From contig JAUVHO010000006.1 in NCBI GenBank assembly GCA_030593295.1, forward strand, positions 281-64,280: a stretch of 64,000 bases of DNA. The letters run 5' to 3'. The notes under the pieces were generated by a model. The model ran no database searches, had not been told where the DNA came from, and saw only the letters and a program-made list of their open reading frames with translations. The translations under genes were made by a program, and so were the position numbers. This stretch comes from Methanomassiliicoccales archaeon. Its GTDB lineage: Archaea > Thermoplasmatota > Thermoplasmata > RBG-16-68-12 > SOIM01. Below, one piece after another: positions 1-64,000 of the stretch (within the stretch, counting starts at the first letter, position 1; each line of letters begins with the position of its first letter).

Positions 1-3000
1 CTTCGGCTGGGTGTCTGTTGTGAGAGTCACCGATGACCAGGAACTCCCTGTCCATTTCTTGCAGTATATCTGATTGCTACGGATGTAGAAGGCGTAAAGG
101 TTGTCATTGGAAGTGAGGAGGGTAAGTGTCGGATATGCGTTCGCTGTTTGTGATCCTTCAGGATCGGTTCCGCTCGTCCATGACCCTCCGCTTGTCTTGT
201 ACTCGTACTGGATGTATCCGCTGGTGTCGCTGTAGATGAGATGGACCGTGCCGGAGGAATCAACTACCACAGAAGGCCCTCTGTTGGTCTTGCTGGCCGA
301 AGTGCTCGCTATGGAGACCTCGTTCGCGTCCCATGAGCTTCCGCTTGAGGTGTACCCCCTTCCTTCAATGTTCCCGTCCGCATACCAGATGGCGTACATG
401 TCTCCCCCACTGAGTGGGTAGATCATCGGGAATACGTAGTTGTTGGTGACATCGCCAGCGGTCCTCATGACCGTTCGGCTGTCCCATGCAGAAATGTCAT
501 CCGTGTTGGTCGACCTTACCGCAGCGCAGTTGTAATTGGTTTCCTGGCTGCTCGATATCACCCAGAGATATCCGCTCGAGTCCTGGCCGATGAACGCCAC
601 CTTGGATCCGATGCTGCTCCCCGAGACCGTGACCGTGTATTCGGACCCCCAGGAGATGGAAGTGCCTGAAATGGTCCCCTTCCTGGTTATTACCGTCGCG
701 TCGCTCGCAGATGTGTCCCCGACTATGTAGACCGCTGAGTTACCAGAATCATACCATACTGACGGGTAAAGAACGCCTGATGTGGAGAACGCAGAGACAG
801 CAGTATTGGTCCAGTCATCACCTTCATCACTGTATTCGTACATGGTCTTACCCTGGACTCCGTCATAATAGAAGCTCCAGAAGTATGTGCCATCGTGGAA
901 CACCTTCCTCTGCGTCGAGTAGGCAGTGGTTGTTGCGGCGTTGTTCGTATTCTGGACGACATACACCGTTCTTGTCCCTGACCTGCTCTGCCATGCTGTC
1001 TGAAGTGAATTGCTGTCACCCAAACTTCTCCAGTCTGTCATGTCGAACAACATCCCCGTGTTGTTCATAGAGCCGAAAAGCCAGCTAGGAACGGAGATCT
1101 CAATGCTGTCCATGTTCTTCTCTGCTGGAATGATCATGAGGAAGTCCCATCCGGGTCCCCATTCGAAGACCGACCTGTTCAGTATCTTCCCGTTCTTACC
1201 TGTGACCTGTATCATATAGTCTGGAATCATTGGAAAGTTGTTGATGTGAGCACCGTCCACGTCGCTGGTGTTAGAGTCGATGTAGATTCTCAGGAAATCC
1301 TCGCCCGTTCTCTTTTCCTTCCATAGCCTCGGGGCCGCTGGAATGTAGTTCGGGTCTCCCTGGGCCAAAGACTTCACTATCTTTCTCGGAACGCTAGACC
1401 CTTCCAGCATCTCTCCGAAGACCCTGGCATAGAAGAAGGTCTCGTTGAGGGTTGGCTCAAGTGATGCCGAGTACTCCTTGATGTCCCGACTAGCCTGGTC
1501 CAGAGGAAGGTTCTGATCATCGATCTCCGCCTCTCCGCTCCAGTCACCGAACCATCCATCGATTTTCTTCTGGCTCGGGGCGCTCTGATAATAGCATTTG
1601 ACGCTCTCTCCGCGTATCTTCACCGGCCTGTCCGCCCGCACCTCGTTTGGTGTGATAGTGATCAGGTCTCCCGGGTCTGCCGTCAAAGATGACAATCCAA
1701 CCGTTCTGACGGTTACCTGGGATGAGGGGAGGTTGAATGGAGCAATAGACTCAAGTTGTCCCAGGCCATCCATGGTGACCAACACAGAATTGACAGCGAC
1801 CTCTGAACCCCTCGCAATGAAGGTCAACTGTACCAAATCCTGTTGAACTGAGGTAATGATGCAGTCCTCCTCCACGGCCTGGAATGTAACCTCCAGTGCT
1901 CCGAGTTCTTCTTTGAAGTAGAAAGAAGAATCTAGCCCTCCGCCTTCGAAATCGTCTGTATGTATCGCGAAGATGCTGTCTTCAGATATTGACCCCGCAA
2001 GAAACAACGGAATCTGAGCTTCCAGATTGTTGCCTGAAACAGCGGCGTTTATACTTCCGATTGTCGTGAAGGCCGACCAGTTGTGTTGGTCCCCCGGTTG
2101 GAATTCAAGTATGCTTGCAGTCTGCACCGAGTTTGAGCTTCCATAGATCTCTATGGCGTAATCAACACCCAGATCCTCATGAAGGTAACCCGTGGCCTCG
2201 GAATCATCAGCATCCACGAAAAGGTAGAAGGCGTCATATCCAGTGGGATCTCCCAGCGCGGTCCCTCGAACGGTCATCAGGACGGACAGGACCTCCCTCT
2301 CTGACAGCACAGCGTACGTTTCCAGGTCCACATCACCATTTTCGCTCGACGCAGGTTCATTGTATCGCTCGATCCCCGACCAGTCTGTCAGTTGTCCATC
2401 AACGGTTATTCTCGAAGGTTTCCCCGGCTCCTCGGGTATCAATGAGATACTTACCGAGAACAGGAAGAGAAGTCCCATTATGATTGCGCTGTATCTGACT
2501 AGGGCCAGCTTCCTTCTCCGAGGTCTTCTTCCTTTGGGATCTTCAAATCCTTCGTCCATGTATTCGTAATCGCCAACCTCGGTACCATTGATCATTCCAT
2601 TGGTTCTGCCAATACCATTGATGAGACCGTTAATCATTCCGTTTGTCCTACCAGTACCATTGATGAGACCGTTGATCCTTCCAACGCCGTTGACAAGTCC
2701 ATTCGTCCTTCCGGTACCATTGATCAAACCATTTGTGCGTCCAACACCGTTGACGAGACCGTTGGTCCGACCGTTTCCGTTAATTAGCCCATTCGTGCGC
2801 CCCAGCCCGTTAATGAGTCCATTCGTCCTGCCTATTCCGTTGGTCAGTCCCTTCGCGCGTAGCTCATCATCAGTGTCCATGGTCCTTGTGAGCCTGTCCA
2901 GCTCTTCGTAGAGAAGTTCATCTTCGTCGATCTCTATCGGAGCCTCATCTTGAAAAGGTGTTCTGCCGATTCTCTCAGCACGCTCTTTTATTGACCTCGC

Positions 3001-3027
3001 TATGCCTTTCGTCTTTTTTTGACGCAT
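1..3027 (-). CDS. Large type-II membrane/surface protein; its C-terminus runs off the window start. It has cytoplasmic NG-rich nonapeptide repeats, one TM helix, and an ectodomain ending in BNR/Asp-box-like propeller repeats
   Basis: Absent from the ORF track because it has no in-window stop. Manual minus-strand translation from ATG (complement of 3025-3027) stays open to base 1 (1009 codons; spot-checked at 2461-2520, 1201-1260, 661-720 and 1-60). A GGTGAGG SD-like motif lies 5 nt upstream (complement of 3033-3039). The N-terminus reads MRQKKTKGIARSIKER. A basic stretch KGRRPRRRK precedes the TM helix LVRYSAIIMGLLFLFSVSISLI. The C-terminal part has repeated SxGxSW / SDEGDDW motifs. Confidence 0.8.
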   Translation of the reverse strand, partial: MRQKKTKGIARSIKERAERIGRTPFQDEAPIEIDEDELLYEELDRLTRTMDTDDELRAKGLTNGIGRTNGLINGLGRTNGLINGNGRTNGLVNGVGRTNGLINGTGRTNGLVNGVGRINGLINGTGRTNGMINGLINGIGRTNGMINGTEVGDYEYMDEGFEDPKGRRPRRRKLALVRYSAIIMGLLFLFSVSISLIPEEPGKPSRITVDGQLTDWSGIERYNEPASSENGDVDLETYAVLSEREVLSVLMTVRGTALGDPTGYDAFYLFVDADDSEATGYLHEDLGVDYAIEIYGSSNSVQTASILEFQPGDQHNWSAFTTIGSINAAVSGNNLEAQIPLFLAGSISEDSIFAIHTDDFEGGGLDSSFYFKEELGALEVTFQAVEEDCIITSVQQDLVQLTFIARGSEVAVNSVLVTMDGLGQLESIAPFNLPSSQVTVRTVGLSSLTADPGDLITITPNEVRADRPVKIRGESVKCYYQSAPSQKKIDGWFGDWSGEAEIDDQNLPLDQASRDIKEYSASLEPTLNETFFYARVFGEMLEGSSVPRKIVKSLAQGDPNYIPAAPRLWKEKRTGEDFLRIYIDSNTSDVDGAHINNFPMIPDYMIQVTGKNGKILNRSVFEWGPGWDFLMIIPAEKNMDSIEISVPSWLFGSMNNTGMLFDMTDWRSLGDSNSLQTAWQSRSGTRTVYVVQNTNNAATTTAYSTQRKVFHDGTYFWSFYYDGVQGKTMYEYSDEGDDWTNTAVSAFSTSGVLYPSVWYDSGNSAVYIVGDTSASDATVITRKGTISGTSISWGSEYTVTVSGSSIGSKVAFIGQDSSGYLWVISSSQETNYNCAAVRSTNTDDISAWDSRTVMRTAGDVTNNYVFPMIYPLSGGDMYAIWYADGNIEGRGYTSSGSSWDANEVSIASTSASKTNRGPSVVVDSSGTVHLIYSDTSGYIQYEYKTSGGSWTSGTDPEGSQTANAYPTLTLLTSNDNLYAFYIRSNQIYCKKWTGSSWSSVTLTTDTQPK
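2585..2855 (-). repeat. In-frame tandem repeat of about ten 27-nt units encoding NGxGRTNGL[IV]
   Basis: It encodes GLTNGIGRTNGLINGLGRTNGLINGNGRTNGLVNGVGRTNGLINGTGRTNGLVNGVGRINGLINGTGRTNGMINGLINGIGRTNGMING. The antisense artefact ORF 2588..2911 shows the same 9-aa periodicity. Confidence 0.9.
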
Positions 3028-3341
3028 CGTATCCTCACCAACCCACAGTCAGTGGGATTCAAGTGTTACTCAACCATCTCTTCTCAAAGAAGGTCTTTTT
3101 CGGGTTGATGAATGGGTCGACTATAAAGGTTAGGAAGCGTTTATCGTTCCTGATAACGAATATTATCTGAAACGTATAGAATATCGCTAGATGACATAAC
3201 ACAGATTAAAAACTTGTATCACTATTATCAGGTTATCAAGACGGACTTAATCGTTTTGAATCCCTGAGGACATTTGAAACGAGCACTTCTCTGTCATTCC
3301 AGGCATCAATGATCTAGGATGGCGTAATCTGGCTGGACCGA

Positions 3342-3809
3342 TCACTCAGGTGCCGACAGGCTCCTGATCTTCCCTTCTACGAAGGACAAAGTCCTTATCG
3401 AAATCACGAACATCAAACTGAATACGACGTACACCTCCTTCTGGACGTAAAGGAACTCATCCAGGTTGGGAGGTAGCGAATAGAACATCGCATGTTGGAT
3501 CACGATGAAACCAACGAACAGCCCCAGGAACAAGAGGACCAAGTTCCACATGACCTTCCTCATGAACATCTCGGTATCGACGTTTCTTATCCTGTTGATC
3601 AGAGTAAGCCCAAAACCCTTTCTCATACTCACGGGCGCGGAGTTGGCCGTTGCAGCTTGGTTCGTGTCGGACATCACTGAATCACCGTTGTCGCCGGTCC
3701 ACAGAACATGGTGTCTACGTATCAGAGTCAATCGTACAAGGTTCCTTACATCCCATCCCTTGCTTCGTTTTCCTTCCCTGTTCGGTTCAATCTCGTGGAT
3801 TTTTACCAT
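3342..3809 (-). CDS. Hypothetical small membrane protein; the true start may be the internal Met at 3674
   Basis: The ORF has two hydrophobic helices (VMWNLVLLFLGLFVGFIVI and VYVVFSLMFVISI). No recognisable family. Confidence 0.35.
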   Translation of the reverse strand: MVKIHEIEPNREGKRSKGWDVRNLVRLTLIRRHHVLWTGDNGDSVMSDTNQAATANSAPVSMRKGFGLTLINRIRNVDTEMFMRKVMWNLVLLFLGLFVGFIVIQHAMFYSLPPNLDEFLYVQKEVYVVFSLMFVISIRTLSFVEGKIRSLSAPE

Positions 3810-4021
3810 CCGCGATAATCACACGTGATTATCTCCCGTGAATATTGACCTGTGGGGTAAATAAGCCTATCGGGAAGGGCTTAGAACCTGATTATAACGA
3901 CTAGCGTTGTTCTGTGTTTCTAAGTGAATCTGCCTAAATAGTGTTCAATGTATTTCACATAATATTGTAGAATCTGTTCCTAAATTGTTGTTGTGATTAT
4001 TCTGCATTTCACTTTTGATAA

Positions 4022-4348
4022 TTGAATAGCAAGGCTTATGCACATCCTCGAAAGGTTCATGCGACGGGAGAGAACATATTGTCCCCGGAATTGTCGATTG
4101 CGGATGATCAGGAGGCTACCTCTATCCTGAGCTCGAAGAGTCTGACCCCGAAGAGGTATGTACGTTTGCAGCGGAAGATTGAGCAGAGATTCCCAATCGT
4201 CCCTCTTGGGGTTGGAGCGTTCTCAATGGGTGTGGGGTCTCTGTGGGTGACGGGTTCGTTATTATTCTCCGGAGCCCTTGCAGTTATTGGGACCGGTCTG
4301 ATAGTCGGAGGAATGCACTCCGAAGAGAAGGCTCAGAGTGGAAGGTGA
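4022..4348 (+). CDS. Hypothetical small membrane protein (TTG start in the track)
   Basis: The ORF has a Gly-rich hydrophobic C-terminal half (PLGVGAFSMGVGSLWVTGSLLFSGALAVIGTGLIVGG). The start codon is uncertain. Confidence 0.3.
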   Translation: MNSKAYAHPRKVHATGENILSPELSIADDQEATSILSSKSLTPKRYVRLQRKIEQRFPIVPLGVGAFSMGVGSLWVTGSLLFSGALAVIGTGLIVGGMHSEEKAQSGR

Positions 4349-4384
4349 GAATAGAAAGCGTCTGATGGTCGGAGGAATCTGTAT

Positions 4385-4840
4385 ATGGAAGAAGACTTCT
4401 TTGATGAGTTGTCATCTGACCAAGAAGATGACATGGCCGCATATCGTTGTGAGAACTGCGGTTCCAGGAACGTATCACCCAACGGTGTGTGCATGTTGTG
4501 CTCCACTGAAAACAGATCCTGGACCCAGCGGCACCTCAAGAAAGAGGGGATAGTGGGCAGTCGCTCTCAGGAGAGGCGTGAAAAGCTCACCATGTACTTC
4601 GGGCTTGTACTCATAGTCCTGGGCGGTCCAGGGATCGTTGCTGCCTCGTATCTTCATGATTGGCTGAGTATCCCGGCACCTAGTCCCGCGTTCAACACAT
4701 ATGAATCGTTCGGTCCGGTGAACTCGTTCGTCGCTATCCTTGGACTGGCTACCACCGTAATCGGGATTCTCTTCCTGGTTGTGTCCCTCATGATTTCCAA
4801 GAAGATGGACAGGGCCCAGCTCCCAGAATCTTCTCACTAG
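4385..4840 (+). CDS. Zinc-ribbon membrane protein
   Basis: ATG with a GGAGGAA SD 7 nt upstream. Zinc-ribbon pattern CENCGS...CMLC, followed by two TM helices. Confidence 0.55.
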   Translation: MEEDFFDELSSDQEDDMAAYRCENCGSRNVSPNGVCMLCSTENRSWTQRHLKKEGIVGSRSQERREKLTMYFGLVLIVLGGPGIVAASYLHDWLSIPAPSPAFNTYESFGPVNSFVAILGLATTVIGILFLVVSLMISKKMDRAQLPESSH

Positions 4841-4876
4841 GAGATTCCAAACATCCCAATCAAGACATGCTCGGTC

Positions 4877-6349
4877 TCAGTCTCCGAACTCTGTTCGAGC
4901 CCATTTCTTGTCGATTCCTCTGTAGAGTATCCACGTTGTACCAAGCAGAATCGCGCAGACCAGGACGATGCCGGTTATCGAAAAGATGACCTGTCCTGGT
5001 GCCCTGAGCGTGAATGAAAGGATTGTAAGCCCAAGGTCCGGCAGAATAGACATGATGCTGAACTTGATGAGCACTCCTGGATTGAACAAGAAGCTGTTGG
5101 TCCTGAGGCCGGTCAGATACGCGACCATCACCACCATGTAGATCGACACAATGAACATCACAGGAAGGGCCAGCCAAAGGAGACTGGTGTCGTTGTTCAA
5201 CCAGCTTATCGCGAGAACAAAGACGGTGCTGATCCACATGGTCATTATGAGGAACGCCAGGAGCTTCGCTTTTATGACTTGTGGGACGGTCACGGGCAAT
5301 GTCGAGAAGTAGTCTGTAACATCGACGTTGTTCAACCAGCTGTAGAGCAGTACGCCGAAGAAACCGACCATGGCACCGTAGAAGACCGTGTTGAAACCCA
5401 CAGGAAGGGCCAGTCCGGTTCTGACGAACCATACCGTGAAGCTCAGGAACAGCAGAGGGGTCACGAACGAGAAGAACATCTTGCTGACGGTCCCACTTCT
5501 CGCCAGATCCACAAGTTCCTTTCCCAGGAGCGTCTGGTATTTCTTTGCGAAAGAGACCCTCTTCTCCACTCTAGGTAGTATGTAGTCCACCTTTCCCATC
5601 TTTCTGGATTCGAATCTCTCTTGGACCAGGATTATCGACAGTAGATCGAACAGCGCCACCATGGCCAAAGCCATTATTGTGAAGCCGATCGCGTTACTTA
5701 TGTTCAACACGTACGGCGGCAGACTGAACTGCAGGCCCAGCCCAGGCACGAGATACTCCAGGGGATACAGCCCGAACAGGCTCTGGCCGAGGAACAGTGC
5801 GAAGATGGAACCCACCCCGACCATGAACACGAAAGTGCTCCGAATGAAAAGCACCGACATGAAGAAGCTCAAGGATATCCCCAGCAAGAAGGACAGGAAG
5901 GCTGATGTGAAGAGGAACGAGATTGACACGGGGTTGAAACCTGTGAACGGAACAGAAGCGAACAGACCCAGTGTGGCGGGCAACAGCAACAAGAAGACAT
6001 AGAAGATCACGTCCCGGACATAAAGTCCAAAGAACGTCTTCTTGAATGAGATCGGATGGAGCTTGGGAACGGCCACCAGGAAGCCCCTTTCGCCCCATTG
6101 CCTTTCGACGTACATCCTCCCCATGAAGCCGAACGCACCAACCGATATCCCGTAGATGAACACACCCACGTGGATCAGGAGCATGATGTCGCTCATGGGC
6201 TGTACCTCGAATATCCGGCCTGAGGTCAACGCGATCGCAAAGGAGAAAATGACCGTCATCACCGGGAAGGCCAAGAACATGTACTTGCTGGAGAAGGACG
6301 TATGCATCCTGAACTCTTCTTTGAGCATCATCCAGACAAGGGTCCTCAT
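4877..6349 (-). CDS. ABC transporter permease (ABC-2-like, polytopic)
   Basis: 490 aa with many hydrophobic helices. It starts 5 nt downstream of the ATPase stop, a typical ATPase-permease operon arrangement. Confidence 0.75.
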   Translation of the reverse strand: MRTLVWMMLKEEFRMHTSFSSKYMFLAFPVMTVIFSFAIALTSGRIFEVQPMSDIMLLIHVGVFIYGISVGAFGFMGRMYVERQWGERGFLVAVPKLHPISFKKTFFGLYVRDVIFYVFLLLLPATLGLFASVPFTGFNPVSISFLFTSAFLSFLLGISLSFFMSVLFIRSTFVFMVGVGSIFALFLGQSLFGLYPLEYLVPGLGLQFSLPPYVLNISNAIGFTIMALAMVALFDLLSIILVQERFESRKMGKVDYILPRVEKRVSFAKKYQTLLGKELVDLARSGTVSKMFFSFVTPLLFLSFTVWFVRTGLALPVGFNTVFYGAMVGFFGVLLYSWLNNVDVTDYFSTLPVTVPQVIKAKLLAFLIMTMWISTVFVLAISWLNNDTSLLWLALPVMFIVSIYMVVMVAYLTGLRTNSFLFNPGVLIKFSIMSILPDLGLTILSFTLRAPGQVIFSITGIVLVCAILLGTTWILYRGIDKKWARTEFGD

Positions 6350-6354
6350 TTGAC

Positions 6355-7071
6355 CTATCTCCCTGCCTCTACGAGTTTCAGAAAAGCGGTCTCCAGGTCC
6401 CTGCTCTCTCCTCTCACCTCTTCGAGGCTACCGGACGCCACGATCTTGCCGTTGTCGATCACCGCGACGTTGTTGCAGAGCTTCTCTGCGATCTCCAGTA
6501 GGTGGGAGCACATGAAGACGGTTCCGCCGTTGGTCGAATACTCGAGCAGGTAATCCTTACACTTCCTCTGGTATATGGGGTCGAGATTGATGAATGGCTC
6601 ATCCAGGAACAATATCTTGGGTTCGTGTATGAAGGCGGAGGCCAGCATGAGCTTCTGTCTTCCCCCCTTCGACAGGTCCCTGCATATCCTCCCCTCGGAA
6701 TCCTCCATCCCGAAGAACTTGAGCCAGCGTTCTATCCTTTTCTCAACATCATTCACGCCTCGAACCTTGGAGACGAAGTAGAGGTATTCGTGCGCGGTCA
6801 GATAGCTCGGGGGTGATTCGACCTCCGGCACAATGCCAACGCTTCTCTTCACACCCATCGGGTCCTTGACAACGTCCTTCCCGTCCACCTTTGCTTTCCC
6901 ATTGGTAGGAAGAAGCTGTCCTGTGAGTATCCTGAGAAGTGTGGTCTTGCCAGCGCCGTTGGGCCCGAAGAGGCCGAAGAAGCTGCCCTCGTTCACTTGC
7001 AGGTCGATCTTGTCGAGGGCTCTCAGGTCCCCGAACACCTTGGACAAACCACTTGTCTCGATGACGGCCAT
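6355..7071 (-). CDS. ABC transporter ATP-binding protein
   Basis: Walker A GPNGAGKTT, signature LSKGGRQKL, Walker B ILFLDEP. Confidence 0.95.
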   Translation of the reverse strand: MAVIETSGLSKVFGDLRALDKIDLQVNEGSFFGLFGPNGAGKTTLLRILTGQLLPTNGKAKVDGKDVVKDPMGVKRSVGIVPEVESPPSYLTAHEYLYFVSKVRGVNDVEKRIERWLKFFGMEDSEGRICRDLSKGGRQKLMLASAFIHEPKILFLDEPFINLDPIYQRKCKDYLLEYSTNGGTVFMCSHLLEIAEKLCNNVAVIDNGKIVASGSLEEVRGESRDLETAFLKLVEAGR

Positions 7072-7190
7072 CGTATCGGGTGTTCATTACGACCTTGGTT
7101 ATTTATCCTTTCTCTCTTCATTCCTGAAACTGACAAAAGGGTTTCATGTAATACCGACATGACCTGGTGGGCAGGAAAGGGATAGGCTCA

Positions 7191-7227
7191 TCATTAAATA
7201 ACACATGTGTTGTCACGTGTCATGACA
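7191..7227 (+). promoter_or_regulatory. Candidate TATA box (ATTAAATA) plus adjacent palindromes ACACATGTGT and TGTCATGACA upstream of the wHTH regulator gene
   Basis: Perfect 10-nt palindromes at 7201-7210 and 7218-7227, with a third TGTCA half-site at 7211-7215. They lie 20-45 nt upstream of ATG 7248, in the divergent intergenic region shared with the ABC operon. Confidence 0.3.
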
Positions 7228-7247
7228 ATAGTCGTAGAGGGGAGCGG

Positions 7248-7559
7248 ATGAATAGACGAGGAAGCAGTTCGTTGACGAGCAAGTTGGAGGACGAGATAAG
7301 CCTTATGCAAAGGCATGTGAACATGCTGAAGTCCATCATGGAGAACCAGCCCATCGGGATCATACGGCTCTCCGAGCTTCTCAATTACCCTCAGCACAAG
7401 GTCCGCTACTCTCTAAGGATACTGGAACAGGAAGGTCTTATCGAGCCATCACCTGACGGTGCAGTGACCACCGAGAAACTGGGTAGTTTTGTGGGCCACC
7501 TGAAGAAGGTTTTGGATTCTACAACAAGAACTGTCAAGGAGTTGCGTGCTTCTCTATGA
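7248..7559 (+). CDS. Winged-helix transcriptional regulator (small archaeal type)
   Basis: Internal ATG of track ORF 7167..7559 with GGGGAGCGG just upstream. The segment IGIIRLSELLNYPQHKVRYSLRILEQEGLI looks like an HTH plus wing. A T-run (GGTTTTTC) follows the stop. Confidence 0.7.
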   Translation: MNRRGSSSLTSKLEDEISLMQRHVNMLKSIMENQPIGIIRLSELLNYPQHKVRYSLRILEQEGLIEPSPDGAVTTEKLGSFVGHLKKVLDSTTRTVKELRASL

Positions 7560-7602
7560 CGAAAAGGTTTTTCAACAATCCCAGCATTGGACATCAGGTA
7601 TT

Positions 7603-7691
7603 GCCGGCGTAGCTCAGCCTGGTCGAGCATCCGGCTGTTAAAGCTCTCTGCAGAAACCGGACGGTCACCGGTTCAAATCCGGTCGCCGGCG
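7603..7691 (+). tRNA. tRNA-Asn (GTT) with a 15-nt intron at the canonical 37/38 position
   Basis: Acceptor GCCGGCG/CGCCGGC, D arm GCTC..GAGC, anticodon stem TCCGG/CCGGA (7630-7634 / 7657-7661). The loop is CTGTTA + intron 7641-7655 + A. T arm ACCGG TTCAAAT CCGGT. Confidence 0.85.
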
Positions 7692-7702
7692 CTACTTCTA
7701 GT

Positions 7703-10700
7703 CTATCGTCCAGAGCGCCAGTAGGTTCCACCAACTTCTCTAAAATGGCCTTCGAATCCATCGAGGATGGAGGCTGTTTCTCTACTGTCGTCCCCGAGGA
7801 ACATCTCCTCTCTGACATCATGGTCCAGGTTCTTGACGACCTCTTGCAGTTCCGCCCTGGTAGTCATCTCGAGGTTGGAGGATGATACCACCGCCAGATG
7901 GATGCGCTTTCCATGGAGAATCGCCACCTTGTATTCATCGAAGTCCAGATTCTTGGACTTTCCTATGCCAGGTGCTCTCGTCCGCTGCCTTATCAGACCA
8001 TACGGGACGGTTCTCTTGTCAGTCATGTTGACTTCCTTGATGAGTGCACCGTCCTCTCTGATCAAATAGCCCACATATATCTCCGGTTTGTTGGCAATAT
8101 AGTACACACACATAAGCAGAATCACCACCGCTGCCAGAATGATCCAGAGCCAGAAATCTTCGTTCAGTTCTATTATGACCCTGACGTCCACGTAAGAGGA
8201 ATTGACCCCGTCGCTCACCGTTATTCTAATGAGATCCCCGCTCATACTTGAAGGGTACCTGAGAGTCAGGTTGAAGCCGTCTGTGGTCACATGTCCGCTA
8301 TCTACCGAGATGACCAAGGAGTCCATGGGAGTGTCGATATCATGAACGTACTCCATTATGTCCAGTACTTTGTCCCTATCAGCCGTGGTCTTGATGTCCG
8401 GAATGTCGTCTATCACGGGTGCATCATTGACCGGGTTCACCAGGACGATCACCACGTCTTCCACCAGAGCTCCAGTGGGGTCGGTCGCTCTTATGGTGAT
8501 TATCTCGAACCCGAACCAGTCAGGCTCCGCCCACATGTCCACTGTCTTGTTGGCGTTGATCCTGATTTTCACTGATTCATTACCTGAAGTGTAGTACAAG
8601 TTGTCCCCGTCGATGTCGAGGAAGTAGTAGTCCATGTTGGTGAAGAACACGTTCAGCACCATTTCATCCTCATCGAAGGAAACATCAGGTAACAGGTGGA
8701 GCTTCTCGGGCGGGTAGTCATCCAATATCGTTATGTTGATGACCTGGAAATCGGTGGCATTCCCGTCAGAGACCCATATGGTCACTGGCACCGTCTGCCC
8801 AAGCATTGACTGGGGATAGTTCATGACAAGTCCGAGGTTGTTCAGCGGATTGGTCCAGATGTGGGCGCTGTCGGAGGTCAATACTGTAAGCTGATCCAGG
8901 GGAGTATCCTCATCGTTGATGTACGGTGACAGATCGAAGTTGTATGAATAGTCGTAGTGGACGATAATATCCGGAACGCCCGAGATCGTGGGTGGTTTGC
9001 TCACAGATATGATTGGTTCCGGTGTGGAAAGCCCAGAGACTTGATCTTCAGATCTCAGGCCAACTTCATCCCATGCGATGCCTCTCAGGATAACGCCTTT
9101 CAGTGTCTGGTTCCCTATGGTCCACAAGGCCGAGCCATCCGGGGGAGCCTCCGTGGCGATTGTGTGAAGCTGTCCGTCATCATATCTGAGCTCAACTAGG
9201 ACGGCATCAGGATCCACTATGTACACAATGGTCTCAGTGCCGTTTATCTCAGAGAAGTCAAGGGGTTGCAGGATCTGTATGGATGGCGGTGTGCAGTCGA
9301 TCTCGATGTTTGTCACGCTGTCCTCGGCTGTAAAGTTACTCGAAGTTCTTGCTGTGGCCCGAATACTCGTTACCCTGTCCCCAACAGCGCATGAATCGAA
9401 TGTGTACGTCCCGTCGAGGTCGGAATCAAATCCAATGGCTCTCCAAGACGCGCCCTCGAAGTACTCGAAGGAGATGTTCGAGACTGGTCCGCTTACCGAA
9501 TATGCGAGATTGTATGTGCCTGTGATATGCTCGTCCGGCACTGGACTGAGGATGGTCACCGAAAGTGAGGACCACAGGGCTGTGTACCAGTACATTCCCT
9601 GCCCGGCAGTATCAAAGACCGTGCTTGCTCCTCCAGTTCCCATTGTCGTGTTCATGACCTTACCTGAAGGTGCGACACCGGAGGCGTCCATGTCATACAT
9701 ATAGTATGTGTTTATTGGACTCGAGGGTGTGACCAGGCTGGTCGGTTGAATTGTGGAATCATACGCCAAGATGAATCTCTCTCCACCGTTGACTGCGGTC
9801 ACATTGATCTCCAGGCGGAGAAGCCGGGGAACGGCATTCGTGAAGGTGTATTGGGCACCGTTACCTATGTTCAGGGTAAGCGGATTGGGAGTGGTGCTGT
9901 CAATCGTTATGGTCGGCGACGTCACGATCTCCTGCGGGTCAGAGCCATCAGGCATCACGTGGTATACACTCGCGATGATCTGCACGTTGGCCGAGGTTTC
10001 TTCTGGACCTATCGTGGTCAGAGGTGTCTGCCTATTGAACTCGATAACAAACCATCCTATATCGGCCTCATCGGTTGCGTTGTCTCGTTCCATGATGATC
10101 TGGGTTGGCGAAAGGGCCATGGTGACCGATGCAATGCCGGCGGTATCATCCAGGATGAAGGGTGTGCGTCCCAGGCTCTGGCCACATCCGATTTGCACGG
10201 AAGCGAATGCTGCCGAACGATTTGTATCGACTGTGGCTGGAAGTATGACGCTCTTCTGATACTCACCGGGTCCGAAGTGAGCATTCCCCGACAACACCCT
10301 GCTCCCATCACTTAGCTCCACGGCCTGCCAGAATATCTCTGTGATGTTGTCTGGAGATCCAGATGCGCCTCTGTCAAACATGATGTTGGTCGGGTTCGTC
10401 AGCTGAGCCCGGAGCATTCTCGAACCCAGGTCCTGGCCAGTGTGGGGGGTCCGGAATCCAGCAAGGATGAAGGTCTTGTCCAAAGCCACTGGTGTTCCCA
10501 ATGTCGCGTTGACCCAGGTCGTAGTCCCTGTCATCGAAAGAACCGACCCCGTCTGGACATCGATGTCACCTGGATTTGTGAACTCCACTACCTGCCAGAA
10601 GACCCTATGAGCAGGGTTCGCCGAATCGACCCTGAACTGAAGGTTCGATGTGCTGGTAATCTCTCCGACTGTCAGGTCGTCATAGTTCCAGTGTTGGTCA

Positions 10701-11557
10701 GCCGCTGCTGGCGTCCTCGACCATGTCAAGAACGCCTGGTCGATTGGAGATATCGGACTGATGGCCACGTTCGTTGTCGTTGAACTTTGGGATGTTATGC
10801 CTCGCTGAACTTTCACTCCTGAGTAATACTCAACCACATACCATTGGATCGTCATTGGAACTGGTGTGACCTCATTAGTCACCCGTTCGAACTCAAGGGT
10901 TGTTGGCGAGGCTATCCTGCCGCCGATCTCTGAACCTACCGGTCTATTGCTGTCGTGACGGCTGTTGAAGATCAGGAAGGATCTGGACATGTTGAGTTGC
11001 GATATTGGGACGGTTGTGATTCCATTTGCCGCACTCACTGCTGTTCCGCTCTGAACACTCTTGACTCCTGTGCCAATGGTGACGTTGGTGGGGGGATCGG
11101 TGGCCGTTGGATTACCGTAGTAGATGTAGTAATGGTCATCAGACGAAGAGATGTTCAACCCCTTCTGGAGCTCGAAGTGGAGTGTTGTTTTCGGGTCATT
11201 CCATGAGGATCCAAGGTCAAGGGTTCTGTTGATCTCAATCCATTGGGTCGAATCCCAGTAGACGATTCTGATGTCGTCCCCGTCAATCTGAGACTTACCT
11301 GTCGAAACGAGAGCTGAGTGATTGAAAGCTGTGGAGATTGTGTAACCGGCTGGGAATGCCGAGAGGCCTGATGTGACCGTGATCTGCTGCCTATACTGGT
11401 ACCAAGTTCCCCACCAAGGTCTCGGGAGTTCATCGAAGTACAGGTTCAAGGTGTGTGGTCCGGCATTGAAGTTCACATTGCCGCTTCCAGTGGGCCACGA
11501 TGGTGATATTGTCAGAAGTAGGAACAGTGCTACGACGATGGCAATTACCCTTCTCAT
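7703..11557 (-). CDS. Giant surface protein, paralog 3 (1284 aa): signal peptide, DUF2341-like module, cadherin/Ig-like modules, C-terminal TM helix, 127-aa cytoplasmic tail
   Basis: ATG with a GGGAGGAG SD 5 nt upstream; ATGA overlap with the upstream stop (11554-11557). N-terminus MRRVIAIVVALFLLLTISPSWP. DUF2341-like segment GDDIRIVYWDSTQWIEINRTLD...HYYIYYGNPTA. Modules end in VNDAP. TM helix FWLWIILAAVVILLMCVYYI. Confidence 0.9.
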   Translation of the reverse strand: MRRVIAIVVALFLLLTISPSWPTGSGNVNFNAGPHTLNLYFDELPRPWWGTWYQYRQQITVTSGLSAFPAGYTISTAFNHSALVSTGKSQIDGDDIRIVYWDSTQWIEINRTLDLGSSWNDPKTTLHFELQKGLNISSSDDHYYIYYGNPTATDPPTNVTIGTGVKSVQSGTAVSAANGITTVPISQLNMSRSFLIFNSRHDSNRPVGSEIGGRIASPTTLEFERVTNEVTPVPMTIQWYVVEYYSGVKVQRGITSQSSTTTNVAISPISPIDQAFLTWSRTPAAADQHWNYDDLTVGEITSTSNLQFRVDSANPAHRVFWQVVEFTNPGDIDVQTGSVLSMTGTTTWVNATLGTPVALDKTFILAGFRTPHTGQDLGSRMLRAQLTNPTNIMFDRGASGSPDNITEIFWQAVELSDGSRVLSGNAHFGPGEYQKSVILPATVDTNRSAAFASVQIGCGQSLGRTPFILDDTAGIASVTMALSPTQIIMERDNATDEADIGWFVIEFNRQTPLTTIGPEETSANVQIIASVYHVMPDGSDPQEIVTSPTITIDSTTPNPLTLNIGNGAQYTFTNAVPRLLRLEINVTAVNGGERFILAYDSTIQPTSLVTPSSPINTYYMYDMDASGVAPSGKVMNTTMGTGGASTVFDTAGQGMYWYTALWSSLSVTILSPVPDEHITGTYNLAYSVSGPVSNISFEYFEGASWRAIGFDSDLDGTYTFDSCAVGDRVTSIRATARTSSNFTAEDSVTNIEIDCTPPSIQILQPLDFSEINGTETIVYIVDPDAVLVELRYDDGQLHTIATEAPPDGSALWTIGNQTLKGVILRGIAWDEVGLRSEDQVSGLSTPEPIISVSKPPTISGVPDIIVHYDYSYNFDLSPYINDEDTPLDQLTVLTSDSAHIWTNPLNNLGLVMNYPQSMLGQTVPVTIWVSDGNATDFQVINITILDDYPPEKLHLLPDVSFDEDEMVLNVFFTNMDYYFLDIDGDNLYYTSGNESVKIRINANKTVDMWAEPDWFGFEIITIRATDPTGALVEDVVIVLVNPVNDAPVIDDIPDIKTTADRDKVLDIMEYVHDIDTPMDSLVISVDSGHVTTDGFNLTLRYPSSMSGDLIRITVSDGVNSSYVDVRVIIELNEDFWLWIILAAVVILLMCVYYIANKPEIYVGYLIREDGALIKEVNMTDKRTVPYGLIRQRTRAPGIGKSKNLDFDEYKVAILHGKRIHLAVVSSSNLEMTTRAELQEVVKNLDHDVREEMFLGDDSRETASILDGFEGHFREVGGTYWRSGR

Positions 11558-14500
11558 CGCGACTCCTCCCGTGAGCTGTCGTCACCCTTCGCTTCCTCCC
11601 CAGATTCCTGGAGATTCCCATTCTTATTGTTACCGTTGAGATGCTCTATGTCCTCTGTGCTCTGGCCTTCCTTGAGATCTGGAAGGTGTCTGCACAGGAG
11701 GCCATGAACACCCGCGAACCTATGCACGAATCCATCCCAGTCCTCCAATTCGGCCGCGTATGTGCTCTCAACATCCTGAATAGCCTCGCTGATCGGCTGC
11801 AAATTCCATGGCGTCTCACGGCCACGGTAGACGACTGCGAGAAATACATGCTCGCCTCTTTCTAGGGCGATCTTCCTATCTCCGAAGTCTATCTGCTTGA
11901 CGGGTGAGTCCTCCACCTCTTTGAATGAGTCCTTGATGAATTCTTGGATGGCCGTCAGCATGTTTGAGAAAATATCCTCGTCGATATCTGTCTGTTTCCC
12001 GACCACCGTGTGGTGGATCAGGCTTCCGTTTCTGTATATCAGGAATGCTTCGTCAATGTGGATCCTAGAGAAGAACCCTCTTGAGAATAGTACAAGAATC
12101 ACTGATAGAAGAAAAGCTACGATGAAAGACCAGGGCCAGAGTATTTGGTCCCATACTGACGGAGGCGGTGCTCCCACGATTCTCACATTGAACGACCCAA
12201 AGGCTGTCTTATTGCCATCGCTGATGTCAATCTGTATGGTGTCAGTCCCCTCAAATGGGTAGTTGAGGATCAGGATCGATCCCGCCAGGGTCACCGTGGT
12301 CTTTGCACGCTCTCCCGATGCGGATATGATGAGGTCCGAGAAATCGTTGTCGATATCGAACACATAATCCGACAAGTCCAGAGTGTATATCTGGTCCTTT
12401 TGGATGGTCAGGTCTGGAATATCGAGAATATATGGAGCATCATTCACTGGTATTACCGTGATTCTGGCGGTTTGCTCTGCGATGGCCCCATATGGGTCCG
12501 TTGCCCTGAAGGTCACATACTCTTGGCCGAACCAGTCCTGCGTTGACGAGAATGAGACAAGGAACGTGGAGGAGTTGATGGTCACTGTGACATTGGATGA
12601 AGCACTTGAATAGGTCAATGTGTCAGCATCATTGTCCGCGAAGCAGATGGTTATGTTGAACGCGTCAGGAAGTGTCGTGTCTTCAAAGAACGAATAGTCT
12701 GGAATGATGGACGCGACCTCCGGGGGCCAGTTGTCTGTGACTGTGATCTGAATATCTTGATATGCTTCGGCCAGGCCATCTGAGGCCGTTATCCTCACTT
12801 CAATCGTTAGCCCTGACATGCTCTCAGGGTAATGAACCTCCATCACCGTGTTGACTGAACTGTTGAAGAATATGTGGGCGGGGTCGTTCGTTGAGATGAA
12901 CAGCTCTGAGGTCTGGTTGTCCACATCCTCGATGTATGGTGCCAGGTCGAATATGTAGTTGTAGAACGGCCTTGCCGGGTCCTCATAGTGTACCATCAGA
13001 TCGGGGACTCCCGATATCGTCGGTGGATCGTTGACCGGCAGAACGGTCACCAGGATGATGTCCTCTGCCCTTGCATTCTCCGGGTCCACACCCCTGAAAC
13101 TGACTATCTCGACACCGAACCAGTCCTCAGGGGCATTGAAGTCAACCGAGTGGTTCTCGTGGATCGTGATCTCGGTGTGGATGTTCCCGCTTGTATAGAA
13201 CAGACTGTCTTGGTCAGGGTCATCGAAGTAATCGTCAAGATTGAAGCGGTCCTTGACCTCCTGACCTTCGAACAGGACCACGTCCGGGAGCTCTCTGATA
13301 AGGACAGGGACGAAGTCATCTGAGACAGTTATCGCCAGTACCGTTGACATCTGCCCCCCATGCTCGTCCTCAACGGTCACTATGGGGTAGACCGTTGTGC
13401 CCATGAGCTCTTCTGGATAGGTGAAGGTCCCCCACAGTCCATTGAACGAAATGCTGCCTGAATCATCACTCGAGAGGGTGAGATTATCCCGAGCCGTTTC
13501 GACATCACTCACATAGTCGTAGAAATAGTATGTGTAAGGCTCACTGTAGTGGATCGTGAATGGGGTTATGCTCTGTATTATTGGGCGATCGTTGACAGAA
13601 GTTATGGTAATGGAAAGCGTCTGAGCGTCGACGTAGCCATCACTGTCTCTCAGCCATATCATCAGGTCGTCAGTTCCGAATGCATCTGGCACCGTTGTGA
13701 AGGTGATCAGGTGGTTGCCAACGATATCGTTACCGGTGACAGTGGTCAACGAAGGATCTTGGTCTGTCAATGACCACATGAGTTCCGCGAGCGAGTCTTG
13801 AGGGTCGCTGGCATAAGAAGAAAGGTCTAAGATCCAAGTTCCATAATCCTCCGGCTTCACCTGATTCGGGATTGTACCCACAATGGTCGGCATCACATTT
13901 ACCTCCACCACTTCCAGGTTGGCAATCCCTGTGATGTTGTCCTGGTTCACAGCGGTGACCTGAATCCACCCATTGAGATTCTCTGTGTCCTGAGCCTTGA
14001 GCGTCGCATGGGTTGGAGACGAACTGGTTATGTTGCCGGCATTGGTGTTCCACAATGGACCGATGAGCGTCACTTCATTGCCATCTGAATCGGATCCAGT
14101 TGCCGTGAAGTTCTGGAAATCCCCTATGAGAAGTGTGATATTGTCTGGTTGGACCATAATCGAAGCTAGATCCCCTGCTATGACCGTTATCGTGTCCGAT
14201 GTGTTCGTATCACCAAACCCATCATCGATTGAGACCGTTCCGACCCCCACTGTTGTCGCATCGAATGTTGACGTTGTGGAAGGTCCAGACGTTATCGTTC
14301 CAATGCCTCCATTGACTATCCAGGCCACAAACGCGGTTCCGATTTGATTGCCGTCACCGTCGTACTCGTATGCGGTCAAGTTCACGTGTTCATCTGCGGT
14401 CAACGTGCCAGGACTCCAGGGCTCTATTCCCACTGATGCTCTGGAACCCGTTATTACTTGGAACGTGTTCGTGGTGTTCGAGTGCCCGTTTCCATCGTCA

Positions 14501-16497
14501 GCGGTCACATCGCCCATGCCTGGAGTGGTAGCGTCGAATACGGCTGAAGAACTCGGTCCAGCGGGTATCGTTCCGATTCCGCCTGATACGCTCCAATTCG
14601 CCATGATTGGTCCGATTGCATTCCCTTTGGAGTCATAAGCAATGACGTTGAACAACTGGACATCGTCCGTCGTCAGGGTCCCAGGGTCCCTCGGGTCGAT
14701 GCCAATCCTCGCAGCATTTCCCGCCAGAACGTTCACCAGTGTGTAGTTCGAGATCGAATCGGCCGTGTTGTTGCAGTACACTCTCCACGTCCCGACCATC
14801 CCCGGATTATAGACTCCGAATGCGTCCACCGTCCCCCAAGGATCATCCGTTTCCCATTTCTCGGTGAAAGGTGTCGTGTGATGGAATACATCATGTCCAA
14901 TTGCGTCGAGATCCACCCATTCATCCGTGGTCCCTGTCCATGTCGGCACTGACATGTGGATGTGATCAAGAATGCCAAAGAACTGGTAGGTCACACTCAT
15001 GTTCAAGAGCGTTGGGCTGAGCATCGGGTCAGTGGTGGTCAGGTTCGCTCTGAACCTGATTGCTGGATCTGGGATTGACTGTAGACTGCCTCCTGAGAAT
15101 ATCTCTGTCCATGACATGCCCGAATCTGTTGAGTGCCAGTACGAAACATTGGTGCCTGGCGGGGTATTCTCATGTGCGTTGAGTGTTTCCCACCCCACCC
15201 AATTGCCAGGTGCCAGGTCTTCTGTTTCTACATGTCCTTCAGAAGCATATGCTTGATAGTCGATTCTAACTTCTTCCAGTATTGGTTTCACGGTCCTGTT
15301 GAGCGTGTCCATCTCCACCTTGTATTGTATGCATCTGCCAGATGGAGAAGTGATCTGTGATCCGCCAGGTGAAGCGTATGCCGCGGACCATGCAGACCAA
15401 CTGCCAGAGCAGTCACCTGAGCGGGTCTGAACAGTCATACTTGTCTGTCCGGGGACTGTCGAGTTCCAGCTGATGTTGCCCCAGTTGACTGTGAATCCTG
15501 CATCGGAAACTCTCGAGATGAAAGTCCCGTTCGCCAACCCGCCCTCCTGGGTGATGTAGTCCAAGTGAAGTCTGGGACGGTTGCCTGGAACCACTGATTC
15601 TTTGCTGTGGAACAGTTTTTCATTCACTGATGGACCTATTTCCGGAGTGATGAGAATCACACCATAGTTAGGCTTGGTACCGTTGCTCCAATCTCTGAAG
15701 AGTTGAGCAATGTCCCAGTAATACCAGTTGGTCTGATCTCGTATTGAATATACTGTGTCTTCAGGAACGGGATTGAAGTCTCCGCCATCCACTGTCCAGA
15801 GGGTCGACCCATCTCTGTGCCTGTACGTGACACCGTCGTTAGTCACGGAGCCATCGCCAGTACCCTCGACCCAGGACGCATTTACCTGATGTAAGGACAC
15901 ATTCAGAGGTTGGGATGAACTTGAGGTTTCCAGTTTCAGCATTATCTGTGCCGATGTCACCAAGTCATAGGATTGCAGAGGAGTCAGATTGAATTCGATC
16001 ATAGCCCTCTTCGGATCGACTGGTTCAGTGTTTATGGTCGTTGAAACGCCATAGTTCCTATTCGAGAAGCCATTGTTGATGTAGGCATCCTTTCCTCCGA
16101 TGTCAGTGATTTGGAACTCGATCCATTGAGGCGTGCCAGCTGAATCCGTGTTCATTATTGTCACATTTCCCGGATCGTTAGCCACGTCCACGTTCAGAAT
16201 CACTGTTCCCTGTAGAAAATCGCTTTGCGATGTGTCAACAAACTCGCTGGAATACCTTTGGAGTGTAACGTTGCTCGCAGACACGCTCACATTGTTGGAT
16301 GTGTAGTTGGCCGCGTTCTGGAAGTCCCATGTAGCCGTCGTCGTCCCATCGCCATTGTCAACGAGTGTGGGATCTCCCGAAGACAGATTGAAAAGAGACA
16401 AGAGATTGGACAGGATCATCAAAGCTAGGACTATGCTTAAGATGGCTCTTCTATTTCGAGGAGGGTTTCCTTCATTGCTTTGAAGCATGTTCTTCAC
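11554..16497 (-). CDS. Giant surface protein, paralog 2 (about 1647 aa): N-terminal anchor, DNRLRE-like module, three Big_2-like Ig repeats, cadherin-like modules, C-terminal TM helix, Roadblock-like cytoplasmic tail
   Basis: The track ORF starts at TTG 16545. I prefer GTG at 16495-16497 because CCGGAGGGAA lies 5 nt upstream, exactly as in paralog 1. The N-terminus (V)KNMLQSNEGNPPRNRRAILSIVLALMILSNL parallels paralog 1. Modules end in VNDRP, VNDPP and VNDAP. TM helix ILWPWSFIVAFLLSVILVLF. Confidence 0.9.
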   Translation of the reverse strand: MKNMLQSNEGNPPRNRRAILSIVLALMILSNLLSLFNLSSGDPTLVDNGDGTTTATWDFQNAANYTSNNVSVSASNVTLQRYSSEFVDTSQSDFLQGTVILNVDVANDPGNVTIMNTDSAGTPQWIEFQITDIGGKDAYINNGFSNRNYGVSTTINTEPVDPKRAMIEFNLTPLQSYDLVTSAQIMLKLETSSSSQPLNVSLHQVNASWVEGTGDGSVTNDGVTYRHRDGSTLWTVDGGDFNPVPEDTVYSIRDQTNWYYWDIAQLFRDWSNGTKPNYGVILITPEIGPSVNEKLFHSKESVVPGNRPRLHLDYITQEGGLANGTFISRVSDAGFTVNWGNISWNSTVPGQTSMTVQTRSGDCSGSWSAWSAAYASPGGSQITSPSGRCIQYKVEMDTLNRTVKPILEEVRIDYQAYASEGHVETEDLAPGNWVGWETLNAHENTPPGTNVSYWHSTDSGMSWTEIFSGGSLQSIPDPAIRFRANLTTTDPMLSPTLLNMSVTYQFFGILDHIHMSVPTWTGTTDEWVDLDAIGHDVFHHTTPFTEKWETDDPWGTVDAFGVYNPGMVGTWRVYCNNTADSISNYTLVNVLAGNAARIGIDPRDPGTLTTDDVQLFNVIAYDSKGNAIGPIMANWSVSGGIGTIPAGPSSSAVFDATTPGMGDVTADDGNGHSNTTNTFQVITGSRASVGIEPWSPGTLTADEHVNLTAYEYDGDGNQIGTAFVAWIVNGGIGTITSGPSTTSTFDATTVGVGTVSIDDGFGDTNTSDTITVIAGDLASIMVQPDNITLLIGDFQNFTATGSDSDGNEVTLIGPLWNTNAGNITSSSPTHATLKAQDTENLNGWIQVTAVNQDNITGIANLEVVEVNVMPTIVGTIPNQVKPEDYGTWILDLSSYASDPQDSLAELMWSLTDQDPSLTTVTGNDIVGNHLITFTTVPDAFGTDDLMIWLRDSDGYVDAQTLSITITSVNDRPIIQSITPFTIHYSEPYTYYFYDYVSDVETARDNLTLSSDDSGSISFNGLWGTFTYPEELMGTTVYPIVTVEDEHGGQMSTVLAITVSDDFVPVLIRELPDVVLFEGQEVKDRFNLDDYFDDPDQDSLFYTSGNIHTEITIHENHSVDFNAPEDWFGVEIVSFRGVDPENARAEDIILVTVLPVNDPPTISGVPDLMVHYEDPARPFYNYIFDLAPYIEDVDNQTSELFISTNDPAHIFFNSSVNTVMEVHYPESMSGLTIEVRITASDGLAEAYQDIQITVTDNWPPEVASIIPDYSFFEDTTLPDAFNITICFADNDADTLTYSSASSNVTVTINSSTFLVSFSSTQDWFGQEYVTFRATDPYGAIAEQTARITVIPVNDAPYILDIPDLTIQKDQIYTLDLSDYVFDIDNDFSDLIISASGERAKTTVTLAGSILILNYPFEGTDTIQIDISDGNKTAFGSFNVRIVGAPPPSVWDQILWPWSFIVAFLLSVILVLFSRGFFSRIHIDEAFLIYRNGSLIHHTVVGKQTDIDEDIFSNMLTAIQEFIKDSFKEVEDSPVKQIDFGDRKIALERGEHVFLAVVYRGRETPWNLQPISEAIQDVESTYAAELEDWDGFVHRFAGVHGLLCRHLPDLKEGQSTEDIEHLNGNNKNGNLQESGEEAKGDDSSREESR
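11742..12063 (-). other. Roadblock/LC7-like (MglB-type) cytoplasmic domain of paralog 2
   Basis: Sequence IHIDEAFLIYRNGSLIHHTVVGKQTDIDEDIFSNMLTAIQEFIKDSFKEVEDSPVKQIDFGDRKIALERGEHVFLAVVYRGRETPWNLQPISEAIQDVESTYAAEL. The pattern is hairpin, long amphipathic helix, three strands, C-terminal helix. Assignment is by eye only. Confidence 0.55.
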
Positions 16498-16557
16498 ACA
16501 TTCCCTCCGGCTCGTGGAACGTTCAGCTTCTGCTCCCCGCATCAAGCTCTGGGCTCG

Positions 16558-16565
16558 AATATAAG
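16558..16565 (-). promoter_or_regulatory. Candidate TATA box (CTTATATT on the minus strand) for paralog 2
   Basis: It lies about 60 nt upstream of GTG 16497, at the same relative position as the CTATATAG upstream of paralog 1, inside a conserved leader block. Confidence 0.35.
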
Positions 16566-16718
16566 ACTAGTTTCAGGAATACCATGGGTGAGAATCATTT
16601 GTGATATTCGGGAGGCCTTGGTGACAATCCGATGTCAAGAAGTTGATTTCTCGCTTAATCGATGAACGTTTTTGTCGGTTGAGATTCTCGTCGGCTGCCG
16701 TTCCCCTCTTCTCTGTGT

Positions 16719-19700
16719 CTAAGCCTTCAGATGCTTCTCCATTATCTCCCCGACTCCGGAGAATTCGCTTAGTGATCTATCCACACTCTCAATCATTTCC
16801 GAGTATTTCTTTTCAATCTCTTCTATGGCATTTTTCATCGGCTGGACGTTTCTCGCGTTCTCGTGGCCGCTGTAGACGACTGCCAGGTAGACACTCTTCC
16901 CCCTCTCGATCAATATCTTGTGATTCCCAAACTCAATCCTCTTCACGGGGGAGTCCTCAACTTCCCTGAAGGAGTCACCGATGAATGACTGGATGGCAGT
17001 CAACATCCCCGAAAATATGTCCTTATCCATTTCCGTCTCTGTTCCGATGGCTGTGTGTGCAATCAACATCCCGTCTGCGTGGATCAGGAAAGCCTCGTCG
17101 ATGTATATCTTCCCCAGGAACTGCTTGGCCAGAAGGAACGCTATTAACAGAGTCAGAATGGCCACCAGTAAGGACCACGGCCAAAATATCTGATCCCAGA
17201 TAGTCGGAGCAGGCGGACCGACAACCCTGACGTTGAACGATGTGAAGGTGGTCTTGTTCCCGTCACTGACCCTCAATTGCAAAATGTAGTCTCCTTCTTC
17301 GTCGAAGCTGAAGATGATGTAAGAACCGGCTATCGCTATTGTTGCATCCAAGTGCACGCTCACTATCGATATGTCCAGTTCGGAGAAATTGTTGTCAATG
17401 TCAAGAATGTGGTTGAGAAGATTAAGGGTATGGACAGCTCCTTCGGCTAGCTCTTGATCTGGGATGGGGGGGTACACAACTGGCGCGTCATTCACAGGAA
17501 TCACGGTGATTCGTATCGTCTGCTCCAGAACTGCGCCATGAATGTCCATTGCTCTGAAGGTGACTAACTCGAATCCAGACCAGTTGGCCGCGGATGAGAA
17601 AGAAACAACCGATGTCGTCTCGTCTATCTCCACAAAGACGTTGTTGGATATGCTTGAGTATGACAATTCATCCCCTTCCGGGTCAATGAAGTGATTGTCC
17701 AGGTCGAATGCATTGCTCAGCGGAATGTCCTCGTGCAGTTCATAATCTGGTATGGGTGAGGATATCTCTGGCGGCCAATTCTCCAGTATGGTGATGTTGA
17801 TGTCCTGGTATGCCAGACTTGAGTTGTCGGAGACCGTGATCCTGACCACAACTGTCTGCCCTTTCATGCTCTCGGGATAATGGATTTCCATGATCGAGTT
17901 CTTCGAACTGTTGAAGAAGATGTGGGTTTGGTCGTCAGTTGATATGCTCAATTCTGAGATGGGGTTGTCCTCGTCGTAGATATAGGGCTCCAGATCAAAG
18001 GTGTAATTGTAGTTGGGTCTGGAAGGATCGTCATAGTGAACTGCCAAGTCGGGGACTCCGGATATCGATGGAGCGTCGTTCACCGGCAACACCGTGACCA
18101 GAACGATGTCCTCAGCCCTTGCGTTGTAGGGATCTATCGCCCTGAAGGATACGGTTTCCACACCGGACCAGTCATCAGGTGCTATGAAGTCGACCGAATG
18201 GTTCTCATGGATGACTATCTGGGTGTTCACATTTCCGCTCGAGTAGTAGAGACTGTCCCCATCCGGATCATCGAAGTAGTCATCCAGGTCGAAGTAATCT
18301 CTGGCCACCTCTCCCTCGAAAATTACAACATCTGGTAGCTCCCTAATCAATACGGGCACATAATCCTCCGAAACGGTTATGGCTAGCACTGTTGTCCTCC
18401 ACCCGCCATCTCCATCATACACTGTTACTTCCGGATAGACCGTTTGACCGTTGAACTCCACCGGATAGGTGAACGTGCCCCAGAGCCCAGAAAATGACAC
18501 GTATTGGGGTTGAGAACTCTCTAGAACGAGCTCCTCTTTGGGTGTTTCCACATCCTCTACGTAGTCGTAGAAGTAATATGTGTACGGTACGTCATAGTGA
18601 ACCGTGAACGGCGTAATGCTGTGGATTATCGGGTTGTCGTTGACCGGAGTTATGTTCACCCAGAACTTCTGGCCGTCCACCTGTCCATCGCTGTCCCTCA
18701 GCCATATTGTCATCTCGTCGCTCCCGTAGGCGTCTTTCACTGTGGTGAACATGATTATGTGGTTACCTGTTACCTCATCTCCAGAAATTATGATCAGTGA
18801 GGGGTCATTCTCCGTGAAGAACCAGGTCAGGTCTGATAGGGGGTCCTGCGGGTCGCTAGCAAAGGAAGAGATATCCAATGTCCAACTGCCATAGTCCTCC
18901 GGCCTCTGCTGACTGGGTATTGTTCCTACAATCTCTGGTTTCACATTCACGGCCGCAACATCTATCGTCGAACTGGCAGTCACGTTGTTCTGGAATACGG
19001 CTGTGACCCTTATCCATCCATTTGACAGCTCGGTGTCTCGAGCCTGGAGCATTGCTCCACTGGCCGCGGAGTTCACGATTGTGCCCGCGTTGGTTTCCCA
19101 GAGTGGATTGACAAGGGGGACAATATTGCCATCTGAATCAGATCCTTCCGCAGTGAAGTTCTGGTACTCTTCGGTGAGCAATATCACACTGGGTGGATCA
19201 AGAACGATTATGGCCAGCTGACCTGCAATAACAGGTATCTGATCGGTAGTGTTCGTAAGCCCCATTCCACCGTCGATTGTGATCGTTCCAACGCCAACAG
19301 TGGTCGCATCAAAGACCGATGTCTGGGAGGGACCGACCGGTATTGTTCCAATCACGCCACTGACGGACCATGACACAGTTGCCGGTCCGATCTGATTCCC
19401 ATCCGAATCATACGAATATGCAGCGAGATTCACGTTATCGTCTGTGGTCAGAGTTCCAGGGCTCCAGGGCTCAATGCCTATTCGACTTCGGGCGCCTGCG
19501 ACCACTTGAATGATGTTCGTTGTGTTCGAATGTCCATTTCCATCGTCCGCACTCACCGTACCCAGGCCAGGTGTTGTTGGATCGAAAAGAGCCGAAGAAC
19601 TCGGCCCGATTGGTATGGTCCCAATTCCTCCAGAGACACTCCAATTTGCCGCAATTGGACCAATGGAATTGCCTTTGGAATCATATCCAATGGAGTTGAA

Positions 19701-21938
19701 CAACTGTGTGTCATCTGTGGCTAGGATCCCAGGATCCCACGGGTTGATTCCTATCCTTGCCACGTTACCGCTGGTCACACTGACCACGGTGTAGTTCGAG
19801 ACCGAATCATCCGAATTATTGCAGTAAACTCTCCAGACTCCTACCATACCTGGGTAGTAGAGGCCCGAAGTGTTGACCAAGCCCCAAGGGTCGTCCGTTT
19901 CCCACTTCTCAACGAACGGTGTTTGATGATGGTATGCATCATGGCCGAGGGCGTCAAGGTCGACCCATTCATCAGTCGTCCCGATCCATGTCGCTTGAGA
20001 CATGTGAATGTGATGAAGAGGTCCAATGACCACGTACCGGAGATTCATTTCTAGAAGAGTCGGAGTCACCGAAGTATTCGTCGTTTCCAGATTTGCCCTG
20101 AACCTGATCTTCGGTATGGGGGTGGCACTCAAATTGTCTCCAGGATTCAGATTGGTCCAGTTGGATCCCGAATCAATGGAATACCAGAAAGTTATCATCG
20201 TTTCTGCCGGTGTAACCATGGTTGCGTTGAAAACCTCCCAACTCCCAACGTCTAAAGGTATGAAGTCCTCTGTCTCCACTCTTCCGCTTAAGGAATACTT
20301 CAGGAAGCTGACATCAACCTCTAACAGGGCAGGAGTATAGGCCCTGTCAAGAGTCCCGAGATATGCTCTGTACTGAATGTATCTGGCAGAGGGGCTTGGT
20401 ATGGTCTCTCCGCCTGAAATCGTCAACTCGCCTGACCAACTGCTCCAAGTGCCATCGATTGTTGGAGAATGACCCGTCCTTGTCTGCAGAGATATGCTGG
20501 TGGAAGCCGCTGGTATGTTCTCTCCCCACGACATGTTATTCCAGACGGCCGAGCTTCCTGCATCATATATCACAGAAGTCAGGTTGCCCAGAGGTAAGTA
20601 CTCATACACGCCCATGATGCTGATATTGTCTACACTCACGCTAGCAATTACATCGTTGAACGTATTCGCCAGCAAATGAAACTGAAAGCTGATTTCATAC
20701 GTTCCCGGATTTGTACTCCATTGGCTTATGTCCACCGCTATTGATGTCCAAGGCTCAATTCCGACCAGACTTTTCGTCCACGTCAATGAATTGTTGATGT
20801 ATACATCGATGTCCGCAACACTGATGTTGGCTATCTCCTCTGCTGTGTAGTCGAATGTCAGGTTCACCATTCCCGGCATGTCTGGAGTATATGATTGTTT
20901 GTTGAAAGTCTGATTGGCATAGGCTATCTCATCGAACTGCATCCAGGGTCCACCATCTATCAGCACGATCTCGTCAACGTACAGTTCAATTGGATTGGGG
21001 GTTGGAGCGTCCGTAAGATGAATGCGTAACACATCAACAATAGCTAACGTGCTGCTTCCTGCGGGACCGGACCCCTCAAATCCAGTGACGTCGAACGTGT
21101 AGGTGTTCCATCCCGAGACCATCGGCTGTGAGGAGGTCTCCCAAAACGTGCTGACAGTGTCCGAAACAGCCGCCAATTGCAGATGCATCGTCTCGCCGAG
21201 ATCATCAAGGGTGTATGCCTTCACGGCTATCGCACTTACAGTTGACCAGTTCCAGGTTCCTGTGTCATTCCTTTCCACCCCATACTGCTTGCCAGGAGTG
21301 TTGAGAGTGAGCACAATCCTCATATTACCAGTACCTTCAGCTATTGGAGGTGCCGAATTCTGGAAGAAATCTCCATCATTCTTCGATTCTTTTGCATCTT
21401 CAGCCCATTCAGTGAGGACCACATCGTCCATTGAATCGAATATCTGGTTGGTGATGTTGGAAACAACGTTGTCATGAAACCACAGATCCTGATCGGTCGA
21501 AGACCATTCCACCGTCACATTGTCAGTGCTGCCGTTCGTCAGCGTCCAGTAATTGCTGGATGTCAAGTTCCCATTTCTGATCATTTCGGTGTGGTTGTGG
21601 GAGAGAAGAACACTTCCATCTGGAGTAGTGGTCACATTCTGCTTTGAGCCCGAATCGAAATCAGCTTGTGTTGTCTGGTTCCACCAATACTCGCTTGCCG
21701 AAAGATTCGCCTCTCCACCACTGATGGTCGCATTCAACGCCGTGTAGTTCGCCGGATTCTGAAATGACCATGTTGCAGTTGTGGTTCCGTCCAAGTTGTC
21801 CTGCAGAGATGGATCTCCGATTATGCCTCCAAACATCGAGACAAAGTTTGAGAATATCAGAATACCAAGAATTACGATCAATAGAGCATTCTCTGTGCCA
21901 GAAGGGTTACCTCTTCTATCTTCAGGTGCTTTCTTCAC
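16719..21938 (-). CDS. Giant surface protein, paralog 1 (1739 aa): N-terminal anchor, large N-glycosylation-sequon-rich ectodomain, Big_2-like Ig repeats, cadherin-like modules, C-terminal TM helix, Roadblock-like cytoplasmic tail
   Basis: GTG start with CCGGAGGGAA 5 nt upstream. N-terminus MKKAPEDRRGNPSGTENALLIVILGILIFSNF. Long collinear similarity to paralog 2, for example HIHMSQATWIGTTDEWVDLDALGHDAYHHQTPFVEKWETDDPWG versus HIHMSVPTWTGTTDEWVDLDAIGHDVFHHTTPFTEKWETDDPWG. TM helix IFWPWSLLVAILTLLIAFLLA. Confidence 0.9.
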   Translation of the reverse strand: MKKAPEDRRGNPSGTENALLIVILGILIFSNFVSMFGGIIGDPSLQDNLDGTTTATWSFQNPANYTALNATISGGEANLSASEYWWNQTTQADFDSGSKQNVTTTPDGSVLLSHNHTEMIRNGNLTSSNYWTLTNGSTDNVTVEWSSTDQDLWFHDNVVSNITNQIFDSMDDVVLTEWAEDAKESKNDGDFFQNSAPPIAEGTGNMRIVLTLNTPGKQYGVERNDTGTWNWSTVSAIAVKAYTLDDLGETMHLQLAAVSDTVSTFWETSSQPMVSGWNTYTFDVTGFEGSGPAGSSTLAIVDVLRIHLTDAPTPNPIELYVDEIVLIDGGPWMQFDEIAYANQTFNKQSYTPDMPGMVNLTFDYTAEEIANISVADIDVYINNSLTWTKSLVGIEPWTSIAVDISQWSTNPGTYEISFQFHLLANTFNDVIASVSVDNISIMGVYEYLPLGNLTSVIYDAGSSAVWNNMSWGENIPAASTSISLQTRTGHSPTIDGTWSSWSGELTISGGETIPSPSARYIQYRAYLGTLDRAYTPALLEVDVSFLKYSLSGRVETEDFIPLDVGSWEVFNATMVTPAETMITFWYSIDSGSNWTNLNPGDNLSATPIPKIRFRANLETTNTSVTPTLLEMNLRYVVIGPLHHIHMSQATWIGTTDEWVDLDALGHDAYHHQTPFVEKWETDDPWGLVNTSGLYYPGMVGVWRVYCNNSDDSVSNYTVVSVTSGNVARIGINPWDPGILATDDTQLFNSIGYDSKGNSIGPIAANWSVSGGIGTIPIGPSSSALFDPTTPGLGTVSADDGNGHSNTTNIIQVVAGARSRIGIEPWSPGTLTTDDNVNLAAYSYDSDGNQIGPATVSWSVSGVIGTIPVGPSQTSVFDATTVGVGTITIDGGMGLTNTTDQIPVIAGQLAIIVLDPPSVILLTEEYQNFTAEGSDSDGNIVPLVNPLWETNAGTIVNSAASGAMLQARDTELSNGWIRVTAVFQNNVTASSTIDVAAVNVKPEIVGTIPSQQRPEDYGSWTLDISSFASDPQDPLSDLTWFFTENDPSLIIISGDEVTGNHIIMFTTVKDAYGSDEMTIWLRDSDGQVDGQKFWVNITPVNDNPIIHSITPFTVHYDVPYTYYFYDYVEDVETPKEELVLESSQPQYVSFSGLWGTFTYPVEFNGQTVYPEVTVYDGDGGWRTTVLAITVSEDYVPVLIRELPDVVIFEGEVARDYFDLDDYFDDPDGDSLYYSSGNVNTQIVIHENHSVDFIAPDDWSGVETVSFRAIDPYNARAEDIVLVTVLPVNDAPSISGVPDLAVHYDDPSRPNYNYTFDLEPYIYDEDNPISELSISTDDQTHIFFNSSKNSIMEIHYPESMKGQTVVVRITVSDNSSLAYQDINITILENWPPEISSPIPDYELHEDIPLSNAFDLDNHFIDPEGDELSYSSISNNVFVEIDETTSVVSFSSAANWSGFELVTFRAMDIHGAVLEQTIRITVIPVNDAPVVYPPIPDQELAEGAVHTLNLLNHILDIDNNFSELDISIVSVHLDATIAIAGSYIIFSFDEEGDYILQLRVSDGNKTTFTSFNVRVVGPPAPTIWDQIFWPWSLLVAILTLLIAFLLAKQFLGKIYIDEAFLIHADGMLIAHTAIGTETEMDKDIFSGMLTAIQSFIGDSFREVEDSPVKRIEFGNHKILIERGKSVYLAVVYSGHENARNVQPMKNAIEEIEKKYSEMIESVDRSLSEFSGVGEIMEKHLKA
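16793..17108 (-). other. Roadblock/LC7-like (MglB-type) cytoplasmic domain of paralog 1
   Basis: Sequence IYIDEAFLIHADGMLIAHTAIGTETEMDKDIFSGMLTAIQSFIGDSFREVEDSPVKRIEFGNHKILIERGKSVYLAVVYSGHENARNVQPMKNAIEEIEKKY. Roughly two thirds identical by eye to the paralog 2 tail. Confidence 0.55.
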
Positions 21939-21996
21939 TTGTTCCCTCCGGGTGGAACTTCCTGCTGCAACTCTTTGAAAGGATTACTCGACTCTG

Positions 21997-22004
21997 CTAT
22001 ATAG
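21997..22004 (-). promoter_or_regulatory. Candidate TATA box (CTATATAG) for paralog 1
   Basis: It lies 58 nt upstream of GTG 21938 and is flanked by GGTAATCCTGAAGC, which is conserved upstream of paralog 2 as GGTATTCCTGAAAC. Confidence 0.35.
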
Positions 22005-22077
22005 CTGGCTTCAGGATTACCAGTGTTGAAAATCAACTCTGATAGCAGAACGGATTATTCTGCAAATGAACATGTTC

Positions 22078-22121
22078 TGAAAAGGGTTCGATTCCCCCAC
22101 AATCGGATGTGTTCCTGGGGG
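22078..22121 (-). terminator. Hairpin plus short T-run immediately after the GTPase stop
   Basis: Minus strand reads TAG aa CCCCCA-16 nt-TGGGGG aatcgaaCCCTTTTC. The stem is 6 bp and the T-run is only 4 T, so at best a leaky terminator. Confidence 0.3.
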
Positions 22122-22123
22122 TT

Positions 22124-22735
22124 CTAGGAAGCCGGACTGCCCGCGGCATCTTCTGTGGTCGCTGACACGTCCTCGGAGAGCTTCCTCTCCACTATCCGTC
22201 TCATGATCTCGTTGGTCAGGTCCTCGAATATCCTCTCCACATTCTCTCCGGTCAAGGCGCTGGCTGTCGAGTACTCCGCGTGGTTCTTCTCGGCCACTCG
22301 TCTGAGTTCTTCTTCGCTTACCACCTTTTCGTCCCCGAGATCATTCTTGTTGCCAACCGTGACGATGGGAACCTCGCCGGCAACTGCGTGTGTTCTTTCC
22401 AGCCAATCCTCAACACCTTCGAGGGTCCGAGGTCTTGTCAGGTCGCAGACAGCAATAATGCCATCCACTCCGAAGAAGTAAGCCTCTTGGAGAAGGGCTC
22501 TGAAGCCATGTTGGCCCATGATATCCCATATCGCCATATCAACGGCAATATCCCCATCTCCCATTGGATTTGGAATGACCATCTCTCTCTTTGTGATCTT
22601 GGTGCCCAATGTAGTTATGTACTTGTCGCTGAACTCATCGTACACGAACTTTCTTATCAGGCTCGTCTTCCCGACTGCGGAGTCTCCAACTAGGCACACC
22701 TTCAACTTCAGCAGGTCACTGTAATCTCTTTTCAT
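22124..22735 (-). CDS. Ras/Rab-like small GTPase (203 aa)
   Basis: G1 GDSAVGKT, switch I YITTLGT, G3 WDIMGQ, G4 GNKNDL, G5 SAL. The overall layout matches Rab/Ras (LKVCLVGDSAVGKTSLIRKFVYDEF...). No C-terminal Cys. SD GGTGG upstream. Confidence 0.9.
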   Translation of the reverse strand: MKRDYSDLLKLKVCLVGDSAVGKTSLIRKFVYDEFSDKYITTLGTKITKREMVIPNPMGDGDIAVDMAIWDIMGQHGFRALLQEAYFFGVDGIIAVCDLTRPRTLEGVEDWLERTHAVAGEVPIVTVGNKNDLGDEKVVSEEELRRVAEKNHAEYSTASALTGENVERIFEDLTNEIMRRIVERKLSEDVSATTEDAAGSPAS

Positions 22736-22780
22736 CGTCCCGCCACCTTCTGGGTAGGTATTGGAAAGCTCTCTTGGAAC

Positions 22781-22819
22781 CTTATAACCATTTTGCAGGG
22801 GTTATCAGAGGTGATAACC
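22781..22819 (-). promoter_or_regulatory. Candidate GTPase promoter: TATA (GGTTATAAG on the minus strand) plus an 8-bp inverted repeat GGTTATCA/TGATAACC
   Basis: The TATA-like motif lies about 46 nt upstream of ATG 22735. The inverted repeat is at 22800-22819. The ATAACC/GGTTAT half-site occurs three times (22784-22789, 22800-22805, 22814-22819). Confidence 0.3.
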
Positions 22820-22914
22820 TGAGAGGCACCACCAGGTCGGTCTGCACAAGTTTAATATGTTCTTTGAATATTGAGCAGTCGACTGGGTCGCGGTGTCGTG
22901 ACCTGGCTAGATGT

Positions 22915-23027
22915 GGGCCCGTAGCTTAGCCTGGTGGAGCGTCTGGCTCATAACCAGATGGTCGTCGGTTCGAAAAGCGATGTGCATCCTTTCGTACGCA
23001 CCCGTTGCGAAAATCCGGCCGGGCCCA
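22915..23027 (+). tRNA. tRNA with CAT anticodon (elongator Met or Ile2) carrying a 39-nt intron in the T-loop
   Basis: Acceptor GGGCCCG/CGGGCCC, D stem GCTT/GAGC, anticodon stem TCTGG/CCAGA with loop CTCATAA. T stem GTCGG (22964-22968) / CCGGC (23015-23019) encloses 46 nt instead of 7. G1-C72 argues against an initiator tRNA. Confidence 0.8.
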
Positions 23028-23139
23028 CTTCTTACACACGTATAATCTCGATCCCTTGCTCCTGTCATCGTTTGGTCTGAAACCTTTGTGGTGACCGGAT
23101 GTGAAAGAGTTTTTTAGTTGCTATGCATTGAAACGTGCA

Positions 23140-25890
23140 ATGGGCGCCATGGAGACCTTGGACCCCCGGATTCAGGAATGTCTTCTGGAACTGGGCATCG
23201 ACCAGCTCACCGAGCTGCAGGAGAGGTCAATCCCACTTCTCGCTGAAGGCAAGAACGCTCTTCTCATAGCGCCGACAGGGATCGGGAAGACCGAGGCCGC
23301 TGTGCTCCCCCTACTCCAGAAGATAATGGCCGAGAAGCCCAAGAAGATAAGCCTGGTATACATCACGCCGTTGAGAGCATTGAACAGGGACATGCTCAGG
23401 AGAATGAGCTTCTTCGGGGAACACCTTGGGATCGATGTCGTCGTCAGACACGGGGACACCTCGCAGAGGGAGCGGACAAGGCAGTCCAAACATCCTCCAG
23501 ACGTTCTCATCACAACTCCTGAGACGCTCCAGATAATGTTCACAGGACGGAGGCTCAGATCCCAATTGACCAATGTCCGATGGGTTGTCATTGACGAGAT
23601 ACATGAGCTGGCCGGTGACGAGAGAGGCGGGCAGCTCGCGGTCGGATTGGAGAGGTTGACCGCCTTATCCGGAAGGGACTTCCAGAGGATCGGGCTCTCA
23701 GCCACCGTTGGCAACGATCAAGAGGTTGCGAACTACCTCGGAGGCGTGGGAAGGGATGTGGAGATCGTTCGTGTGGATATCCCAAAGGGCATGAAGATAT
23801 TCGTGGAGGTCCCTGAAGCCAAGAAGTCAGACGAGAAACTTGCTGAAGAAATCCACATCATCGAGGAACTGGCGCCAGCTGTGAGGAGATGCAGGACTCT
23901 TATCGAGGAGCATAATTCCACATTGTTCTTTGTCAACACCAGGGACAACGCCGAATTCCTGACCTCAAGGTTGAAGCTCTGGGACGAAGCCTTGCCCATA
24001 GGGGTCCATCACGGTTCGCTTTCGAAGAACGTTCGGATACAAATGGAGGACGAGTTCAAATCCAGGATACTCAAGACCCTGGTGTGCACTTCTTCACTGG
24101 AACTCGGCATCGACGTTGGCCATGCGGATTTCGTGCTCCAGTTCAATTCGCCTCGGCAGGTCGGAAGGCTCACGCAGAGGATCGGGAGATCCGGTCACGG
24201 CGTCGGAGAGGTCTCTGACGGAAGGGTCATTGCCACTGACCCGGACGATTTCGCCGAGGCGATCGTCATCGCAAGGCGATCTCTATCACGCGAACTCGAG
24301 GACCTGAAGGTGAGGGAGAACGATTTGTGTGTGCTGGCAAACCAGATCGTAGCCATCGGAATGACCAGTCGTAAGAACGACGCGGATGAGATCTTCGAGA
24401 TGATCAGCAGGGCGTATCCTTTTAGGAACCTGGACAAGTCAAAGTTCGTAAGCGTGCTGGAGCAATTGAACGAGCTCAGGACCATATGGATGAGAGATGG
24501 CTCCTTCTCCAGGTCCAGAGGGTCGATGGACTACTTCTACGAGAACATCTCCATGATCCCCGATGAGAACACCTACGTGGTCGAGGACATTAGCTCCAGG
24601 AGGCCGATCGGCATCCTGGACGAGAGCTTCGTTGCGTCCTACGCGGAGACCGGCACCACCTTCATCATGAAGGGAATCACCTGGCAGATCGTGGAGCTCA
24701 AGGAGGACAGGATTCTAGTCGAACGATATCATCGGATCGGGACCATACCGAACTGGATCGGCGAGGAGATACCTGTCCCCTTCGAAGTGGCCATGGAGGT
24801 CGGGGCTCTTCGAAGATCATCTTCATTCGAGGACTACAACTGCAATGATAATGGTAAGGACTTGTTCGTTGAGTATCTGGAATCCCAGAAGAACTCTCCC
24901 GTTCCCACTGACAAGCTGGTGACGATAGAATCGGCGGGGGATGAGATGGTGATAAACGCCTGCTTCGGCAGCAAGACAAACGAAACGCTGGGCAGGTTGA
25001 TATCAGCCATGCTATCCGCTAGGCTCGGGGAAAGCGTGGGAATGAACTCCGACCCATACAGGATAATCATCCAGCTTCCTCGAAAGGGTCATCCGAACTT
25101 GATCAAGGAGGTCCTTATGACCACATACCCTGAAGCTCTGGAGGGTTTCATGAAGATCGTCCTGAGGAACTCGAACCAGCTCAGGTGGCACTTCCTGTAT
25201 GTCGCCAAGAAGTTCGGCGCGGTCAGGAGAGGCATCGACTACCGTCAGGTCAACATCGGGAGGCTCATGGGTGCGTACGAGGACACCCCCATCTTCGAGG
25301 AAGCAATGGACAAGATGGTCTGGCAGAAGATGGATATATCCAAGGCGGCGGAGGTCTTGAGACTCCTTCAAAGCGGGAAGATCGACATCCAGATCTCATA
25401 CGGCCTCTCCAGCATTGCACTAGCTGGCTACGAGAAGGCAAGGGAGCTCGTGGCTCCGAGATACGCGGACAAGCAGACACTGGCCGCCCTCAAGAAAAGG
25501 GTCGACAAGCAGGAGGTCGTTCTCGCTTGCATGAACTGCCAATCGACGACAAGGAATCGGGTAGGGGACGTCCCTGACAAGATCAAATGCGGCGTCTGCG
25601 GCTCTGTCATGATAGCTTCCATCCATCCCCTGGACAGGTCCCTTCTCAAGCTGCTCGAGAAGGAGAACCCCACCGATCTGGAGAAGCGGGAGATCAAGAG
25701 ATTGTTCAAGAACGCGAGCTTGTTGCGCGAAAAGGGTAAGAAGGCAGTATTCGTACTTGCTGGAAGAGGAGTGGGTCCCGATACTGCCGGAAGGATCCTG
25801 GGAAGACTTCACCAGAACGAGGAAGAGCTTCTGCGAGATCTTCTTGCCAGCGAGATCAACTACGCCAAGACTAAGAGGTTCTGGGACTAG
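23140..25890 (+). CDS. lhr: Lhr-type ATP-dependent DEAD/DEAH-box helicase
   Basis: Motifs APTGIGKTEAA, DEIHEL, SATVGN, TSSLELGID and QRIGRSGH. C-terminal CxxC...CxxC zinc ribbon (CMNCQS...CGVCGS). The track start 23101 is GTG; the first ATG is at 23140. Confidence 0.9.
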   Translation: MGAMETLDPRIQECLLELGIDQLTELQERSIPLLAEGKNALLIAPTGIGKTEAAVLPLLQKIMAEKPKKISLVYITPLRALNRDMLRRMSFFGEHLGIDVVVRHGDTSQRERTRQSKHPPDVLITTPETLQIMFTGRRLRSQLTNVRWVVIDEIHELAGDERGGQLAVGLERLTALSGRDFQRIGLSATVGNDQEVANYLGGVGRDVEIVRVDIPKGMKIFVEVPEAKKSDEKLAEEIHIIEELAPAVRRCRTLIEEHNSTLFFVNTRDNAEFLTSRLKLWDEALPIGVHHGSLSKNVRIQMEDEFKSRILKTLVCTSSLELGIDVGHADFVLQFNSPRQVGRLTQRIGRSGHGVGEVSDGRVIATDPDDFAEAIVIARRSLSRELEDLKVRENDLCVLANQIVAIGMTSRKNDADEIFEMISRAYPFRNLDKSKFVSVLEQLNELRTIWMRDGSFSRSRGSMDYFYENISMIPDENTYVVEDISSRRPIGILDESFVASYAETGTTFIMKGITWQIVELKEDRILVERYHRIGTIPNWIGEEIPVPFEVAMEVGALRRSSSFEDYNCNDNGKDLFVEYLESQKNSPVPTDKLVTIESAGDEMVINACFGSKTNETLGRLISAMLSARLGESVGMNSDPYRIIIQLPRKGHPNLIKEVLMTTYPEALEGFMKIVLRNSNQLRWHFLYVAKKFGAVRRGIDYRQVNIGRLMGAYEDTPIFEEAMDKMVWQKMDISKAAEVLRLLQSGKIDIQISYGLSSIALAGYEKARELVAPRYADKQTLAALKKRVDKQEVVLACMNCQSTTRNRVGDVPDKIKCGVCGSVMIASIHPLDRSLLKLLEKENPTDLEKREIKRLFKNASLLREKGKKAVFVLAGRGVGPDTAGRILGRLHQNEEELLRDLLASEINYAKTKRFWD

Positions 25891-25994
25891 GACTGGATAT
25901 TTGTCCACGGCTATTTGAACGACAAAGTTTTATACATTCTCGGTCTTACTAATTTCCGGACTGCGGGAGCTGATGGTTATTGAATGGGAGGGGC

Positions 25995-27611
25995 ATGATG
26001 CCCGTGCATGATGGTGGCAAGCCAATCGTACTCACTTCATCGAGGGCCGAAATCAGCAGATACAGTGGTGACCCTTTTGCAGCCTTCATGGCCACATTCC
26101 CACGCAAGTGGATACCAAAATGGTTCATGAAGGGGGAATGGTTCAATCCGGATGACAACCCGGATGGGACGGCCAAGTTCGTTCCCTACGGACTGAGGAA
26201 GATTGAAGCGCTGTTGGTCGACGAGTTCGGGGAAGAGAACGTCGCCACGGTCCATCCGGAGAATCTGGACAGGTTTGTCGGACCAAGGACCAAGGTGGTA
26301 GGGATTAGTTCTATGGATCCCATGGGTCTTGCGTATGTGAGCATTACATACAACTCCATGATCGGCATCGGAGGTCGTTCGGTGGACGAGGTGGAGTTCG
26401 AGAAGATATTCCGCTCCCCCGCCCTGAACCAGTATCACCCCAGGATTATCGTAGGAGGCAGCGGGGCGTGGCAGCTCAGGGACGCAGGAAAGGTGGACGA
26501 GTTCGGCATCGACACTCTCGTTCATGCCGAGAGCGAATTGATTGTGGTCGACCTGTTCAGGAATGCCATGAACGGCAACGACCTCCCAAGAGAGGTCTCC
26601 GGGACCCGCGTCCCCCTCGAGAAGATACCATCTATCAGGAAAGCGGCCAGCTACGGCGTCGTTGAGATAACCCGTGGATGCGGCAGGGGATGCCAGTTCT
26701 GCTCACCCACTAACAGAACGAGGCATTCGATCCCGGTCGGGTCAGTGATGAAGGAGGTCGAAGCTAACATCAGAGGAGGCGCACGCTCCATCTTCACGGC
26801 GACCGAGGACATGCTTATCTACAAATGCGGACCCAAGTTCGTTCCCAATCGCGAGGCCGTTGTTAACCTCTACCAATCGATTGCGGACTATCCAGGCGTG
26901 GAGCACATCCACCTCTCTCACACGTCTCTGGCACCTGCTGTGAAAGACCCCAAGATGATCGAGGAGCTCACACCCATCCTTATGCCCAAGACCAAATACG
27001 TCAAGGGTTTCAGGAACTATACAGAAACGTTCATCACGGCCCTTTTCGGCATAGAGACTGGAAGCATCAGACTGATGGAGAAGTTCATGAGAGGGAAGGC
27101 TCTCCCTTATGACGTCAAGGACTGGCATGAGGTGGTCACACAAGGCGTCGGAGTATTCAATGACAATGGGTGGAAGCCCATGGGCACTATCATCACCGGT
27201 TGGCCCGGGGAGACCGAGGACGACACACTGCAAAGCCTCGAGCTCCTGGACAAGCTCAAAGGCAGCAAGATGTTCTACGTTCCCCTGCTCTTCATCCCTC
27301 TTGAGGACTCCAAGCTCCGCGATGAGAAGAGAATCTCGCTTGAGACCATGACCGAACTTGAGTGGGAGGTCATGGCCAATTGCTGGAAGGAGAATATCAA
27401 GGTCTGGGACCCCGGCAAACAACCGATCTTCTCGGTGGTCGCCTTCCTCTCATACTTCCTGTTCTACAAGTGGAAGCACGGAACAAAAGCCTTCAGGCCC
27501 ATAATGAAACTCGCTGGATTCCCTGATTCTTTCCTGGGAAAGGTCAGCCGAGGTTGCGACCCGACCCACTGCCTACCTGGAGAAGCGCCAGAAGGTAAGA
27601 TTCTCGGCTAG
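25995..27611 (+). CDS. Radical SAM protein with an N-terminal B12-binding-like domain, function unknown
   Basis: CxxxCxxC motif CGRGCQFC. ATG with a GGGAGGGG SD. TATA-like TTTATACA about 60 nt upstream. Confidence 0.85.
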   Translation: MMPVHDGGKPIVLTSSRAEISRYSGDPFAAFMATFPRKWIPKWFMKGEWFNPDDNPDGTAKFVPYGLRKIEALLVDEFGEENVATVHPENLDRFVGPRTKVVGISSMDPMGLAYVSITYNSMIGIGGRSVDEVEFEKIFRSPALNQYHPRIIVGGSGAWQLRDAGKVDEFGIDTLVHAESELIVVDLFRNAMNGNDLPREVSGTRVPLEKIPSIRKAASYGVVEITRGCGRGCQFCSPTNRTRHSIPVGSVMKEVEANIRGGARSIFTATEDMLIYKCGPKFVPNREAVVNLYQSIADYPGVEHIHLSHTSLAPAVKDPKMIEELTPILMPKTKYVKGFRNYTETFITALFGIETGSIRLMEKFMRGKALPYDVKDWHEVVTQGVGVFNDNGWKPMGTIITGWPGETEDDTLQSLELLDKLKGSKMFYVPLLFIPLEDSKLRDEKRISLETMTELEWEVMANCWKENIKVWDPGKQPIFSVVAFLSYFLFYKWKHGTKAFRPIMKLAGFPDSFLGKVSRGCDPTHCLPGEAPEGKILG

Positions 27612-27614
27612 CCG

Positions 27615-27836
27615 CTACTGCGTCTCGGTGTGATACCTGACGTCCATGCCCTTCAGTGTTTCTTGTATCTTGTCTGCAAGCCATATCGCATCCTCGATCT
27701 TGGCCTTCTTATCCCATTCGTACATGAAATCGAAGTTGCCTTTGGTGGGCTTGAAACCGATCGCCACGAGTCTGTTAACGATTTCTGACGGTCTCGCTCC
27801 CTCGCTGGAGAAGATGACAGACAGATATGTTATCAT
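27615..27836 (-). CDS. Hypothetical small protein (73 aa)
   Basis: The ORF has a plausible alpha/beta composition. TATA-like TCTTATAGTA lies about 25 nt upstream on the minus strand. Confidence 0.45.
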   Translation of the reverse strand: MITYLSVIFSSEGARPSEIVNRLVAIGFKPTKGNFDFMYEWDKKAKIEDAIWLADKIQETLKGMDVRYHTETQ

Positions 27837-27895
27837 GGACCTTTGAAAAGACCACCATACTATAAGATTTGCTGTGTCGAGGTTGCGTCTAATTC

Positions 27896-29107
27896 ATGGT
27901 ATCCACTTCGATAACTTTATATTTCATCAGTATCCTTCTCAGCGCAGGTGCATTCTTGGCCGAAGACGAATCTCTCCGGTGCAGCGTATGTGGATATCCA
28001 AATCCTCAGGGTACTGCCGTTTGTGGCGAGTGCGGTAACAAGTTGGTCCCCTCTACTGAAGATAGCATCGAAGAGGAAGAGATAGATAAGCTGCTCGAGG
28101 ACCTGGGAGAGATCGGAGAACTTTCTGCTCCGCCAAAGGACAAGGGCGGACTCGACATCGAGAAGGAAATCGTTGACGAGCTCTTGGATTCGCTTCTCGT
28201 CGAGGAGGAAGGGGCCGAAGAGGAGCTATTCGAGTGCCCGATGTGTGGCACGACGCTTTCCTCAGATGCGGCTGTCTGCAGCAATTGTGGCGTTGAGTTC
28301 GGGACTCCTGCACTTGCGATCGATGAGGAGCTCCCTCCCCCGCCGCCTCGAGAGGTCGCTGAGGAGGAGGAATTCGAAACCCCTCCAAGCGTAGAGGTAT
28401 CCGAGGTCGATGCGTCCAAGGTCAGAGGCATGAGCGGTAGGATGATCGATTTCGTTGTCATAGGGACCATCGTCGGCCTTCTTGCTGTGTTCTTTGGAAT
28501 GGGTATGTATTCCGCTACCGCGATCAGCGCTGTTTCCTTGGGAGCGTTCGGCGCGGTGGCTGTTGCTGGTATGGTCGTTGGACTGTTACTGTTCAGGATA
28601 AGTACGTCGGCTATGGCCCAGGGCGACAGGCTGGTGAAAGAAGGACGATACTCTGATGCAATAGAATACTACAACAGAGCAATTCGAATGGGCTCAAAGC
28701 CTTCGACCGCATGGTCCAGCAAAGGGGTCGCGTTCAAGAGGATGAACGAGTACGAGGAAGCCCTCAGATGCGAGGACATTGCCATCCAGATGAACGAGAA
28801 GAACGAGTTTGCCTGGTGTAACAAGGGCGACGTGTACTTCAAGCTCGGAAAGTATAAGGATGCAGTTGCGTGCTACGATAAGGCCCTGAAGATTAGGCCC
28901 CGGTACGCCATAGCATGGAACAACAAGGGCGCGGCGCTTGCCAGACTAGATAAGTTCGCCGAGGCCAAGAAGTGCCATGACAAAGCCATCAAACTCAAGC
29001 CCAAGTACATTGCGGCCTGGTTGAACCGCGGGGAGGTTTTGGTCCGGCTGGGTCAGAGGGATGAGGCCGAGAAATCGTTGAACAGGGCCAGATCGCTTGG
29101 GGCTTAG
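27896..29107 (+). CDS. Double zinc-ribbon / TM / TPR-repeat protein
   Basis: Zinc ribbons CSVCGY...CGECG and CPMCG...CSNCG, hydrophobic helices, then at least 5 TPR-like repeats (AWSSKGVAFKRMNEYEEAL..., AWNNKGAALARLDKFAEA...). An alternative TTG start near 27955 has a GGTG SD. Confidence 0.8.
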   Translation: MVSTSITLYFISILLSAGAFLAEDESLRCSVCGYPNPQGTAVCGECGNKLVPSTEDSIEEEEIDKLLEDLGEIGELSAPPKDKGGLDIEKEIVDELLDSLLVEEEGAEEELFECPMCGTTLSSDAAVCSNCGVEFGTPALAIDEELPPPPPREVAEEEEFETPPSVEVSEVDASKVRGMSGRMIDFVVIGTIVGLLAVFFGMGMYSATAISAVSLGAFGAVAVAGMVVGLLLFRISTSAMAQGDRLVKEGRYSDAIEYYNRAIRMGSKPSTAWSSKGVAFKRMNEYEEALRCEDIAIQMNEKNEFAWCNKGDVYFKLGKYKDAVACYDKALKIRPRYAIAWNNKGAALARLDKFAEAKKCHDKAIKLKPKYIAAWLNRGEVLVRLGQRDEAEKSLNRARSLGA

Positions 29108-29706
29108 CCCGAATATCCTTTTGCCACTAGATACGTCTCGCGACTGCTAGACGTTGAGGCTTTTGGTGAGTGTGATTGACTGAACTCGAACAGCTTGGAG
29201 GTTCTCTGGGCGTATTCAGGGAACATGTCCCCTTGGAAGACTTTGACGACCAAACATCCCCCTCTTCCCAGGGTCTGGCCTGCGAACTTCAGCGCGCCCT
29301 CGGCCAGGGACATCGATTTCCCATGATCGACGTGCTTGTTCCCGCTCAGCCTTGGTGCCATGTCCGATAAGATGACATCCGCTTTCCGCTCAATCTCTTC
29401 AAGAACGGCTTCCATTGTCGCAGGGTCCGACAGGTCGCCCCTCACCAATCTGACACCCTCGATAGGTTCCATTCTCTTTCTGTCCACGGCAATCACTACC
29501 CCTTTGGGTCCCACTAACTCCAACGCAATCTGGGACCATCCGCCGGGTGCTGCTCCAAGGTCCACCACGACATCCCCTTCCATGATGATGGAGAACCTCT
29601 CGTTGATCTGAATGAGCTTGTACGCCGCTCTGCTCCTGTAGCCCTTGGCCTTCGCTTTCCTGTAGTAGTCGTCCTTCTTCCTCTGCTTCACCCAGCCTTT
29701 TGTCAT
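29104..29706 (-). CDS. rlmE: 23S rRNA (uridine-2'-O)-methyltransferase RlmE/FtsJ
   Basis: Motifs YYRKAKAKGYRSRAAYKL and VVDLGAAPGGWSQ. The start is set at the internal Met (MTKGWVKQRKKDDYY), which has a GGTGA SD 5 nt upstream. The track ORF extends to 29823. Confidence 0.85.
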   Translation of the reverse strand: MTKGWVKQRKKDDYYRKAKAKGYRSRAAYKLIQINERFSIIMEGDVVVDLGAAPGGWSQIALELVGPKGVVIAVDRKRMEPIEGVRLVRGDLSDPATMEAVLEEIERKADVILSDMAPRLSGNKHVDHGKSMSLAEGALKFAGQTLGRGGCLVVKVFQGDMFPEYAQRTSKLFEFSQSHSPKASTSSSRETYLVAKGYSG

Positions 29707-29849
29707 TCCGGTCACCATCAATGCCACGGATATTAATCGTTTTGGTCGCTCTTCTAAGCGTCCAAACCCGCTGGACACCGAAAATATTAAGGTGCCAGGC
29801 GACAAAGTATTATAATTGGACAAAAAAACGCAGGAGGAGTCGATAAGGG

Positions 29850-30074
29850 ATGATTGAGAGCGACGAGATAACCGATCTCGAGAACCGCCTTGATTGGATA
29901 ACGGGCAGGAGACCCGCCATCAAGATAAAGAAGGCCCGTCGCCCCCTTAAGATAACCGAGTACAATGTGAGAGCTCTGTTCGGCCTGAGTATGAGGGAAC
30001 TGCTCTACATACTCTGCCGTGAACTGGACTATGTAGTGGTCAAGAGGAAATCTAGCATTGAAGTTATTCGATAG
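29850..30074 (+). CDS. Hypothetical small protein (74 aa)
   Basis: ATG with a GGAGGAG SD. TATA-like TATTATAATT lies about 37 nt upstream. Confidence 0.5.
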   Translation: MIESDEITDLENRLDWITGRRPAIKIKKARRPLKITEYNVRALFGLSMRELLYILCRELDYVVVKRKSSIEVIR

Positions 30075-30174
30075 TGAGCATTTTATCGGGCACCGGTCCT
30101 GACTCTCAGCGTAGCCTCTGCACTTTTGGGAAAATCTAAATCCTTTCTCTGCCTACAGTCTCGTACGTGTTCGC

Positions 30175-31197
30175 ATGGTCAAAACATATTCTGAGGCCGG
30201 GGTCGACATAGGAAAGGAAATCGAGTCCATCGATGCCATCGTCGGAGAGCTCAAGTACCGGAGGACGGGATTTGGCGAGGTCTTGGACATCGGACGGCAT
30301 TTCACGGGTCTGGTGGATTTTGGGGAACATGCTCTCTCGCTGTGCACTGATGGTGTAGGTACCAAGCTGATAGTTGCAAATGCGATGAAGAAGTGGGACA
30401 CCGTGGGCATCGACTGCGTCGCGCTGAACGTCAATGACATGATATGCGTTGGGGCCGAACCTTTGGCGTTCGTGGATTACCTGGCAGTCAGCGAGTATGA
30501 TACCGAGGTGGTCAGGCAGATAGGCGTTGGACTCAATCGGGGAGCCGAACTGGCCAATGTCAATCTCATTGGGGGAGAGTTCTCAACCGTACCCGAGATC
30601 GTCAAGGACTTCGATTTAGCTGGCACATGCATGGGCTTCGTCAAGAAAGACAAGATGATCACAGGTGAACGGGTCCGACCAGGCGACTCCATAATCGGCT
30701 TCCGCAGTAGCGGGATCCACTCGAACGGCCTAACTCTCGCCAGGAAGGTGATCTACTCCTCAGGTTTCTCCAACCATGCAGAGCTCCCGATCGGACACGA
30801 AAAGGTGGGGGACTCCCTTCTTGAGCCTTCCACAATCTATGTTCGATCTGTTATGGACCTCATAAAGGAGTTCGATGTCAAGGGAATGGCCAACATTACC
30901 GGAGGCGGTTACAGGAACATCGCCAGGATGAGTTCTGATGTTGAGTTCAGAATAGACGGCCCGTTCGAACCGCAGGTGATATTCGAGAACATCCAGAGCC
31001 TGGGGAAGATAGATGTCAGAGAGATGTACCAGACATTCAACATGGGCCTCGGGTTCACCGCGGTGGTTTCGAGGGACGATGCGGACTCAGTGGTGAACTT
31101 CCTGAAGAGCAGGGTGGAAGCCAAGGTGATCGGTTCCGTGGTTGAAGGCAAAGGGGTGACCATCCCGGAGAAGGATATCCACTATCGGAAGTACTAG
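30175..31197 (+). CDS. purM: Phosphoribosylformylglycinamidine cyclo-ligase (AIR synthetase)
   Basis: YSEAGVDIGKE at the N-terminus, CTDGVGTKL, and the typical 340-aa length. Confidence 0.95.
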   Translation: MVKTYSEAGVDIGKEIESIDAIVGELKYRRTGFGEVLDIGRHFTGLVDFGEHALSLCTDGVGTKLIVANAMKKWDTVGIDCVALNVNDMICVGAEPLAFVDYLAVSEYDTEVVRQIGVGLNRGAELANVNLIGGEFSTVPEIVKDFDLAGTCMGFVKKDKMITGERVRPGDSIIGFRSSGIHSNGLTLARKVIYSSGFSNHAELPIGHEKVGDSLLEPSTIYVRSVMDLIKEFDVKGMANITGGGYRNIARMSSDVEFRIDGPFEPQVIFENIQSLGKIDVREMYQTFNMGLGFTAVVSRDDADSVVNFLKSRVEAKVIGSVVEGKGVTIPEKDIHYRKY

Positions 31198-31208
31198 GAG
31201 TATGTTCT

Positions 31209-31919
31209 ATGGCAGTGAGAGATGTCGAGCTGTTGTCAGACGGGTACTTCAACATTGACACCGGTCTTCTGATCTATGGCAAGACGAAGTACTATGGCAA
31301 GGTGTACAAGGCCGCTTTGAAACCACTTCTCATAGTCGCGGATGATGAATACATCCTCGTGGACACCGGCATCGGGGAGCCTCCGGAGAAGGTCAGGAAG
31401 TTCTACACTCTCGAGAAGACACCAGATCTGGCCACCAGCCTCAGAGAGAACGACTTCTCTGTGGACGACATCTCGACAGTAATCTCCACCCACTTGCATC
31501 TGGACCACACAGGGAACAACGCCCTATTCAAGAACGCCAGGTTCATTGCCCAGGAAGAAGAAATCGAGTATGCCGCCAATCCGGACAGGTTCCAGAAGCT
31601 GGCATATCTTGAGGACACCTCCAAGGCGGTCAGGTACGAGCCTGTTTCCGGCAAATGTGAGATCGTGAAGGACGTCTGGGTGATCCCTACCCCTGGCCAC
31701 ACTCCTGGACATCAATCTGTGGTTGTGAATGGGATACAGAAGTACGTCTACTGCGGGGACGTGTGCCCTCTCAGGGAGAACTACGAGCAGAGGAACATTG
31801 TCGGTGTCCTACACAACTCGGTCCAGGCGTTGGAGTCCATCGATAAGCTCCGAGGAATTGGCGGTTCTCCCATTTACAGTCACGACAATGAGCAGATGAG
31901 CCTAAAACAGAATCATTGA
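31209..31919 (+). CDS. Metallo-beta-lactamase-fold hydrolase (lactonase-like)
   Basis: HxHxDH motif HLHLDHTGN, plus downstream TPGHTPGH. Confidence 0.85.
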   Translation: MAVRDVELLSDGYFNIDTGLLIYGKTKYYGKVYKAALKPLLIVADDEYILVDTGIGEPPEKVRKFYTLEKTPDLATSLRENDFSVDDISTVISTHLHLDHTGNNALFKNARFIAQEEEIEYAANPDRFQKLAYLEDTSKAVRYEPVSGKCEIVKDVWVIPTPGHTPGHQSVVVNGIQKYVYCGDVCPLRENYEQRNIVGVLHNSVQALESIDKLRGIGGSPIYSHDNEQMSLKQNH

Positions 31920-32086
31920 TTGGCGGTTCTCCTCTTGGGCCTGCTGCAGACCGCATACTCGTCCCCGTCAAAGAACACGTCCAGGTCGGGGTTCTTCTGC
32001 TGCAGTTCCTCGATCTTCTCCAAAACATCCTTCAGGGTCACGGAATTGTCAAGCTTGTCTATCTTGTAAAGAACTTTCTTTTTCAT
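31913..32086 (-). CDS. Hypothetical 57-aa protein, below the ORF-track length cut-off
   Basis: Manual translation gives MKKKVLYKIDKLDNSVTLKDVLEKIEELQQKNPDLDVFFDGDEYAVCSRPKRRTANQ. GGAAGGG lies upstream. It overlaps the 3' end of the MBL gene by 7 nt (convergent). Confidence 0.35.
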   Translation of the reverse strand: MKKKVLYKIDKLDNSVTLKDVLEKIEELQQKNPDLDVFFDGDEYAVCSRPKRRTANQ

Positions 32087-32284
32087 TGGTTTCCGACCCT
32101 TCCCACAGCAAGTCTCACTTAAATAGCCATGAATCCAGTTGGATTCCCTTAAACATCTTCAATGGGATATTAATATCTTTCTTCGTGACCATTTTGAACT
32201 CACTGTGAAACTTATTTATAGTTCGCGTAGGATATACACAGTCAGACGTAGTTCGTTACTGGATTGGCACTATTCTAGAGGTGC

Positions 32285-34951
32285 TTGAGTTTGGTCGCTG
32301 AAGAAAAAGGCCAGGAAAAGGATAACAATCCTGACGAAGCGCCTGGCGGTGACTGCCCGAATTGTGGGGGTCCGCTGGACGCGTCAGGAGTGTGTCCTCA
32401 ATGCGACCCTGTATCAGGTTCGGGTGATAATCCCGGGAAGGGCAACCCTGGAAACCCAGGTAAGGAGAAACCTGGTAATCCCGGGAAGGGCAACCCAGGT
32501 AAGGACAACGCTGGCAAGGGAAATCCCGGCAACCCGGGAACCGCAAAGGCGGAAGTTGCGGGCTCGGAGGCTGGGAGCGTCGAGGGGTTTCTGAAAGCTA
32601 TTAACTTGAGCATGGCCACTGCGAAGGTTTTGGGTGATGCGGGATTCAAGACCCTGGATGATTTGAAGAAGGCGTCGATGGAGGACCTGAAGGCACTCGA
32701 AGGTATCGATGAGAAGACTGCCCGCGCCATTCAGGAGAATGCATCTGGCGTTGGAGGCAAGGCCAAACCTAAGAAGAAATCCGACGATGCTCTGAAGAAA
32801 TGGCTGACTGGTGAATCCGAAGACAACGGTTTAACTGTCTGGCTGGGTGGCAATCTGACTGCCAAGAAGGGTGGCGGAACCGCTGCGGCTCCTGCCGGTG
32901 GCGACGATCCGACCATGAACGCTCTCAAGAAATGGTTGAGTGGCGAAGAGGACGCTCTGGGCGAATGGCTGGGCGATGAAGGCGATGAAGCACCCGTGGG
33001 AGGTATTGAAGCTCCTCCGTCCGAAGAGCTCTTGCAGATGGAGAGCCAGCTCTCTGCTCGCGAAGACGAACTGAAGAAGGCTGAGAGTGATTTTGAGAAG
33101 ACTCGGATCGAGACCCAGAAGCTCAAGGAGACGATAGCCAGAGAGCTTGAGAAGATTCAGACTGGCGATTTCGACCCAATGAAGCTTATCGAGGAATCCG
33201 CTGAGATCAGCAGGGACCTGCAGACAGAGATCAAGATACGAAAGGATCTGGAGGAAGACATTGAACACATCAAGAAGGGTACTTCCGCCGTCGTCAAGTA
33301 CCTCAAATCACAGTTGTTGAAAGGTGGCGGTGGAGGGATCGTAAAGAAGAGACTAGCCGAAGCCGATCTGAGGGCCAAGAAACTCGAAGCTGCACTTCAA
33401 GCCACAAAGAGTCAAGTCGAAACACTTACAGCTGAAATGGAGAAGAAGATAGACGAAGCGCCTCCGGACATCAAGGAGATCAAGCGGAAAGAGCTCGCTT
33501 TGGTGGAGAAAGCAGCCGAGGTCAAGGCCAAAGAGGATGAGCTGGATGCCCTCGAGCAAGCCTTGAAGAGTGGCGATGTCACCGTTGGAGGTGGCGGAGA
33601 GTTCTCAGAGGAACAGCTCCAGTCCAGGATGGCAGAGGAGCTGCGTCAGAAAGAGAACGAGTTCCTGAAGGCCGAGGACGGGCTCAAGAAGAAGATAATC
33701 ATATTGGAAGAGGAGATCCAGAAGCACAAGATCGAGGAGAAGCAGCGGGAAGATAGTGCCAGATTGAGGCAGATGGATGCTCCCGAGATCGAGTCGGAGC
33801 TCCTCGCCAAGGAAAAGGAACTCCAGTCAAAGGAGAAGAGCATAATCATCAGGGAGGACGAGATCCATCGTCTGAAAGAAGAGCTCGGCTTCAAGGAGGA
33901 TGAGCTTACCAAACTGAAAGAACCTCTGGGATACAAAGAAGAAGAGATGCTCAGACGAGAGGAGGACCTGCTCTACAGGGAAAAGCTTCTCATACAAGAG
34001 AAGAGGAAGATGGAAACGGCCAAGAAGCAAGGTTTCGGCGTGGAAGAGCAGGACATGAAGGACAGGCTGGAATCCCTGAAGACCGAGATCCAGAGGAAGG
34101 AGGACGAGGTCAGGGCCAAGGAGAAGTACCTCAAGGCGAAGATGGAGGAACTCAGGCTCAGAGAACAGGGACTGATCGAAGAGGAGATAGAGGCCAGAGA
34201 AGAAGAGAGGGCCCTGGAACTGCAGCAGGATAAGGTCAAGACGGGAATACCAAGACTGGACGACCTGCTTCTTGGCGGTGTGCCCTTCGACTCCAATGTG
34301 CAGATCTACGGTCCGGCTTACGTAGGAAAAGAGGTCATCGTTAACGCGTTCATGGCTGAAGGCCTCAAGAAGGGGATACCTGCAATTTGGGTTCTTACAG
34401 AGAAGACGCCAAATGAGATCAGGGAAGAGATGAGGTTCGTTGTTTCCGGTTATGAGGAGTACGAGAAGCTGGGCCTGGTTCACTATGTCGACGCATATTC
34501 CAAGAGCATGGACGCTGAAGAGGACGACGAGTACGTCACGTACGTGGAAGACCCCACAGACCACCAAGGGATTATGAAAACCGTGAACGCGCTCGCTAAG
34601 GAGTTCAAGAAGAAACACGAGTACTATAGACTGGCCTTCCGATCGGTGTCAACTCTCGTCGCTTATCTGGACGTGCAGACCGCGTTCAAGTTCCTGCAGT
34701 CGTTCGCTGGCAGGAGGAAGAGGGACAAGGCGGTCTCGCTCTACATGGTCGAGAAGGGCATGCACCAGGACCAGGAGATTCAGATGATGGGGTCAATGAT
34801 GGACGGGATGATCGACCTCAAGGTCGAGCAGTTGAAATCTTATCTGTCCATACATGGCGTTTGCGATGTCCAGTCCCGCGCATGGATCAAGTACACCTAC
34901 AGCAAGCACGGTGTCAGCATCGGTTCGTTCTCGTTGGATCATATCAGGTAG
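32285..34951 (+). CDS. Zinc-ribbon / GNPGK-repeat / HhH / long coiled-coil / RecA-KaiC-like (degenerate Walker motifs) protein, 888 aa
   Basis: Zinc ribbon CPNCGG...CPQC. HhH-like segment SMATAKVLGDAGFKTLDDLKKASMEDLKALEGIDEKTARAI. E/K-rich heptad-like region of about 400 aa. C-terminal GIPRLDDLLLGGVPFDSNVQIYGPAYVGKE. TTG start; an alternative TTG lies at 32291. Confidence 0.85.
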   Translation: MSLVAEEKGQEKDNNPDEAPGGDCPNCGGPLDASGVCPQCDPVSGSGDNPGKGNPGNPGKEKPGNPGKGNPGKDNAGKGNPGNPGTAKAEVAGSEAGSVEGFLKAINLSMATAKVLGDAGFKTLDDLKKASMEDLKALEGIDEKTARAIQENASGVGGKAKPKKKSDDALKKWLTGESEDNGLTVWLGGNLTAKKGGGTAAAPAGGDDPTMNALKKWLSGEEDALGEWLGDEGDEAPVGGIEAPPSEELLQMESQLSAREDELKKAESDFEKTRIETQKLKETIARELEKIQTGDFDPMKLIEESAEISRDLQTEIKIRKDLEEDIEHIKKGTSAVVKYLKSQLLKGGGGGIVKKRLAEADLRAKKLEAALQATKSQVETLTAEMEKKIDEAPPDIKEIKRKELALVEKAAEVKAKEDELDALEQALKSGDVTVGGGGEFSEEQLQSRMAEELRQKENEFLKAEDGLKKKIIILEEEIQKHKIEEKQREDSARLRQMDAPEIESELLAKEKELQSKEKSIIIREDEIHRLKEELGFKEDELTKLKEPLGYKEEEMLRREEDLLYREKLLIQEKRKMETAKKQGFGVEEQDMKDRLESLKTEIQRKEDEVRAKEKYLKAKMEELRLREQGLIEEEIEAREEERALELQQDKVKTGIPRLDDLLLGGVPFDSNVQIYGPAYVGKEVIVNAFMAEGLKKGIPAIWVLTEKTPNEIREEMRFVVSGYEEYEKLGLVHYVDAYSKSMDAEEDDEYVTYVEDPTDHQGIMKTVNALAKEFKKKHEYYRLAFRSVSTLVAYLDVQTAFKFLQSFAGRRKRDKAVSLYMVEKGMHQDQEIQMMGSMMDGMIDLKVEQLKSYLSIHGVCDVQSRAWIKYTYSKHGVSIGSFSLDHIR
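32423..32548 (+). repeat. Coding low-complexity repeat GNPGK/GNPGNPGK
   Basis: It encodes GDNPGKGNPGNPGKEKPGNPGKGNPGKDNAGKGNPGNPG. Confidence 0.85.
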
Positions 34952-35010
34952 TGCTGCTATCTTTTTCAATATCGAATACGAATATTCTTCCGGAAAATCA
35001 TACGGACAGC

Positions 35011-35451
35011 CTATGCAACCTCGATGCCTGAGGATGGAGTTGCCGATGCTTTGCCCTTGATATTCACCTTGGGCATGGGTATGGGCGGTGGAAGTCTGAC
35101 GTCCCTCGCGATCATCACGGCCTCCGGAATGCAGTTGTTCATTATCATTGTGTGTATCTCGCTGGCAACGTTGTCCGGCATCTTCCCCTCGGTCGACCAT
35201 TGCTTGGCCAACGCTGGTGCATCTCCCTCGTAGACCATGCTCCCCTCTATCTTGATCACGCCGAGACCGCTGTAGGTTGCAGTGAATCTGAATTCAACGT
35301 TGGCCTCGCGGTCGTTCCTCTCGACTATCAGAGTAACGGTGCTGTTGTGGTCGATCCGGATGTTCCTAGGTTTCTCCCCCATCTTGGAGAATCTCTTGCC
35401 GTCCACGCCCGTCAGTTCAAAGTGCTTTATTGTCATCTTCTCGTTTACCAT
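35011..35451 (-). CDS. Conserved-looking hypothetical protein (146 aa)
   Basis: A clean ORF with mixed beta-rich composition (VTLIVERNDREANVEFRFTATYSGLGVIKIEGSMVY...CIPEAVMIARDVRLPPPIPMP). No confident family assignment. Confidence 0.6.
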   Translation of the reverse strand: MVNEKMTIKHFELTGVDGKRFSKMGEKPRNIRIDHNSTVTLIVERNDREANVEFRFTATYSGLGVIKIEGSMVYEGDAPALAKQWSTEGKMPDNVASEIHTMIMNNCIPEAVMIARDVRLPPPIPMPKVNIKGKASATPSSGIEVA

Positions 35452-35611
35452 AAGGTCGGATTGAGAATAAAGAATTTTCCCTAAGGTTGACCGCGATTCG
35501 ACGGATTAGAACACCGTCGTGTGTCGGTGGTTTTGTGGGGAAAATAGGGGAGCCATCTTATCATAGTAATATTTATATACAAACCCCTGAATATAGGCGC
35601 GGTGATATGGG

Positions 35612-36049
35612 ATGACTGCTAGTGGAGGACCACCGCCGGGAGCACCACCGCCAGGAGCACCGCCACCGGGGGGGCCACCCCCGCCGGGGGCGCCGCCGCC
35701 GTATGGATACCCGCCAGGACCGCCAGTTCCGCAGAAGACCATCAAGCCCATTATCGGGGGTCTTCTTATTCTACTGGGGTCGCTTATGTATCTCGTCATT
35801 GGCGCGATTTACATCACGGCCGGAGAGCTTTTCGTTGATATCCCAGGAATGGAAGGATCCGTTGGCGATATTCTCATGATTTGTGGGATAATCGCCCTGT
35901 TGCTAGGGATAATCTCGCTGCTTGGTGGAGTTCTGAGCATGATGAGGAAGGCATGGGGACTCGGTTTGCTTGCGGGCATACTGACGATTCCCTCGTTGTT
36001 GGGACTCATCGGCTTGATTCTGGTGGCAATCTCCAAGGACGAATACTAG
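35612..36049 (+). CDS. Small polytopic membrane protein with a Pro/Gly-rich N-terminus
   Basis: ATG with a GGTGAT SD; TATA-like ATATTTATATAC about 32 nt upstream. The N-terminus GGPPPGAPPPGAPPPGGPPPPGAPPPYGYPPGPP is followed by hydrophobic helices. Confidence 0.65.
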   Translation: MTASGGPPPGAPPPGAPPPGGPPPPGAPPPYGYPPGPPVPQKTIKPIIGGLLILLGSLMYLVIGAIYITAGELFVDIPGMEGSVGDILMICGIIALLLGIISLLGGVLSMMRKAWGLGLLAGILTIPSLLGLIGLILVAISKDEY

Positions 36050-36050
36050 T

Positions 36051-36088
36051 AGGGTGTCTTCGCCCTACCCCACCCTCTTCCTTTTTTC
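36051..36088 (+). terminator. Hairpin (AGGGTG/CACCCT) followed by a T6 run
   Basis: Stem at 36051-36056 and 36071-36076; TTTTTT at 36082-36087. It lies directly after the stop at 36049. Confidence 0.45.
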
Positions 36089-36129
36089 CAAAATAGTATT
36101 AACTATCCCGTTCTATCTGGCTGTTGAAT

Positions 36130-37449
36130 ATGACGATTGCGATCGGAATCGATGACACCGACTCTCGAACGGGTATGTGCACCACCTTTCTGGCCTCAGA
36201 ATTGATCCAGGAACTCGAGGAGTACGATCTCATAGGCCTACCCCGGTTGGTCAGATTGAACCCTAACATCCCCTGGAAGACCCGGGGCAACGGTGCCATA
36301 TGCCTGCGCTTCGGTGAAGGACTTGGAAAGAGCATTCCTGTTTGTCAGATCGGTGAGAAGTCCTATTCCTCCTACGAAGAAGGCAAGGGAGACCTATCGT
36401 CAAGAGAGATCGAGGACCGTGTCGCTAAGGTCGTTGAGTCTCATTATCGACTGGATGATGAGAATACCAATCCAGCTTTCGTCATTCTCGACAAGGACCC
36501 TCCCTCGTCGCTTTACTGGAAAGCTGTCAGGGGGATTGTGAGATTGGAGGAGGTCAAGGACATCGTCGCCCACATTGGCGTGCATCGAATGTACAAGAAC
36601 GGCAGGGGGCTGATAGGTGCGACATCAGCAGTCTCCTGGAAGCCCAAGGATTACACGTACGAGATCACCGCTTATCGGGATAGGGACAAATGGGGCACTC
36701 CAAGGGAATTGGTGAAGGACTCGGTCATCGCAATGGACAACGAGTTCCCATCCACGTTCAATAATTACGATTATGAGGAGGGCCACATGGCAATTGCTCC
36801 CAACTCCCCTTGTCCAGTACTATTCGGAATCAGGGGGGATTCACTCGATGACCTGCTTCCTGCCATGTCCTTGATCAAGGGAGAAGAGATTCAGAGATGG
36901 ACCCTATTCCTAACGAACCAGGGAACGGACGAGCATCTGGTACGGAGGACCATTGGAAGCATTGGGGCGTATGAGTCGATCGTCTCCGATGGGGAGGTCG
37001 TTGCTGGGCCCAGGATGATCCAGGGCGGTCATCTGGTGTTCAGGATTTCTGACGGTGATGAGATCGACTGCACTGCGTATGAACCTTCGAAAGGGTTCAG
37101 GAACATCGTGAAAGGCCTTCGGGTGGGGGACAAGATAACGGTGTACGGCAGCATCAGAGAAGATCCAAGGACAATCAATGTCGAGAAACTTCAGGTCCGT
37201 TCTGTGGTGGAAGTCGATGAGAAGATCGGCAATCCCAAGTGCCCTGAATGCGGAAAGCGCATGAAGTCTGTCGGAACCAACGCCGGATACAGGTGCAGAG
37301 GATGTCACACCCAGTTAGAAGAAGAGGACGCAGAAACCGTCAAAGCAGATAGAACGTTATCCCCAGGATTCTACGAACCACCGGTCTCCGCGAGGCGTCA
37401 TCTGAGCAGACCATTGAAGCGGATGAAGAGCGAGCTCGAACCTAGCTGA
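36130..37449 (+). CDS. tiaS: tRNA(Ile2) 2-agmatinylcytidine synthetase TiaS
   Basis: N-terminus MTIAIGIDDTDSRTGMCTTFL...LVRLNPNIPWKTRGNGA. C-terminal zinc ribbon CPECGKRMKS...YRCRGC. The track start is TTG 36124; the ATG is at 36130. Confidence 0.9.
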   Translation: MTIAIGIDDTDSRTGMCTTFLASELIQELEEYDLIGLPRLVRLNPNIPWKTRGNGAICLRFGEGLGKSIPVCQIGEKSYSSYEEGKGDLSSREIEDRVAKVVESHYRLDDENTNPAFVILDKDPPSSLYWKAVRGIVRLEEVKDIVAHIGVHRMYKNGRGLIGATSAVSWKPKDYTYEITAYRDRDKWGTPRELVKDSVIAMDNEFPSTFNNYDYEEGHMAIAPNSPCPVLFGIRGDSLDDLLPAMSLIKGEEIQRWTLFLTNQGTDEHLVRRTIGSIGAYESIVSDGEVVAGPRMIQGGHLVFRISDGDEIDCTAYEPSKGFRNIVKGLRVGDKITVYGSIREDPRTINVEKLQVRSVVEVDEKIGNPKCPECGKRMKSVGTNAGYRCRGCHTQLEEEDAETVKADRTLSPGFYEPPVSARRHLSRPLKRMKSELEPS

Positions 37450-38773
37450 TATTTCCAGCTCTCTTGATAACTTCTTGGAGTACATCCAGACCCGCGTCGA
37501 GGTTCTCCTCTTCGATGGTGAGCGGAGGAATGAAACGAACCCCCGATGCGCCACAGGGCAGGAGAACCAACCCATTCTTGAACGATTCCTGGACTATGGA
37601 TTGGGCGACCTTCGGAGCTGGGGTCTTGGAACCATCTCCCTTTATGAACTCGGTCGCCTGCATCAGACCATATCCCCTGTTATCCCCCATAATCGGGTTG
37701 CTTTCCTTCATCTCGTCAAGTCTCTTCCGCAGGTGATCGCCAAGTTTCTGGGCCCTGCTCAAGAGGTTCTCGCTCTCAATGACATCCAGCGTCGCGCCAA
37801 CTGCCGCGCATGCCAGCAAGTTCCCACCATACGTGTTAGAATGGGCTCCCTGGACACCGAAATCAAGTTTGGCATCGAAAACGATCGCGCCGACAGGGAC
37901 ACCGGAACCCATCCCCTTTGCGATGCAGATTATGTCGGGCACAACTCCAAAGTGGTCTATTCCGAACATCTTCCCGGTCCTTCCGAACCCTGCCTGGACC
38001 TCATCGTCGACCAGCAAGATTCCGTTCCGCTTGCATATTTCAGAGACCTTCTTGGCGAACTCCGGAGGAGGCACGATATATCCTCCTTCTCCCTGGATCG
38101 ACTCATAGAACAGAGCGGCGACGTCGCTGGGCGGGATGAACTTGTCCAGATACTGCTCTTGGATCGCGTCCGCGCAATACACGCCACATCCTGGGTACTC
38201 CAGCTTGTAAGGGCACCTGTAACAGTAAGCGTAGGGAACGTGGTCAACACCGGGCATGGTGGAGAAGAATCTCTCCTGATGGGTCGTCTTTGACGCCGTC
38301 AACGCCAGAGAACCCATCGTCCGTCCGTGGAACGCGCCGGTGAAGGCGATGAACCTGCTCCTCTCACTGGACCATTTTGCCAATTTTATGGCAGCCTCAA
38401 CCGATTCGGTCCCGCTGTTGGTGTAGAATACCCTCTTGTCGAAATCTCCTGGAGTGATTCTGGACAGCCTTTCGGCCAAGGTCACCTGTATGTCGTAGTA
38501 AAAATCCGTTCCAGCAAAGTGCATTAGCTTATTGAGTTGGTCTCCGACAGCCTTGACAACTGTCGGATGGCAATGGCCGGTGTTCACCACTCCGATTCCG
38601 CTGGTGAAATCGACGTAGATGTTCCCGTCCACGTCCCAGACCAGGCTTCCCCTTGCCCTTTTGGCGACCAGCTCACAGGTCTTGGTGGACGTCGCGATCG
38701 CATTCTTGTCTCTCTGGACAACTTGCCTCCCCTTCTCCCCAGGGGGAACCGATTTGATGTCTGGTACCTTCAA
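37442..38773 (-). CDS. Class III PLP-dependent aminotransferase (GabT/ArgD-like)
   Basis: Motifs DFTSGIGVVNTGHCHP, LVDDEVQAGFGRTGKMF and IAKGMG (the Lys). Confidence 0.9.
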   Translation of the reverse strand: MKVPDIKSVPPGEKGRQVVQRDKNAIATSTKTCELVAKRARGSLVWDVDGNIYVDFTSGIGVVNTGHCHPTVVKAVGDQLNKLMHFAGTDFYYDIQVTLAERLSRITPGDFDKRVFYTNSGTESVEAAIKLAKWSSERSRFIAFTGAFHGRTMGSLALTASKTTHQERFFSTMPGVDHVPYAYCYRCPYKLEYPGCGVYCADAIQEQYLDKFIPPSDVAALFYESIQGEGGYIVPPPEFAKKVSEICKRNGILLVDDEVQAGFGRTGKMFGIDHFGVVPDIICIAKGMGSGVPVGAIVFDAKLDFGVQGAHSNTYGGNLLACAAVGATLDVIESENLLSRAQKLGDHLRKRLDEMKESNPIMGDNRGYGLMQATEFIKGDGSKTPAPKVAQSIVQESFKNGLVLLPCGASGVRFIPPLTIEEENLDAGLDVLQEVIKRAGNIS

Positions 38774-38874
38774 AATATTCCTCTCCTCTGGACTAAACCT
38801 CGGTGATATACCTCAATAGATAGATGGGTTCAACTGGGTTGGACATTGCGGTTAATGAAAAAGCAGAGCGAGGA

Positions 38875-39015
38875 TTATCCACCTATCCTGAACATCTTGG
38901 TGCCACACTTAGGGCAGGTTCCCTTTGTGGCGGGCTTGCCGTTCTTCATTGTTATCTTCTCGGGATTCTTCATTTCCGTTTTTGCCCTGCACTTTACACA
39001 ATACGCCTCAACCAT
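38875..39015 (-). CDS. 46-aa zinc-ribbon protein (DUF5679-like), below the ORF-track cut-off
   Basis: Manual translation gives MVEAYCVKCRAKTEMKNPEKITMKNGKPATKGTCPKCGTKMFRIGG. A GGTGAT SD lies 5 nt upstream. Two CxxC pairs. Confidence 0.65.
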   Translation of the reverse strand: MVEAYCVKCRAKTEMKNPEKITMKNGKPATKGTCPKCGTKMFRIGG

Positions 39016-39142
39016 CAAATCACCGAAATGAAATCGACTCTTTCCATATTAAGATATCTCTCTCAATGCCCGTAAAACGGAATATTAGGGCCAGATTCAA
39101 CAAAACCTTTAAATCCGAATCTGCTGTATGCGACCGTTTGCC

Positions 39143-39316
39143 ATGACTAAATACACCCGTTACGAAGTTGCCAGGATAATCGGTGCAAGATCCCTCCAGA
39201 TAAGCCTGGGCGCTCCGATTCTGGTCCCATTCTCCGATGCCTCGGTCGAGTCCTTGGATATAGCATGTGTCGAATACGAGAAGGGTGCCATACCCATCAC
39301 GGTTCGGAGGGGATGA
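39143..39316 (+). CDS. rpoK: DNA-directed RNA polymerase subunit K (Rpo6)
   Basis: Sequence MTKYTRYEVARIIGARSLQISLGAPILV...IACVEYEKGAIPITVRR. TATA-like CTTTAAAT lies about 30 nt upstream. Confidence 0.9.
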   Translation: MTKYTRYEVARIIGARSLQISLGAPILVPFSDASVESLDIACVEYEKGAIPITVRRG

Positions 39317-39326
39317 GATAGCCAGG

Positions 39327-40532
39327 GTGGTTTCCGCAAAGGTCCGTAAGATACTGGACAGCAGAGGCAACCCAACGGTCGAGGTGGACGTTTTTCTCGA
39401 GGACGGTTCCGGAACAGCGGCAGCTCCAAGCGGTGCCAGTACCGGCGTTCATGAGGTGGCGGCTTTTGCCGAGGATGGCATTGACGCATCTATTGAGCTG
39501 TTCCGGGAGGAGATCGTTCCCAAAATGGTCGGGATGGACGGGATGGACCAAGCCTCGTTCGACAGCTGGTTGCATGAGATTGATGGTACCGATAATTTCT
39601 CGCGCATCGGTGGAAGCATAGCCGTGGCAACCTCACTTGCGTTGGCGAAGGCCGCTGCAGAAGTGAGCAAGACGCCGTTCTATTCATACCTGAGCGGACC
39701 GTCTTCGGAATCACTACCCAGGCCCATGGGCAATATGATCGGTGGAGGAGCTCATGGCGTTGGAGGTACCGACATCCAGGAATTCCTTTCAATCGCACAG
39801 GGTCCGACCTTTCAGGATTCTGTTTTTGCCAATGCGGTCGTACACAAGAGGGTCAAGGAGAAGCTCATTGAGATTCTGCCCAACCAAGCCATCGGCAAAG
39901 GCGACGAAGGGGCATGGCTCGCGGGCATCACCAACGAGGAGGCCCTTGACATACTATCTGAGGCATGTGGTGAGATATCTGAACTTGTCGGGTTCGACTG
40001 CAGACCCTGCCTTGATATGGCGGCAAGCGAGTTCTACAAGAACGGGGTGTACAAGTATCGCGAGGGCGAGGTTTCGACCGATGGCCAGGTGGATTTCGTC
40101 GCAGACCTTGTCGAGGAATTCGATCTATTCAGCGTCGAGGACCCGTTCCACGAAGAGGACTTCGAGAGCTTCGCCAGGCTGACCGAAGCGGTGGGGGACA
40201 GATGTCTGATAGTGGGTGATGACCTTTTCGTGACCAATATCCAGAGGCTGAAGAAGGGTGTTGCCATGAAAGCGGCCAATGCCATTCTGCTGAAGCCCAA
40301 TCAAATAGGAACGGTCACCGATATGATGGAGACCGTTGAATATGCCAGGGAGAATGGATACCAGATGGTGATGTCCCACAGGTCTGGTGAGACCAACGAC
40401 GATTCGATCGCACATCTGAGCGTGGCATTCGGCTGTCTGGCCATCAAGACTGGGGCTGTTGGCGGTGAAAGGACGGCAAAACTTAATGAGCTGATACGGA
40501 TTGAGGAGAATACAGAATCTGGTGGTAACTGA
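39327..40532 (+). CDS. eno: Enolase
   Basis: Motifs [20 protein letters not shown], and MSHRSGET near the C-terminus. The start is set at the in-frame GTG 39327, just after the rpoK stop. The track start at 39267 would overlap rpoK by 50 nt. Confidence 0.93.
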
Positions 40533-41152
40533 TGGAATCAGATGAGAAGAATGAAGAGGAAGGACTGCTGGTCCAGGAGGACGTTTATCTTACTTCTGGC
40601 GTTCACATAGGCACTCAGCAGAAGAGCGCCGATATGAAGGAGTTCATATACAAGGTCAGGACGGACGGCCTTTACGTTTTGGATATCAAGAAGACCGACA
40701 GAAGGATCAAGATGGCAGCTAAGTTCCTCGCCAAGGTAGATCCGAGCAGGATACTGGTTGTTGCTGCCAGACAATACGGTCAGAAACCGTCAAAGCTGTT
40801 TGCCAGGACCATTGGCGCCAGCATCTTTGCCGGGAGGTTCGTTCCAGGGACACTGACCAATCCCAATCTTCCAGAGTACACCGAGCCCGATATCCTACTT
40901 GTTACTGATCCTGCTGCAGACCAGCAGGCACTTCGCGAGGCCATGAAACTCAGGATACCAGTTATCGGCCTTTGTGACGCTAACAACGAGACCCGAAATG
41001 TCGACCTGATCATTCCGACCAACAACAAAGGCAGGAGAGCTCTTGCAACGGTCTACTGGTTGCTCACCAGGGAGGTCCAGAAGGCGAGGGGTGAGATAGG
41101 CAGCGACGAGGATTTCACTCTGACCCTTGAGGACTTCGAAGCCTCTTTGTAG
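40532..41152 (+). CDS. rps2: 30S ribosomal protein S2 (uS2)
   Basis: Motifs [24 protein letters not shown] and [11 protein letters not shown]. Its ATG overlaps the enolase stop by 1 nt (TGATG). Confidence 0.95.
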
Positions 41153-41160
41153 GTGTTTAG

Positions 41161-41976
41161 ATGAGATATGCCACAGTCGCCGGACGGTTCTATTCCAATA
41201 ATCCGGACGAACTCAGGAAGGAGGTCGAGAGGTGTTTCAAGAGTCCGATCGGACCTGGTGAAGTTCCTGAACTGAAGGATGGTCCTAGGTCCATAATAGG
41301 AGCTGTCTGCCCGCATGCCGGTTTCGTGTATTCTGGCCCGGTCGCGGCCCATGTTTTCAACGCTCTTGCTTCAGATGGATTCCCTGAGACCTTTGTGATA
41401 ATAGGCCCCAACCATACTGGGATGGGCGCAATGGTCGCGGTCACCGCGGAGGACTTCTCCATGCCCATGGGCGTCGTTCCCGTGGACAAGGAACTGGCCG
41501 GGAAGGTGGTGCAAGGCATCATCTCGGAAGACATACTTGCCCATCGTGGCGAACATTCACTAGAGGTCCAGCTTCCTTTTATTCAGTATCTGTCTTCGAA
41601 CGTCAAGATAGTACCGATCAGCATGGGGCTTCAGGATTTCAAGACCGCCAGGGAGGTGGGGGAGATCGTCGGGAAGGCGATCGAAGGAAGGGATGTTGTT
41701 GTTCTGGCCTCCACTGATTTCTCGCATTACATACCTCAAGACATTGCGGAAAGGATGGACAAGCTCGCGATCGATCAGATACTGAAGATGGACGCCAAGG
41801 GTTTGTTCAAGGTCGTCAACAAAGAGAACATCTCGATGTGTGGCTATGGACCTGTGATCGCCATGCTGATTGCTGTCCAGGGTAAGAAATCGGAGCTCTT
41901 GAAATACGCCACGTCTGGCGACGTTCAGCCTATGAGGGAGGTCGTGGGCTACGCTGGGATGGTCGTCAGGCGTTAG
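41161..41976 (+). CDS. MEMO1-family protein (AmmeMemoRadiSam system protein B-like)
   Basis: Motifs AGRFYSNNPDELRKEV and CPHAGFVYSGPVAAH; 271 aa. Confidence 0.88.
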   Translation: MRYATVAGRFYSNNPDELRKEVERCFKSPIGPGEVPELKDGPRSIIGAVCPHAGFVYSGPVAAHVFNALASDGFPETFVIIGPNHTGMGAMVAVTAEDFSMPMGVVPVDKELAGKVVQGIISEDILAHRGEHSLEVQLPFIQYLSSNVKIVPISMGLQDFKTAREVGEIVGKAIEGRDVVVLASTDFSHYIPQDIAERMDKLAIDQILKMDAKGLFKVVNKENISMCGYGPVIAMLIAVQGKKSELLKYATSGDVQPMREVVGYAGMVVRR

Positions 41977-41982
41977 CCGGGT

Positions 41983-42297
41983 CTAGTTCCTTTTTGTCTC
42001 TTCTGAGATCCAATTCAGATAATCCCGGTCTCCTTGGGCATACTCATAGCACATGAGGCAGGGGACTTCGTAGCTGTGCAGTTCCTTTATCGCGGCCATC
42101 GCCTCATCGAGCAGTTCGGTCCTTGTCTTGAAGATGATGGCGAACTCCTGCTCCTTCTCTATCTCACCCTTCCACCAGTACATCGAACGGATCGGGAATA
42201 TGTTGGCGCACGCCACCAGTCTCCTCTCCAGCAGCTTGTTGGATATCTTCTCAGCTTCGTCCTCGGAACCGGTCGTCGTGTAAAGCATCGAGAACAT
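41983..42297 (-). CDS. cutA: Divalent-cation tolerance protein CutA
   Basis: Motifs LVACANIFPIRSMYWWKGEIE and HSYEVPC; 104 aa. Confidence 0.9.
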   Translation of the reverse strand: MFSMLYTTTGSEDEAEKISNKLLERRLVACANIFPIRSMYWWKGEIEKEQEFAIIFKTRTELLDEAMAAIKELHSYEVPCLMCYEYAQGDRDYLNWISEETKRN

Positions 42298-42388
42298 ATG
42301 GCTGAATACTCAAAGTTGGTAATAACAATTGGTAATTAAGTCGAAACTTATAATCTAAAAGCCTTAGGTTGTACCTTTCGGAGATGCT

Positions 42389-42760
42389 TTGACTGTAGTG
42401 AGCTTGGATGAACTGACAGAGGCCATTAGAAGGACCCTTGGGAAGAAGGGGATGCCAGAGAAGGAGGTTGTGGCCCTGGCCGAGTACATCATATCTTTCT
42501 TCGGTTTCACAGAAGAGGTCATAGACAATCGTCTGGACGTGGATGACAGGGATGTCTTCTACATGCTTGAGGAAGAGGGGTTGCTCACAACCCGGCAGGA
42601 AGAGATTCACATAAAGCGTGGAAAGCTGTGGAGGATCCACTACTGGGTACTCCGCACTGAGTTCATCAAGCAATTGGCTCACGAAGAATTGGTGGATGAA
42701 GGGGTGGATCATCAGCTCCTGTATAGCAGCATAGCCGAAGAGATATGGAGCCGGGATTAA
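42389..42760 (+). CDS. Hypothetical protein (123 aa, TTG start in the track)
   Basis: A clean ORF directly upstream of the M50 protease. No family recognised. Confidence 0.5.
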   Translation: MTVVSLDELTEAIRRTLGKKGMPEKEVVALAEYIISFFGFTEEVIDNRLDVDDRDVFYMLEEEGLLTTRQEEIHIKRGKLWRIHYWVLRTEFIKQLAHEELVDEGVDHQLLYSSIAEEIWSRD

Positions 42761-42802
42761 AGAGTAATTCTTTATATACACTGAGATTTTACTTAAGGCA
42801 GA

Positions 42803-44149
42803 ATGGAATCGATACTTCTGAATCCGTATTTCCTGTTCTTTTTGGCAATCAGTCTGTGGATCATCGCGGTCATTGTGATCTACAAGAAGAAGTGGCTGGA
42901 GGGCACGCCGTTCGCTTTCCAGGGGCCATTCCTCCTGTGGAGGACCGAGAAGGGCAAGAGGTTCATTGAGTGGCTGGCCAGGCCCAAGAGGTTTTGGAAG
43001 GTCTACGGGGATTTCTCCGTTGCGATTACCTTCGTGGTGATGTTCACTTTCTTGGTCATTCTGATATGGGTTGCCTTTTTGGTGATGAACATCCCCAAGG
43101 ACAGGGTCCCAACGCCTCAGATGATACTGGGGATACCCGGGCTGAACCCGATAATACCGATCTGGTACGGCATCCTGGCCCTGGTCATAGCTTTGGTAGT
43201 CCATGAGTTCACTCACGGGATCCTCACCAGGGTAGCGAAGTCCAAGATCGTCTCCCTCGGACTTGTGTTCTTCATCGTTCCCATGGGCGCTTTTGTTGAG
43301 CCAGATGAGGAAGAGTTGCAGGTCATGAAGAGAAGGAAACGCAGCAGGATGTTCGCTTCCGGACCCACATCCAACCTGATTGTCGCCCTGATATGCTCCT
43401 TGGTGTTCACCTCGGTTTTCATAGGAAGTGCCGAACCGGTGGCCGTGGGCAACGGCGTAATCGGACTCGTTGAAGATAGTCCAGCGCTGAGCTCAAGCCT
43501 GGAGCCAGGCATGATCATAACCTCGATTTATCACAATAACAGCGAGAATCCTTTGGACAGTGCATCTGCATTTAGGGATCTTATGGGAACAACCAGGCCA
43601 GAGGATAACGTCACATTGACCATCTACAACGATGGTCAGTACTATAGAGAAGATGTTGTTCTCTCCAACAGGTCTGATAACGAACCGATCGGCTTCTTGG
43701 GGATATACTCCATCTACACCGGGACTGGGAAGCAGGTCTACACGCCAACAGTCTACCCTGAATCGATTGATGCAACGATGTACTCGATGATAATCTACAT
43801 CAGCCTTCCATTGCGCGGTCTGTCACCCATCGATGAGCCGTATACGAGCTTCTACGAGCCTTCGGGTGCTTTTGCCGGCGCTCCCGAGCCCCTTTTCTGG
43901 ATATTGGCCAACTCGTTCTATTGGGTCTTCTGGCTTAATCTCATGCTGGGGCTGACGAATGCTCTTCCCGCCCGCCCATTGGATGGGGGATATGTTTTCA
44001 GTGATGGGCTTGGCACCTTTCTGGAGAAGACAAGACCGAACATGAAAGCAGAGAGAAGAGAGAACCTCGTGAATAGGATATCCTACTTCCTCTCCTTCTT
44101 CATTCTAGCGTTGATACTGTGGCAGCTGATAGGACCCAGGATACTCTAG
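42803..44149 (+). CDS. Site-2 protease family (M50) membrane metalloprotease with a PDZ-like insert
   Basis: HExxH motif VHEFTHGI and the NxxPxxxLDG motif NALPARPLDGGYV; multiple TM helices. Confidence 0.9.
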   Translation: MESILLNPYFLFFLAISLWIIAVIVIYKKKWLEGTPFAFQGPFLLWRTEKGKRFIEWLARPKRFWKVYGDFSVAITFVVMFTFLVILIWVAFLVMNIPKDRVPTPQMILGIPGLNPIIPIWYGILALVIALVVHEFTHGILTRVAKSKIVSLGLVFFIVPMGAFVEPDEEELQVMKRRKRSRMFASGPTSNLIVALICSLVFTSVFIGSAEPVAVGNGVIGLVEDSPALSSSLEPGMIITSIYHNNSENPLDSASAFRDLMGTTRPEDNVTLTIYNDGQYYREDVVLSNRSDNEPIGFLGIYSIYTGTGKQVYTPTVYPESIDATMYSMIIYISLPLRGLSPIDEPYTSFYEPSGAFAGAPEPLFWILANSFYWVFWLNLMLGLTNALPARPLDGGYVFSDGLGTFLEKTRPNMKAERRENLVNRISYFLSFFILALILWQLIGPRIL

Positions 44150-44868
44150 TGGGTGACTACCTCGAAGCCGCCTTCGTCAAAAATCAGTGGGAAGTACCCT
44201 CTCTTGTGCTTGGTCTTCCTCATCTTCACAATGCTCAGGAAAAGGTTGACGACCCTGTCGTCCCTTCTGAGGTCTAGATGCATTATGCCATCGGAAAGGA
44301 AATCCTCACCGTGCTCGCAGAACTTCATCTTGTCCTGGTCCATCTCGGCGATCAGGAACGTTGTGATGTTGAGATCCCTTAGCCACTCGAAGAACCTGAA
44401 CAGATCGTCTCTGGGCTCCTTGAACTTGGCCATGACCTCCAGAACCGGGAGGGAATCAAGCACCAATATGCCCGTGTCCATGCTGCCCTTGAGGTTGTTG
44501 ACGTACATCTTGAAGACCTCCATCCAGGACTGTTCGCTAAGATCCTTGAGCTTCTTCCTGATCATTGCCAGGTCGAGAACGCTCAATTTGTCATCCAGGC
44601 CGTTCACCGGCATACCAAGCCCCTCCATGCTGTCCAAGACGGAGTTCCTGGACTGCTCCAGCGTCACGTAGACACCGCTCCTGCCCTCATTCTTGGCGTT
44701 GTGGTACAGAATATTATATGCAACCGAACTCTTCATAGTCCCTGGCTTGCCAGCAATCAAAACAGTGTGACTTTGGGGAATGCCGCCCTGAAGGTGTTCA
44801 TCCAATCCTCTGATGTAAGTCTTAATCCTCTTGGTAGCGACCATGTTATCTCGTCCTACGTTTCTCAC
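44146..44868 (-). CDS. KaiC/RecA-superfamily ATPase-like protein (240 aa)
   Basis: Sequence GLDEHLQGGIPQSHTVLIAGKPGTMKSS; the P-loop has Met where the second Gly is expected. Walker B GILVLDSL. TATA-like TTTATTATAG upstream. Confidence 0.85.
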   Translation of the reverse strand: MRNVGRDNMVATKRIKTYIRGLDEHLQGGIPQSHTVLIAGKPGTMKSSVAYNILYHNAKNEGRSGVYVTLEQSRNSVLDSMEGLGMPVNGLDDKLSVLDLAMIRKKLKDLSEQSWMEVFKMYVNNLKGSMDTGILVLDSLPVLEVMAKFKEPRDDLFRFFEWLRDLNITTFLIAEMDQDKMKFCEHGEDFLSDGIMHLDLRRDDRVVNLFLSIVKMRKTKHKRGYFPLIFDEGGFEVVTH

Positions 44869-44949
44869 CGCCTTGGCTATAATAAAACTTGGTTTGAAGA
44901 TATCATTTTTGAGAATCTATCTCGCCTTTGGCCAGACTCCCGAACGATG

Positions 44950-45798
44950 CTAACCCATTTCCAGCGAGCCCACTCCAAAGATGCCGTCTTGGTCCATGAA
45001 GCTCTTGTCAGTTTCGAAGAACATGGCGACCACCTCGAAATCCTTGGTCAGGCCGTTCTCATTGACCATTTCAACTGCAGGTCCATTCTCCATGGGGACA
45101 GCCAAGGACTTCTCCTTGTCTCCCAGTGCTGAGAAGCAGTCCAGCAGAAGTGACTCTGCAAGGTCAGGGCTCTCGGGGTCGCAGACCCATGGGCCGATCT
45201 CGCACGCTTTTTGTGAACAGGACCCAGCGATGTAGCCGCGGACCTCCCCGTTTCCAGCCCAGAACATCAGGCCTGGGTCGTTCTTCGCAATCATGCTCAG
45301 AAGTCTCGCCCTATCTCCCGGGAAGTACTTCTGGTCAAGCGACACCATTGCCGGTAACGCCTCCATCACGAACTTCCTCGCTCCACTTTCGGCCGACTTC
45401 CGGCCAGATCCGGAGAACCTGCCCACCCTGAAGCTCTGCTCGAACCCGATCCCCTCATAGAATGAAATGGCATCCAGGTACGAGTAAAGCCCGATCGATT
45501 CGACCGATTCGCTTCGGAGATAGTCCACGGCGTGCGAGATCAGTTCCGAACCTATGTTCTGATTTCGGCGTTCAGATTTGACCACCACATTCCCTATCCA
45601 TGCCGTCCTGCCGTAGTTGATGGTTGTGAGCATGCCGACTTTCTCATCCTGAGCACGTGCGACAAAGCACCCCCTCGGCTCCATTTCGAGGATCTTGACG
45701 AAGTCCTCCTCCACATAGCCCCAACCCTCCTTGTCTGTGATTCCAACAGCGAAAGGAATGTCTTCAGGAGTCATATCTCCGATGTCCAATGGGATCAA
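44950..45798 (-). CDS. GNAT-family N-acetyltransferase (two-lobed)
   Basis: Sequence AWIGNVVVKSERRNQNIGSELISHAVDYL resembles the acetyl-CoA-binding motif A. TTG start at 45798 (an alternative ATG lies at 45774). Confidence 0.8.
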   Translation of the reverse strand: MIPLDIGDMTPEDIPFAVGITDKEGWGYVEEDFVKILEMEPRGCFVARAQDEKVGMLTTINYGRTAWIGNVVVKSERRNQNIGSELISHAVDYLRSESVESIGLYSYLDAISFYEGIGFEQSFRVGRFSGSGRKSAESGARKFVMEALPAMVSLDQKYFPGDRARLLSMIAKNDPGLMFWAGNGEVRGYIAGSCSQKACEIGPWVCDPESPDLAESLLLDCFSALGDKEKSLAVPMENGPAVEMVNENGLTKDFEVVAMFFETDKSFMDQDGIFGVGSLEMG

Positions 45799-45956
45799 CC
45801 TCCGATTCTGCCCTCTTCCTCGTCGCAGATATGGCTGCCGTGAGTTAGGTGTTTCTTATCCCCTCTCATGTGTTTTACCATGCAAGGGCCAAACTCGTCA
45901 CTCTCGGCTCCGTACCACTTGTTACAGTCCTTGCACCTCAACTCTATCTCGCTCAA
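45795..45956 (-). CDS. Possible 53-aa Cys/His-rich protein wedged between infB and the GNAT gene
   Basis: Manual translation gives (TTG)SEIELRCKDCNKWYGAESDEFGPCMVKHMRGDKKHLTHGSHICDEEEGRIGG. The TTG directly follows the infB TGA (TGATTG). Its TGA overlaps the GNAT TTG (TTGA). Confidence 0.35.
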   Translation of the reverse strand: MSEIELRCKDCNKWYGAESDEFGPCMVKHMRGDKKHLTHGSHICDEEEGRIGG

Positions 45957-47702
45957 TCACATCCCCCAGAACGGACTCTCCATTCGCTTGATCTCCTTGA
46001 CCTTCTCAAGCACTTCGATCTCATCAGCGGTCAGCTCCACCTTCTCCAGCGCCTTGGCGTGGGATTCCGGCAGGTCAACATAGAGAACGTCACCAACATT
46101 CATCTGCCTTCCGAATGTGACGCCCGCTACAGATATAGCGACCTCCGCTCCCGCTCTCGCTTCCTTCAGGCTCTTCTGTTCTTCCTGCACGCTCTTGATC
46201 TTGCCTAGGATCTTCCCGTCCTCCCTGAGGAGCTGTTGCTTGGGGCGGATTCTCCCAGATAGGACCCTGACACCGAAGATGGCCGGTTTGGAGACCCTGA
46301 AGCAGCAGTCTGGCAGAAGCAGCACCTTACCAGGATAGTTGATCTCCATCCTCTTCTCGGCTTCCAGTTCTCTCTTCTTCTCATCCTTCCAGGCAGAATA
46401 ATCATCGAGAAGCTTGTACACCACCCTGTTCTGGATGACATGTGCTCCCGATTTCATTATCTCCTCCTTGGCGTCTGGAAGCACATCTACATTGAAAGCC
46501 AGTATTGTTCTCTTGAGCGGGTCCTTGATCGTGGCGGCATCGATTACGTCTCTTCTGGAAACATCGCCGACCCTTCCGGATTTCAAAGGTATCTCGGCCG
46601 CTCTCAGCTCGTACGCGAGCGCTTCCAGGGAACCTATTGCATCAGCCTTTATTATCAGACCCTCCTCCTCGGTCGTGAGCTCGATGGATGTCTCATCCCG
46701 AACTCGTTTCTTGATCTCCTCAATGTCCTTGTATGCGACTATCAGGGGAGCACCAGCAACCGCGTTCTCGATATTCGCTGCAGTGATCTTGATTCCCGCG
46801 GCCGCACTCACACTGTCGACTGAAAGGAACTTGTCCTCCGGGTCCCTTATCTCGTCCAGTGGTTTTGGCTTGAGCAGGGCCCTCACCTTGGTCTCTATGG
46901 GCTCCCCTCTGCTGCCCAGAATGATCGTATCACCCTTCGCCAACGTACCTTTGTAGATGATCACATCCGCTGTCGGTCCCAGTCCCTTCTCCTCCTTGAC
47001 CTCGAGTATGGTACCCTCTCCGGGTCCCTCTTCGGTCTCAAGACCCTTCTCCAGGTACTTCTGGGCCAGACCTATCAGGATGAGCAGCACGTCCGGGATA
47101 CCCTGTTTGAACTTGGCGCTCACAGGAATGATCCCAACGTTGGCGGTGAAGTCGGTCACCCTATCGTAACGATCTCCCGGCAGTCCTAGGTCGTACAGTT
47201 TCCCGACCATGTCGTATATCAGCTCATCGAGCCTCTTCTTGGCCGATTCTGGCTGCTTTTCAAGCGCTTCCACGAAAACAACGTCCTTCACCTTCCGCCA
47301 GCCTGGTATCCGATCGACCTTGTTGGCGACTATGACGAAAGGTGTCTTATGCATCTTCAGGATCCTTATGGACTCCAGGGTCTGTGGCATGAACCCTTCC
47401 ATGATATCCACCACCAGCAAGGCTATGTCTGCCAGTGCCCCGCCTCTAGCCCTCAGCGTGACAAAAGAATGATGTCCCGGAGTATCGATGAAAAGAAGGC
47501 CTGGAACCCTGAACTCGTCGCCTCCGGTCAGAGGCTCACAAGCCTCAATTATCGTCTCCAAGGGGACCTCGGTCGCTCCTATGTGCTGGGTTATCGCTCC
47601 AGCCTCTCTCGACACAACGGCAGTTCCCCTAATGGCATCCAGAATAGTCGTCTTTCCATGATCAACATGGCCGAGCACGCTGACTATGGGTTGTCTTATC
47701 AT
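45957..47702 (-). CDS. infB: Translation initiation factor aIF5B (IF-2)
   Basis: Motifs PIVSVLGHVDHGKTT, DTPGH and NKVD. The start is set at the internal Met (MIRQPIV), which has a GGTGGTGGG SD. The track ORF extends to 47747 and would overlap ndk. Confidence 0.95.
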   Translation of the reverse strand: MIRQPIVSVLGHVDHGKTTILDAIRGTAVVSREAGAITQHIGATEVPLETIIEACEPLTGGDEFRVPGLLFIDTPGHHSFVTLRARGGALADIALLVVDIMEGFMPQTLESIRILKMHKTPFVIVANKVDRIPGWRKVKDVVFVEALEKQPESAKKRLDELIYDMVGKLYDLGLPGDRYDRVTDFTANVGIIPVSAKFKQGIPDVLLILIGLAQKYLEKGLETEEGPGEGTILEVKEEKGLGPTADVIIYKGTLAKGDTIILGSRGEPIETKVRALLKPKPLDEIRDPEDKFLSVDSVSAAAGIKITAANIENAVAGAPLIVAYKDIEEIKKRVRDETSIELTTEEEGLIIKADAIGSLEALAYELRAAEIPLKSGRVGDVSRRDVIDAATIKDPLKRTILAFNVDVLPDAKEEIMKSGAHVIQNRVVYKLLDDYSAWKDEKKRELEAEKRMEINYPGKVLLLPDCCFRVSKPAIFGVRVLSGRIRPKQQLLREDGKILGKIKSVQEEQKSLKEARAGAEVAISVAGVTFGRQMNVGDVLYVDLPESHAKALEKVELTADEIEVLEKVKEIKRMESPFWGM

Positions 47703-47743
47703 TCTGACCCACCACCTAGAATATGGAATAATCGTATCTTGGA

Positions 47744-48202
47744 TCACTCACCGTACAGCCAGTCCTCATCGATCTTCGTGTAGTTGGTGATTTCTTCCTC
47801 TGTGAAGAACTGTGAGATCTCCCGTTCGGCCGAGGTCAAAGAATCAGAACCGTGGATTAGGTTCCTGCCGACATGCAGTCCGAAGTCGCCGCGTATCGTA
47901 CCTTGATCAGCATCAATGGGGTTCGTGGCTCCCATCATCTTCCTTGCGACCTTGACCGCCTGGTCACCTTCCAGGACCATCGCGACCGACGGACCAGATG
48001 TGATGTATTTTGTCAGAGGTTCAAAGAAAGGTTTGCCAATGTGCTCCGAATAGTACGACTTCGCCAGGTCCTCGCTGACGACCACCATCTTCAAGGCCAC
48101 TATCTTCAGCCCTTTCCTTTCGAACCTGGAAACGATGCCGCCGATGAACCCCCTCTGGACCCCGTCCGGTTTGATCAGCGAGAACGTCCTCTCTTTGGTC
48201 AT
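47744..48202 (-). CDS. ndk: Nucleoside diphosphate kinase
   Basis: Motifs ERTFSLIKPDGVQRG and NLIHGSDS. Confidence 0.95.
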   Translation of the reverse strand: MTKERTFSLIKPDGVQRGFIGGIVSRFERKGLKIVALKMVVVSEDLAKSYYSEHIGKPFFEPLTKYITSGPSVAMVLEGDQAVKVARKMMGATNPIDADQGTIRGDFGLHVGRNLIHGSDSLTSAEREISQFFTEEEITNYTKIDEDWLYGE

Positions 48203-48206
48203 GACA

Positions 48207-48530
48207 TCACGTCTCTTCCTCGGGCTCAGGTTCTTCCTTCTTCTTGGGCTTTGCAGGTTTCTTCGCGGGCTTCTTTGCCCGGACCTTCTTCGCGGGCTTC
48301 TTCTTTTTCTCAGCCTTCTCTTTTCTTTCTGGAGCCAGCCGGACAGCTTTCATCTCGGCGTATCTGGTCGTCCATCTGGTCCTGTGCGGGACCCGTCCAA
48401 GTTTCAGAAGGTTCTTTTGACATTTGTTCTGGCAGAAGTAGAACACTGTTCCATCCTTTTTGATGAACATCTTCCCGGTACCGGGTTCTATATCATTTCC
48501 GCAAAAGGAGCAAGTACGTCTTTCCACCAT
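48207..48530 (-). CDS. rpl24e: 50S ribosomal protein L24e with a Lys-rich C-terminal extension
   Basis: Sequence CSFCGNDIEPGTGKMFIKKDGTVFYFCQNKCQKN, then the tail KAEKKKKPAKKVRAKKPAKKPAKPKKKEEPEPEEET. Confidence 0.9.
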   Translation of the reverse strand: MVERRTCSFCGNDIEPGTGKMFIKKDGTVFYFCQNKCQKNLLKLGRVPHRTRWTTRYAEMKAVRLAPERKEKAEKKKKPAKKVRAKKPAKKPAKPKKKEEPEPEEET

Positions 48531-48539
48531 ATCTGATAC

Positions 48540-48749
48540 CTACCTGATGGAGAGCTTTCTCGCCTCTCTCGAGGTCTCCCGAAGCATGAGCACGTCGCCC
48601 AATTGGACGGCGCCCTTGACGTTCCGGGTGATGATTCTCCCCTTGTCTCTGCCATCCAAAACCCTGACCTTCACCTGCATGGCCTCGCCGGTCATCCCTG
48701 TTCTTCCGATGATTTCGACCACCTCGGCCGGTATGCTTTCCCTGACCAT
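48540..48749 (-). CDS. rps28e: 30S ribosomal protein S28e
   Basis: Sequence [39 protein letters not shown]. Confidence 0.95.
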
Positions 48750-48754
48750 CTATC

Positions 48755-49126
48755 TCACTTCGTCAGACCCTTCAGCTGTTTCACAACATCGCCCAGCATG
48801 GGCTTGGCCTTTCCTAGATCCGTGATGGAGACCGACGCTGTGGCCTTCCCCAATCCCGAAGCTACTCCGAGCTCCTGCTTGCTGGGTACGTAGGCGTAGG
48901 GTATTCCCTTCTCCTCGCAAAGAAGAGGCATATGCGCAAGTATCTCTTGGGGGTCGACGTCCTCAGCCATAACGACGAAAACGGCTTCTCCCCTTTCCAC
49001 GATCTTGGTCACTTCGTTCGTTCCTTTTCTGACCTTTCCAGAATCTCGGGCCAACTCCACTATCTGGTACGTTTTATCTATCAGATCTTCTGGCATTTCG
49101 AATCTGACATACATAGGTTTAGCCAT
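48755..49126 (-). CDS. rpl7ae: 50S ribosomal protein L7Ae
   Basis: Motifs KVRKGTNEVTKIVERGEA and VVMAEDVDPQEI. GGAGGTG SD 4 nt upstream. Confidence 0.95.
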   Translation of the reverse strand: MAKPMYVRFEMPEDLIDKTYQIVELARDSGKVRKGTNEVTKIVERGEAVFVVMAEDVDPQEILAHMPLLCEEKGIPYAYVPSKQELGVASGLGKATASVSITDLGKAKPMLGDVVKQLKGLTK

Positions 49127-49138
49127 GTTGCACCTCCT

Positions 49139-49166
49139 TCAGTTCTTCCGAACTTCATCACTCATC
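49139..49166 (-). promoter_or_regulatory. C-box/D-box-like (candidate K-turn) element in the rpl7ae 5' leader, abutting the SD
   Basis: The minus-strand leader reads ...GCCGAUGAGUGAUGAAGUUCGGAAGAACUGAAGGAGGUGCAACAUG. GUGAUGA lies at the complement of 49155-49161 and CUGA at the complement of 49139-49142, 1 nt from GGAGGUG. AGUUC/GAACU can pair around a GGAA loop. A TATA-like AT tract lies at 49205-49216. Confidence 0.4.
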
Positions 49167-49218
49167 GGCTCATAGAAGAGCGGGGACATTCGAATTCATA
49201 TTGGATATAAAAATATTC

Positions 49219-50040
49219 CTATGATTCCAGTGTGTCTTCAGGCCCGAATCCTCCTATCTCCTTTAGGACGTCGAAACGGGTGTCGCGGATGGTCGGTCTA
49301 CCCTCCCTTGAAGCGGGGAGTTCTCCCAAGTCGATATCGCACTCGATCACATCTTCTTCGTAATATTTCCCCTTGGCCTTCTCATCACCTCTCGGACCGA
49401 TGACGAAGCTACCTCCGTGGTAGACCATGTTGAGCTCTGTGCCCACTAGATTGCAGTACAGCACGAAGACGGTGTTCTCGATCGCTCTTGCTGGCAACAC
49501 AGCCTCGAACATCGGACGGCTGGATGACGGGGAACCGGATATGCAGGCAATGATGTCTGCCCCTTGGAGGGCGTATATCTTCGACAGCTCAGGGAAGAAG
49601 GAATCGAAGCAGATGATCGGGCCTATGCTTCCGATGTCAGTCTCAAATGGAGACAGGTCCTTTCCCCTACCGAAGTACAACTGCTCCTCGAATGGGCCGA
49701 ACGTCGCCAGATGGAGCTTCCTGTATACGCTGGTCTCTCTTTTGGGTGTTACCAGAACAGCGCTGTTGTAGACCACCTTCGTCTTCTCATCGAGCTCAGG
49801 CATGCCGAACAATATGTGCGCTCCGCTTGAGCTGGCGATATCCTTCACGGCACTGACGGACTCTCCATCGATGGTCTCTGCCAGCCTCGCCGTATCGGTC
49901 CTGACCATGTAGCCAGTGAGAAAAAGTTCCCCGAAGAGAGCAAGGTCTACATCCCTTCCTTCGAGTGCTCCCTTCATCTTCCCTACATTCTTCTCCTTTT
50001 CTCCCAGTTCCGGCGCGAGTTGCCCGAGAAGGACTTTCAT
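49219..50040 (-). CDS. Carbon-nitrogen hydrolase (nitrilase superfamily)
   Basis: The E-K-C triad contexts are FGELFLTGY, YRKLHLATF and ICFDSFFPE. The start is set at the internal Met (MKVLLGQ) because the track ORF start (50151) overlaps tRNA-Glu. Confidence 0.85.
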   Translation of the reverse strand: MKVLLGQLAPELGEKEKNVGKMKGALEGRDVDLALFGELFLTGYMVRTDTARLAETIDGESVSAVKDIASSSGAHILFGMPELDEKTKVVYNSAVLVTPKRETSVYRKLHLATFGPFEEQLYFGRGKDLSPFETDIGSIGPIICFDSFFPELSKIYALQGADIIACISGSPSSSRPMFEAVLPARAIENTVFVLYCNLVGTELNMVYHGGSFVIGPRGDEKAKGKYYEEDVIECDIDLGELPASREGRPTIRDTRFDVLKEIGGFGPEDTLES

Positions 50041-50127
50041 GAGCGAGAGAATGTCGCCCCCTTTCTTTATCCTTATGGTGCCCCAAATGCCAACCTTTTT
50101 TAGTTGGTTGGCTGTTCGGATTCTGGC

Positions 50128-50202
50128 GCTCCCGTAGTGTAGCCCGGCCAATCATGGAGGCCTCTCGAGCCTTTGACAGGGGTTCAAATCCCCTCGGGAG
50201 CA
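50128..50202 (+). tRNA. tRNA-Glu (CTC)
   Basis: Acceptor GCTCCCG/CGGGAGC, GGCCAATCAT D region typical of archaeal tRNA-Glu, anticodon stem GAGGC/GCCTT with loop CTCTCGA, T arm AGGGG TTCAAAT CCCCT. Confidence 0.85.
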
Positions 50203-50214
50203 CTTCTCTTTTTC
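50203..50214 (+). terminator. Oligo-T tract after tRNA-Glu
   Basis: CTTCTCTTTTTC immediately follows the tRNA 3' end. Confidence 0.35.
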
Positions 50215-50228
50215 TGGAATGTCTCCAA

Positions 50229-53200
50229 TCAAGGTGTGAGGTCGAAAGTCCTCGATGTGGTCCCACCATCGTCGTCTGTAACGGTCAGCGTTATGGTGTA
50301 GGTCCCCGGACTGTCGTAGACGTGCATTTTAGCATCTGTTGCCGCCATTGGGTTGATATCTGGCGATGGATATGGATCTGGGCTCATACCGTTATTATAG
50401 TATGTCGTGACGTCGGATGACGTGTCTCCCCAATCCCATTCGAAGGTGAGATCATCGCTTCCCGCATCACTTGCCGAGGCCTCGAAGTATATTGGCAGAC
50501 CCGTGGCATCTATGTATGGACAGAAATCTGGTATCGTCCAGGTCCATGTATCAGGATGTTTGATGTTGAAGGTATGATCGAGCCATACTTCTCGTCCGTC
50601 CTCGAAGGTCAGTATCAACCACACTGGGGTCGATCCCCAAGGCCTGCCATTCATGGCATCATCCGTGGGCATGTAGTCCACAACCGCTGAAGAATCGCAG
50701 GCCAGGATATCCATTTCAATGCCGTAGACAGTCATTGACTGGTCATCTGGAGCACCTGGATATCGGATGACGTAGGCTGTCCCGACAACGGTCGAATCCT
50801 CATACAGCGTTAGGTCGACGTCGTGCCATTTCTCACCGGTTGCTCTGAGGGTCACGTCCACCAGGACATAGGCCTCTATGGTGGGATCGATCCTCGGGTC
50901 CACGTTGTCGATTGTCAGCGGAGTAGTCACAACCGTAACTCCACCATCATCATCTGTCACAGTCAATGTGACTTGATAGACTCCGTTGTCCCCGTATTGA
51001 CAATCCCTGGGTTCGGTAATGTCCCTAGGGTTGACCGTAGGACTTGGGAATGGATCTGGCCCTACCAATATGTCGTTCAGGTATGTTGTGGTCGAGTCAC
51101 AAACACCCATCATGTCCCAGGTCCAATCGAATGTTAGATCGTCCGAACCGGGATCAGTAGCATGGCCGAACATTGTGGCAACAACGAATTCCTCGCTTGT
51201 CTCTGGAGGCAGGCTCACAATGGGTGCCACGTTGTGAACGGTCACCGTCATTGAGTCCATTCCTGTCTCGGTGGAATCATCCGTCACTGTGAGGGTAACG
51301 ATGTAGACGCCATTGTCACCGTATATGTGAGTTGGCGACACACCAGTTCCCACACCTCCATCGCCGAAGGTCCAATCGTATGAAACAATCGTTCCGTCAG
51401 GATCAAATGAGCCGGCTCCACTGAAGGTCACAACGTCTCCTTCATCCACTATCTGATTCACTCCTGCGTCCGCCGTTGGTGGGATGTTCATGCTGAAGTA
51501 ATCGGACGTTGTGAAACCACTACATTCGTAGGGATCGCAAGCCTTCACTCTCCATGCGCCCCACTCGCCATCATCCCATGTCCAGTGGTCCAGAACACCT
51601 GATGTTCCTGTGGTCGTGAAGTCCAGTTCCCATGTGTTGAAGGTCGCGTCCTTCGAATACACATAGTATGTAACGACATCGTCGGTGCCGTAGTCATTGT
51701 TTCCAGTGCTTGCCGTCCACGAGACGGTGGGTGTATGGTCGATTAGGTTGCTTCCAAGGTCCGTCGGATTGGTCGGAGTATCTGGTGGGTCGTTCATTGC
51801 GAACAGGTCGGAGGACGAGTACGAGGACCACTCAAGGCCGTCCCACGCTCTCACCTTCCATCTACCGGATTCGCCATCATCCCATGTCCATCGGTTCAGA
51901 GATCCCGATGTACCAGTTGTGGTCAGATCTTCGTCATATGTGTTGATGGTCTCGTCCTTGGAATATACGTAATAGGTAACGGTGTCCTCGCTGTCAGGGT
52001 CCCCCGTGTTGCTCCAGTAGACCGGTGGTGTGTGATCGGTTTCCCTGAGGCTGAGGTCCTTCAGACCTGAGGGCGTATTCGGCGCTGTGTTGTAGTTTAT
52101 CGTGTTCTGGTATATGGCTGCCTTTGCATCCTGTGCTATTGAACTGTGGTCACCCTTGAAATAATCCCAATATTCCGAGAACTTGTGATCATTCTGCTCC
52201 TCAAGCGAGTCCCAAATCTCGATAATACCTTCTGAGATGGTATCGTCGCCGTCATCGACGCTGTCCCATATATCGTAAAGCGCTCCAGCCACACGACCTT
52301 CGACGTCATCTCCGTCGTCCCAATTGGCAGATCCCCATGTAGGTGGTTCAAAGTCAAGTGCATACTCATTCCTGTATGTCAGTACCGAATCATCGTATAC
52401 AGCCAACGGCAGGAAATTGGCCCATCCTTCGGTCCATGCGCAGTTCTGATGAGACGACCCTCTGAGATAGTGAGGATCGGGGCAGTGAGTGGTTGGCATC
52501 CAATCTCCGTAGACGACCCACATCGTGTTGTGTCCATATTCATGAACGACTATGTCGGGACTGAATGCGGCATCATTGTCCCCAATGTGGATATTGCCGT
52601 CGCGGTGGTAGTGCGGCCAGGTCCCCTCAGGGAATTCGGTAGTAGATTTCTCCATCTCGTAACTTGGGCCATGATTCATGAGATAGTCCCAGCCATCAGT
52701 GATTGCATCGAAGATGCACCATGCCCCTTCCTCTCCCGTGGGCGGTCCCCAATCTCCTATATCAAGCGTTCCGTCAGGGCGATTGGCGTATTCAGAAGTC
52801 CAGCCGTCGTAGGTGCCGCCATTCCTTACACGAGCAGCACTGGTTTCGAGATAAGCCCTCACCTTAATGTCGTATCCATTCTGAAACGCTCCATCGTCGT
52901 TTTCTACCGGGCCCCATGAGAATCTACCATCAGCGCCCGTGAGAGTGCTTCCCAGATGCTCGTTGCCCCACCATTCATCATCGTAGATGTGAACTGTCGC
53001 CCATCTTAATGGCTGCCAGTCGTCATTCTCATCAATGAACCACCATCGACCGATGACAGTAATGGTACCTGGACTATTGGGGTCTGGGTCTTCCACATAA
53101 CCAACAGCCGAAACAGTCTCTCCTTCTGGACTCACGGGACTGGGTATGCCCACGAGCTCATGCTCTTCCATGTAAGATATTGGCTCCACGGTTCCTAGTT

Positions 53201-53765
53201 CGGAAGCGTCCAGAGGTACTGCCATCGCGGGGTTGTCAGGATCCCTCGGACTTCGACTCAACTGCGAACCTCCGTCAGATGTCTTGAGCTTCAACCAGTA
53301 CCATTCGATGGCTGGGTCGCCGCTCAATCCCAGTAGATAATCCTCATCTGTGGCCAGATCCTTGCTGACCTTGAACTCGTCGCCCGCCGACAGCCTATTG
53401 TCACTGTCCTTGTCCTTGTAGCTCACAAATCTCGTGGCGTCGATGACTCCATTCTCAATCGTGGAGATATCCTCGGCACCAGCGGCTGGATAGACAATCT
53501 CATTATTGGTCCAGATTGCGTATTTGGTGGTCAAATCGTAGTCGCTGGAATCCTCGCCAAATATCGACACTATTTCCACTACGTAGAGTCCATTGCTCTC
53601 CGACACTCTGTACTCGAATGGATGTGCCTGTCGCGTCGTTGAGTCGTCTTCCCCGTTTCTGGGAAGCAACATGATGGTAAAAGCAGCCGCCAATATCACT
53701 ACCAGCAGGACCACCATCAACTTCTTCCCGATCTTTCCCTTGCTCTCTTTGTCATTCATCATCAT
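50229..53765 (-). CDS. Giant membrane-anchored/secreted zinc metalloprotease (HExxH gluzincin-like) with FN3-like and three PKD-like domains
   Basis: N-terminal anchor KKLMVVLLVVILAAAFTIMLL. HEYGH at the complement of 52530-52544, followed by TEGWANF. PKD-like segments FDPDGTIVSYDWTFGDGG...YGDNGVYIVTLTVTDD, YGDNGVYQVTLTVTDDDGG and FEWDWGD...PGTYTITLTVTDDDGG. Confidence 0.85.
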   Translation of the reverse strand: MMMNDKESKGKIGKKLMVVLLVVILAAAFTIMLLPRNGEDDSTTRQAHPFEYRVSESNGLYVVEIVSIFGEDSSDYDLTTKYAIWTNNEIVYPAAGAEDISTIENGVIDATRFVSYKDKDSDNRLSAGDEFKVSKDLATDEDYLLGLSGDPAIEWYWLKLKTSDGGSQLSRSPRDPDNPAMAVPLDASELGTVEPISYMEEHELVGIPSPVSPEGETVSAVGYVEDPDPNSPGTITVIGRWWFIDENDDWQPLRWATVHIYDDEWWGNEHLGSTLTGADGRFSWGPVENDDGAFQNGYDIKVRAYLETSAARVRNGGTYDGWTSEYANRPDGTLDIGDWGPPTGEEGAWCIFDAITDGWDYLMNHGPSYEMEKSTTEFPEGTWPHYHRDGNIHIGDNDAAFSPDIVVHEYGHNTMWVVYGDWMPTTHCPDPHYLRGSSHQNCAWTEGWANFLPLAVYDDSVLTYRNEYALDFEPPTWGSANWDDGDDVEGRVAGALYDIWDSVDDGDDTISEGIIEIWDSLEEQNDHKFSEYWDYFKGDHSSIAQDAKAAIYQNTINYNTAPNTPSGLKDLSLRETDHTPPVYWSNTGDPDSEDTVTYYVYSKDETINTYDEDLTTTGTSGSLNRWTWDDGESGRWKVRAWDGLEWSSYSSSDLFAMNDPPDTPTNPTDLGSNLIDHTPTVSWTASTGNNDYGTDDVVTYYVYSKDATFNTWELDFTTTGTSGVLDHWTWDDGEWGAWRVKACDPYECSGFTTSDYFSMNIPPTADAGVNQIVDEGDVVTFSGAGSFDPDGTIVSYDWTFGDGGVGTGVSPTHIYGDNGVYIVTLTVTDDSTETGMDSMTVTVHNVAPIVSLPPETSEEFVVATMFGHATDPGSDDLTFDWTWDMMGVCDSTTTYLNDILVGPDPFPSPTVNPRDITEPRDCQYGDNGVYQVTLTVTDDDGGVTVVTTPLTIDNVDPRIDPTIEAYVLVDVTLRATGEKWHDVDLTLYEDSTVVGTAYVIRYPGAPDDQSMTVYGIEMDILACDSSAVVDYMPTDDAMNGRPWGSTPVWLILTFEDGREVWLDHTFNIKHPDTWTWTIPDFCPYIDATGLPIYFEASASDAGSDDLTFEWDWGDTSSDVTTYYNNGMSPDPYPSPDINPMAATDAKMHVYDSPGTYTITLTVTDDDGGTTSRTFDLTP

Positions 53766-54230
53766 CTACCCTCCTCGTGTTTGTGCTAAGTTGCATCTCA
53801 ACAGTGACAGCCGCGTCTGCAACGTGGCAAACGTCACAATGATCCGTGTTTCCTCCTATATTCCCCTTTCCGGGTTCCGTGTGAGTTCTGTGCTACTTGA
53901 GCGGAAGAAGAAAATCCTTTTGCCCTTGTGCCATCTTCACCGTTCCCTGCGCACTGCTCTCGGCATGGGAATGTATCTCGAGGTACTTTTAAGTTGTCCT
54001 TCGTGGAACATCATTGACGGTCCTTTTCGGGAGACTCCATCATCTTCCATCTCGGCTTTGGCGTTACGTTTTGACCGAGCATCCCGCAAGGGTATTTATA
54101 TCCAGAATCTTTACGTCCTTTTCTGAGAGAATTGCGAAAGGGAGTGGGACGGGAGATTGGTGAGGCTAGTGTTATCTCACTCTCAGAAGCAAGTGATGAG
54201 TGTTGAATTCAATTAAGAGGAGGATAGTAG

Positions 54231-57200
54231 ATGAGTAGGAGTAGCCGTTTGGGTTTGGCAAGAAGATCATTTGCAGTCGCTCTTGTCGGGGCGCTGTTGC
54301 TTGGAGCTTTTATGGGGCTTGTCCCGGAGGCCGACGCACACTCTGGAGACGAAATATACTCTGTCTGGACGGCCACGCCTCCTACGATTGATGGAAGTTT
54401 TCTAGCCGGTGAGTGGTCTGATGCCAATGTCGTTGACCTCAGCTTGATTGCAGGCAACAATCTGGGCTCGTATCTCTATGTGGTCAATAACGACACTCAC
54501 CTATACGTCGCCTATGATGCCTATGGGGACACGGTCAATGATGTTGGTGATGCAGCTTCAATCTCATTTGATACGGACCACGATGGGGCACCCACCGATG
54601 GCGGTGACGACCAATTCGTGATTCTTGGAGACGGCACCACACAGCATTTCAATTACAGCTCTGTCGCTGCCGACTGGGAGGTTCACTGTCAACCCTTCGA
54701 CCCCGGACTTCCGAACCATGCAGGTCTAGCTGGCGCAGAAGGATTCGGAATCAGTCCGAACAGCGCCGTGGATCACCGTATCTACGAGTTCTCCATACCC
54801 TTTGCACTGCTGAACGTGGCTCTTGGAGATACTGTTGGGTTCTTCTCAGGTAGTGATCAAGTGCCTGGAGTCACTGAGACGGGTTTTGTGCGGTGGGACA
54901 CGTGGCCTGTCCATGGAATCGTGGCATTGTTCGAGTATGGTAACCTGGTGCTCGGGGCCACTGAAGGCGTTTCAATCGCACCTAACTCTCAATCCAGACC
55001 TGCAGATGCTGGAACAATCGCCACCTACGACGTGACAATAACGAACACAGGATTAGCTAGCGATATCTTCGACCTCACGGGCTCTTCGACAATGGGCTGG
55101 GCAGCGGTCTTCTTTGATATCGGTATGAATCCTCTGACCGACAATGGGGGCAGTCCGGCAAAAGACACAGGATCCGTTGCCTCCCACGCCTCGGTCGGCA
55201 TTTACATCGAGGTCACCGTGCCCGGTGGGGCCAACCCGGGTGATTTCGACCTGAGAACGGTGATCGCAACCTCGGCCAACAACGTATCTGTGAGCAGCAC
55301 GGCAATCCTGAGGACAGGAGTTCCTGTCATGCCCATCTGGACCGACTTCATGGAAGGAGGGCCTGACGGTTGGTACGCTCCATCGGGAGCGAATGATTGG
55401 GAGCATGGTGTTCCCAATTGGGTGTGGGGTCCGCCAAATGCATCCTCACCCGTGAATGTATGGGGTACGAACCTCACAGGCAACTACACTGCAAGCTCAA
55501 ACTCCATCCTGATTTCACCATTCATAGATTTAACGACCGCGGTCACTTCGAACATGACCTACTATCAATGGTACGACATCAACGGCGGCGGGAACGATGG
55601 TGGTTGGATTGAGATTAGCACTGACAACGGCAAGACCTGGAACCTTCTAACACCTGAAGGAGGCTATACAGACAACACCATCCTTGGGATGCCGTGCTTT
55701 GCCGGTTCAGATACATTGTGGCTTCCTGTGGAGATCAATCTAACATCCTATGTGGGCGATATGATACTTTTGAGATACTACACGTGGGACAATGCCGCAG
55801 ATGGTATCCAGATGGCAGGTTGGTACCTGGACAATGTTACGGTGAACGCGACTTATGTTGCGGCCGGAGTCAGAGTGACCCCTCAAATGCAGTTCAAATC
55901 TGGGCAGGCAAACTCAGTGGTTTCCTATCTCCTGACTATTGAGAACATCGGGTCGGCCGGTTCAGACACGTTTGACATTACGACTGCGTCGACCATGGGG
56001 TGGACCTCGGCTTTCTATGACGATAGTTGGAATCCATTGACCGATACTGGCGGTGGACCACAAATCGACACTGGACCCATTGCGTTCGGTGGCTCCAAAG
56101 GCATCTACGCAAACATCACTGTCCCAATTGGTGCCAATCCAGGTGACGTGGACACTACGGATGCAACCTTCACCTCGGTCATTGATGCGGCAGCAACAGA
56201 CGCGGGAACGTTGATGACACAAGTTCCTCACTTGATGCCTTACCTCGATAACATGGAGGCAGGAGTGAACGGATGGATCTACGACGGGTTCTGGCATCAG
56301 GTGTATAATGAATCGATGGGGCCTGCCTGGAACATAAGCTATAGTCCGACACACAGCTGGTGGTACGGTCAAGACGCGGTCGGTCATTACGACAACACTG
56401 TTCGAAATCAAGGCTACCTGACCTCTCCACCCGTTGACTTGACAACCGCACCGACAGCGGAGCTGGAATTCGCATACTACTACGAGACCGAGTCAACTGG
56501 AGGGTCGTTTGATCAAAGATGGATCCAGATCAGAGTGGGCAACGGTCCATGGACAGGCTTGGAGCAGTTGTCCGGCGACCCCATGGGCACTTGGCTTCTG
56601 AAAACGATAGATCTCTCCCCCTATCTGGGAAGCATCGTTCAGATCAGGTACTACTTCGACACGATTAACGACATAAGCAACGCTTTTCAAGGCTGGTATA
56701 TCGACGACGTATCCGTGGCAGGGGTCAAGCAACGTCCGACAGTCGAAGCGTGGGAACCGGGAGGTTCACCAGCGCAGGCTTACAATATCGGAACTTCGAT
56801 TCCCGTTACATGGATCGCGACGGACGACCAACCGATGCCTGTTGACAACATAAACATCTCATTTGGCTCAGGGGTGATTTGGGACGCGATCAACGGTGGA
56901 CTGTACAGCCATGCAAATGATGGCACAGAAATGTGGGACACAACCGGCGCTGCACCTGGAATATACTACATCAACATATCCGCTTACGATTCGGACAATC
57001 AGATCTCGTATGATTTCGGCAACAACACGTTCGACCTAATTCTTCCTGATACGATTGAACCGGAGATACGCGACGTTTTCGTTGATGGAATGGCGATTGC
57101 AACCTATTCTCTCTGCTCGTTGCCTTCTGCGGTTGTGCTGACTGCCACGATAGATGATTTGACAGCTGGGAATTCGCTGATTGCAGGCGCTAACTTCACC

Positions 57201-58994
57201 ATCGGTTCCCAGAACTGGCCGGGAGCGGGCATGTCTGCCACCGATGGTTCGTTTAACCTTCCGATTGAGGATGTGAACATCTCAATTGACATCACGGGAT
57301 GGGCCCCCGGCACCTACGAGTTATACGTCTACGGCTGGGACAGCGTTCCGAACTACAATATCACTTCAGTGCAGTTTGCATCTCTGGAAATAATCCCCGA
57401 CAACTGTGCACCGTTGATCGATGGCGTTGCCCTCGACGGACAGCCAACTTTGACTATATTGCAGGGTGCAGGACCTGTAACGCTAACGGCTACACTAGAT
57501 GATACAACGGAAGGGAGTAGCAGCATCCAGAGCGCGAACTACACGATTGGCGCACAGATGTGGCCTGGTACGCCGATGAATGCCGTCGTTGCCCCGTTCG
57601 ACAATCCTGTTGAGGATGTGGAGGCTTCGATTGACACGACAACTTGGGCCATTGGTCCTTACGACATCTGCGTCTACGGAAGTGATGCACTGGGCAACGA
57701 TAACACGACTGGCTTGTGCACCATCCTTGTGGTATCTGCCGAGATTGCCCCTCCTGAGGTCCTCAACGTCGCGCTTGATGGACAGCTCAATCTGAATGTT
57801 ATGTCAGGCGTTTCTGTGGATTTGACCGCTGTAATCGATGACACTAGTAATGGCAATTCAAACATCGGTGGAGCCAACTATACCGTGGGAATAGCAAACT
57901 GGCCAGGGACCATCATGTTCGCCTCGGACGGATTGTTCGACAGTCCAATTGAGAATGTGGACGCCGTCATCGACACAACAGGTTGGGCTGCAGATACGTA
58001 TTCCATATGCGTCTATGGTTGGGACGAGAATCTCAACTACAACTCAGTTGGCCTGTGCGGTACAATCATCATCCTGGATGGTGATTCTGATCCTCCCGAG
58101 ATACTGAATGTCCTGATGAATGGTCTGACCTCCATATCTGTGGATCCTGGCACCACAGTCTTCCTCAATGCAAGTGTAGACGATTCTCTCATGGGCGGCT
58201 CGAACATTGGCGGTGCCAACTACACCGTCGGGATCGCAAATTGGCCCGGATTGGACATGTTCCCAACTGATGGAGCCTTCGACAGCCCTGTTGAGAATGT
58301 GAACATCACGATCGACACTACTGGTTGGGCCAACGACACCTATCAGATATGCGTCTATGGTTGGGACGAATTCCCGAACTACAACACCTCTTCCACCGCA
58401 TGTGCTCAGCTGACCATTCAGCTACCTGTGGTACCCGATACTCAAAGCCCAACGATATCGAATGTTGACACGGACCCCGATCCTCAGACTCCAGGTGATG
58501 AGTTGAGAATATCAGCCACTGCCCAAGACAACATTCAGGTTCTTGTGGTGGGAATCGAGATCAGGGGTCCAGATGGCGGAGTTCTGGGCAACTTCACAAT
58601 GACCTATCAAGCCCTCAACGACGAATACTACTACGATGCCACCTTCGATGTCGAAGGGGATTACACCTTCACAATCTGGGCGAGCGACACCAGCGACAAT
58701 TGGGCCTCAGCCACAGGAGATTTCACAATTGAAGAGAAGGAGGATCAGAAAGGCTTCCTTGAGGAGTACTGGTGGGTTCTGGTCATAATTGTGGCGATAG
58801 TCGTTCTTCTTCTCGTTGTCGTCCTGGCTAGAAGAGGCGGGAAGGAAGAGGAGATTGAACCGGAGGAAGAGGAAGAAGTGGTCGAGGAGGAGGAACTGGC
58901 AGAAGAAGAGGAACTCATTGAGGAAGAGGAACTCACTGAAGAAGTGACTCCTACCGAAGAGCCCGTCGCGGAAGAGAAAGAACTGGGTCTATGA
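54231..58994 (+). CDS. Giant surface protein (1587 aa): RR-containing signal peptide, two MAM/jelly-roll-like modules, four tandem modules of about 113 aa, C-terminal TM helix and poly-Glu tail
   Basis: ATG with AAGAGGAGGA 6 nt upstream. N-terminus MSRSSRLGLARRSFAVALVGALLLGAFMGLVPEADA. TM helix YWWVLVIIVAIVVLLLVVVLA. Tail KEEEIEPEEEEEVVEEEELAEEEELIEEEELTEE. Confidence 0.9.
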   Translation: MSRSSRLGLARRSFAVALVGALLLGAFMGLVPEADAHSGDEIYSVWTATPPTIDGSFLAGEWSDANVVDLSLIAGNNLGSYLYVVNNDTHLYVAYDAYGDTVNDVGDAASISFDTDHDGAPTDGGDDQFVILGDGTTQHFNYSSVAADWEVHCQPFDPGLPNHAGLAGAEGFGISPNSAVDHRIYEFSIPFALLNVALGDTVGFFSGSDQVPGVTETGFVRWDTWPVHGIVALFEYGNLVLGATEGVSIAPNSQSRPADAGTIATYDVTITNTGLASDIFDLTGSSTMGWAAVFFDIGMNPLTDNGGSPAKDTGSVASHASVGIYIEVTVPGGANPGDFDLRTVIATSANNVSVSSTAILRTGVPVMPIWTDFMEGGPDGWYAPSGANDWEHGVPNWVWGPPNASSPVNVWGTNLTGNYTASSNSILISPFIDLTTAVTSNMTYYQWYDINGGGNDGGWIEISTDNGKTWNLLTPEGGYTDNTILGMPCFAGSDTLWLPVEINLTSYVGDMILLRYYTWDNAADGIQMAGWYLDNVTVNATYVAAGVRVTPQMQFKSGQANSVVSYLLTIENIGSAGSDTFDITTASTMGWTSAFYDDSWNPLTDTGGGPQIDTGPIAFGGSKGIYANITVPIGANPGDVDTTDATFTSVIDAAATDAGTLMTQVPHLMPYLDNMEAGVNGWIYDGFWHQVYNESMGPAWNISYSPTHSWWYGQDAVGHYDNTVRNQGYLTSPPVDLTTAPTAELEFAYYYETESTGGSFDQRWIQIRVGNGPWTGLEQLSGDPMGTWLLKTIDLSPYLGSIVQIRYYFDTINDISNAFQGWYIDDVSVAGVKQRPTVEAWEPGGSPAQAYNIGTSIPVTWIATDDQPMPVDNINISFGSGVIWDAINGGLYSHANDGTEMWDTTGAAPGIYYINISAYDSDNQISYDFGNNTFDLILPDTIEPEIRDVFVDGMAIATYSLCSLPSAVVLTATIDDLTAGNSLIAGANFTIGSQNWPGAGMSATDGSFNLPIEDVNISIDITGWAPGTYELYVYGWDSVPNYNITSVQFASLEIIPDNCAPLIDGVALDGQPTLTILQGAGPVTLTATLDDTTEGSSSIQSANYTIGAQMWPGTPMNAVVAPFDNPVEDVEASIDTTTWAIGPYDICVYGSDALGNDNTTGLCTILVVSAEIAPPEVLNVALDGQLNLNVMSGVSVDLTAVIDDTSNGNSNIGGANYTVGIANWPGTIMFASDGLFDSPIENVDAVIDTTGWAADTYSICVYGWDENLNYNSVGLCGTIIILDGDSDPPEILNVLMNGLTSISVDPGTTVFLNASVDDSLMGGSNIGGANYTVGIANWPGLDMFPTDGAFDSPVENVNITIDTTGWANDTYQICVYGWDEFPNYNTSSTACAQLTIQLPVVPDTQSPTISNVDTDPDPQTPGDELRISATAQDNIQVLVVGIEIRGPDGGVLGNFTMTYQALNDEYYYDATFDVEGDYTFTIWASDTSDNWASATGDFTIEEKEDQKGFLEEYWWVLVIIVAIVVLLLVVVLARRGGKEEEIEPEEEEEVVEEEELAEEEELIEEEELTEEVTPTEEPVAEEKELGL
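57060..58440 (+). repeat. Four tandem coding modules (about 340 nt / 113-116 aa each)
   Basis: The core recurs four times: ANYT[VI]G..NWPG..M...DG.FDSP[IV]ENV...IDTTGWA.DTY.ICVYGWDE..NYN. Module boundaries are near 57060, 57408, 57747 and 58089. Confidence 0.85.
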
Positions 58995-59094
58995 GACCTT
59001 CGGCTTCCTCCAAATATGATGACTTTAAATATCAATGCTATGTTAATTCAAGTGAAGGCGAACTGACTTCTAGAACCGAGGAGGTTTTCAGACA

Positions 59095-59799
59095 ATGGCA
59101 GCACCCGTAGTTGTTCAAGCACGGAATCTTCACAAGGTGTATGACACCGGTACTGTGAAAGTTGACGCTCTCAGAGGCATCGATCTGGACATTCATCAAG
59201 GAGAGATGGTCTCCGTCATGGGTCCATCTGGATGCGGCAAGACGACCTTGCTGAACTGCCTGTCGGGGATAGACGACCCCACTGAGGGCCAGATCATCAT
59301 CGAAGGTCAACCCATCGAGGGAATGTCGGATAATCAGAAGACCGAATACCGTGCCAAGAGGATCGGCTTCATATTCCAGGCATACAACCTTCTCCCCGTA
59401 CTGACCGCGGTGGAGAACGTCGAACTCCCCTTGCTCTTGAGCGGCATTAGGCTGAAGGATGCAAGGAAGAAGGCCCTCGAGGCCCTGAGCTGGGTAGGAC
59501 TCGAGAAATGGGAATCCCACAGACCCTCCGAGCTTTCAGGCGGTGAACAGCAGAGGGTGGCCATCGCCAGGTCCCTCGTCAATCACCCCGCGATCGTTTT
59601 TGGAGATGAATTGACCGGCAATCTGGACGAAGAGACCACCCACCAGATCATGGAACTCGTCCTCGGCCTGAACAAGAAGAACAATCAGACCTTCGTCATA
59701 GTCACACACGACGCCGCGGTCGGAGAGATGGCGCACCGTGTTCTGAAGCTGAGAGATGGGATAATAGAGAAGGAATATCGACCGGTGCCTGTTGGATGA
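59095..59799 (+). CDS. ABC transporter ATP-binding protein (MacB/LolD-like)
   Basis: Motifs GPSGCGKTTLLN and LSGGEQQRVAIARSL, Walker B IVFGDELTGNLD. GAGGAGG SD; TATA-like CTTTAAATATC upstream. Confidence 0.95.
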   Translation: MAAPVVVQARNLHKVYDTGTVKVDALRGIDLDIHQGEMVSVMGPSGCGKTTLLNCLSGIDDPTEGQIIIEGQPIEGMSDNQKTEYRAKRIGFIFQAYNLLPVLTAVENVELPLLLSGIRLKDARKKALEALSWVGLEKWESHRPSELSGGEQQRVAIARSLVNHPAIVFGDELTGNLDEETTHQIMELVLGLNKKNNQTFVIVTHDAAVGEMAHRVLKLRDGIIEKEYRPVPVG

Positions 59800-59803
59800 G
59801 ACC

Positions 59804-62788
59804 ATGGACTACTCGTTTATCATTGTTGTCGCAGTTATATTCATAATCGTCGGAATCCTGGCACTGAGGAACCCTTCCCTCCGAAAGATGGCGGCCAGGA
59901 ACCTGGCGAGGAGAAAGGGGAATACGGCCATCGTCATTGTCGGCCTACTTATCGGAACGGCGATAGTCACTTCCTCCTTCGTCATGGGCGACACTCTGGC
60001 TTTCGTCTTCGAGAATGCTATCAACGAGCAACTTGGGGAAATAGATGAACTGGTGCACACTCCAGGTGGCAACCAATCAAGCAATGAGACGGGGCTGTTC
60101 TCTTACTTCAATCAATCATATTACGACGATCTCGCGGACGCAAGAGGTTTAGGGCAGTTGCCCAGTGTTGACGGTCTTTTGCCGATCGTATACGAAACCA
60201 TGCCCGTCTTCAATCCCGCGAGCCAGCTGGCCGAGCCTATGGCCAATCTGTTCGGGGTGGATCCTCAGGCCAGCCAAGAGCTGGACACTTTTCGTGATCT
60301 AGCGGGCAACATAGTGGATGAGGAAGAGGTCCTCTCTCACCCCGGTGACGTCATCATCAACAAGCGCTTGGCTGAGAGTATCGAAGCTGAAGAAGGGAGC
60401 TTCGTTACGCTGTTCTACACCATATTCAAGTTCAACGCCTCCAACCCTCAAAAGCCCGATGTCATACTCCGAACCGAGGTCCTCCACGTTTCGGTGATTG
60501 TCAAGAACGAAGGTAAGGCCAACTTCCTGTACGGCAGCAATCTCTACATGAACATCGACCTGGCCCAACAGCTCCTAGGGAGAGAAGGCCAGATCAACCT
60601 CATCGCTGTCTCCAACAAAGGGAACGTTGAGACCGGTGTGGAGCTCACAGATTCCGCCGTCGCCGAGATCGAGAGCGTCCTGCAGAGCACTGGAGCCTCG
60701 CTTCTCGAGGTGGAGGCCATAAAGAAGGACAACATCGAAGCGACAAAGGAAGCAAGCGAGATGATGTCCGAAGTGTTCTGGCTGATGGGATCCTTCAGCA
60801 TCATAGCGGGCGTTATTCTCGTGATCAATATCTTCGTCATGCTTGCCGAGGAGCGAAAGCCCGAAATGGGAATCTCCAGAGCAATTGGGATGAAGAAGTC
60901 ACATCTGATCCAGGCCTACATCTTCGAGGGATCTGCCTACTCTCTGATCGCGTCATTCCTGGGCACCTTTGTGGGTCTGGCCTTGGCCTTTGTGATGATA
61001 ACTGCTTTTGGATCGATATTCGGAGAGGCGGGGTTCGAGATGCCGTTCCATTTCGAGGTGGACAGCCTAATCATGGGCTTTACAGTGGGGGTCTTCATAA
61101 CCTTCATGACGGTCCTTCTGGCATCGTGGTTCATCAGCCGTCTCAATATTGTTCGAGCGATTAGGTCCATCCCGGATCCTATCAGAACGAAGCCCTCTCT
61201 CAAATTCCTAGCTCTCGGCGTGATCCTTGTCTTTGTCGGATTTATCCTGCTCCAAGCCAGTCTTCAGTCCAGATCAGCGGCGCTATTCTTGACCGGGCCT
61301 TGTCTGCTGTTCTTCGGAGCAGCAATAATCGGCACTTTGGGGGGTCGCCCAAGGATAGCCTATTCAGCGGGAAGCATCGCGGTCCTGCTGTGGATACTGC
61401 TGCCCCATAATCTGCTGGAGACCCTGGATATGGAGTCCGGAATGGAGATGTTCGTGGTGTCGGGTATGTTCCTTGTTCTGGCCGCCATACTCTTGCTCAT
61501 GGTCAATTCGAGCGCTCTGCTGAGAGTCCTCACGAGATTGATGTCCGGCCGGAAGAAGACCCTGCCCGTGCTACGGGTTGCACTGTCCTATCCCATGAAG
61601 AAGAAATTTAGAACTGGGTTGACGCTCGGGATGTTCTCACTCATCATCTTTACTGTTACTGTCATTGCGATGATCTCCAGTTTCCAGGCGAACAGTGTCG
61701 ACTCCACCTTCAAGCAGGAGGCCGGAGGTTATGACATTATGGGATTCTCTAACCCTTCGACTCCGATTCTCGACCTGCCCCAGAACGTTTCCACCAAGGC
61801 AACATTGGCCAATCAGTTCGATGAAATCTCCAGTTTCAATTCGGCTCGTGCACGCATGTACGCAAAGGAAGACGGACCGGATGCGAGCGTTATGACCAGT
61901 ATCTACGGCGCCGACGAATCCTTCTTCGAAGACAATGATTTCACTTTCAAATCCATCATGAATGGGTATGACAGTCCTGACGATGTCTGGGCGGCGGTCA
62001 GGTCAGACTCCTCCTTGGTCGTCGTGGATGGAAGTGTCTCGGCCGAGATGATGTATGGGCCTGAAACGATGGGCGGACTCCGTGTGAGAGTCGGAGAGGA
62101 AGTGGTCGTGATCACACTGGCTGGACCCGAGGAGAAGACCGTTATCGGAGTCCTCGATCAGTCTTTCTTCTTCTCGGGGATGATCACCTCTGAGACTACT
62201 GTGAACGACCACTTTGGCTTCCGATGGCCTGCGATTTACTTCCTCACGGTCAGTGATTCCAGCACCTCTGATGCCAAGGCCTTGGCGAAGGACCTGGAGA
62301 GGGAGTTCTTGATGAACGGGATGCAGACAATAGTCATCAGAGATGTTATCCAAACCTTCCTCAACATTGCCAGCTCGCTCATGAACCTGTTCCAGGTCTA
62401 CCTGGGACTGGGGTTGGTGGTCGGAATTGCTGGATTGGGCATAATCACGGTGAGAAACGTGGTGGAAAGGACCAACGAGATCGGGGTCATGAGGGCGATC
62501 GGCTACAAGCGGAAGATGATCCGGAACACGTTCATCATGGAGATATCTTTCATCTCGATTCTCGGCATATCTATCGGAGTTCTGCTCGGTGTCGGTCTCT
62601 CCTACTACATCTACGGAGACTTCTTCGGAGATGCGGGAACATTCTTTGAGTTCTTCGATTTCATACCATTCACGAACATCTTGTTGATAACCGTAATCGC
62701 TATGGGCTTTACGTTGCTGGCTACGGTGTCATCCGCTTTCAGGGCGGCCAGAATCATACCGGCTGAGGCTTTGAGGTTCAAAGAATAG
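59804..62788 (+). CDS. ABC transporter permease, FtsX/MacB-type with two FtsX-like TM modules
   Basis: N-terminus LRKMAARNLARRKGNTAIVIVGLLIGTAIV, large extracytoplasmic loops, and two four-helix TM bundles. ATG 59804 is chosen; the track gives TTG 59792, overlapping the ATPase gene by 8 nt. Confidence 0.9.
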   Translation: MDYSFIIVVAVIFIIVGILALRNPSLRKMAARNLARRKGNTAIVIVGLLIGTAIVTSSFVMGDTLAFVFENAINEQLGEIDELVHTPGGNQSSNETGLFSYFNQSYYDDLADARGLGQLPSVDGLLPIVYETMPVFNPASQLAEPMANLFGVDPQASQELDTFRDLAGNIVDEEEVLSHPGDVIINKRLAESIEAEEGSFVTLFYTIFKFNASNPQKPDVILRTEVLHVSVIVKNEGKANFLYGSNLYMNIDLAQQLLGREGQINLIAVSNKGNVETGVELTDSAVAEIESVLQSTGASLLEVEAIKKDNIEATKEASEMMSEVFWLMGSFSIIAGVILVINIFVMLAEERKPEMGISRAIGMKKSHLIQAYIFEGSAYSLIASFLGTFVGLALAFVMITAFGSIFGEAGFEMPFHFEVDSLIMGFTVGVFITFMTVLLASWFISRLNIVRAIRSIPDPIRTKPSLKFLALGVILVFVGFILLQASLQSRSAALFLTGPCLLFFGAAIIGTLGGRPRIAYSAGSIAVLLWILLPHNLLETLDMESGMEMFVVSGMFLVLAAILLLMVNSSALLRVLTRLMSGRKKTLPVLRVALSYPMKKKFRTGLTLGMFSLIIFTVTVIAMISSFQANSVDSTFKQEAGGYDIMGFSNPSTPILDLPQNVSTKATLANQFDEISSFNSARARMYAKEDGPDASVMTSIYGADESFFEDNDFTFKSIMNGYDSPDDVWAAVRSDSSLVVVDGSVSAEMMYGPETMGGLRVRVGEEVVVITLAGPEEKTVIGVLDQSFFFSGMITSETTVNDHFGFRWPAIYFLTVSDSSTSDAKALAKDLEREFLMNGMQTIVIRDVIQTFLNIASSLMNLFQVYLGLGLVVGIAGLGIITVRNVVERTNEIGVMRAIGYKRKMIRNTFIMEISFISILGISIGVLLGVGLSYYIYGDFFGDAGTFFEFFDFIPFTNILLITVIAMGFTLLATVSSAFRAARIIPAEALRFKE

Positions 62789-62791
62789 GGA

Positions 62792-64000
62792 TTATTCCAC
62801 CTTTGAGTTCGGTTCTGAGATCTCCTCACTGGATGCTGGAACTTCCTCATCTCTTCTCATCGCGATCTCTTCTCCCAAGGGCGCAACATCGATCTCATTC
62901 TGCCGGGCCGCTTCCAGAGCCAGCACAGCCGCTTTGGCAGCTTGTATCGTTGTGAGGAATGGTACGCCCAGGTCGATGGCGACCCTCCTCATCATGTGTC
63001 CGTCCCTCCTCGCTCCCCACGACTCTGTGGGCGTGTTTATCAGCAGATTGATCTTGGACTCCCTCATCAAACCTATGGCAGTCGGCGTTTTCTTCTCCTC
63101 GATCTTGCTCACTGCCGTTACCTCTATTCCATGTTCCCGCAGGTGTCTTGCGGTCCCGAGCGTGGCATAGAATTCGAATCCGTATTCAGACAGCTTCTGG
63201 GCAACTCTGGTTATCTCTTCCTTGTCCTCATCCCTGACGCTGATGAACACACTCCCCTTGAGAGGCAGTTCATTGCCTGCAGATATCATCGCCTTGTAAT
63301 AGGAGGTCCCGAACGAATCATCCAGTCCCATTATCTCTCCCGTGGATTTCATCTCCGGCCCCAGGATGCAGTCGACGCCCTGCAGCTTCTGGAACGAGAA
63401 CACCGGTGCTTTAACGGCCACCCTCCTCGTTTCAGCCTCTCCAACGTAGCCCAGTTCCTTCAGCGTGTATCCCAAGGCCACCTTCGTCGCGATCTTGGTC
63501 AGCGGGATTCCGATCGCCTTTGAAACATATGGGACAGTTCTGCTTGCTCTGGGGTTCGCCTCAAGGACGTACACAGTTCGGTCTTTGACGGCGATCTGGA
63601 TGTTTATGAGTCCTTTGATCACCAAGCCCCTGCACATCTCGACGGTGACCCTTCTTATCTCTCGGAGAATATCTTCGTCGAGGTTCTGGGTAGGAAGGAC
63701 GCAAACAGCATCTCCTGAGTGTACCCCGGCCTCTTCCACATGCTCCTGGATGCCTCCGATGAAGACATCTTCACCGTCCGATACCGCGTCAACATCTATC
63801 TCTATTGCATGGTCAAGGTACTTGTCCACCAGGACTGGATGTTTGCTGGAGATCTGCGTCGCCTCGCTGACGTATCTCTTGAGCTCTTCCTCATTGTAGA
63901 CTATCTCCATCCCCCTGCCACCCAGAACATAACTGGGTCTGACCAGAACCGGATATCCTATTCTGTCCGCGACCTTCTTCAATTCCTCGAAGGAGAACCC
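62792..64000 (-). CDS. carB: Carbamoyl-phosphate synthase large subunit, 3' part (the N-terminus lies beyond the window end)
   Basis: Motifs IGYPVLVRPSYVLGGRGMEIV and VLEANPRASRTVPYVSKA, plus the MGS-like C-terminal domain. The frame stays open upstream of the track Met to base 64000 (GFSFEELKK...). Confidence 0.95.
   Translation of the reverse strand, partial: GFSFEELKKVADRIGYPVLVRPSYVLGGRGMEIVYNEEELKRYVSEATQISSKHPVLVDKYLDHAIEIDVDAVSDGEDVFIGGIQEHVEEAGVHSGDAVCVLPTQNLDEDILREIRRVTVEMCRGLVIKGLINIQIAVKDRTVYVLEANPRASRTVPYVSKAIGIPLTKIATKVALGYTLKELGYVGEAETRRVAVKAPVFSFQKLQGVDCILGPEMKSTGEIMGLDDSFGTSYYKAMISAGNELPLKGSVFISVRDEDKEEITRVAQKLSEYGFEFYATLGTARHLREHGIEVTAVSKIEEKKTPTAIGLMRESKINLLINTPTESWGARRDGHMMRRVAIDLGVPFLTTIQAAKAAVLALEAARQNEIDVAPLGEEIAMRRDEEVPASSEEISEPNSKVE

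Follow-up and report, generated by a model that had tools for sequence, protein, structure and literature searches.

A small GTPase gene that heads a run of giant surface-protein genes raises the question of whether the two are coupled, and through which domain. The window is the whole stretch of DNA analyzed, 64,000 nucleotides of contig JAUVHO010000006.1 (positions 281 to 64,280) from a Methanomassiliicoccales archaeon. The original prediction read the locus as a receptor/GTPase module in which adhesin-like ectodomains are joined through one transmembrane (TM) helix to Roadblock-like cytoplasmic tails, a reading that is partly supported by the results below.

Organization of the locus

The window ORFs place a Rab-like GTPase gene first on the minus strand, followed in the same orientation by three paralogous giant genes designated A, B and C (Table 1). 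All four frames had been predicted at these positions, as had the GTPase motifs, which were located at aa 17 (G1, GDSAVGKT), aa 71 (G3, DIMGQ), aa 129 (G4, NKND) and aa 159 (G5, SAL). The anticipated match to the Pfam Ras profile was obtained, the G3 motif has the canonical DxxGQ form, and the closest PDB relatives are Rab27B, Rab11 and a Thorarchaeota Rab. By sequence, this GTPase is a Rab-like member of the Ras superfamily. Its C terminus (...TTEDAAGSPAS) has no cysteine, and the cysteine prenylation motif of eukaryotic Rabs is absent.

Pfam scans of the flanks and of related loci were used to characterize the surrounding genes, which encode an Lhr helicase, radical SAM and TPR proteins, FtsJ, an ABC ATPase and tRNAs. 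No kinase gene was found among the flanking genes or at the related loci examined, and the Pfam scan of the flanks revealed no free Roadblock gene. The window and the related loci are rich in giant surface proteins.

Table 1. Positions of the GTPase gene, the giant genes and their membrane and tail segments in window numbering
Feature	Position	Strand	Properties
Rab-like small GTPase, first gene of array	22124..22735	-	203 aa; Pfam Ras E = 4.7e-37, 127.5 bits
Giant A	16719..21938	-	1739 aa, GTG start; N-terminal anchor, Ig/cadherin-like ectodomain, one TM helix, tail domain
Giant A C-terminal TM helix, aa 1586-1608	17115..17183	-	Hydropathy and sequence
Giant A cytoplasmic longin/Roadblock-like tail, aa 1610-1739	16722..17111	-	Family HMM E = 4.8e-51
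Giant B	11554..16545	-	1644-1663 aa by start codon; N-terminal anchor, DNRLRE, Ig/cadherin-like repeats, one TM helix, tail, acidic C-terminal extension
Giant B C-terminal TM helix, aa 1470-1492	12070..12138	-	Hydropathy and sequence
Giant B tail domain, aa 1494-1624	11674..12066	-	Family HMM E = 4.4e-50; 53% identical to tail A
Giant C	7703..11557	-	1284 aa; N-terminal signal/anchor, ectodomain, one TM helix, divergent tail domain
Giant C C-terminal TM helix, aa 1135-1155	8093..8155	-	Hydropathy and sequence
Giant C tail domain, aa 1157-1284	7706..8089	-	Family HMM E = 2.7e-20; same predicted fold, shortened helix α1

Ectodomains and membrane topology of the giants

The lengths expected for the three giants were borne out, the 1647 aa given for B being one of four start choices (1663 aa from the first TTG; 1662, 1647 or 1644 aa from alternative starts). 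The GTPase and giant A genes are separated by 185 nt and the giant A and B genes by 173 nt, while the start of giant C overlaps the stop of giant B by 4 nt. Giants A and B share 59% identity across 1290 aa and giant C is ~32% identical to both in its final 500 aa, which agrees with the paralogy proposed for them. Hydropathy analysis assigned all three the expected N-terminal hydrophobic anchor and exactly one C-terminal TM helix. A weaker hydrophobic segment occurs in giant A at aa 903-921, within an Ig-like repeat.

The ectodomains are as sequon-rich as had been predicted: giants A, B and C contain 40, 35 and 22 N-x-S/T sequons versus 19, 18 and 11.5 in composition-preserving shuffles, and nearly all lie N-terminal of the TM helix. 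Module ends of the form VND[NAPR]P number three in A, three in B and one in C. Pfam matches in the giants are Big_9, Cadherin_4 and Cadherin_5. With NCBIfam, all three giants match the tandem-95 repeat and giant B also matches DNRLRE (E = 5.6e-18). The proposed DNRLRE, cadherin-like and VND-terminated modules are therefore present, whereas Big_2 has no Pfam match in the giants and DUF2341 has none in giant C at E <= 1, being recorded solely in the giant C orthologs at related loci L001 and L003. The giants are single-pass, adhesin-like surface proteins that are predicted to be N-glycosylated.

The three tails share a longin-like domain

The tails are ~130 aa long and all three belong to one domain family by family HMM. 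The Roadblock-like tail had been ascribed to the two largest giants only; giant C carries the domain as well. AlphaFold (AF2) modeling gave confident models, with a pLDDT of 83.2 and pTM of 0.80 for tail A, and a pLDDT of 76.8 and pTM of 0.69 for tail C. DSSP assigned E2-11, E16-21, H30-47, E56-61, E64-70, E74-82, H86-108, H114-117 and H120-128 to the tail A model, an order of β-β-α-β-β-β-α-α that begins right after the TM helix, and the tail C model has the identical order. The models open with a β-hairpin next to the TM helix and close with two or three helices, and the five strands form a sheet lying between helices.

Foldseek was used to compare the models with the PDB. Among those listed, all tail A matches are longin or Roadblock domains, many from GTPase-binding complexes, and they include AP σ, ζ-COP/Arf1, Sec22b, VAMP7, Rag C-terminal domains, LAMTOR, MglB with MglA and an Asgard Roadblock2. 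The longin matches of tail A include AP σ 4p6z_S with E = 3.7e-5 and AP σ 6owo_S and Sec22b 1ifq, each with a TM-score of 0.67. The matches listed for tail C are longins and Roadblocks only, with a TM-score of 0.68 to longin 2dmw. Roadblock matches of tails A and C (LC7 1y4o, MglB 6h5b/6hjm, LAMTOR 6ehr, Rag C-terminal 7t3a/7t3b and Asgard Roadblock2 9jq8) had E ~5e-4 to 1.5e-3 and TM-scores of 0.42-0.57.

Tail A scored 15 bits (E = 0.021) against Pfam Robl_LC7 (PF03259), which has a curated cutoff of 23 bits, and the alignment, confined to profile positions 15-90, leaves out the first helix. Tails B and C gave no Robl_LC7 match in Pfam. Robl_LC7 was the sole Pfam family to match more than one of 38 diverse tails (3/38, best E = 0.0035), and Fuz_longin_1 matched one of the 38 with E = 0.0097. 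When PDB sequences were searched with a profile of the tail family alignment, nothing relevant was returned (best E = 0.06, ERCC-6), so the fold link rests on structure prediction. The models support a longin/Roadblock superfamily fold, and both the secondary-structure order and the best TM-scores fit a longin rather than a Roadblock/LC7 domain. The superfamily fold implied by the original prediction is thus retained, along with a weak Robl_LC7 resemblance, and the order is corrected to that of a longin. Roadblock/LC7 proper was rejected because the Robl_LC7 score is sub-threshold and the α-β-β-α-β-β-β order with its N-terminal helix is not present.

The Foldseek E-values for tail A are moderate (4e-5 to 1e-3) and the longin/Roadblock sequence evidence is sub-threshold, as might be expected of a generic profilin-like α/β sandwich, a PAS/GAF-type sensor that would bind a small cytoplasmic ligand and be unrelated to GTPases. 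We regard such a sensor as highly improbable: no PAS or GAF domain occurs among the 50 matches listed for either model, which are longin, Roadblock or sedlin-type instead, and the order of strands and helices matches longin exactly.

The family alignment has conserved polar residues at H19, D29, Q41, D46, E69 and E100 plus a W-D-G motif, which point to a functional site and not a mere spacer. Tail A lacks R22, W110 and G112, three positions that rank among the best conserved in the family. Either tail A, with these losses, or tail C, with its truncated α1, could be degenerate.

The tail domain belongs to a large family

In a word-indexed homolog search, tail A alone returned one match and a 38-sequence profile returned only 20 short fragments; related tail loci were searched for using an alignment of 8 closer tail sequences as the query. 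The family consists of 4,753 clusters at 50% identity and has no Pfam model. The domain occurs behind many unrelated ectodomains (DUF11, CARDB, Big_1, PKD and cadherin-like) and forms the C-terminal end in 114 of the best 150 representatives, among which no natural tail-GTPase fusion was found. Some family members are fused to DUF835, an inactivated-KaiC signaling output domain (PMC5847659). Two tandem tail domains are found in some members, consistent with function as a pair. Judged from these sequences, the tail is not special to the window locus and belongs to a very large family with many ectodomains. Even without GTPase binding, the family would merit its own name and profile, since the cytoplasmic ends of a large share of Thermoplasmata surface proteins can be annotated with it.

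GTPase genes are concentrated next to tail genes

A GTPase gene followed by tail-bearing giants occurs in the window and at L007, L001, L003, L004, L005, L006 and L087. GTPase identity across the loci that keep this adjacency ranges from 92% down to 58%, and the adjacency is present in every sampled ortholog of the window locus. L005, L006 and L087 contain two distinct GTPase paralog lineages, each ahead of its own giant, as if GTPase and giant had been duplicated as a unit. Tail-GTPase adjacency also occurs in two unrelated genomic contexts, L088 and L091/L092.

The wider family was sampled with 80 tail genes gathered independently of the GTPase. The first flanking kb (114 kb-bins) contained 11 GTPase genes versus 2 in 512 farther bins, an odds ratio of 27 (p = 2.7e-7) in a sample that is not fully independent because many of the genes are orthologs of one gene; ORF clustering places 20-24 of the 80 loci in a single housekeeping context with FEN1, Rpe and transketolase. 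The orientation of the GTPase relative to the tail gene varies (co-directional, convergent or divergent), and an adjacent GTPase accompanies only 11/80 sampled tail genes (~14%). No other recurrent partner gene was established around the 80 loci by stop-to-stop ORF clustering, which is noisy in high-GC genomes. The neighborhood conservation raised in the original prediction was found in all relatives sampled, with enrichment across the wider tail family.

The tail could instead act only to dimerize, cluster or scaffold surface proteins, organizing the coat of a wall-less archaeon, with the GTPase merely co-regulated and making no direct contact. Generic anchoring of this kind would suit the many unrelated ectodomains, the prevalent C-terminal position, the tandem-domain members and the ~86% of sampled members that have no GTPase neighbor. 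It is unlikely in our estimation, because GTPase genes would hardly be enriched 27-fold next to tail genes, across varied orientations and contexts, if the two were not functionally coupled. Coupling is also favored by the paired duplication of GTPase and giant, and the set of conserved polar residues suggests a role beyond packing.

Homologous GTPases at L089 and L093 lie close to giants with a TM helix whose short Pro-rich tail lacks the longin-like domain, which suggests a link to giant surface proteins in general. At L090, a GTPase homolog comes after a KaiC-like ATPase gene. The giants that lack the domain, and the abundance of giant surface proteins in the window and related loci, would fit a GTPase that aids targeting, insertion, secretion or glycosylation of the giants, the tail being a handle for that machinery and not a switch regulator, in loose analogy to SRβ working with the longin-fold SRX domain of SRα. 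However, the GTPase is Rab/Ras-like and not SRP, FlhF or SRβ-like, translocon, SRP and oligosaccharyltransferase genes are absent from the conserved neighborhood, and most tail-bearing proteins have no GTPase close to them. A biogenesis function is quite unlikely on this evidence.

A proposed model of surface-to-GTPase coupling

The TM helix ties each tail directly to the membrane, where functional coupling of tail and GTPase would begin. Dimers are the usual form of longin and Roadblock domains, and the tails may likewise pair as homo- or heterodimers among the paralogs. At the membrane, such a pair would serve as a platform and bind the Rab-like GTPase from the first gene of the array. This platform could keep the GTPase at sites of ectodomain engagement or, alternatively, shift its GTP/GDP state with a GAP- or GEF-like effect. 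Information might also flow the other way, the GTPase controlling the clustering or positioning of the surface proteins. We give even weight for and against the proposal, the most likely of the mechanisms considered, that the platform binds the GTPase and so links adhesin-like surface proteins to a nucleotide switch. The analysis suggests that the locus encodes a predicted surface-to-GTPase coupling device outside eukaryotes and Asgard archaea. The broader reading, that these are widespread archaeal single-pass receptors or adhesins in which a membrane-tethered longin-like domain directly binds and regulates Rab-like GTPases as a GEF, GAP or anchor, is tentative and we lean against it.

The pairing of small GTPases with longin/Roadblock domains is a central principle of membrane traffic and nutrient signaling in eukaryotes, and to our knowledge its prokaryotic examples are mainly MglA/MglB and the conservon. 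The physical form is new here, with a longin-like domain joined via one TM helix to giant ectodomains predicted to be glycosylated, in a non-Asgard archaeal lineage. If the tails bind the GTPase, the locus offers a simple, genetically compact model for outside-in or inside-out coupling of surface and GTPase in archaea, the pairs g1-G1 and g2-G2 (CP070767.1) as natural cognates for biochemistry and a new data point on the age of the longin-GTPase partnership. If the widespread receptor reading is true, integrin- or receptor-like surface-to-GTPase signaling would exist in Thermoplasmatota, and the longin-small GTPase partnership, central to eukaryotic membrane traffic, would already have been at work at the plasma membrane in archaea outside the Asgard group.

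Comparison with known systems

The original prediction knew of no described system with such a fusion; no description of the tail-giant/GTPase arrangement was found in the literature searched, and a survey of archaeal membrane proteins does not mention it (PMC5898192). MglA-MglB of Myxococcus and Thermus is similar in placing a Ras-superfamily GTPase gene next to a Roadblock/longin-class partner, and MglB chains (6h5b_B and 6hjm) are among the tail A Foldseek matches with TM-scores of 0.50-0.55. MglB is a small, soluble protein whose Roadblock order puts the α helix first and whose Robl_LC7 match is significant, whereas the window tails have longin order and are fused via a TM helix to ectodomains of >1000 aa. 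MglA-family GTPases reportedly have an atypical G3 motif, a finding attributed to Wuichet and Søgaard-Andersen in 2014. An MglA/MglB system was rejected because the window G3 is the canonical DIMGQ and the scanned flanks have no free Roadblock gene.

The actinobacterial conservon (CvnA-D/Mfp) is said to have been compared to receptor/G-protein signaling in the original study by Komatsu et al. in 2006. Its membrane sensor, Roadblock protein and small GTPase are co-encoded and interact (PMC4316618). The window locus differs in that kinase components are absent and the receptor and longin-like domain are one polypeptide. A conservon was rejected because its four-gene unit (histidine-kinase sensor, free Roadblock, conserved protein of unknown function and GTPase) is not present.

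Eukaryotic Ragulator/EGO-Rag likewise uses a membrane-tethered platform of paired Roadblocks to hold GTPases at the membrane, and LAMTOR and Rag C-terminal domains recur among the Foldseek matches of tails A and C. Its tether, however, is the lipidated scaffold LAMTOR1 and not a TM helix, it has no ectodomain, and Rag GTPases carry their own Roadblock domain.

The best structural matches are longin proteins (the Sec22b/VAMP7 SNAREs, AP σ/μ and ζ-COP), with TM-scores of 0.59-0.68 and the identical β-β-α-β-β-β-α-α order. SRα-SRX, Mon1-Ccz1 and DENN are also longin-domain examples. Several longin-domain proteins partner with or regulate GTPases (PMC3747258). Like the giants, longin SNAREs cross the membrane once, but they have an N-terminal longin, a C-terminal TM helix and no ectodomain, whereas in the giants the TM helix immediately precedes the domain. 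These longin systems also differ in having no significant sequence similarity to the tails, and the known examples are eukaryotic.

The Asgard repertoire contains archaeal Rab-like GTPases alongside Roadblock and longin proteins, and a Thorarchaeota Rab (GTPase search) and Prometheoarchaeum Roadblock2 (Foldseek) are among the matches obtained here. Roadblock/longin genes of Asgard strain MK-D1 are generally outside operons with GTPase genes, and such fusions as are known join them to GTPase domains (PMC10933270). The window, in contrast, belongs to Thermoplasmata, has the GTPase and tail genes side by side, and joins the longin-like domain to a giant surface protein.

The GTPase and its three giant neighbors

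Four co-oriented ORFs lie on the minus strand within window 7703-22735, with a Rab-like GTPase gene heading those of three paralogous surface proteins, giants A, B and C. Intergenic gaps of 185 nt and 173 nt separate the first three genes, and C begins within the last 4 nt of B. The locus is ~92% nucleotide-identical to a contig of Thermoplasmata archaeon RS_5_45, and the window also codes for aIF5B, Lhr helicase, FtsJ and KaiC-like proteins, among them an HHH + KaiC-like protein.

Features of the window and of related loci
Feature	Sequence	Position	Strand	Length
Rab-like GTPase	window	22124-22735	minus	203 aa
Giant A	window	16719-21938	minus	1739 aa
Giant B	window	11554-16545	minus	1644-1663 aa, start codon dependent
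Giant C	window	7703-11557	minus	1284 aa
tRNA-Asn(GTT)	window	7603-7692	plus	90 nt
tRNA-Met(CAT)	window	22915-23027	plus	113 nt
HHH + KaiC-like protein	window	32285-34951		888 aa
Giant with PKD domains	window	within 50229-58994	minus	1178 aa
MAM-like giant	window	within 50229-58994	plus	1587 aa
ABC/FtsX transporter	window	59095-62788
GTPase near PKD/He_PIG giant	L089/L093	about 8500-16900
KaiC-like ATPase and GTPase	L090	9281-10540
First giant, split	L087	10721-17425		1236 + 923 aa
Tail protein and GTPase	L075	9506-11859

All five G motifs are present in the GTPase, including a canonical DxxGQ at G3, and the Pfam Ras score is 127.5 bits. Among solved structures, Rab27B, Rab11 and a Thorarchaeota Rab are closest to it. 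The protein has no C-terminal cysteine.

Giants A, B and C share an N-terminal hydrophobic anchor. Each contains cadherin-like modules with VNDxP ends and a single C-terminal TM helix followed by a cytoplasmic tail of 128-170 aa. N-x-S/T sequons are about twice as frequent in each giant as in composition-matched shuffles, and nearly all are N-terminal to the TM helix. Pfam and NCBIfam recognized Big_9, Cadherin_4 and Cadherin_5, a tandem-95 repeat in all three giants and a DNRLRE domain in B. The original prediction had described the array and the giants accurately except for two modules: no confirmation was obtained for Big_2, and the records of DUF2341 concern orthologs of C only. Giants A and B share 59% identity over 1290 aa, and C is ~32% identical to both across its last 500 aa. 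With Ig/cadherin repeats extending over >1,000 aa, the ectodomains have the appearance of adhesins, not of small ligand sensors.

The window encodes two more giants, adjoining an ABC/FtsX transporter; the HMM of the tail family had no match in either. A tRNA gene flanks the array on each side. The tRNA-Asn(GTT) gene just downstream of giant C is 98% conserved in the related locus L001 and has a 15-nt canonical anticodon-loop intron; its label as tRNA-Phe(aaa) was rejected. A previously unreported tRNA-Met(CAT) gene in the GTPase/Lhr intergenic region was missed by both ARAGORN and Rfam. Removal of ~37 nt in the T-arm/loop region gave a 76-nt tRNA-Met that ARAGORN accepted, which points to an intron at a non-canonical position.

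The tail has a longin-like fold

AlphaFold2 modeled tail A from a 16-row alignment (pLDDT 83.2, pTM 0.80) in the order β-β-α-β-β-β-α-α-α. The tail C model (pLDDT 76.8, pTM 0.69) has the same order with a shorter first helix. Foldseek returned 27 PDB matches for tail A at E ≤ 1e-3, and every one of those listed was a longin or Roadblock domain. AP σ subunits (best E = 3.7e-5, highest TM 0.67), Sec22b (TM 0.67), ζ-COP and VAMP7 were at the top, followed by Rag C-terminal domains, EGO-TC, LAMTORs, dynein LC7, MglB (including an MglA-bound chain) and Prometheoarchaeum Roadblock2. Tail C gave the same range of matches. Longin and Roadblock domains are closely related structures and platforms for small GTPases (Levine et al., PMC3747258). 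A rival reading takes the tail as a generic ligand-binding sandwich.

At the sequence level, tail A had a sub-threshold match to Pfam Robl_LC7 (E = 0.021; 15 bits, with the cutoff at 23; aligned to positions 15-90 of the 91 in the profile), and tails B and C had no Pfam match. Of 38 diverse tails, three matched Robl_LC7, the only Pfam family with multiple matches, and one matched Fuz_longin_1; the family profile matched no PDB sequence. This sequence evidence for a longin/Roadblock relationship is weak but coherent. The Roadblock/LC7-type tail originally predicted stands as a longin/Roadblock-like fold in the models, but membership in Roadblock/LC7 itself was rejected because the tail lacks the helix-first order and falls below the Pfam threshold. 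Secondary-structure order and the better TM-scores of the models place the domain with the longins.

The tail defines a large domain family

A tail profile was searched against 1.84 billion representative proteins and recovered 4,753 clusters with E ≤ 1e-3, of which 2,826 reached E ≤ 1e-10. The tail is a large domain family without a name. Tails A, B and C matched the family HMM with E = 4.8e-51, 4.4e-50 and 2.7e-20, extending to all three giants an assignment first made for the two largest. The domain forms the extreme C-terminus in 114 of the 150 best matches, and most single-domain members have a predicted TM helix just upstream. The proteins span ~150 to 2,400 aa and carry unrelated ectodomains, for example DUF11, CARDB, Big_1 and Golvesin_C.

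H19, D29, Q41, D46, E69 and E100 are polar residues conserved family-wide, and a conserved W-D-G motif follows helix α2. The three paralogs may not be equivalent, as R22, W110 and G112 have been lost from tail A and α1 is cut short in tail C.

Members of ~570 aa (P0138, P0147, P0155, P0158, P0161, P0162) place a tandem pair of tail domains behind four predicted TM helices and have no Pfam match at all. The tandem pair is a covalent 'dimer' of the domain. Large members (P0122-P0131, P0145-P0160) have 2-3 tail domains ~505 aa apart, with CARDB before the first copy, a C-terminal DUF5915 and a ~370-aa spacer whose one annotation is a weak TPR match. P0230 joins the tail domain to TPR repeats, and P0219 joins it to DUF835, which is listed among the output domains of archaeal response regulators as an inactivated KaiC (PMC5847659). 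The tandem members, together with the behavior of known longin and Roadblock domains, suggest that the giants' tails would dimerize. A rival to the GTPase-platform reading given below makes the tail purely structural or oligomerizing.

Tail and GTPase genes are linked

The GTPase remains directly 5′ of the giants in all seven ortholog loci: L001, L003, L004, L005, L087 and L006 (90%, 80%, 73%, 63%, 62% and 58% GTPase identity) and L007. Giants of these loci carry the tail wherever the C-terminus falls inside the locus. The order in L005, L006 and L087 is GTPase-giant-GTPase-giant. The two GTPases are separate paralog lineages (70-76% identity within, ~50% between), which suggests that GTPase and giant were duplicated together as a unit; the window retains the first lineage only. 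The first giant of L087, which comes from a complete genome (CP070767.1), is split into two ORFs with the TM helix and tail in the second only; the cause is a frameshift, pseudogenization or an assembly error.

GTPase homologs at ~50% identity occur in four further contexts. L088 encodes a 2,694-aa tail-bearing giant, further GTPases and a free TPR protein between the giant and a GTPase. In L091/L092 a tail-bearing protein of ~1,400 aa directly follows the GTPase. In the conserved L089/L093 context the GTPase lies close to a PKD/He_PIG giant whose TM helix is followed by a short proline-rich tail; the longin-like domain is absent from this giant. A divergent tail-anchored coiled-coil protein (404/428 aa) and a transglutaminase-like protein flank the L089/L093 GTPase. 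In L090 the GTPase gene begins 4 nt after a KaiC-like ATPase gene (PF06745), suggesting a different partner in that lineage. By this inventory the GTPase is paired with a tail-bearing protein in three of five independent contexts (the main array, L088 and L091/L092). A rival to the platform reading assigns the GTPase a role in biogenesis.

The linkage was also viewed from the tail, using 80 tail-encoding loci from GTDB species representatives, nearly all Thermoplasmata or Methanomassiliicoccales MAGs. Ras-like GTPases occur in 13/80, and 11 of the 13 genes lie in the first kilobase beside the tail gene (6/55 loci with upstream sequence, 5/59 with downstream sequence), compared to 2 in 512 more distant kilobase bins (odds ratio 27, p = 2.7e-7). 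These loci are best query matches, not a random sample, and about one-quarter represent a single orthologous gene in a single housekeeping context; the adjacency stands despite this and is strongly enriched, yet true of a minority of tail genes. Gene orientations vary among loci, which argues against simple inheritance of one operon. Several genomes each code for at least three tail-bearing proteins. One side-by-side pair (L075) comes from a 40-kb contig assigned by binning to a candidate division KSB1 bacterium; either the contig is archaeal and was mis-binned, or the two genes were transferred horizontally together.

Interpretation and known systems

The best-supported reading is that the tails are a membrane-tethered longin/Roadblock-type platform for the neighboring Rab-like GTPase, a functional link we infer from genomic and structural evidence. 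The coupling originally proposed gains partial support: the class of fold, the inclusion of all three tails in one family and the conserved, enriched linkage are shown; its binding and signaling part is what we infer. The tails would bind the GTPase and might exert a GAP or GEF effect on it. Signaling across the pair could run in either direction: because the ectodomains resemble adhesins, 'inside-out' control of surface-protein clustering is no less likely than the 'outside-in' sensing first proposed. No description of this GTPase/giant/longin-like-tail architecture was found in the open-access full-text literature, an absence of evidence that does not prove novelty. In the Asgard strain MK-D1, GTPase genes are generally outside operons with Roadblock or longin genes (PMC10933270).

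The array was rejected as a member of the MglA/MglB system and as a conservon. It resembles Ragulator-Rag as a membrane-tethered platform, MglB/MglA as a neighboring-gene pair, and the conservon in combining a Roadblock protein and a GTPase with a membrane sensor (PMC4316618). The window array departs from them in that its domain follows the longin order and forms one polypeptide with the surface protein.

Follow-up and report, generated by a model that had tools for sequence, protein, structure and literature searches.

What are the cytoplasmic tails of the giant surface proteins encoded at this locus, and how might they relate to the small GTPase encoded beside them? Small GTPases are recurrently regulated on Roadblock/longin platforms, in bacteria (MglB) as well as in eukaryotes (Ragulator, TRAPP and DENN), and we know of no regulators of the prokaryotic Ras/Rab-like GTPases. 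We analysed a window of 64,000 nucleotides (the whole stretch of DNA studied here), in which a GTPase gene stands at the head of a cluster with three paralogous genes, A, B and C.

The gene cluster and its membrane-proximal tails

The cluster comprises the following genes.

22124-22735, minus strand: small Ras/Rab-like GTPase gene, 203 aa; Pfam Ras (PF00071) E 4.7e-37, also Roc and Arf; NCBIfam small_GTP
16719-21938, minus strand: gene A (ORF), type-I surface protein, 1739 aa; Pfam Big_9, Cadherin_4 and Cadherin_5
11554-16545, minus strand: gene B, 1663-aa paralogue of A with the architecture of A (ORF, Pfam scan, BLASTP)
7703-11557, minus strand: gene C (ORF), third paralogue, 1284 aa; 32% identity to A and B over the last ~540 aa

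The GTPase gene opens the cluster, and 185 bp separate it from gene A, which follows on the same strand. Its product carries the motifs G1 (GDSAVGKT), G4 (NKND) and G3 (WDIMGQ), the last of which includes the catalytic Gln. An exact-sequence search with this GTPase matched two short contigs, one of which keeps a downstream gene at the same spacing. The product of gene A begins with a hydrophobic segment (anchor or signal), continues into a huge ectodomain with Ig-like and cadherin-like repeats, crosses the membrane once and ends in a Roadblock-like tail. All three surface proteins have adhesin-like ectodomains of this repeat type and a single TM helix. Genes B and C overlap, with the stop codon of B and the start codon of C sharing ATGA (11554-11557). 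The flanking genes scanned encode an Lhr helicase, a radical SAM protein, and the ATPase and permease of an ABC transporter; no kinase was found among them, and neither the ORF list nor the flanking-gene scan revealed a coiled-coil or output-enzyme gene near the cluster. Encoded side by side, the GTPase and three giant surface proteins with Roadblock/longin-type tails look like a compact receptor-plus-G-protein unit. The first-pass annotation had described the tails without the GTPase gene, and the presence of this gene directly upstream strengthens the functional reading.

The tails contain the following features.

17127-17189, minus strand: C-terminal TM helix of A, IFWPWSLLVAILTLLIAFLLA, read from the sequence
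16728-17114, minus strand: Roadblock/longin-like domain of A, aa 1609-1737; family HMM E 4e-50; Pfam Robl_LC7 E 0.021, 15 bits, profile positions 15-90 of 91
12082-12144, minus strand: C-terminal TM helix of B, ILWPWSFIVAFLLSVILVLFS
11683-12069, minus strand: Roadblock/longin-like domain of B, aa 1493-1621 (the modelled sequence); family HMM E 2e-49; AlphaFold2, Foldseek
11557-11682, minus strand: acidic, low-complexity C-terminal extension of B, 42 aa; no counterpart in A
7802-8080, minus strand: degenerate Roadblock-like domain of C, aa 1160-1252, directly after the TM helix of C (8093-8155)

The first-pass annotation had quoted a shared motif at 11742-12063 and 16793-17108, directly after the C-terminal TM helix. 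We recovered this motif to the letter on the minus strand, where the two segments are in frame as aa 1495-1602 of B and aa 1611-1716 of A and start 5-7 residues past the hydrophobic helix. A plus-strand reading of these positions was rejected, as its frames are full of stops. Basic residues after the TM helix of A place the tail in the cytoplasm. The conserved domain (~125-129 aa, directly after the TM helix in A and B) turned out to be longer than the segment first delimited, and continues for ~20 more residues, which include a W-x-G motif as well as short helices, ending at 11683 in B and at 16728 in A. Divergent acidic or low-complexity ends had been described for both proteins, but only B has such an end, and A stops 2 residues after the domain. 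Furthermore, the pattern is not confined to the two paralogs in which it was first seen, as C carries a third, degenerate copy, detected by the family profile (hmmsearch E 2.6e-10) and by hhalign (probability 90%, E 1.4e-6). An 11-residue deletion in the most conserved helix of this copy removes the D.DIFSGMLTAIQ motif.

Ungapped comparison of the A and B tails gave 58% identity over the 106 aa originally delimited and 66% over the beta1-beta5 core, so that an estimate of roughly two thirds holds for the core. BLASTP aligned the tails at 54% identity over 127 aa (E 8e-52). This similarity is about the same as in the rest of the two genes (59% identity over 1290 aa), indicating whole-gene duplication. 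The status of the tail as a domain therefore rests not on the likeness between A and B but on 4120 database representatives.

The tail-domain family and its linkage to GTPase genes

These representatives were obtained by an exhaustive profile search, which returned 4120 cluster representatives at E ≤ 1e-3 and 1868 at E ≤ 1e-10. The domain occurs in bacteria and archaea, mainly in Thermoplasmata, and defines an unannotated family that is named in no database; NCBIfam holds no model for it. A word-index homology search with the tail of B gave no match, which reflects a limit of sensitivity, since the profile search found thousands. Among the best 150 of the 4120 family proteins, a TM-like segment lies within 45 aa upstream in 108 of 189 domain copies. 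The ectodomains vary across the family and include DUF11, PKD, FG-GAP, Big_1, Big_9 and LTD. We found no prior description of TM-fused Roadblock domains, and no follow-up on Rup systems, in the literature.

Related loci were gathered with an 8-sequence alignment. At the archaeal loci, 18 GTPase ORFs were present in the 159 kb within 1.5 kb of the gene, compared with 4 in 511 kb farther out. GTPase genes are therefore ~14-fold enriched beside archaeal homologues, where they are strictly adjacent and usually on the same strand. Of 38 archaeal loci with complete flanks, 9 have an adjacent GTPase gene, as do all 10 bacterial loci, which come from four phyla. In bacteria, the module consists of a coiled-coil protein, a protein that combines the tail domain with a TM helix and OmpA/BON, a GTPase of the Ras family in which the G3 Gln is missing, and an output protein of HD-GYP or cyclase type. 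When the 80 loci and the window were searched for stand-alone Roadblock proteins with MglB, LAMTOR2 and DYNLRB1 queries, the one match (E 0.045) was itself a member of the tail-domain family. Within the domain, the most conserved element is the central helix, D.DI[FL]SGMLTA[IV]Q.F[IV].DSF, at 3.09 bits per column. It corresponds to alpha2 of MglB, the helix that contacts MglA (PMC6785124).

The analysis shows the fold and family of the domain, its position next to the membrane and its gene linkage, whereas dimerisation, GTPase binding and the direction of signalling are inferred. We propose, with somewhat better than even confidence, that the GTPase and the three single-pass surface proteins form a receptor-coupled GTPase unit. 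By analogy with Roadblock/longin domains in general, the tails may dimerise as homodimers or as A/B/C heterodimers. The dimer would then be a membrane-fixed platform whose conserved central helix is the putative binding site of the co-encoded GTPase. Such a platform could tether the GTPase under the surface protein or modulate its GTP/GDP cycle in a GAP-like or GEF-like manner, so that events at the ectodomain would act on a GTPase switch in the cytoplasm, or the switch on the ectodomain.

An alternative that we regard as unlikely, yet worth weighing, is that the tail is a Roadblock/longin dimerisation or scaffold module without a GTPase partner, which pairs or clusters the surface proteins or docks them to another cytoplasmic structure, the GTPase gene being coincidental or loosely related. 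A Ras-like GTPase within 1.5 kb is absent from 29 of the 38 fully flanked archaeal loci (about three quarters), as such a module would allow. Some genomes carry several family members (three loci each in two MAGs), large coiled-coil cytoplasmic proteins of scaffold-like appearance contain 2-3 tandem copies of the domain, and no domain-GTPase fusion was found among the best 150 family proteins, all of which fit a scaffold. Likewise, dynein LC7 is a Roadblock protein and not a GTPase regulator. However, a coincidental neighbour sits poorly with the enrichment of GTPase genes in the immediate flanks, their strict adjacency and usual strand, or their presence at every bacterial locus, and the most conserved surface of the domain is the helix by which MglB binds its GTPase. 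We thus retain the receptor-coupled GTPase unit as the preferred reading, although the loss of the conserved helix motif from copy C counts against it.

Predicted fold and sequence relationships

Two AlphaFold2 models (pLDDT 75 and 85.8) predicted an alpha/beta sandwich with the order b-b-a-b-b-b-a. The model of the B domain, built with a 44-sequence alignment (pLDDT 85.8, pTM 0.79), shows bb-a-bbb-a followed by short C-terminal helices, and DSSP assigned E4-12, E17-22, H31-50, E57-62, E65-71, E75-82 and H87-103 before these helices. The secondary-structure elements listed in the first-pass annotation agree one by one with those predicted for B. A folded domain of ~125 aa in the AlphaFold2 model led us to reject a reading of the tail as a sorting signal. 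Both models contain the Roadblock core, a five-stranded antiparallel sheet in the order b-b-a-b-b-b. Since the TM helix runs directly up to beta1, the domain lacks the canonical N-terminal Roadblock helix alpha1; accordingly, the model begins with a strand, and the Pfam match begins at profile position 15. The C-terminal helices, packed on the sheet, make the topology longin-like (b-b-a-b-b-b-a-a in the DSSP assignment).

Foldseek searches against the PDB gave the same picture, as all matches listed are longin or Roadblock proteins (E 9e-6 to 9e-4): AP sigma, zeta-COP, VAMP7, LAMTOR2, Rag C-terminal domains, MglB, dynein LC7 and Asgard Roadblock. TMq was 0.65-0.66 for AP sigma, 0.57 for LAMTOR2, 0.56 for M. 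xanthus MglB and 0.55 for the Rag C-terminal domains, and the Roadblock subset (MglB, LAMTOR2, Rag C-terminal domains, LC7 and Asgard Roadblock2) spanned E 2e-4 to 9e-4 and TMq 0.45-0.57.

At the sequence level, Robl_LC7 (PF03259) was the sole recurrent Pfam family, with below-threshold matches in 11 of 44 relatives. The gathering threshold of this model is 23 bits; the tail of A stayed under it (15 bits, E 0.021), and one relative, P0318, exceeded it (25.5 bits; family profile E 1.7e-22). The Pfam scan gave no Robl_LC7 match for the tails of B and C, and no Pfam match of any kind for the tail of B. By hhalign, the family profile aligned with MglB in register over 99-101 columns (E 2.9e-4 to 8e-4, with a probability of only 24-41%); the MglB profile gave a probability of 41% and E 2.9e-4 over 99 columns, and a single MglB sequence gave E 8e-4. 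LAMTOR2 also aligned in register but at E 0.13, and no alignment was obtained with the longins AP2S1 and Sec22b. Of the MglB, LAMTOR2, DYNLRB1, AP2S1 and Sec22b query sequences, MglB alone was validated, at 95% identity to a database protein named MglB. Searching PDB sequences with profiles from 2 and from 44 aligned sequences returned no meaningful match. No unrelated family appeared as the best match in these profile comparisons. Altogether, the sequence signals, weak but concordant, and the predicted structures support placing the tail in the Roadblock/longin superfold, nearest in sequence to MglB-type Roadblock domains, as the original MglB/Roadblock reading had it.

The same comparisons bear on whether the tail is functionally a longin, an adaptor or regulatory domain like those of SNAREs, AP sigma subunits and SRalpha (SRX), with only incidental sequence similarity to MglB. 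Longins (AP sigma, VAMP7 and Sec22b; TMq 0.61-0.66 over 123-134 columns) gave the highest TM-scores and the most extended structural alignments, the order bb-a-bbb-a-a is that of longins, and Fuz_longin_1 gave sub-threshold matches in 2 of the 44 relatives. In contrast, identity in the same Foldseek tables is lower to longins (8-13%) than to Roadblock proteins (14-21%), hhalign aligned MglB and LAMTOR2 but neither longin query, and the Pfam family that recurs is Robl_LC7. We consider a functional longin improbable; moreover, longin domains are also commonly small-GTPase platforms, so that this reading would change what the domain is called more than how it works. A further possibility, that two recently duplicated genes share a juxtamembrane pattern arising by chance or from composition, might have been suggested by the 59% identity of A and B along 1290 aa and by the empty word-index search. 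It is refuted by the profile search with its 4120 representatives (1868 at the stricter cut-off), by the spread of the family over unrelated ectodomains in bacteria and archaea, and by the confident AlphaFold2 model with its consistent fold matches.

Comparison with known systems

The tail resembles MglB of the MglB/MglA pair, a Roadblock-type GAP with its Ras-like GTPase known from Myxococcus and Thermus, in its core fold, including the helix after beta5 (Foldseek matches 6h5b, 6hjm, 3t12 and 1j3w), in the small GTPase gene that adjoins its own gene, and in the equivalence of its most conserved helix to MglB alpha2. However, MglB is small, soluble and has an N-terminal helix, whereas the tail domain lacks that helix and forms the end of a 1300-1700-aa single-pass surface protein; the window GTPase also differs from the MglA type in being Ras/Rab-like with an intact DxxGQ motif. 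Ragulator/LAMTOR-Rag and SRalpha(SRX)-SRbeta use a membrane-held Roadblock/longin fold as a GTPase docking platform, as proposed for the tail, and Foldseek placed LAMTOR2 and the Rag C-terminal domains among its best matches listed. These eukaryotic platforms are tethered by lipidated LAMTOR1 or by SRbeta's own anchor, and are obligate heterodimers or heteropentamers that do not occur in surface receptors. No specific sequence relationship between them and the window tail was detected (hhalign E 0.13 with the LAMTOR2 query).

Asgard archaea also encode Roadblock-fold proteins in genomes rich in Ras-superfamily GTPases, and Roadblock2 of MK-D1 (9jq8) was a Foldseek match. The Asgard Roadblock/longin proteins have been described as soluble or GTPase-fused, with genes generally not in operons with GTPases (PMC10933270), whereas the tail family is TM-anchored, found mainly in Thermoplasmata and often operonic with a GTPase. 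The actinobacterial conservon, which encodes a CvnA sensor kinase, a CvnB Roadblock protein, CvnC and a CvnD GTPase, has been interpreted as bacterial G-protein-like signalling (PMC4316618, PMC13343842). It resembles the window in encoding a membrane sensor, a Roadblock domain and a small GTPase together. However, its histidine-kinase-like sensor and its Roadblock are separate proteins and CvnC is needed, whereas one polypeptide holds both in the window. A conservon-type reading was rejected, as no kinase was found among the flanking genes scanned, which include neither a CvnA-type histidine kinase nor CvnC (DUF742).

The published neighbourhood of the Group 1 Rup GTPases is a four-gene arrangement in which the membrane protein holds a "domain of unknown function" (PMC4316618). 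The module of the bacterial homologues matches it in its coiled-coil protein, its domain with TM helix and OmpA, its GTPase without the G3 Gln and its output. The window tail and the unnamed Rup domain appear to belong to the same family, as matched by the published description and not by the authors' accessions. The window itself departs from Group 1 Rup: its surface proteins run the other way round, from an N-terminal ectodomain to a C-terminal tail domain; neither a coiled-coil gene nor an output gene lies nearby; and the catalytic Gln is retained in its GTPase (DIMGQ).

The 2014 survey that defined the Rup GTPases left the domain of the neighbouring membrane protein unnamed (Wuichet and Sogaard-Andersen, PMC4316618), and a superfold assignment gives it a concrete candidate role as GAP, GEF or anchor. 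Only tentatively, and at less than even confidence, do we extend this to the family as the missing cognate partner of prokaryotic Ras/Rab-like ("Rup") GTPases, with a Roadblock-type platform built into single-pass surface receptors, so that adhesion or a ligand at the ectodomain would directly switch the GTPase. The family unites thousands of unannotated archaeal surface proteins, with DUF11, PKD, FG-GAP or cadherin-like ectodomains, under one common putative signalling tail, and extends membrane-fixed Roadblock platforms linked to Ras-like GTPases beyond eukaryotes and Asgard archaea. If the proposed coupling is true, the cluster would represent a prokaryotic receptor-G-protein system that is widespread in Thermoplasmata's phylum, Thermoplasmatota, outside the Asgard lineage, and a free-standing analogue, possibly a relative, of eukaryotic membrane-tethered platforms such as Ragulator-Rag and SRalpha-SRbeta.

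Tail segments of the giant surface proteins

The tail domain is cytoplasmic and directly adjoins the membrane. The first-pass annotation, made from the sequence alone, had proposed Roadblock/LC7-type tails at 11742-12063 and 16793-17108, immediately behind the C-terminal TM helix of the two largest paralogues (here genes A and B; gene C is a third). We found that both segments have an open frame on the minus strand only, that they start 5-7 residues past the hydrophobic helix in A and B, and that the sequence matches the described motif exactly.

Features of the gene cluster
7703-11557, minus: gene C, third paralogue, 32% identical to A and B
7802-8080, minus: degenerate tail domain of gene C, without 11 residues of the central helix
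11554-16545, minus: gene B, 1663-aa ORF; segment 11742-12063 is aa 1495-1602
11557-11682, minus: acidic low-complexity extension of B after the domain, 42 aa
12082-12144, minus: TM helix of gene B, a hydrophobic stretch
16719-21938, minus: gene A, 1739-aa ORF; segment 16793-17108 is aa 1611-1716
17127-17189, minus: TM helix of gene A, a hydrophobic stretch

The two segments had been judged roughly two thirds identical by eye, which holds for the beta1-beta5 core (66%) but not for the whole 106-residue span (58%, ungapped). BLASTP gave 54% identity over 127 aa of the tails (E 8e-52), and since genes A and B share 59% identity across 1290 aa, this pairwise similarity reflects mere gene duplication. 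Divergent acidic or low-complexity ends had been described for both proteins; the 42-aa extension of B fits this description, but B alone among the paralogues has one. It resembles, in resemblance only, the D/E-rich C-terminal helix of MglB, which mediates allosteric MglA binding. The B stop codon overlaps the C start codon in an ATGA at 11554-11557, an arrangement suggestive of coupled translation of the two giant genes.

Two other giant surface proteins in the window, one of 1587 aa with a MAM-like domain, C-terminal TM helix and poly-Glu tail (54231-58994, plus) and one of 1178 aa with PKD domains (50229-53765, minus), lack a Roadblock-like tail; therefore, the tail is not general to the surface proteins of this genome.

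Predicted fold and relationship to Roadblock families

AlphaFold2 modelled the domain with pLDDT 75 from the two window sequences only, and with pLDDT 85.8 and pTM 0.79 from 44 family sequences. The model contains strands 4-12 and 17-22, helix 31-50, strands 57-62, 65-71 and 75-82, and helix 87-103, exactly the elements and order anticipated from the sequence, and ends in three short helices reaching residue 128. Foldseek searches of the PDB with the two models gave 81 and 53 matches at E<=1e-3, and the 50 listed per model were longin or Roadblock proteins only. Longins (AP sigma subunits, zeta-COP, VAMP7, Sec22b) matched with TMq 0.51-0.66 at 8-13% identity, and Roadblocks (LAMTOR2, Rag C-terminal domains, Myxococcus and Thermus MglB, dynein LC7, an Asgard Roadblock) with TMq 0.41-0.57 at mostly 14-21% identity. 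These models show a predicted Roadblock/longin fold.

With hhalign, the family profile aligned in register with M. xanthus MglB over 101 columns, from beta1 through the helix past beta5 (E 8e-4), and with a profile of 114 MglB sequences over 99 columns (probability 41%, E 2.9e-4). The alignment with LAMTOR2 was in register and weak (E 0.13), and none was obtained with two longins. Robl_LC7 (PF03259) was the sole recurring Pfam family: tail A matched profile positions 15-90 of 91 (E 0.021, 15 bits), 11 of the 44 relatives gave a sub-threshold match, and one family protein, P0318 (family profile E 1.7e-22), scored 25.5 bits against the Pfam cut-off of 23. P0318 is a 216-aa protein from a JGI metagenome, and because the ~80 residues before its domain look like the latter half of a further Roadblock-type unit, tandem units may exist.

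Taken together, the fold matches, the MglB alignment and the Robl_LC7 matches place the tail domain in the Roadblock/longin superfold, with sequence affinity to MglB-type Roadblocks. The initial observation is confirmed and its Roadblock interpretation supported, with reservations over topology and Pfam membership. The canonical N-terminal Roadblock helix is missing because the TM helix abuts beta1, and the C-terminal helices make the order longin-like. We regard the tail domain as a divergent branch rather than a typical member of Robl_LC7.

Family size, architectures and distribution

With both tails as queries, an exhaustive profile search retrieved 4120 cluster representatives at E<=1e-3, 1868 of them at E<=1e-10. 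The consensus reads ..[VI]E.VFLI..DG.LI.H......D.DI.SGMLTA[IV]Q.F[VI].DSF...L..[LM]EFG..KIL[IV]E.G...[YF]LAVV..G....(helix)..IE..Y...L..W.G, and its end lies ~20 residues beyond that assigned in the first-pass annotation. Pfam and NCBIfam hold no model for the domain, and members are named only "hypothetical protein" or, in bacteria, "OmpA-OmpF porin". Among the 189 domain copies in the top 150 proteins, 108 have a TM-like segment <=45 residues upstream and 110 lie <=60 residues from the C-terminus. The preceding ectodomains are diverse (DUF11, PKD, FG-GAP, Big_1, Big_9, LTD); those of the window proteins are Big_9 and cadherin-like.

A second architecture comprises coiled-coil proteins of 1200-2400 aa with two to three domain copies at a ~505-aa period (P0001-P0010; for example 6959-10375 at locus L016, Thermoplasmata archaeon bin33, CP070751), which is cytoplasmic because no TM segment lies near the copies. 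Some short members (P0275, P0310) carry a zinc-ribbon behind the domain. Separately, a small window protein (4385-4840, plus) combines an N-terminal zinc-ribbon-like motif (CxxC...CxxC) with two hydrophobic segments behind it, and gave no Pfam match.

At least 584 loci in one-genome-per-species contigs encode the domain. The best 80 are mostly from Thermoplasmata, Methanomassiliicoccales and related MAGs, the closest (94%) being a Thermoplasmata archaeon MAG; 12 are bacterial (Thiothrix, Ghiorsea/Mariprofundaceae, Acidobacteriota including Pyrinomonadaceae, Planctomycetota and other Pseudomonadota).

Linkage to Ras-like GTPases and a candidate function

A Ras-family GTPase of 203 aa (Pfam Ras E 4.7e-37; G1 GDSAVGKT, G3 WDIMGQ, G4 NKND) is encoded 185 bp upstream of gene A on the same strand, and the cluster order is therefore GTPase, A, B, C. 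Its neighbours are unrelated, with an ABC transporter beyond a 630-bp gap on one side and the following genes on the other.

23101-25890, plus: Lhr-type large helicase (DEAD, DEAD_assoc, WH_Lhr), divergent from the GTPase gene
25980-27611: radical SAM gene, after the helicase

This linkage extends to the relatives: across 80 related loci, Ras-like GTPase ORFs cluster beside the domain gene. At archaeal loci, 18 GTPase ORFs were found in the 159 kb within 1.5 kb of the gene versus 4 in the 511 kb farther away, a ~14-fold enrichment, and of 38 loci with both flanks available, 9 have a GTPase gene as neighbour, mostly in the same orientation and at a distance of 0-400 bp. Some archaeal loci carry two or three GTPases in tandem, before or after the domain gene (L056 10402-12355; also L021, L022 and L048), with Q, E or H as the G3 residue. 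In all ten evaluable bacterial loci the GTPase is directly downstream, within a four-part module of a coiled-coil protein; a protein composed of an N-terminal region, the tail-family domain, a TM helix and, in the periplasm, an end of OmpA or BON-like type; a Ras-family GTPase without the G3 glutamine; and an output protein (HD-GYP, class III cyclase or another type). This module corresponds to the neighbourhood that Wuichet and Sogaard-Andersen (PMC4316618) described for "Group 1 Rup" GTPases; in their survey the conserved domain of the Rup membrane protein matched no Pfam model and no GAP was identified. Our literature search found no later paper naming the Rup domain or describing TM-fused Roadblock domains.

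The best-conserved element of the domain is the central helix (3.09 bits per column); its MglB counterpart, alpha2, makes a hydrophobic interface with MglA (PMC6785124). We propose that the tails may dimerise and that the dimer would display the conserved helix as a GTPase platform, which could anchor the GTPase or control its nucleotide cycle and so link the surface protein with a cytoplasmic switch. In the main rival reading, the domain would serve dimerisation or scaffolding alone. Three observations speak against a universal GTPase role: three quarters of the evaluable archaeal loci have no adjacent GTPase, the top 150 family proteins include no domain-GTPase fusion, and the conserved motif is lost in copy C.

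What is new within the Roadblock-GTPase theme is that a single-pass surface receptor carries the Roadblock-type platform as its own tail. The unnamed domain of the bacterial Rup systems, which appears to be of the same family, also gains a fold and a testable candidate function.
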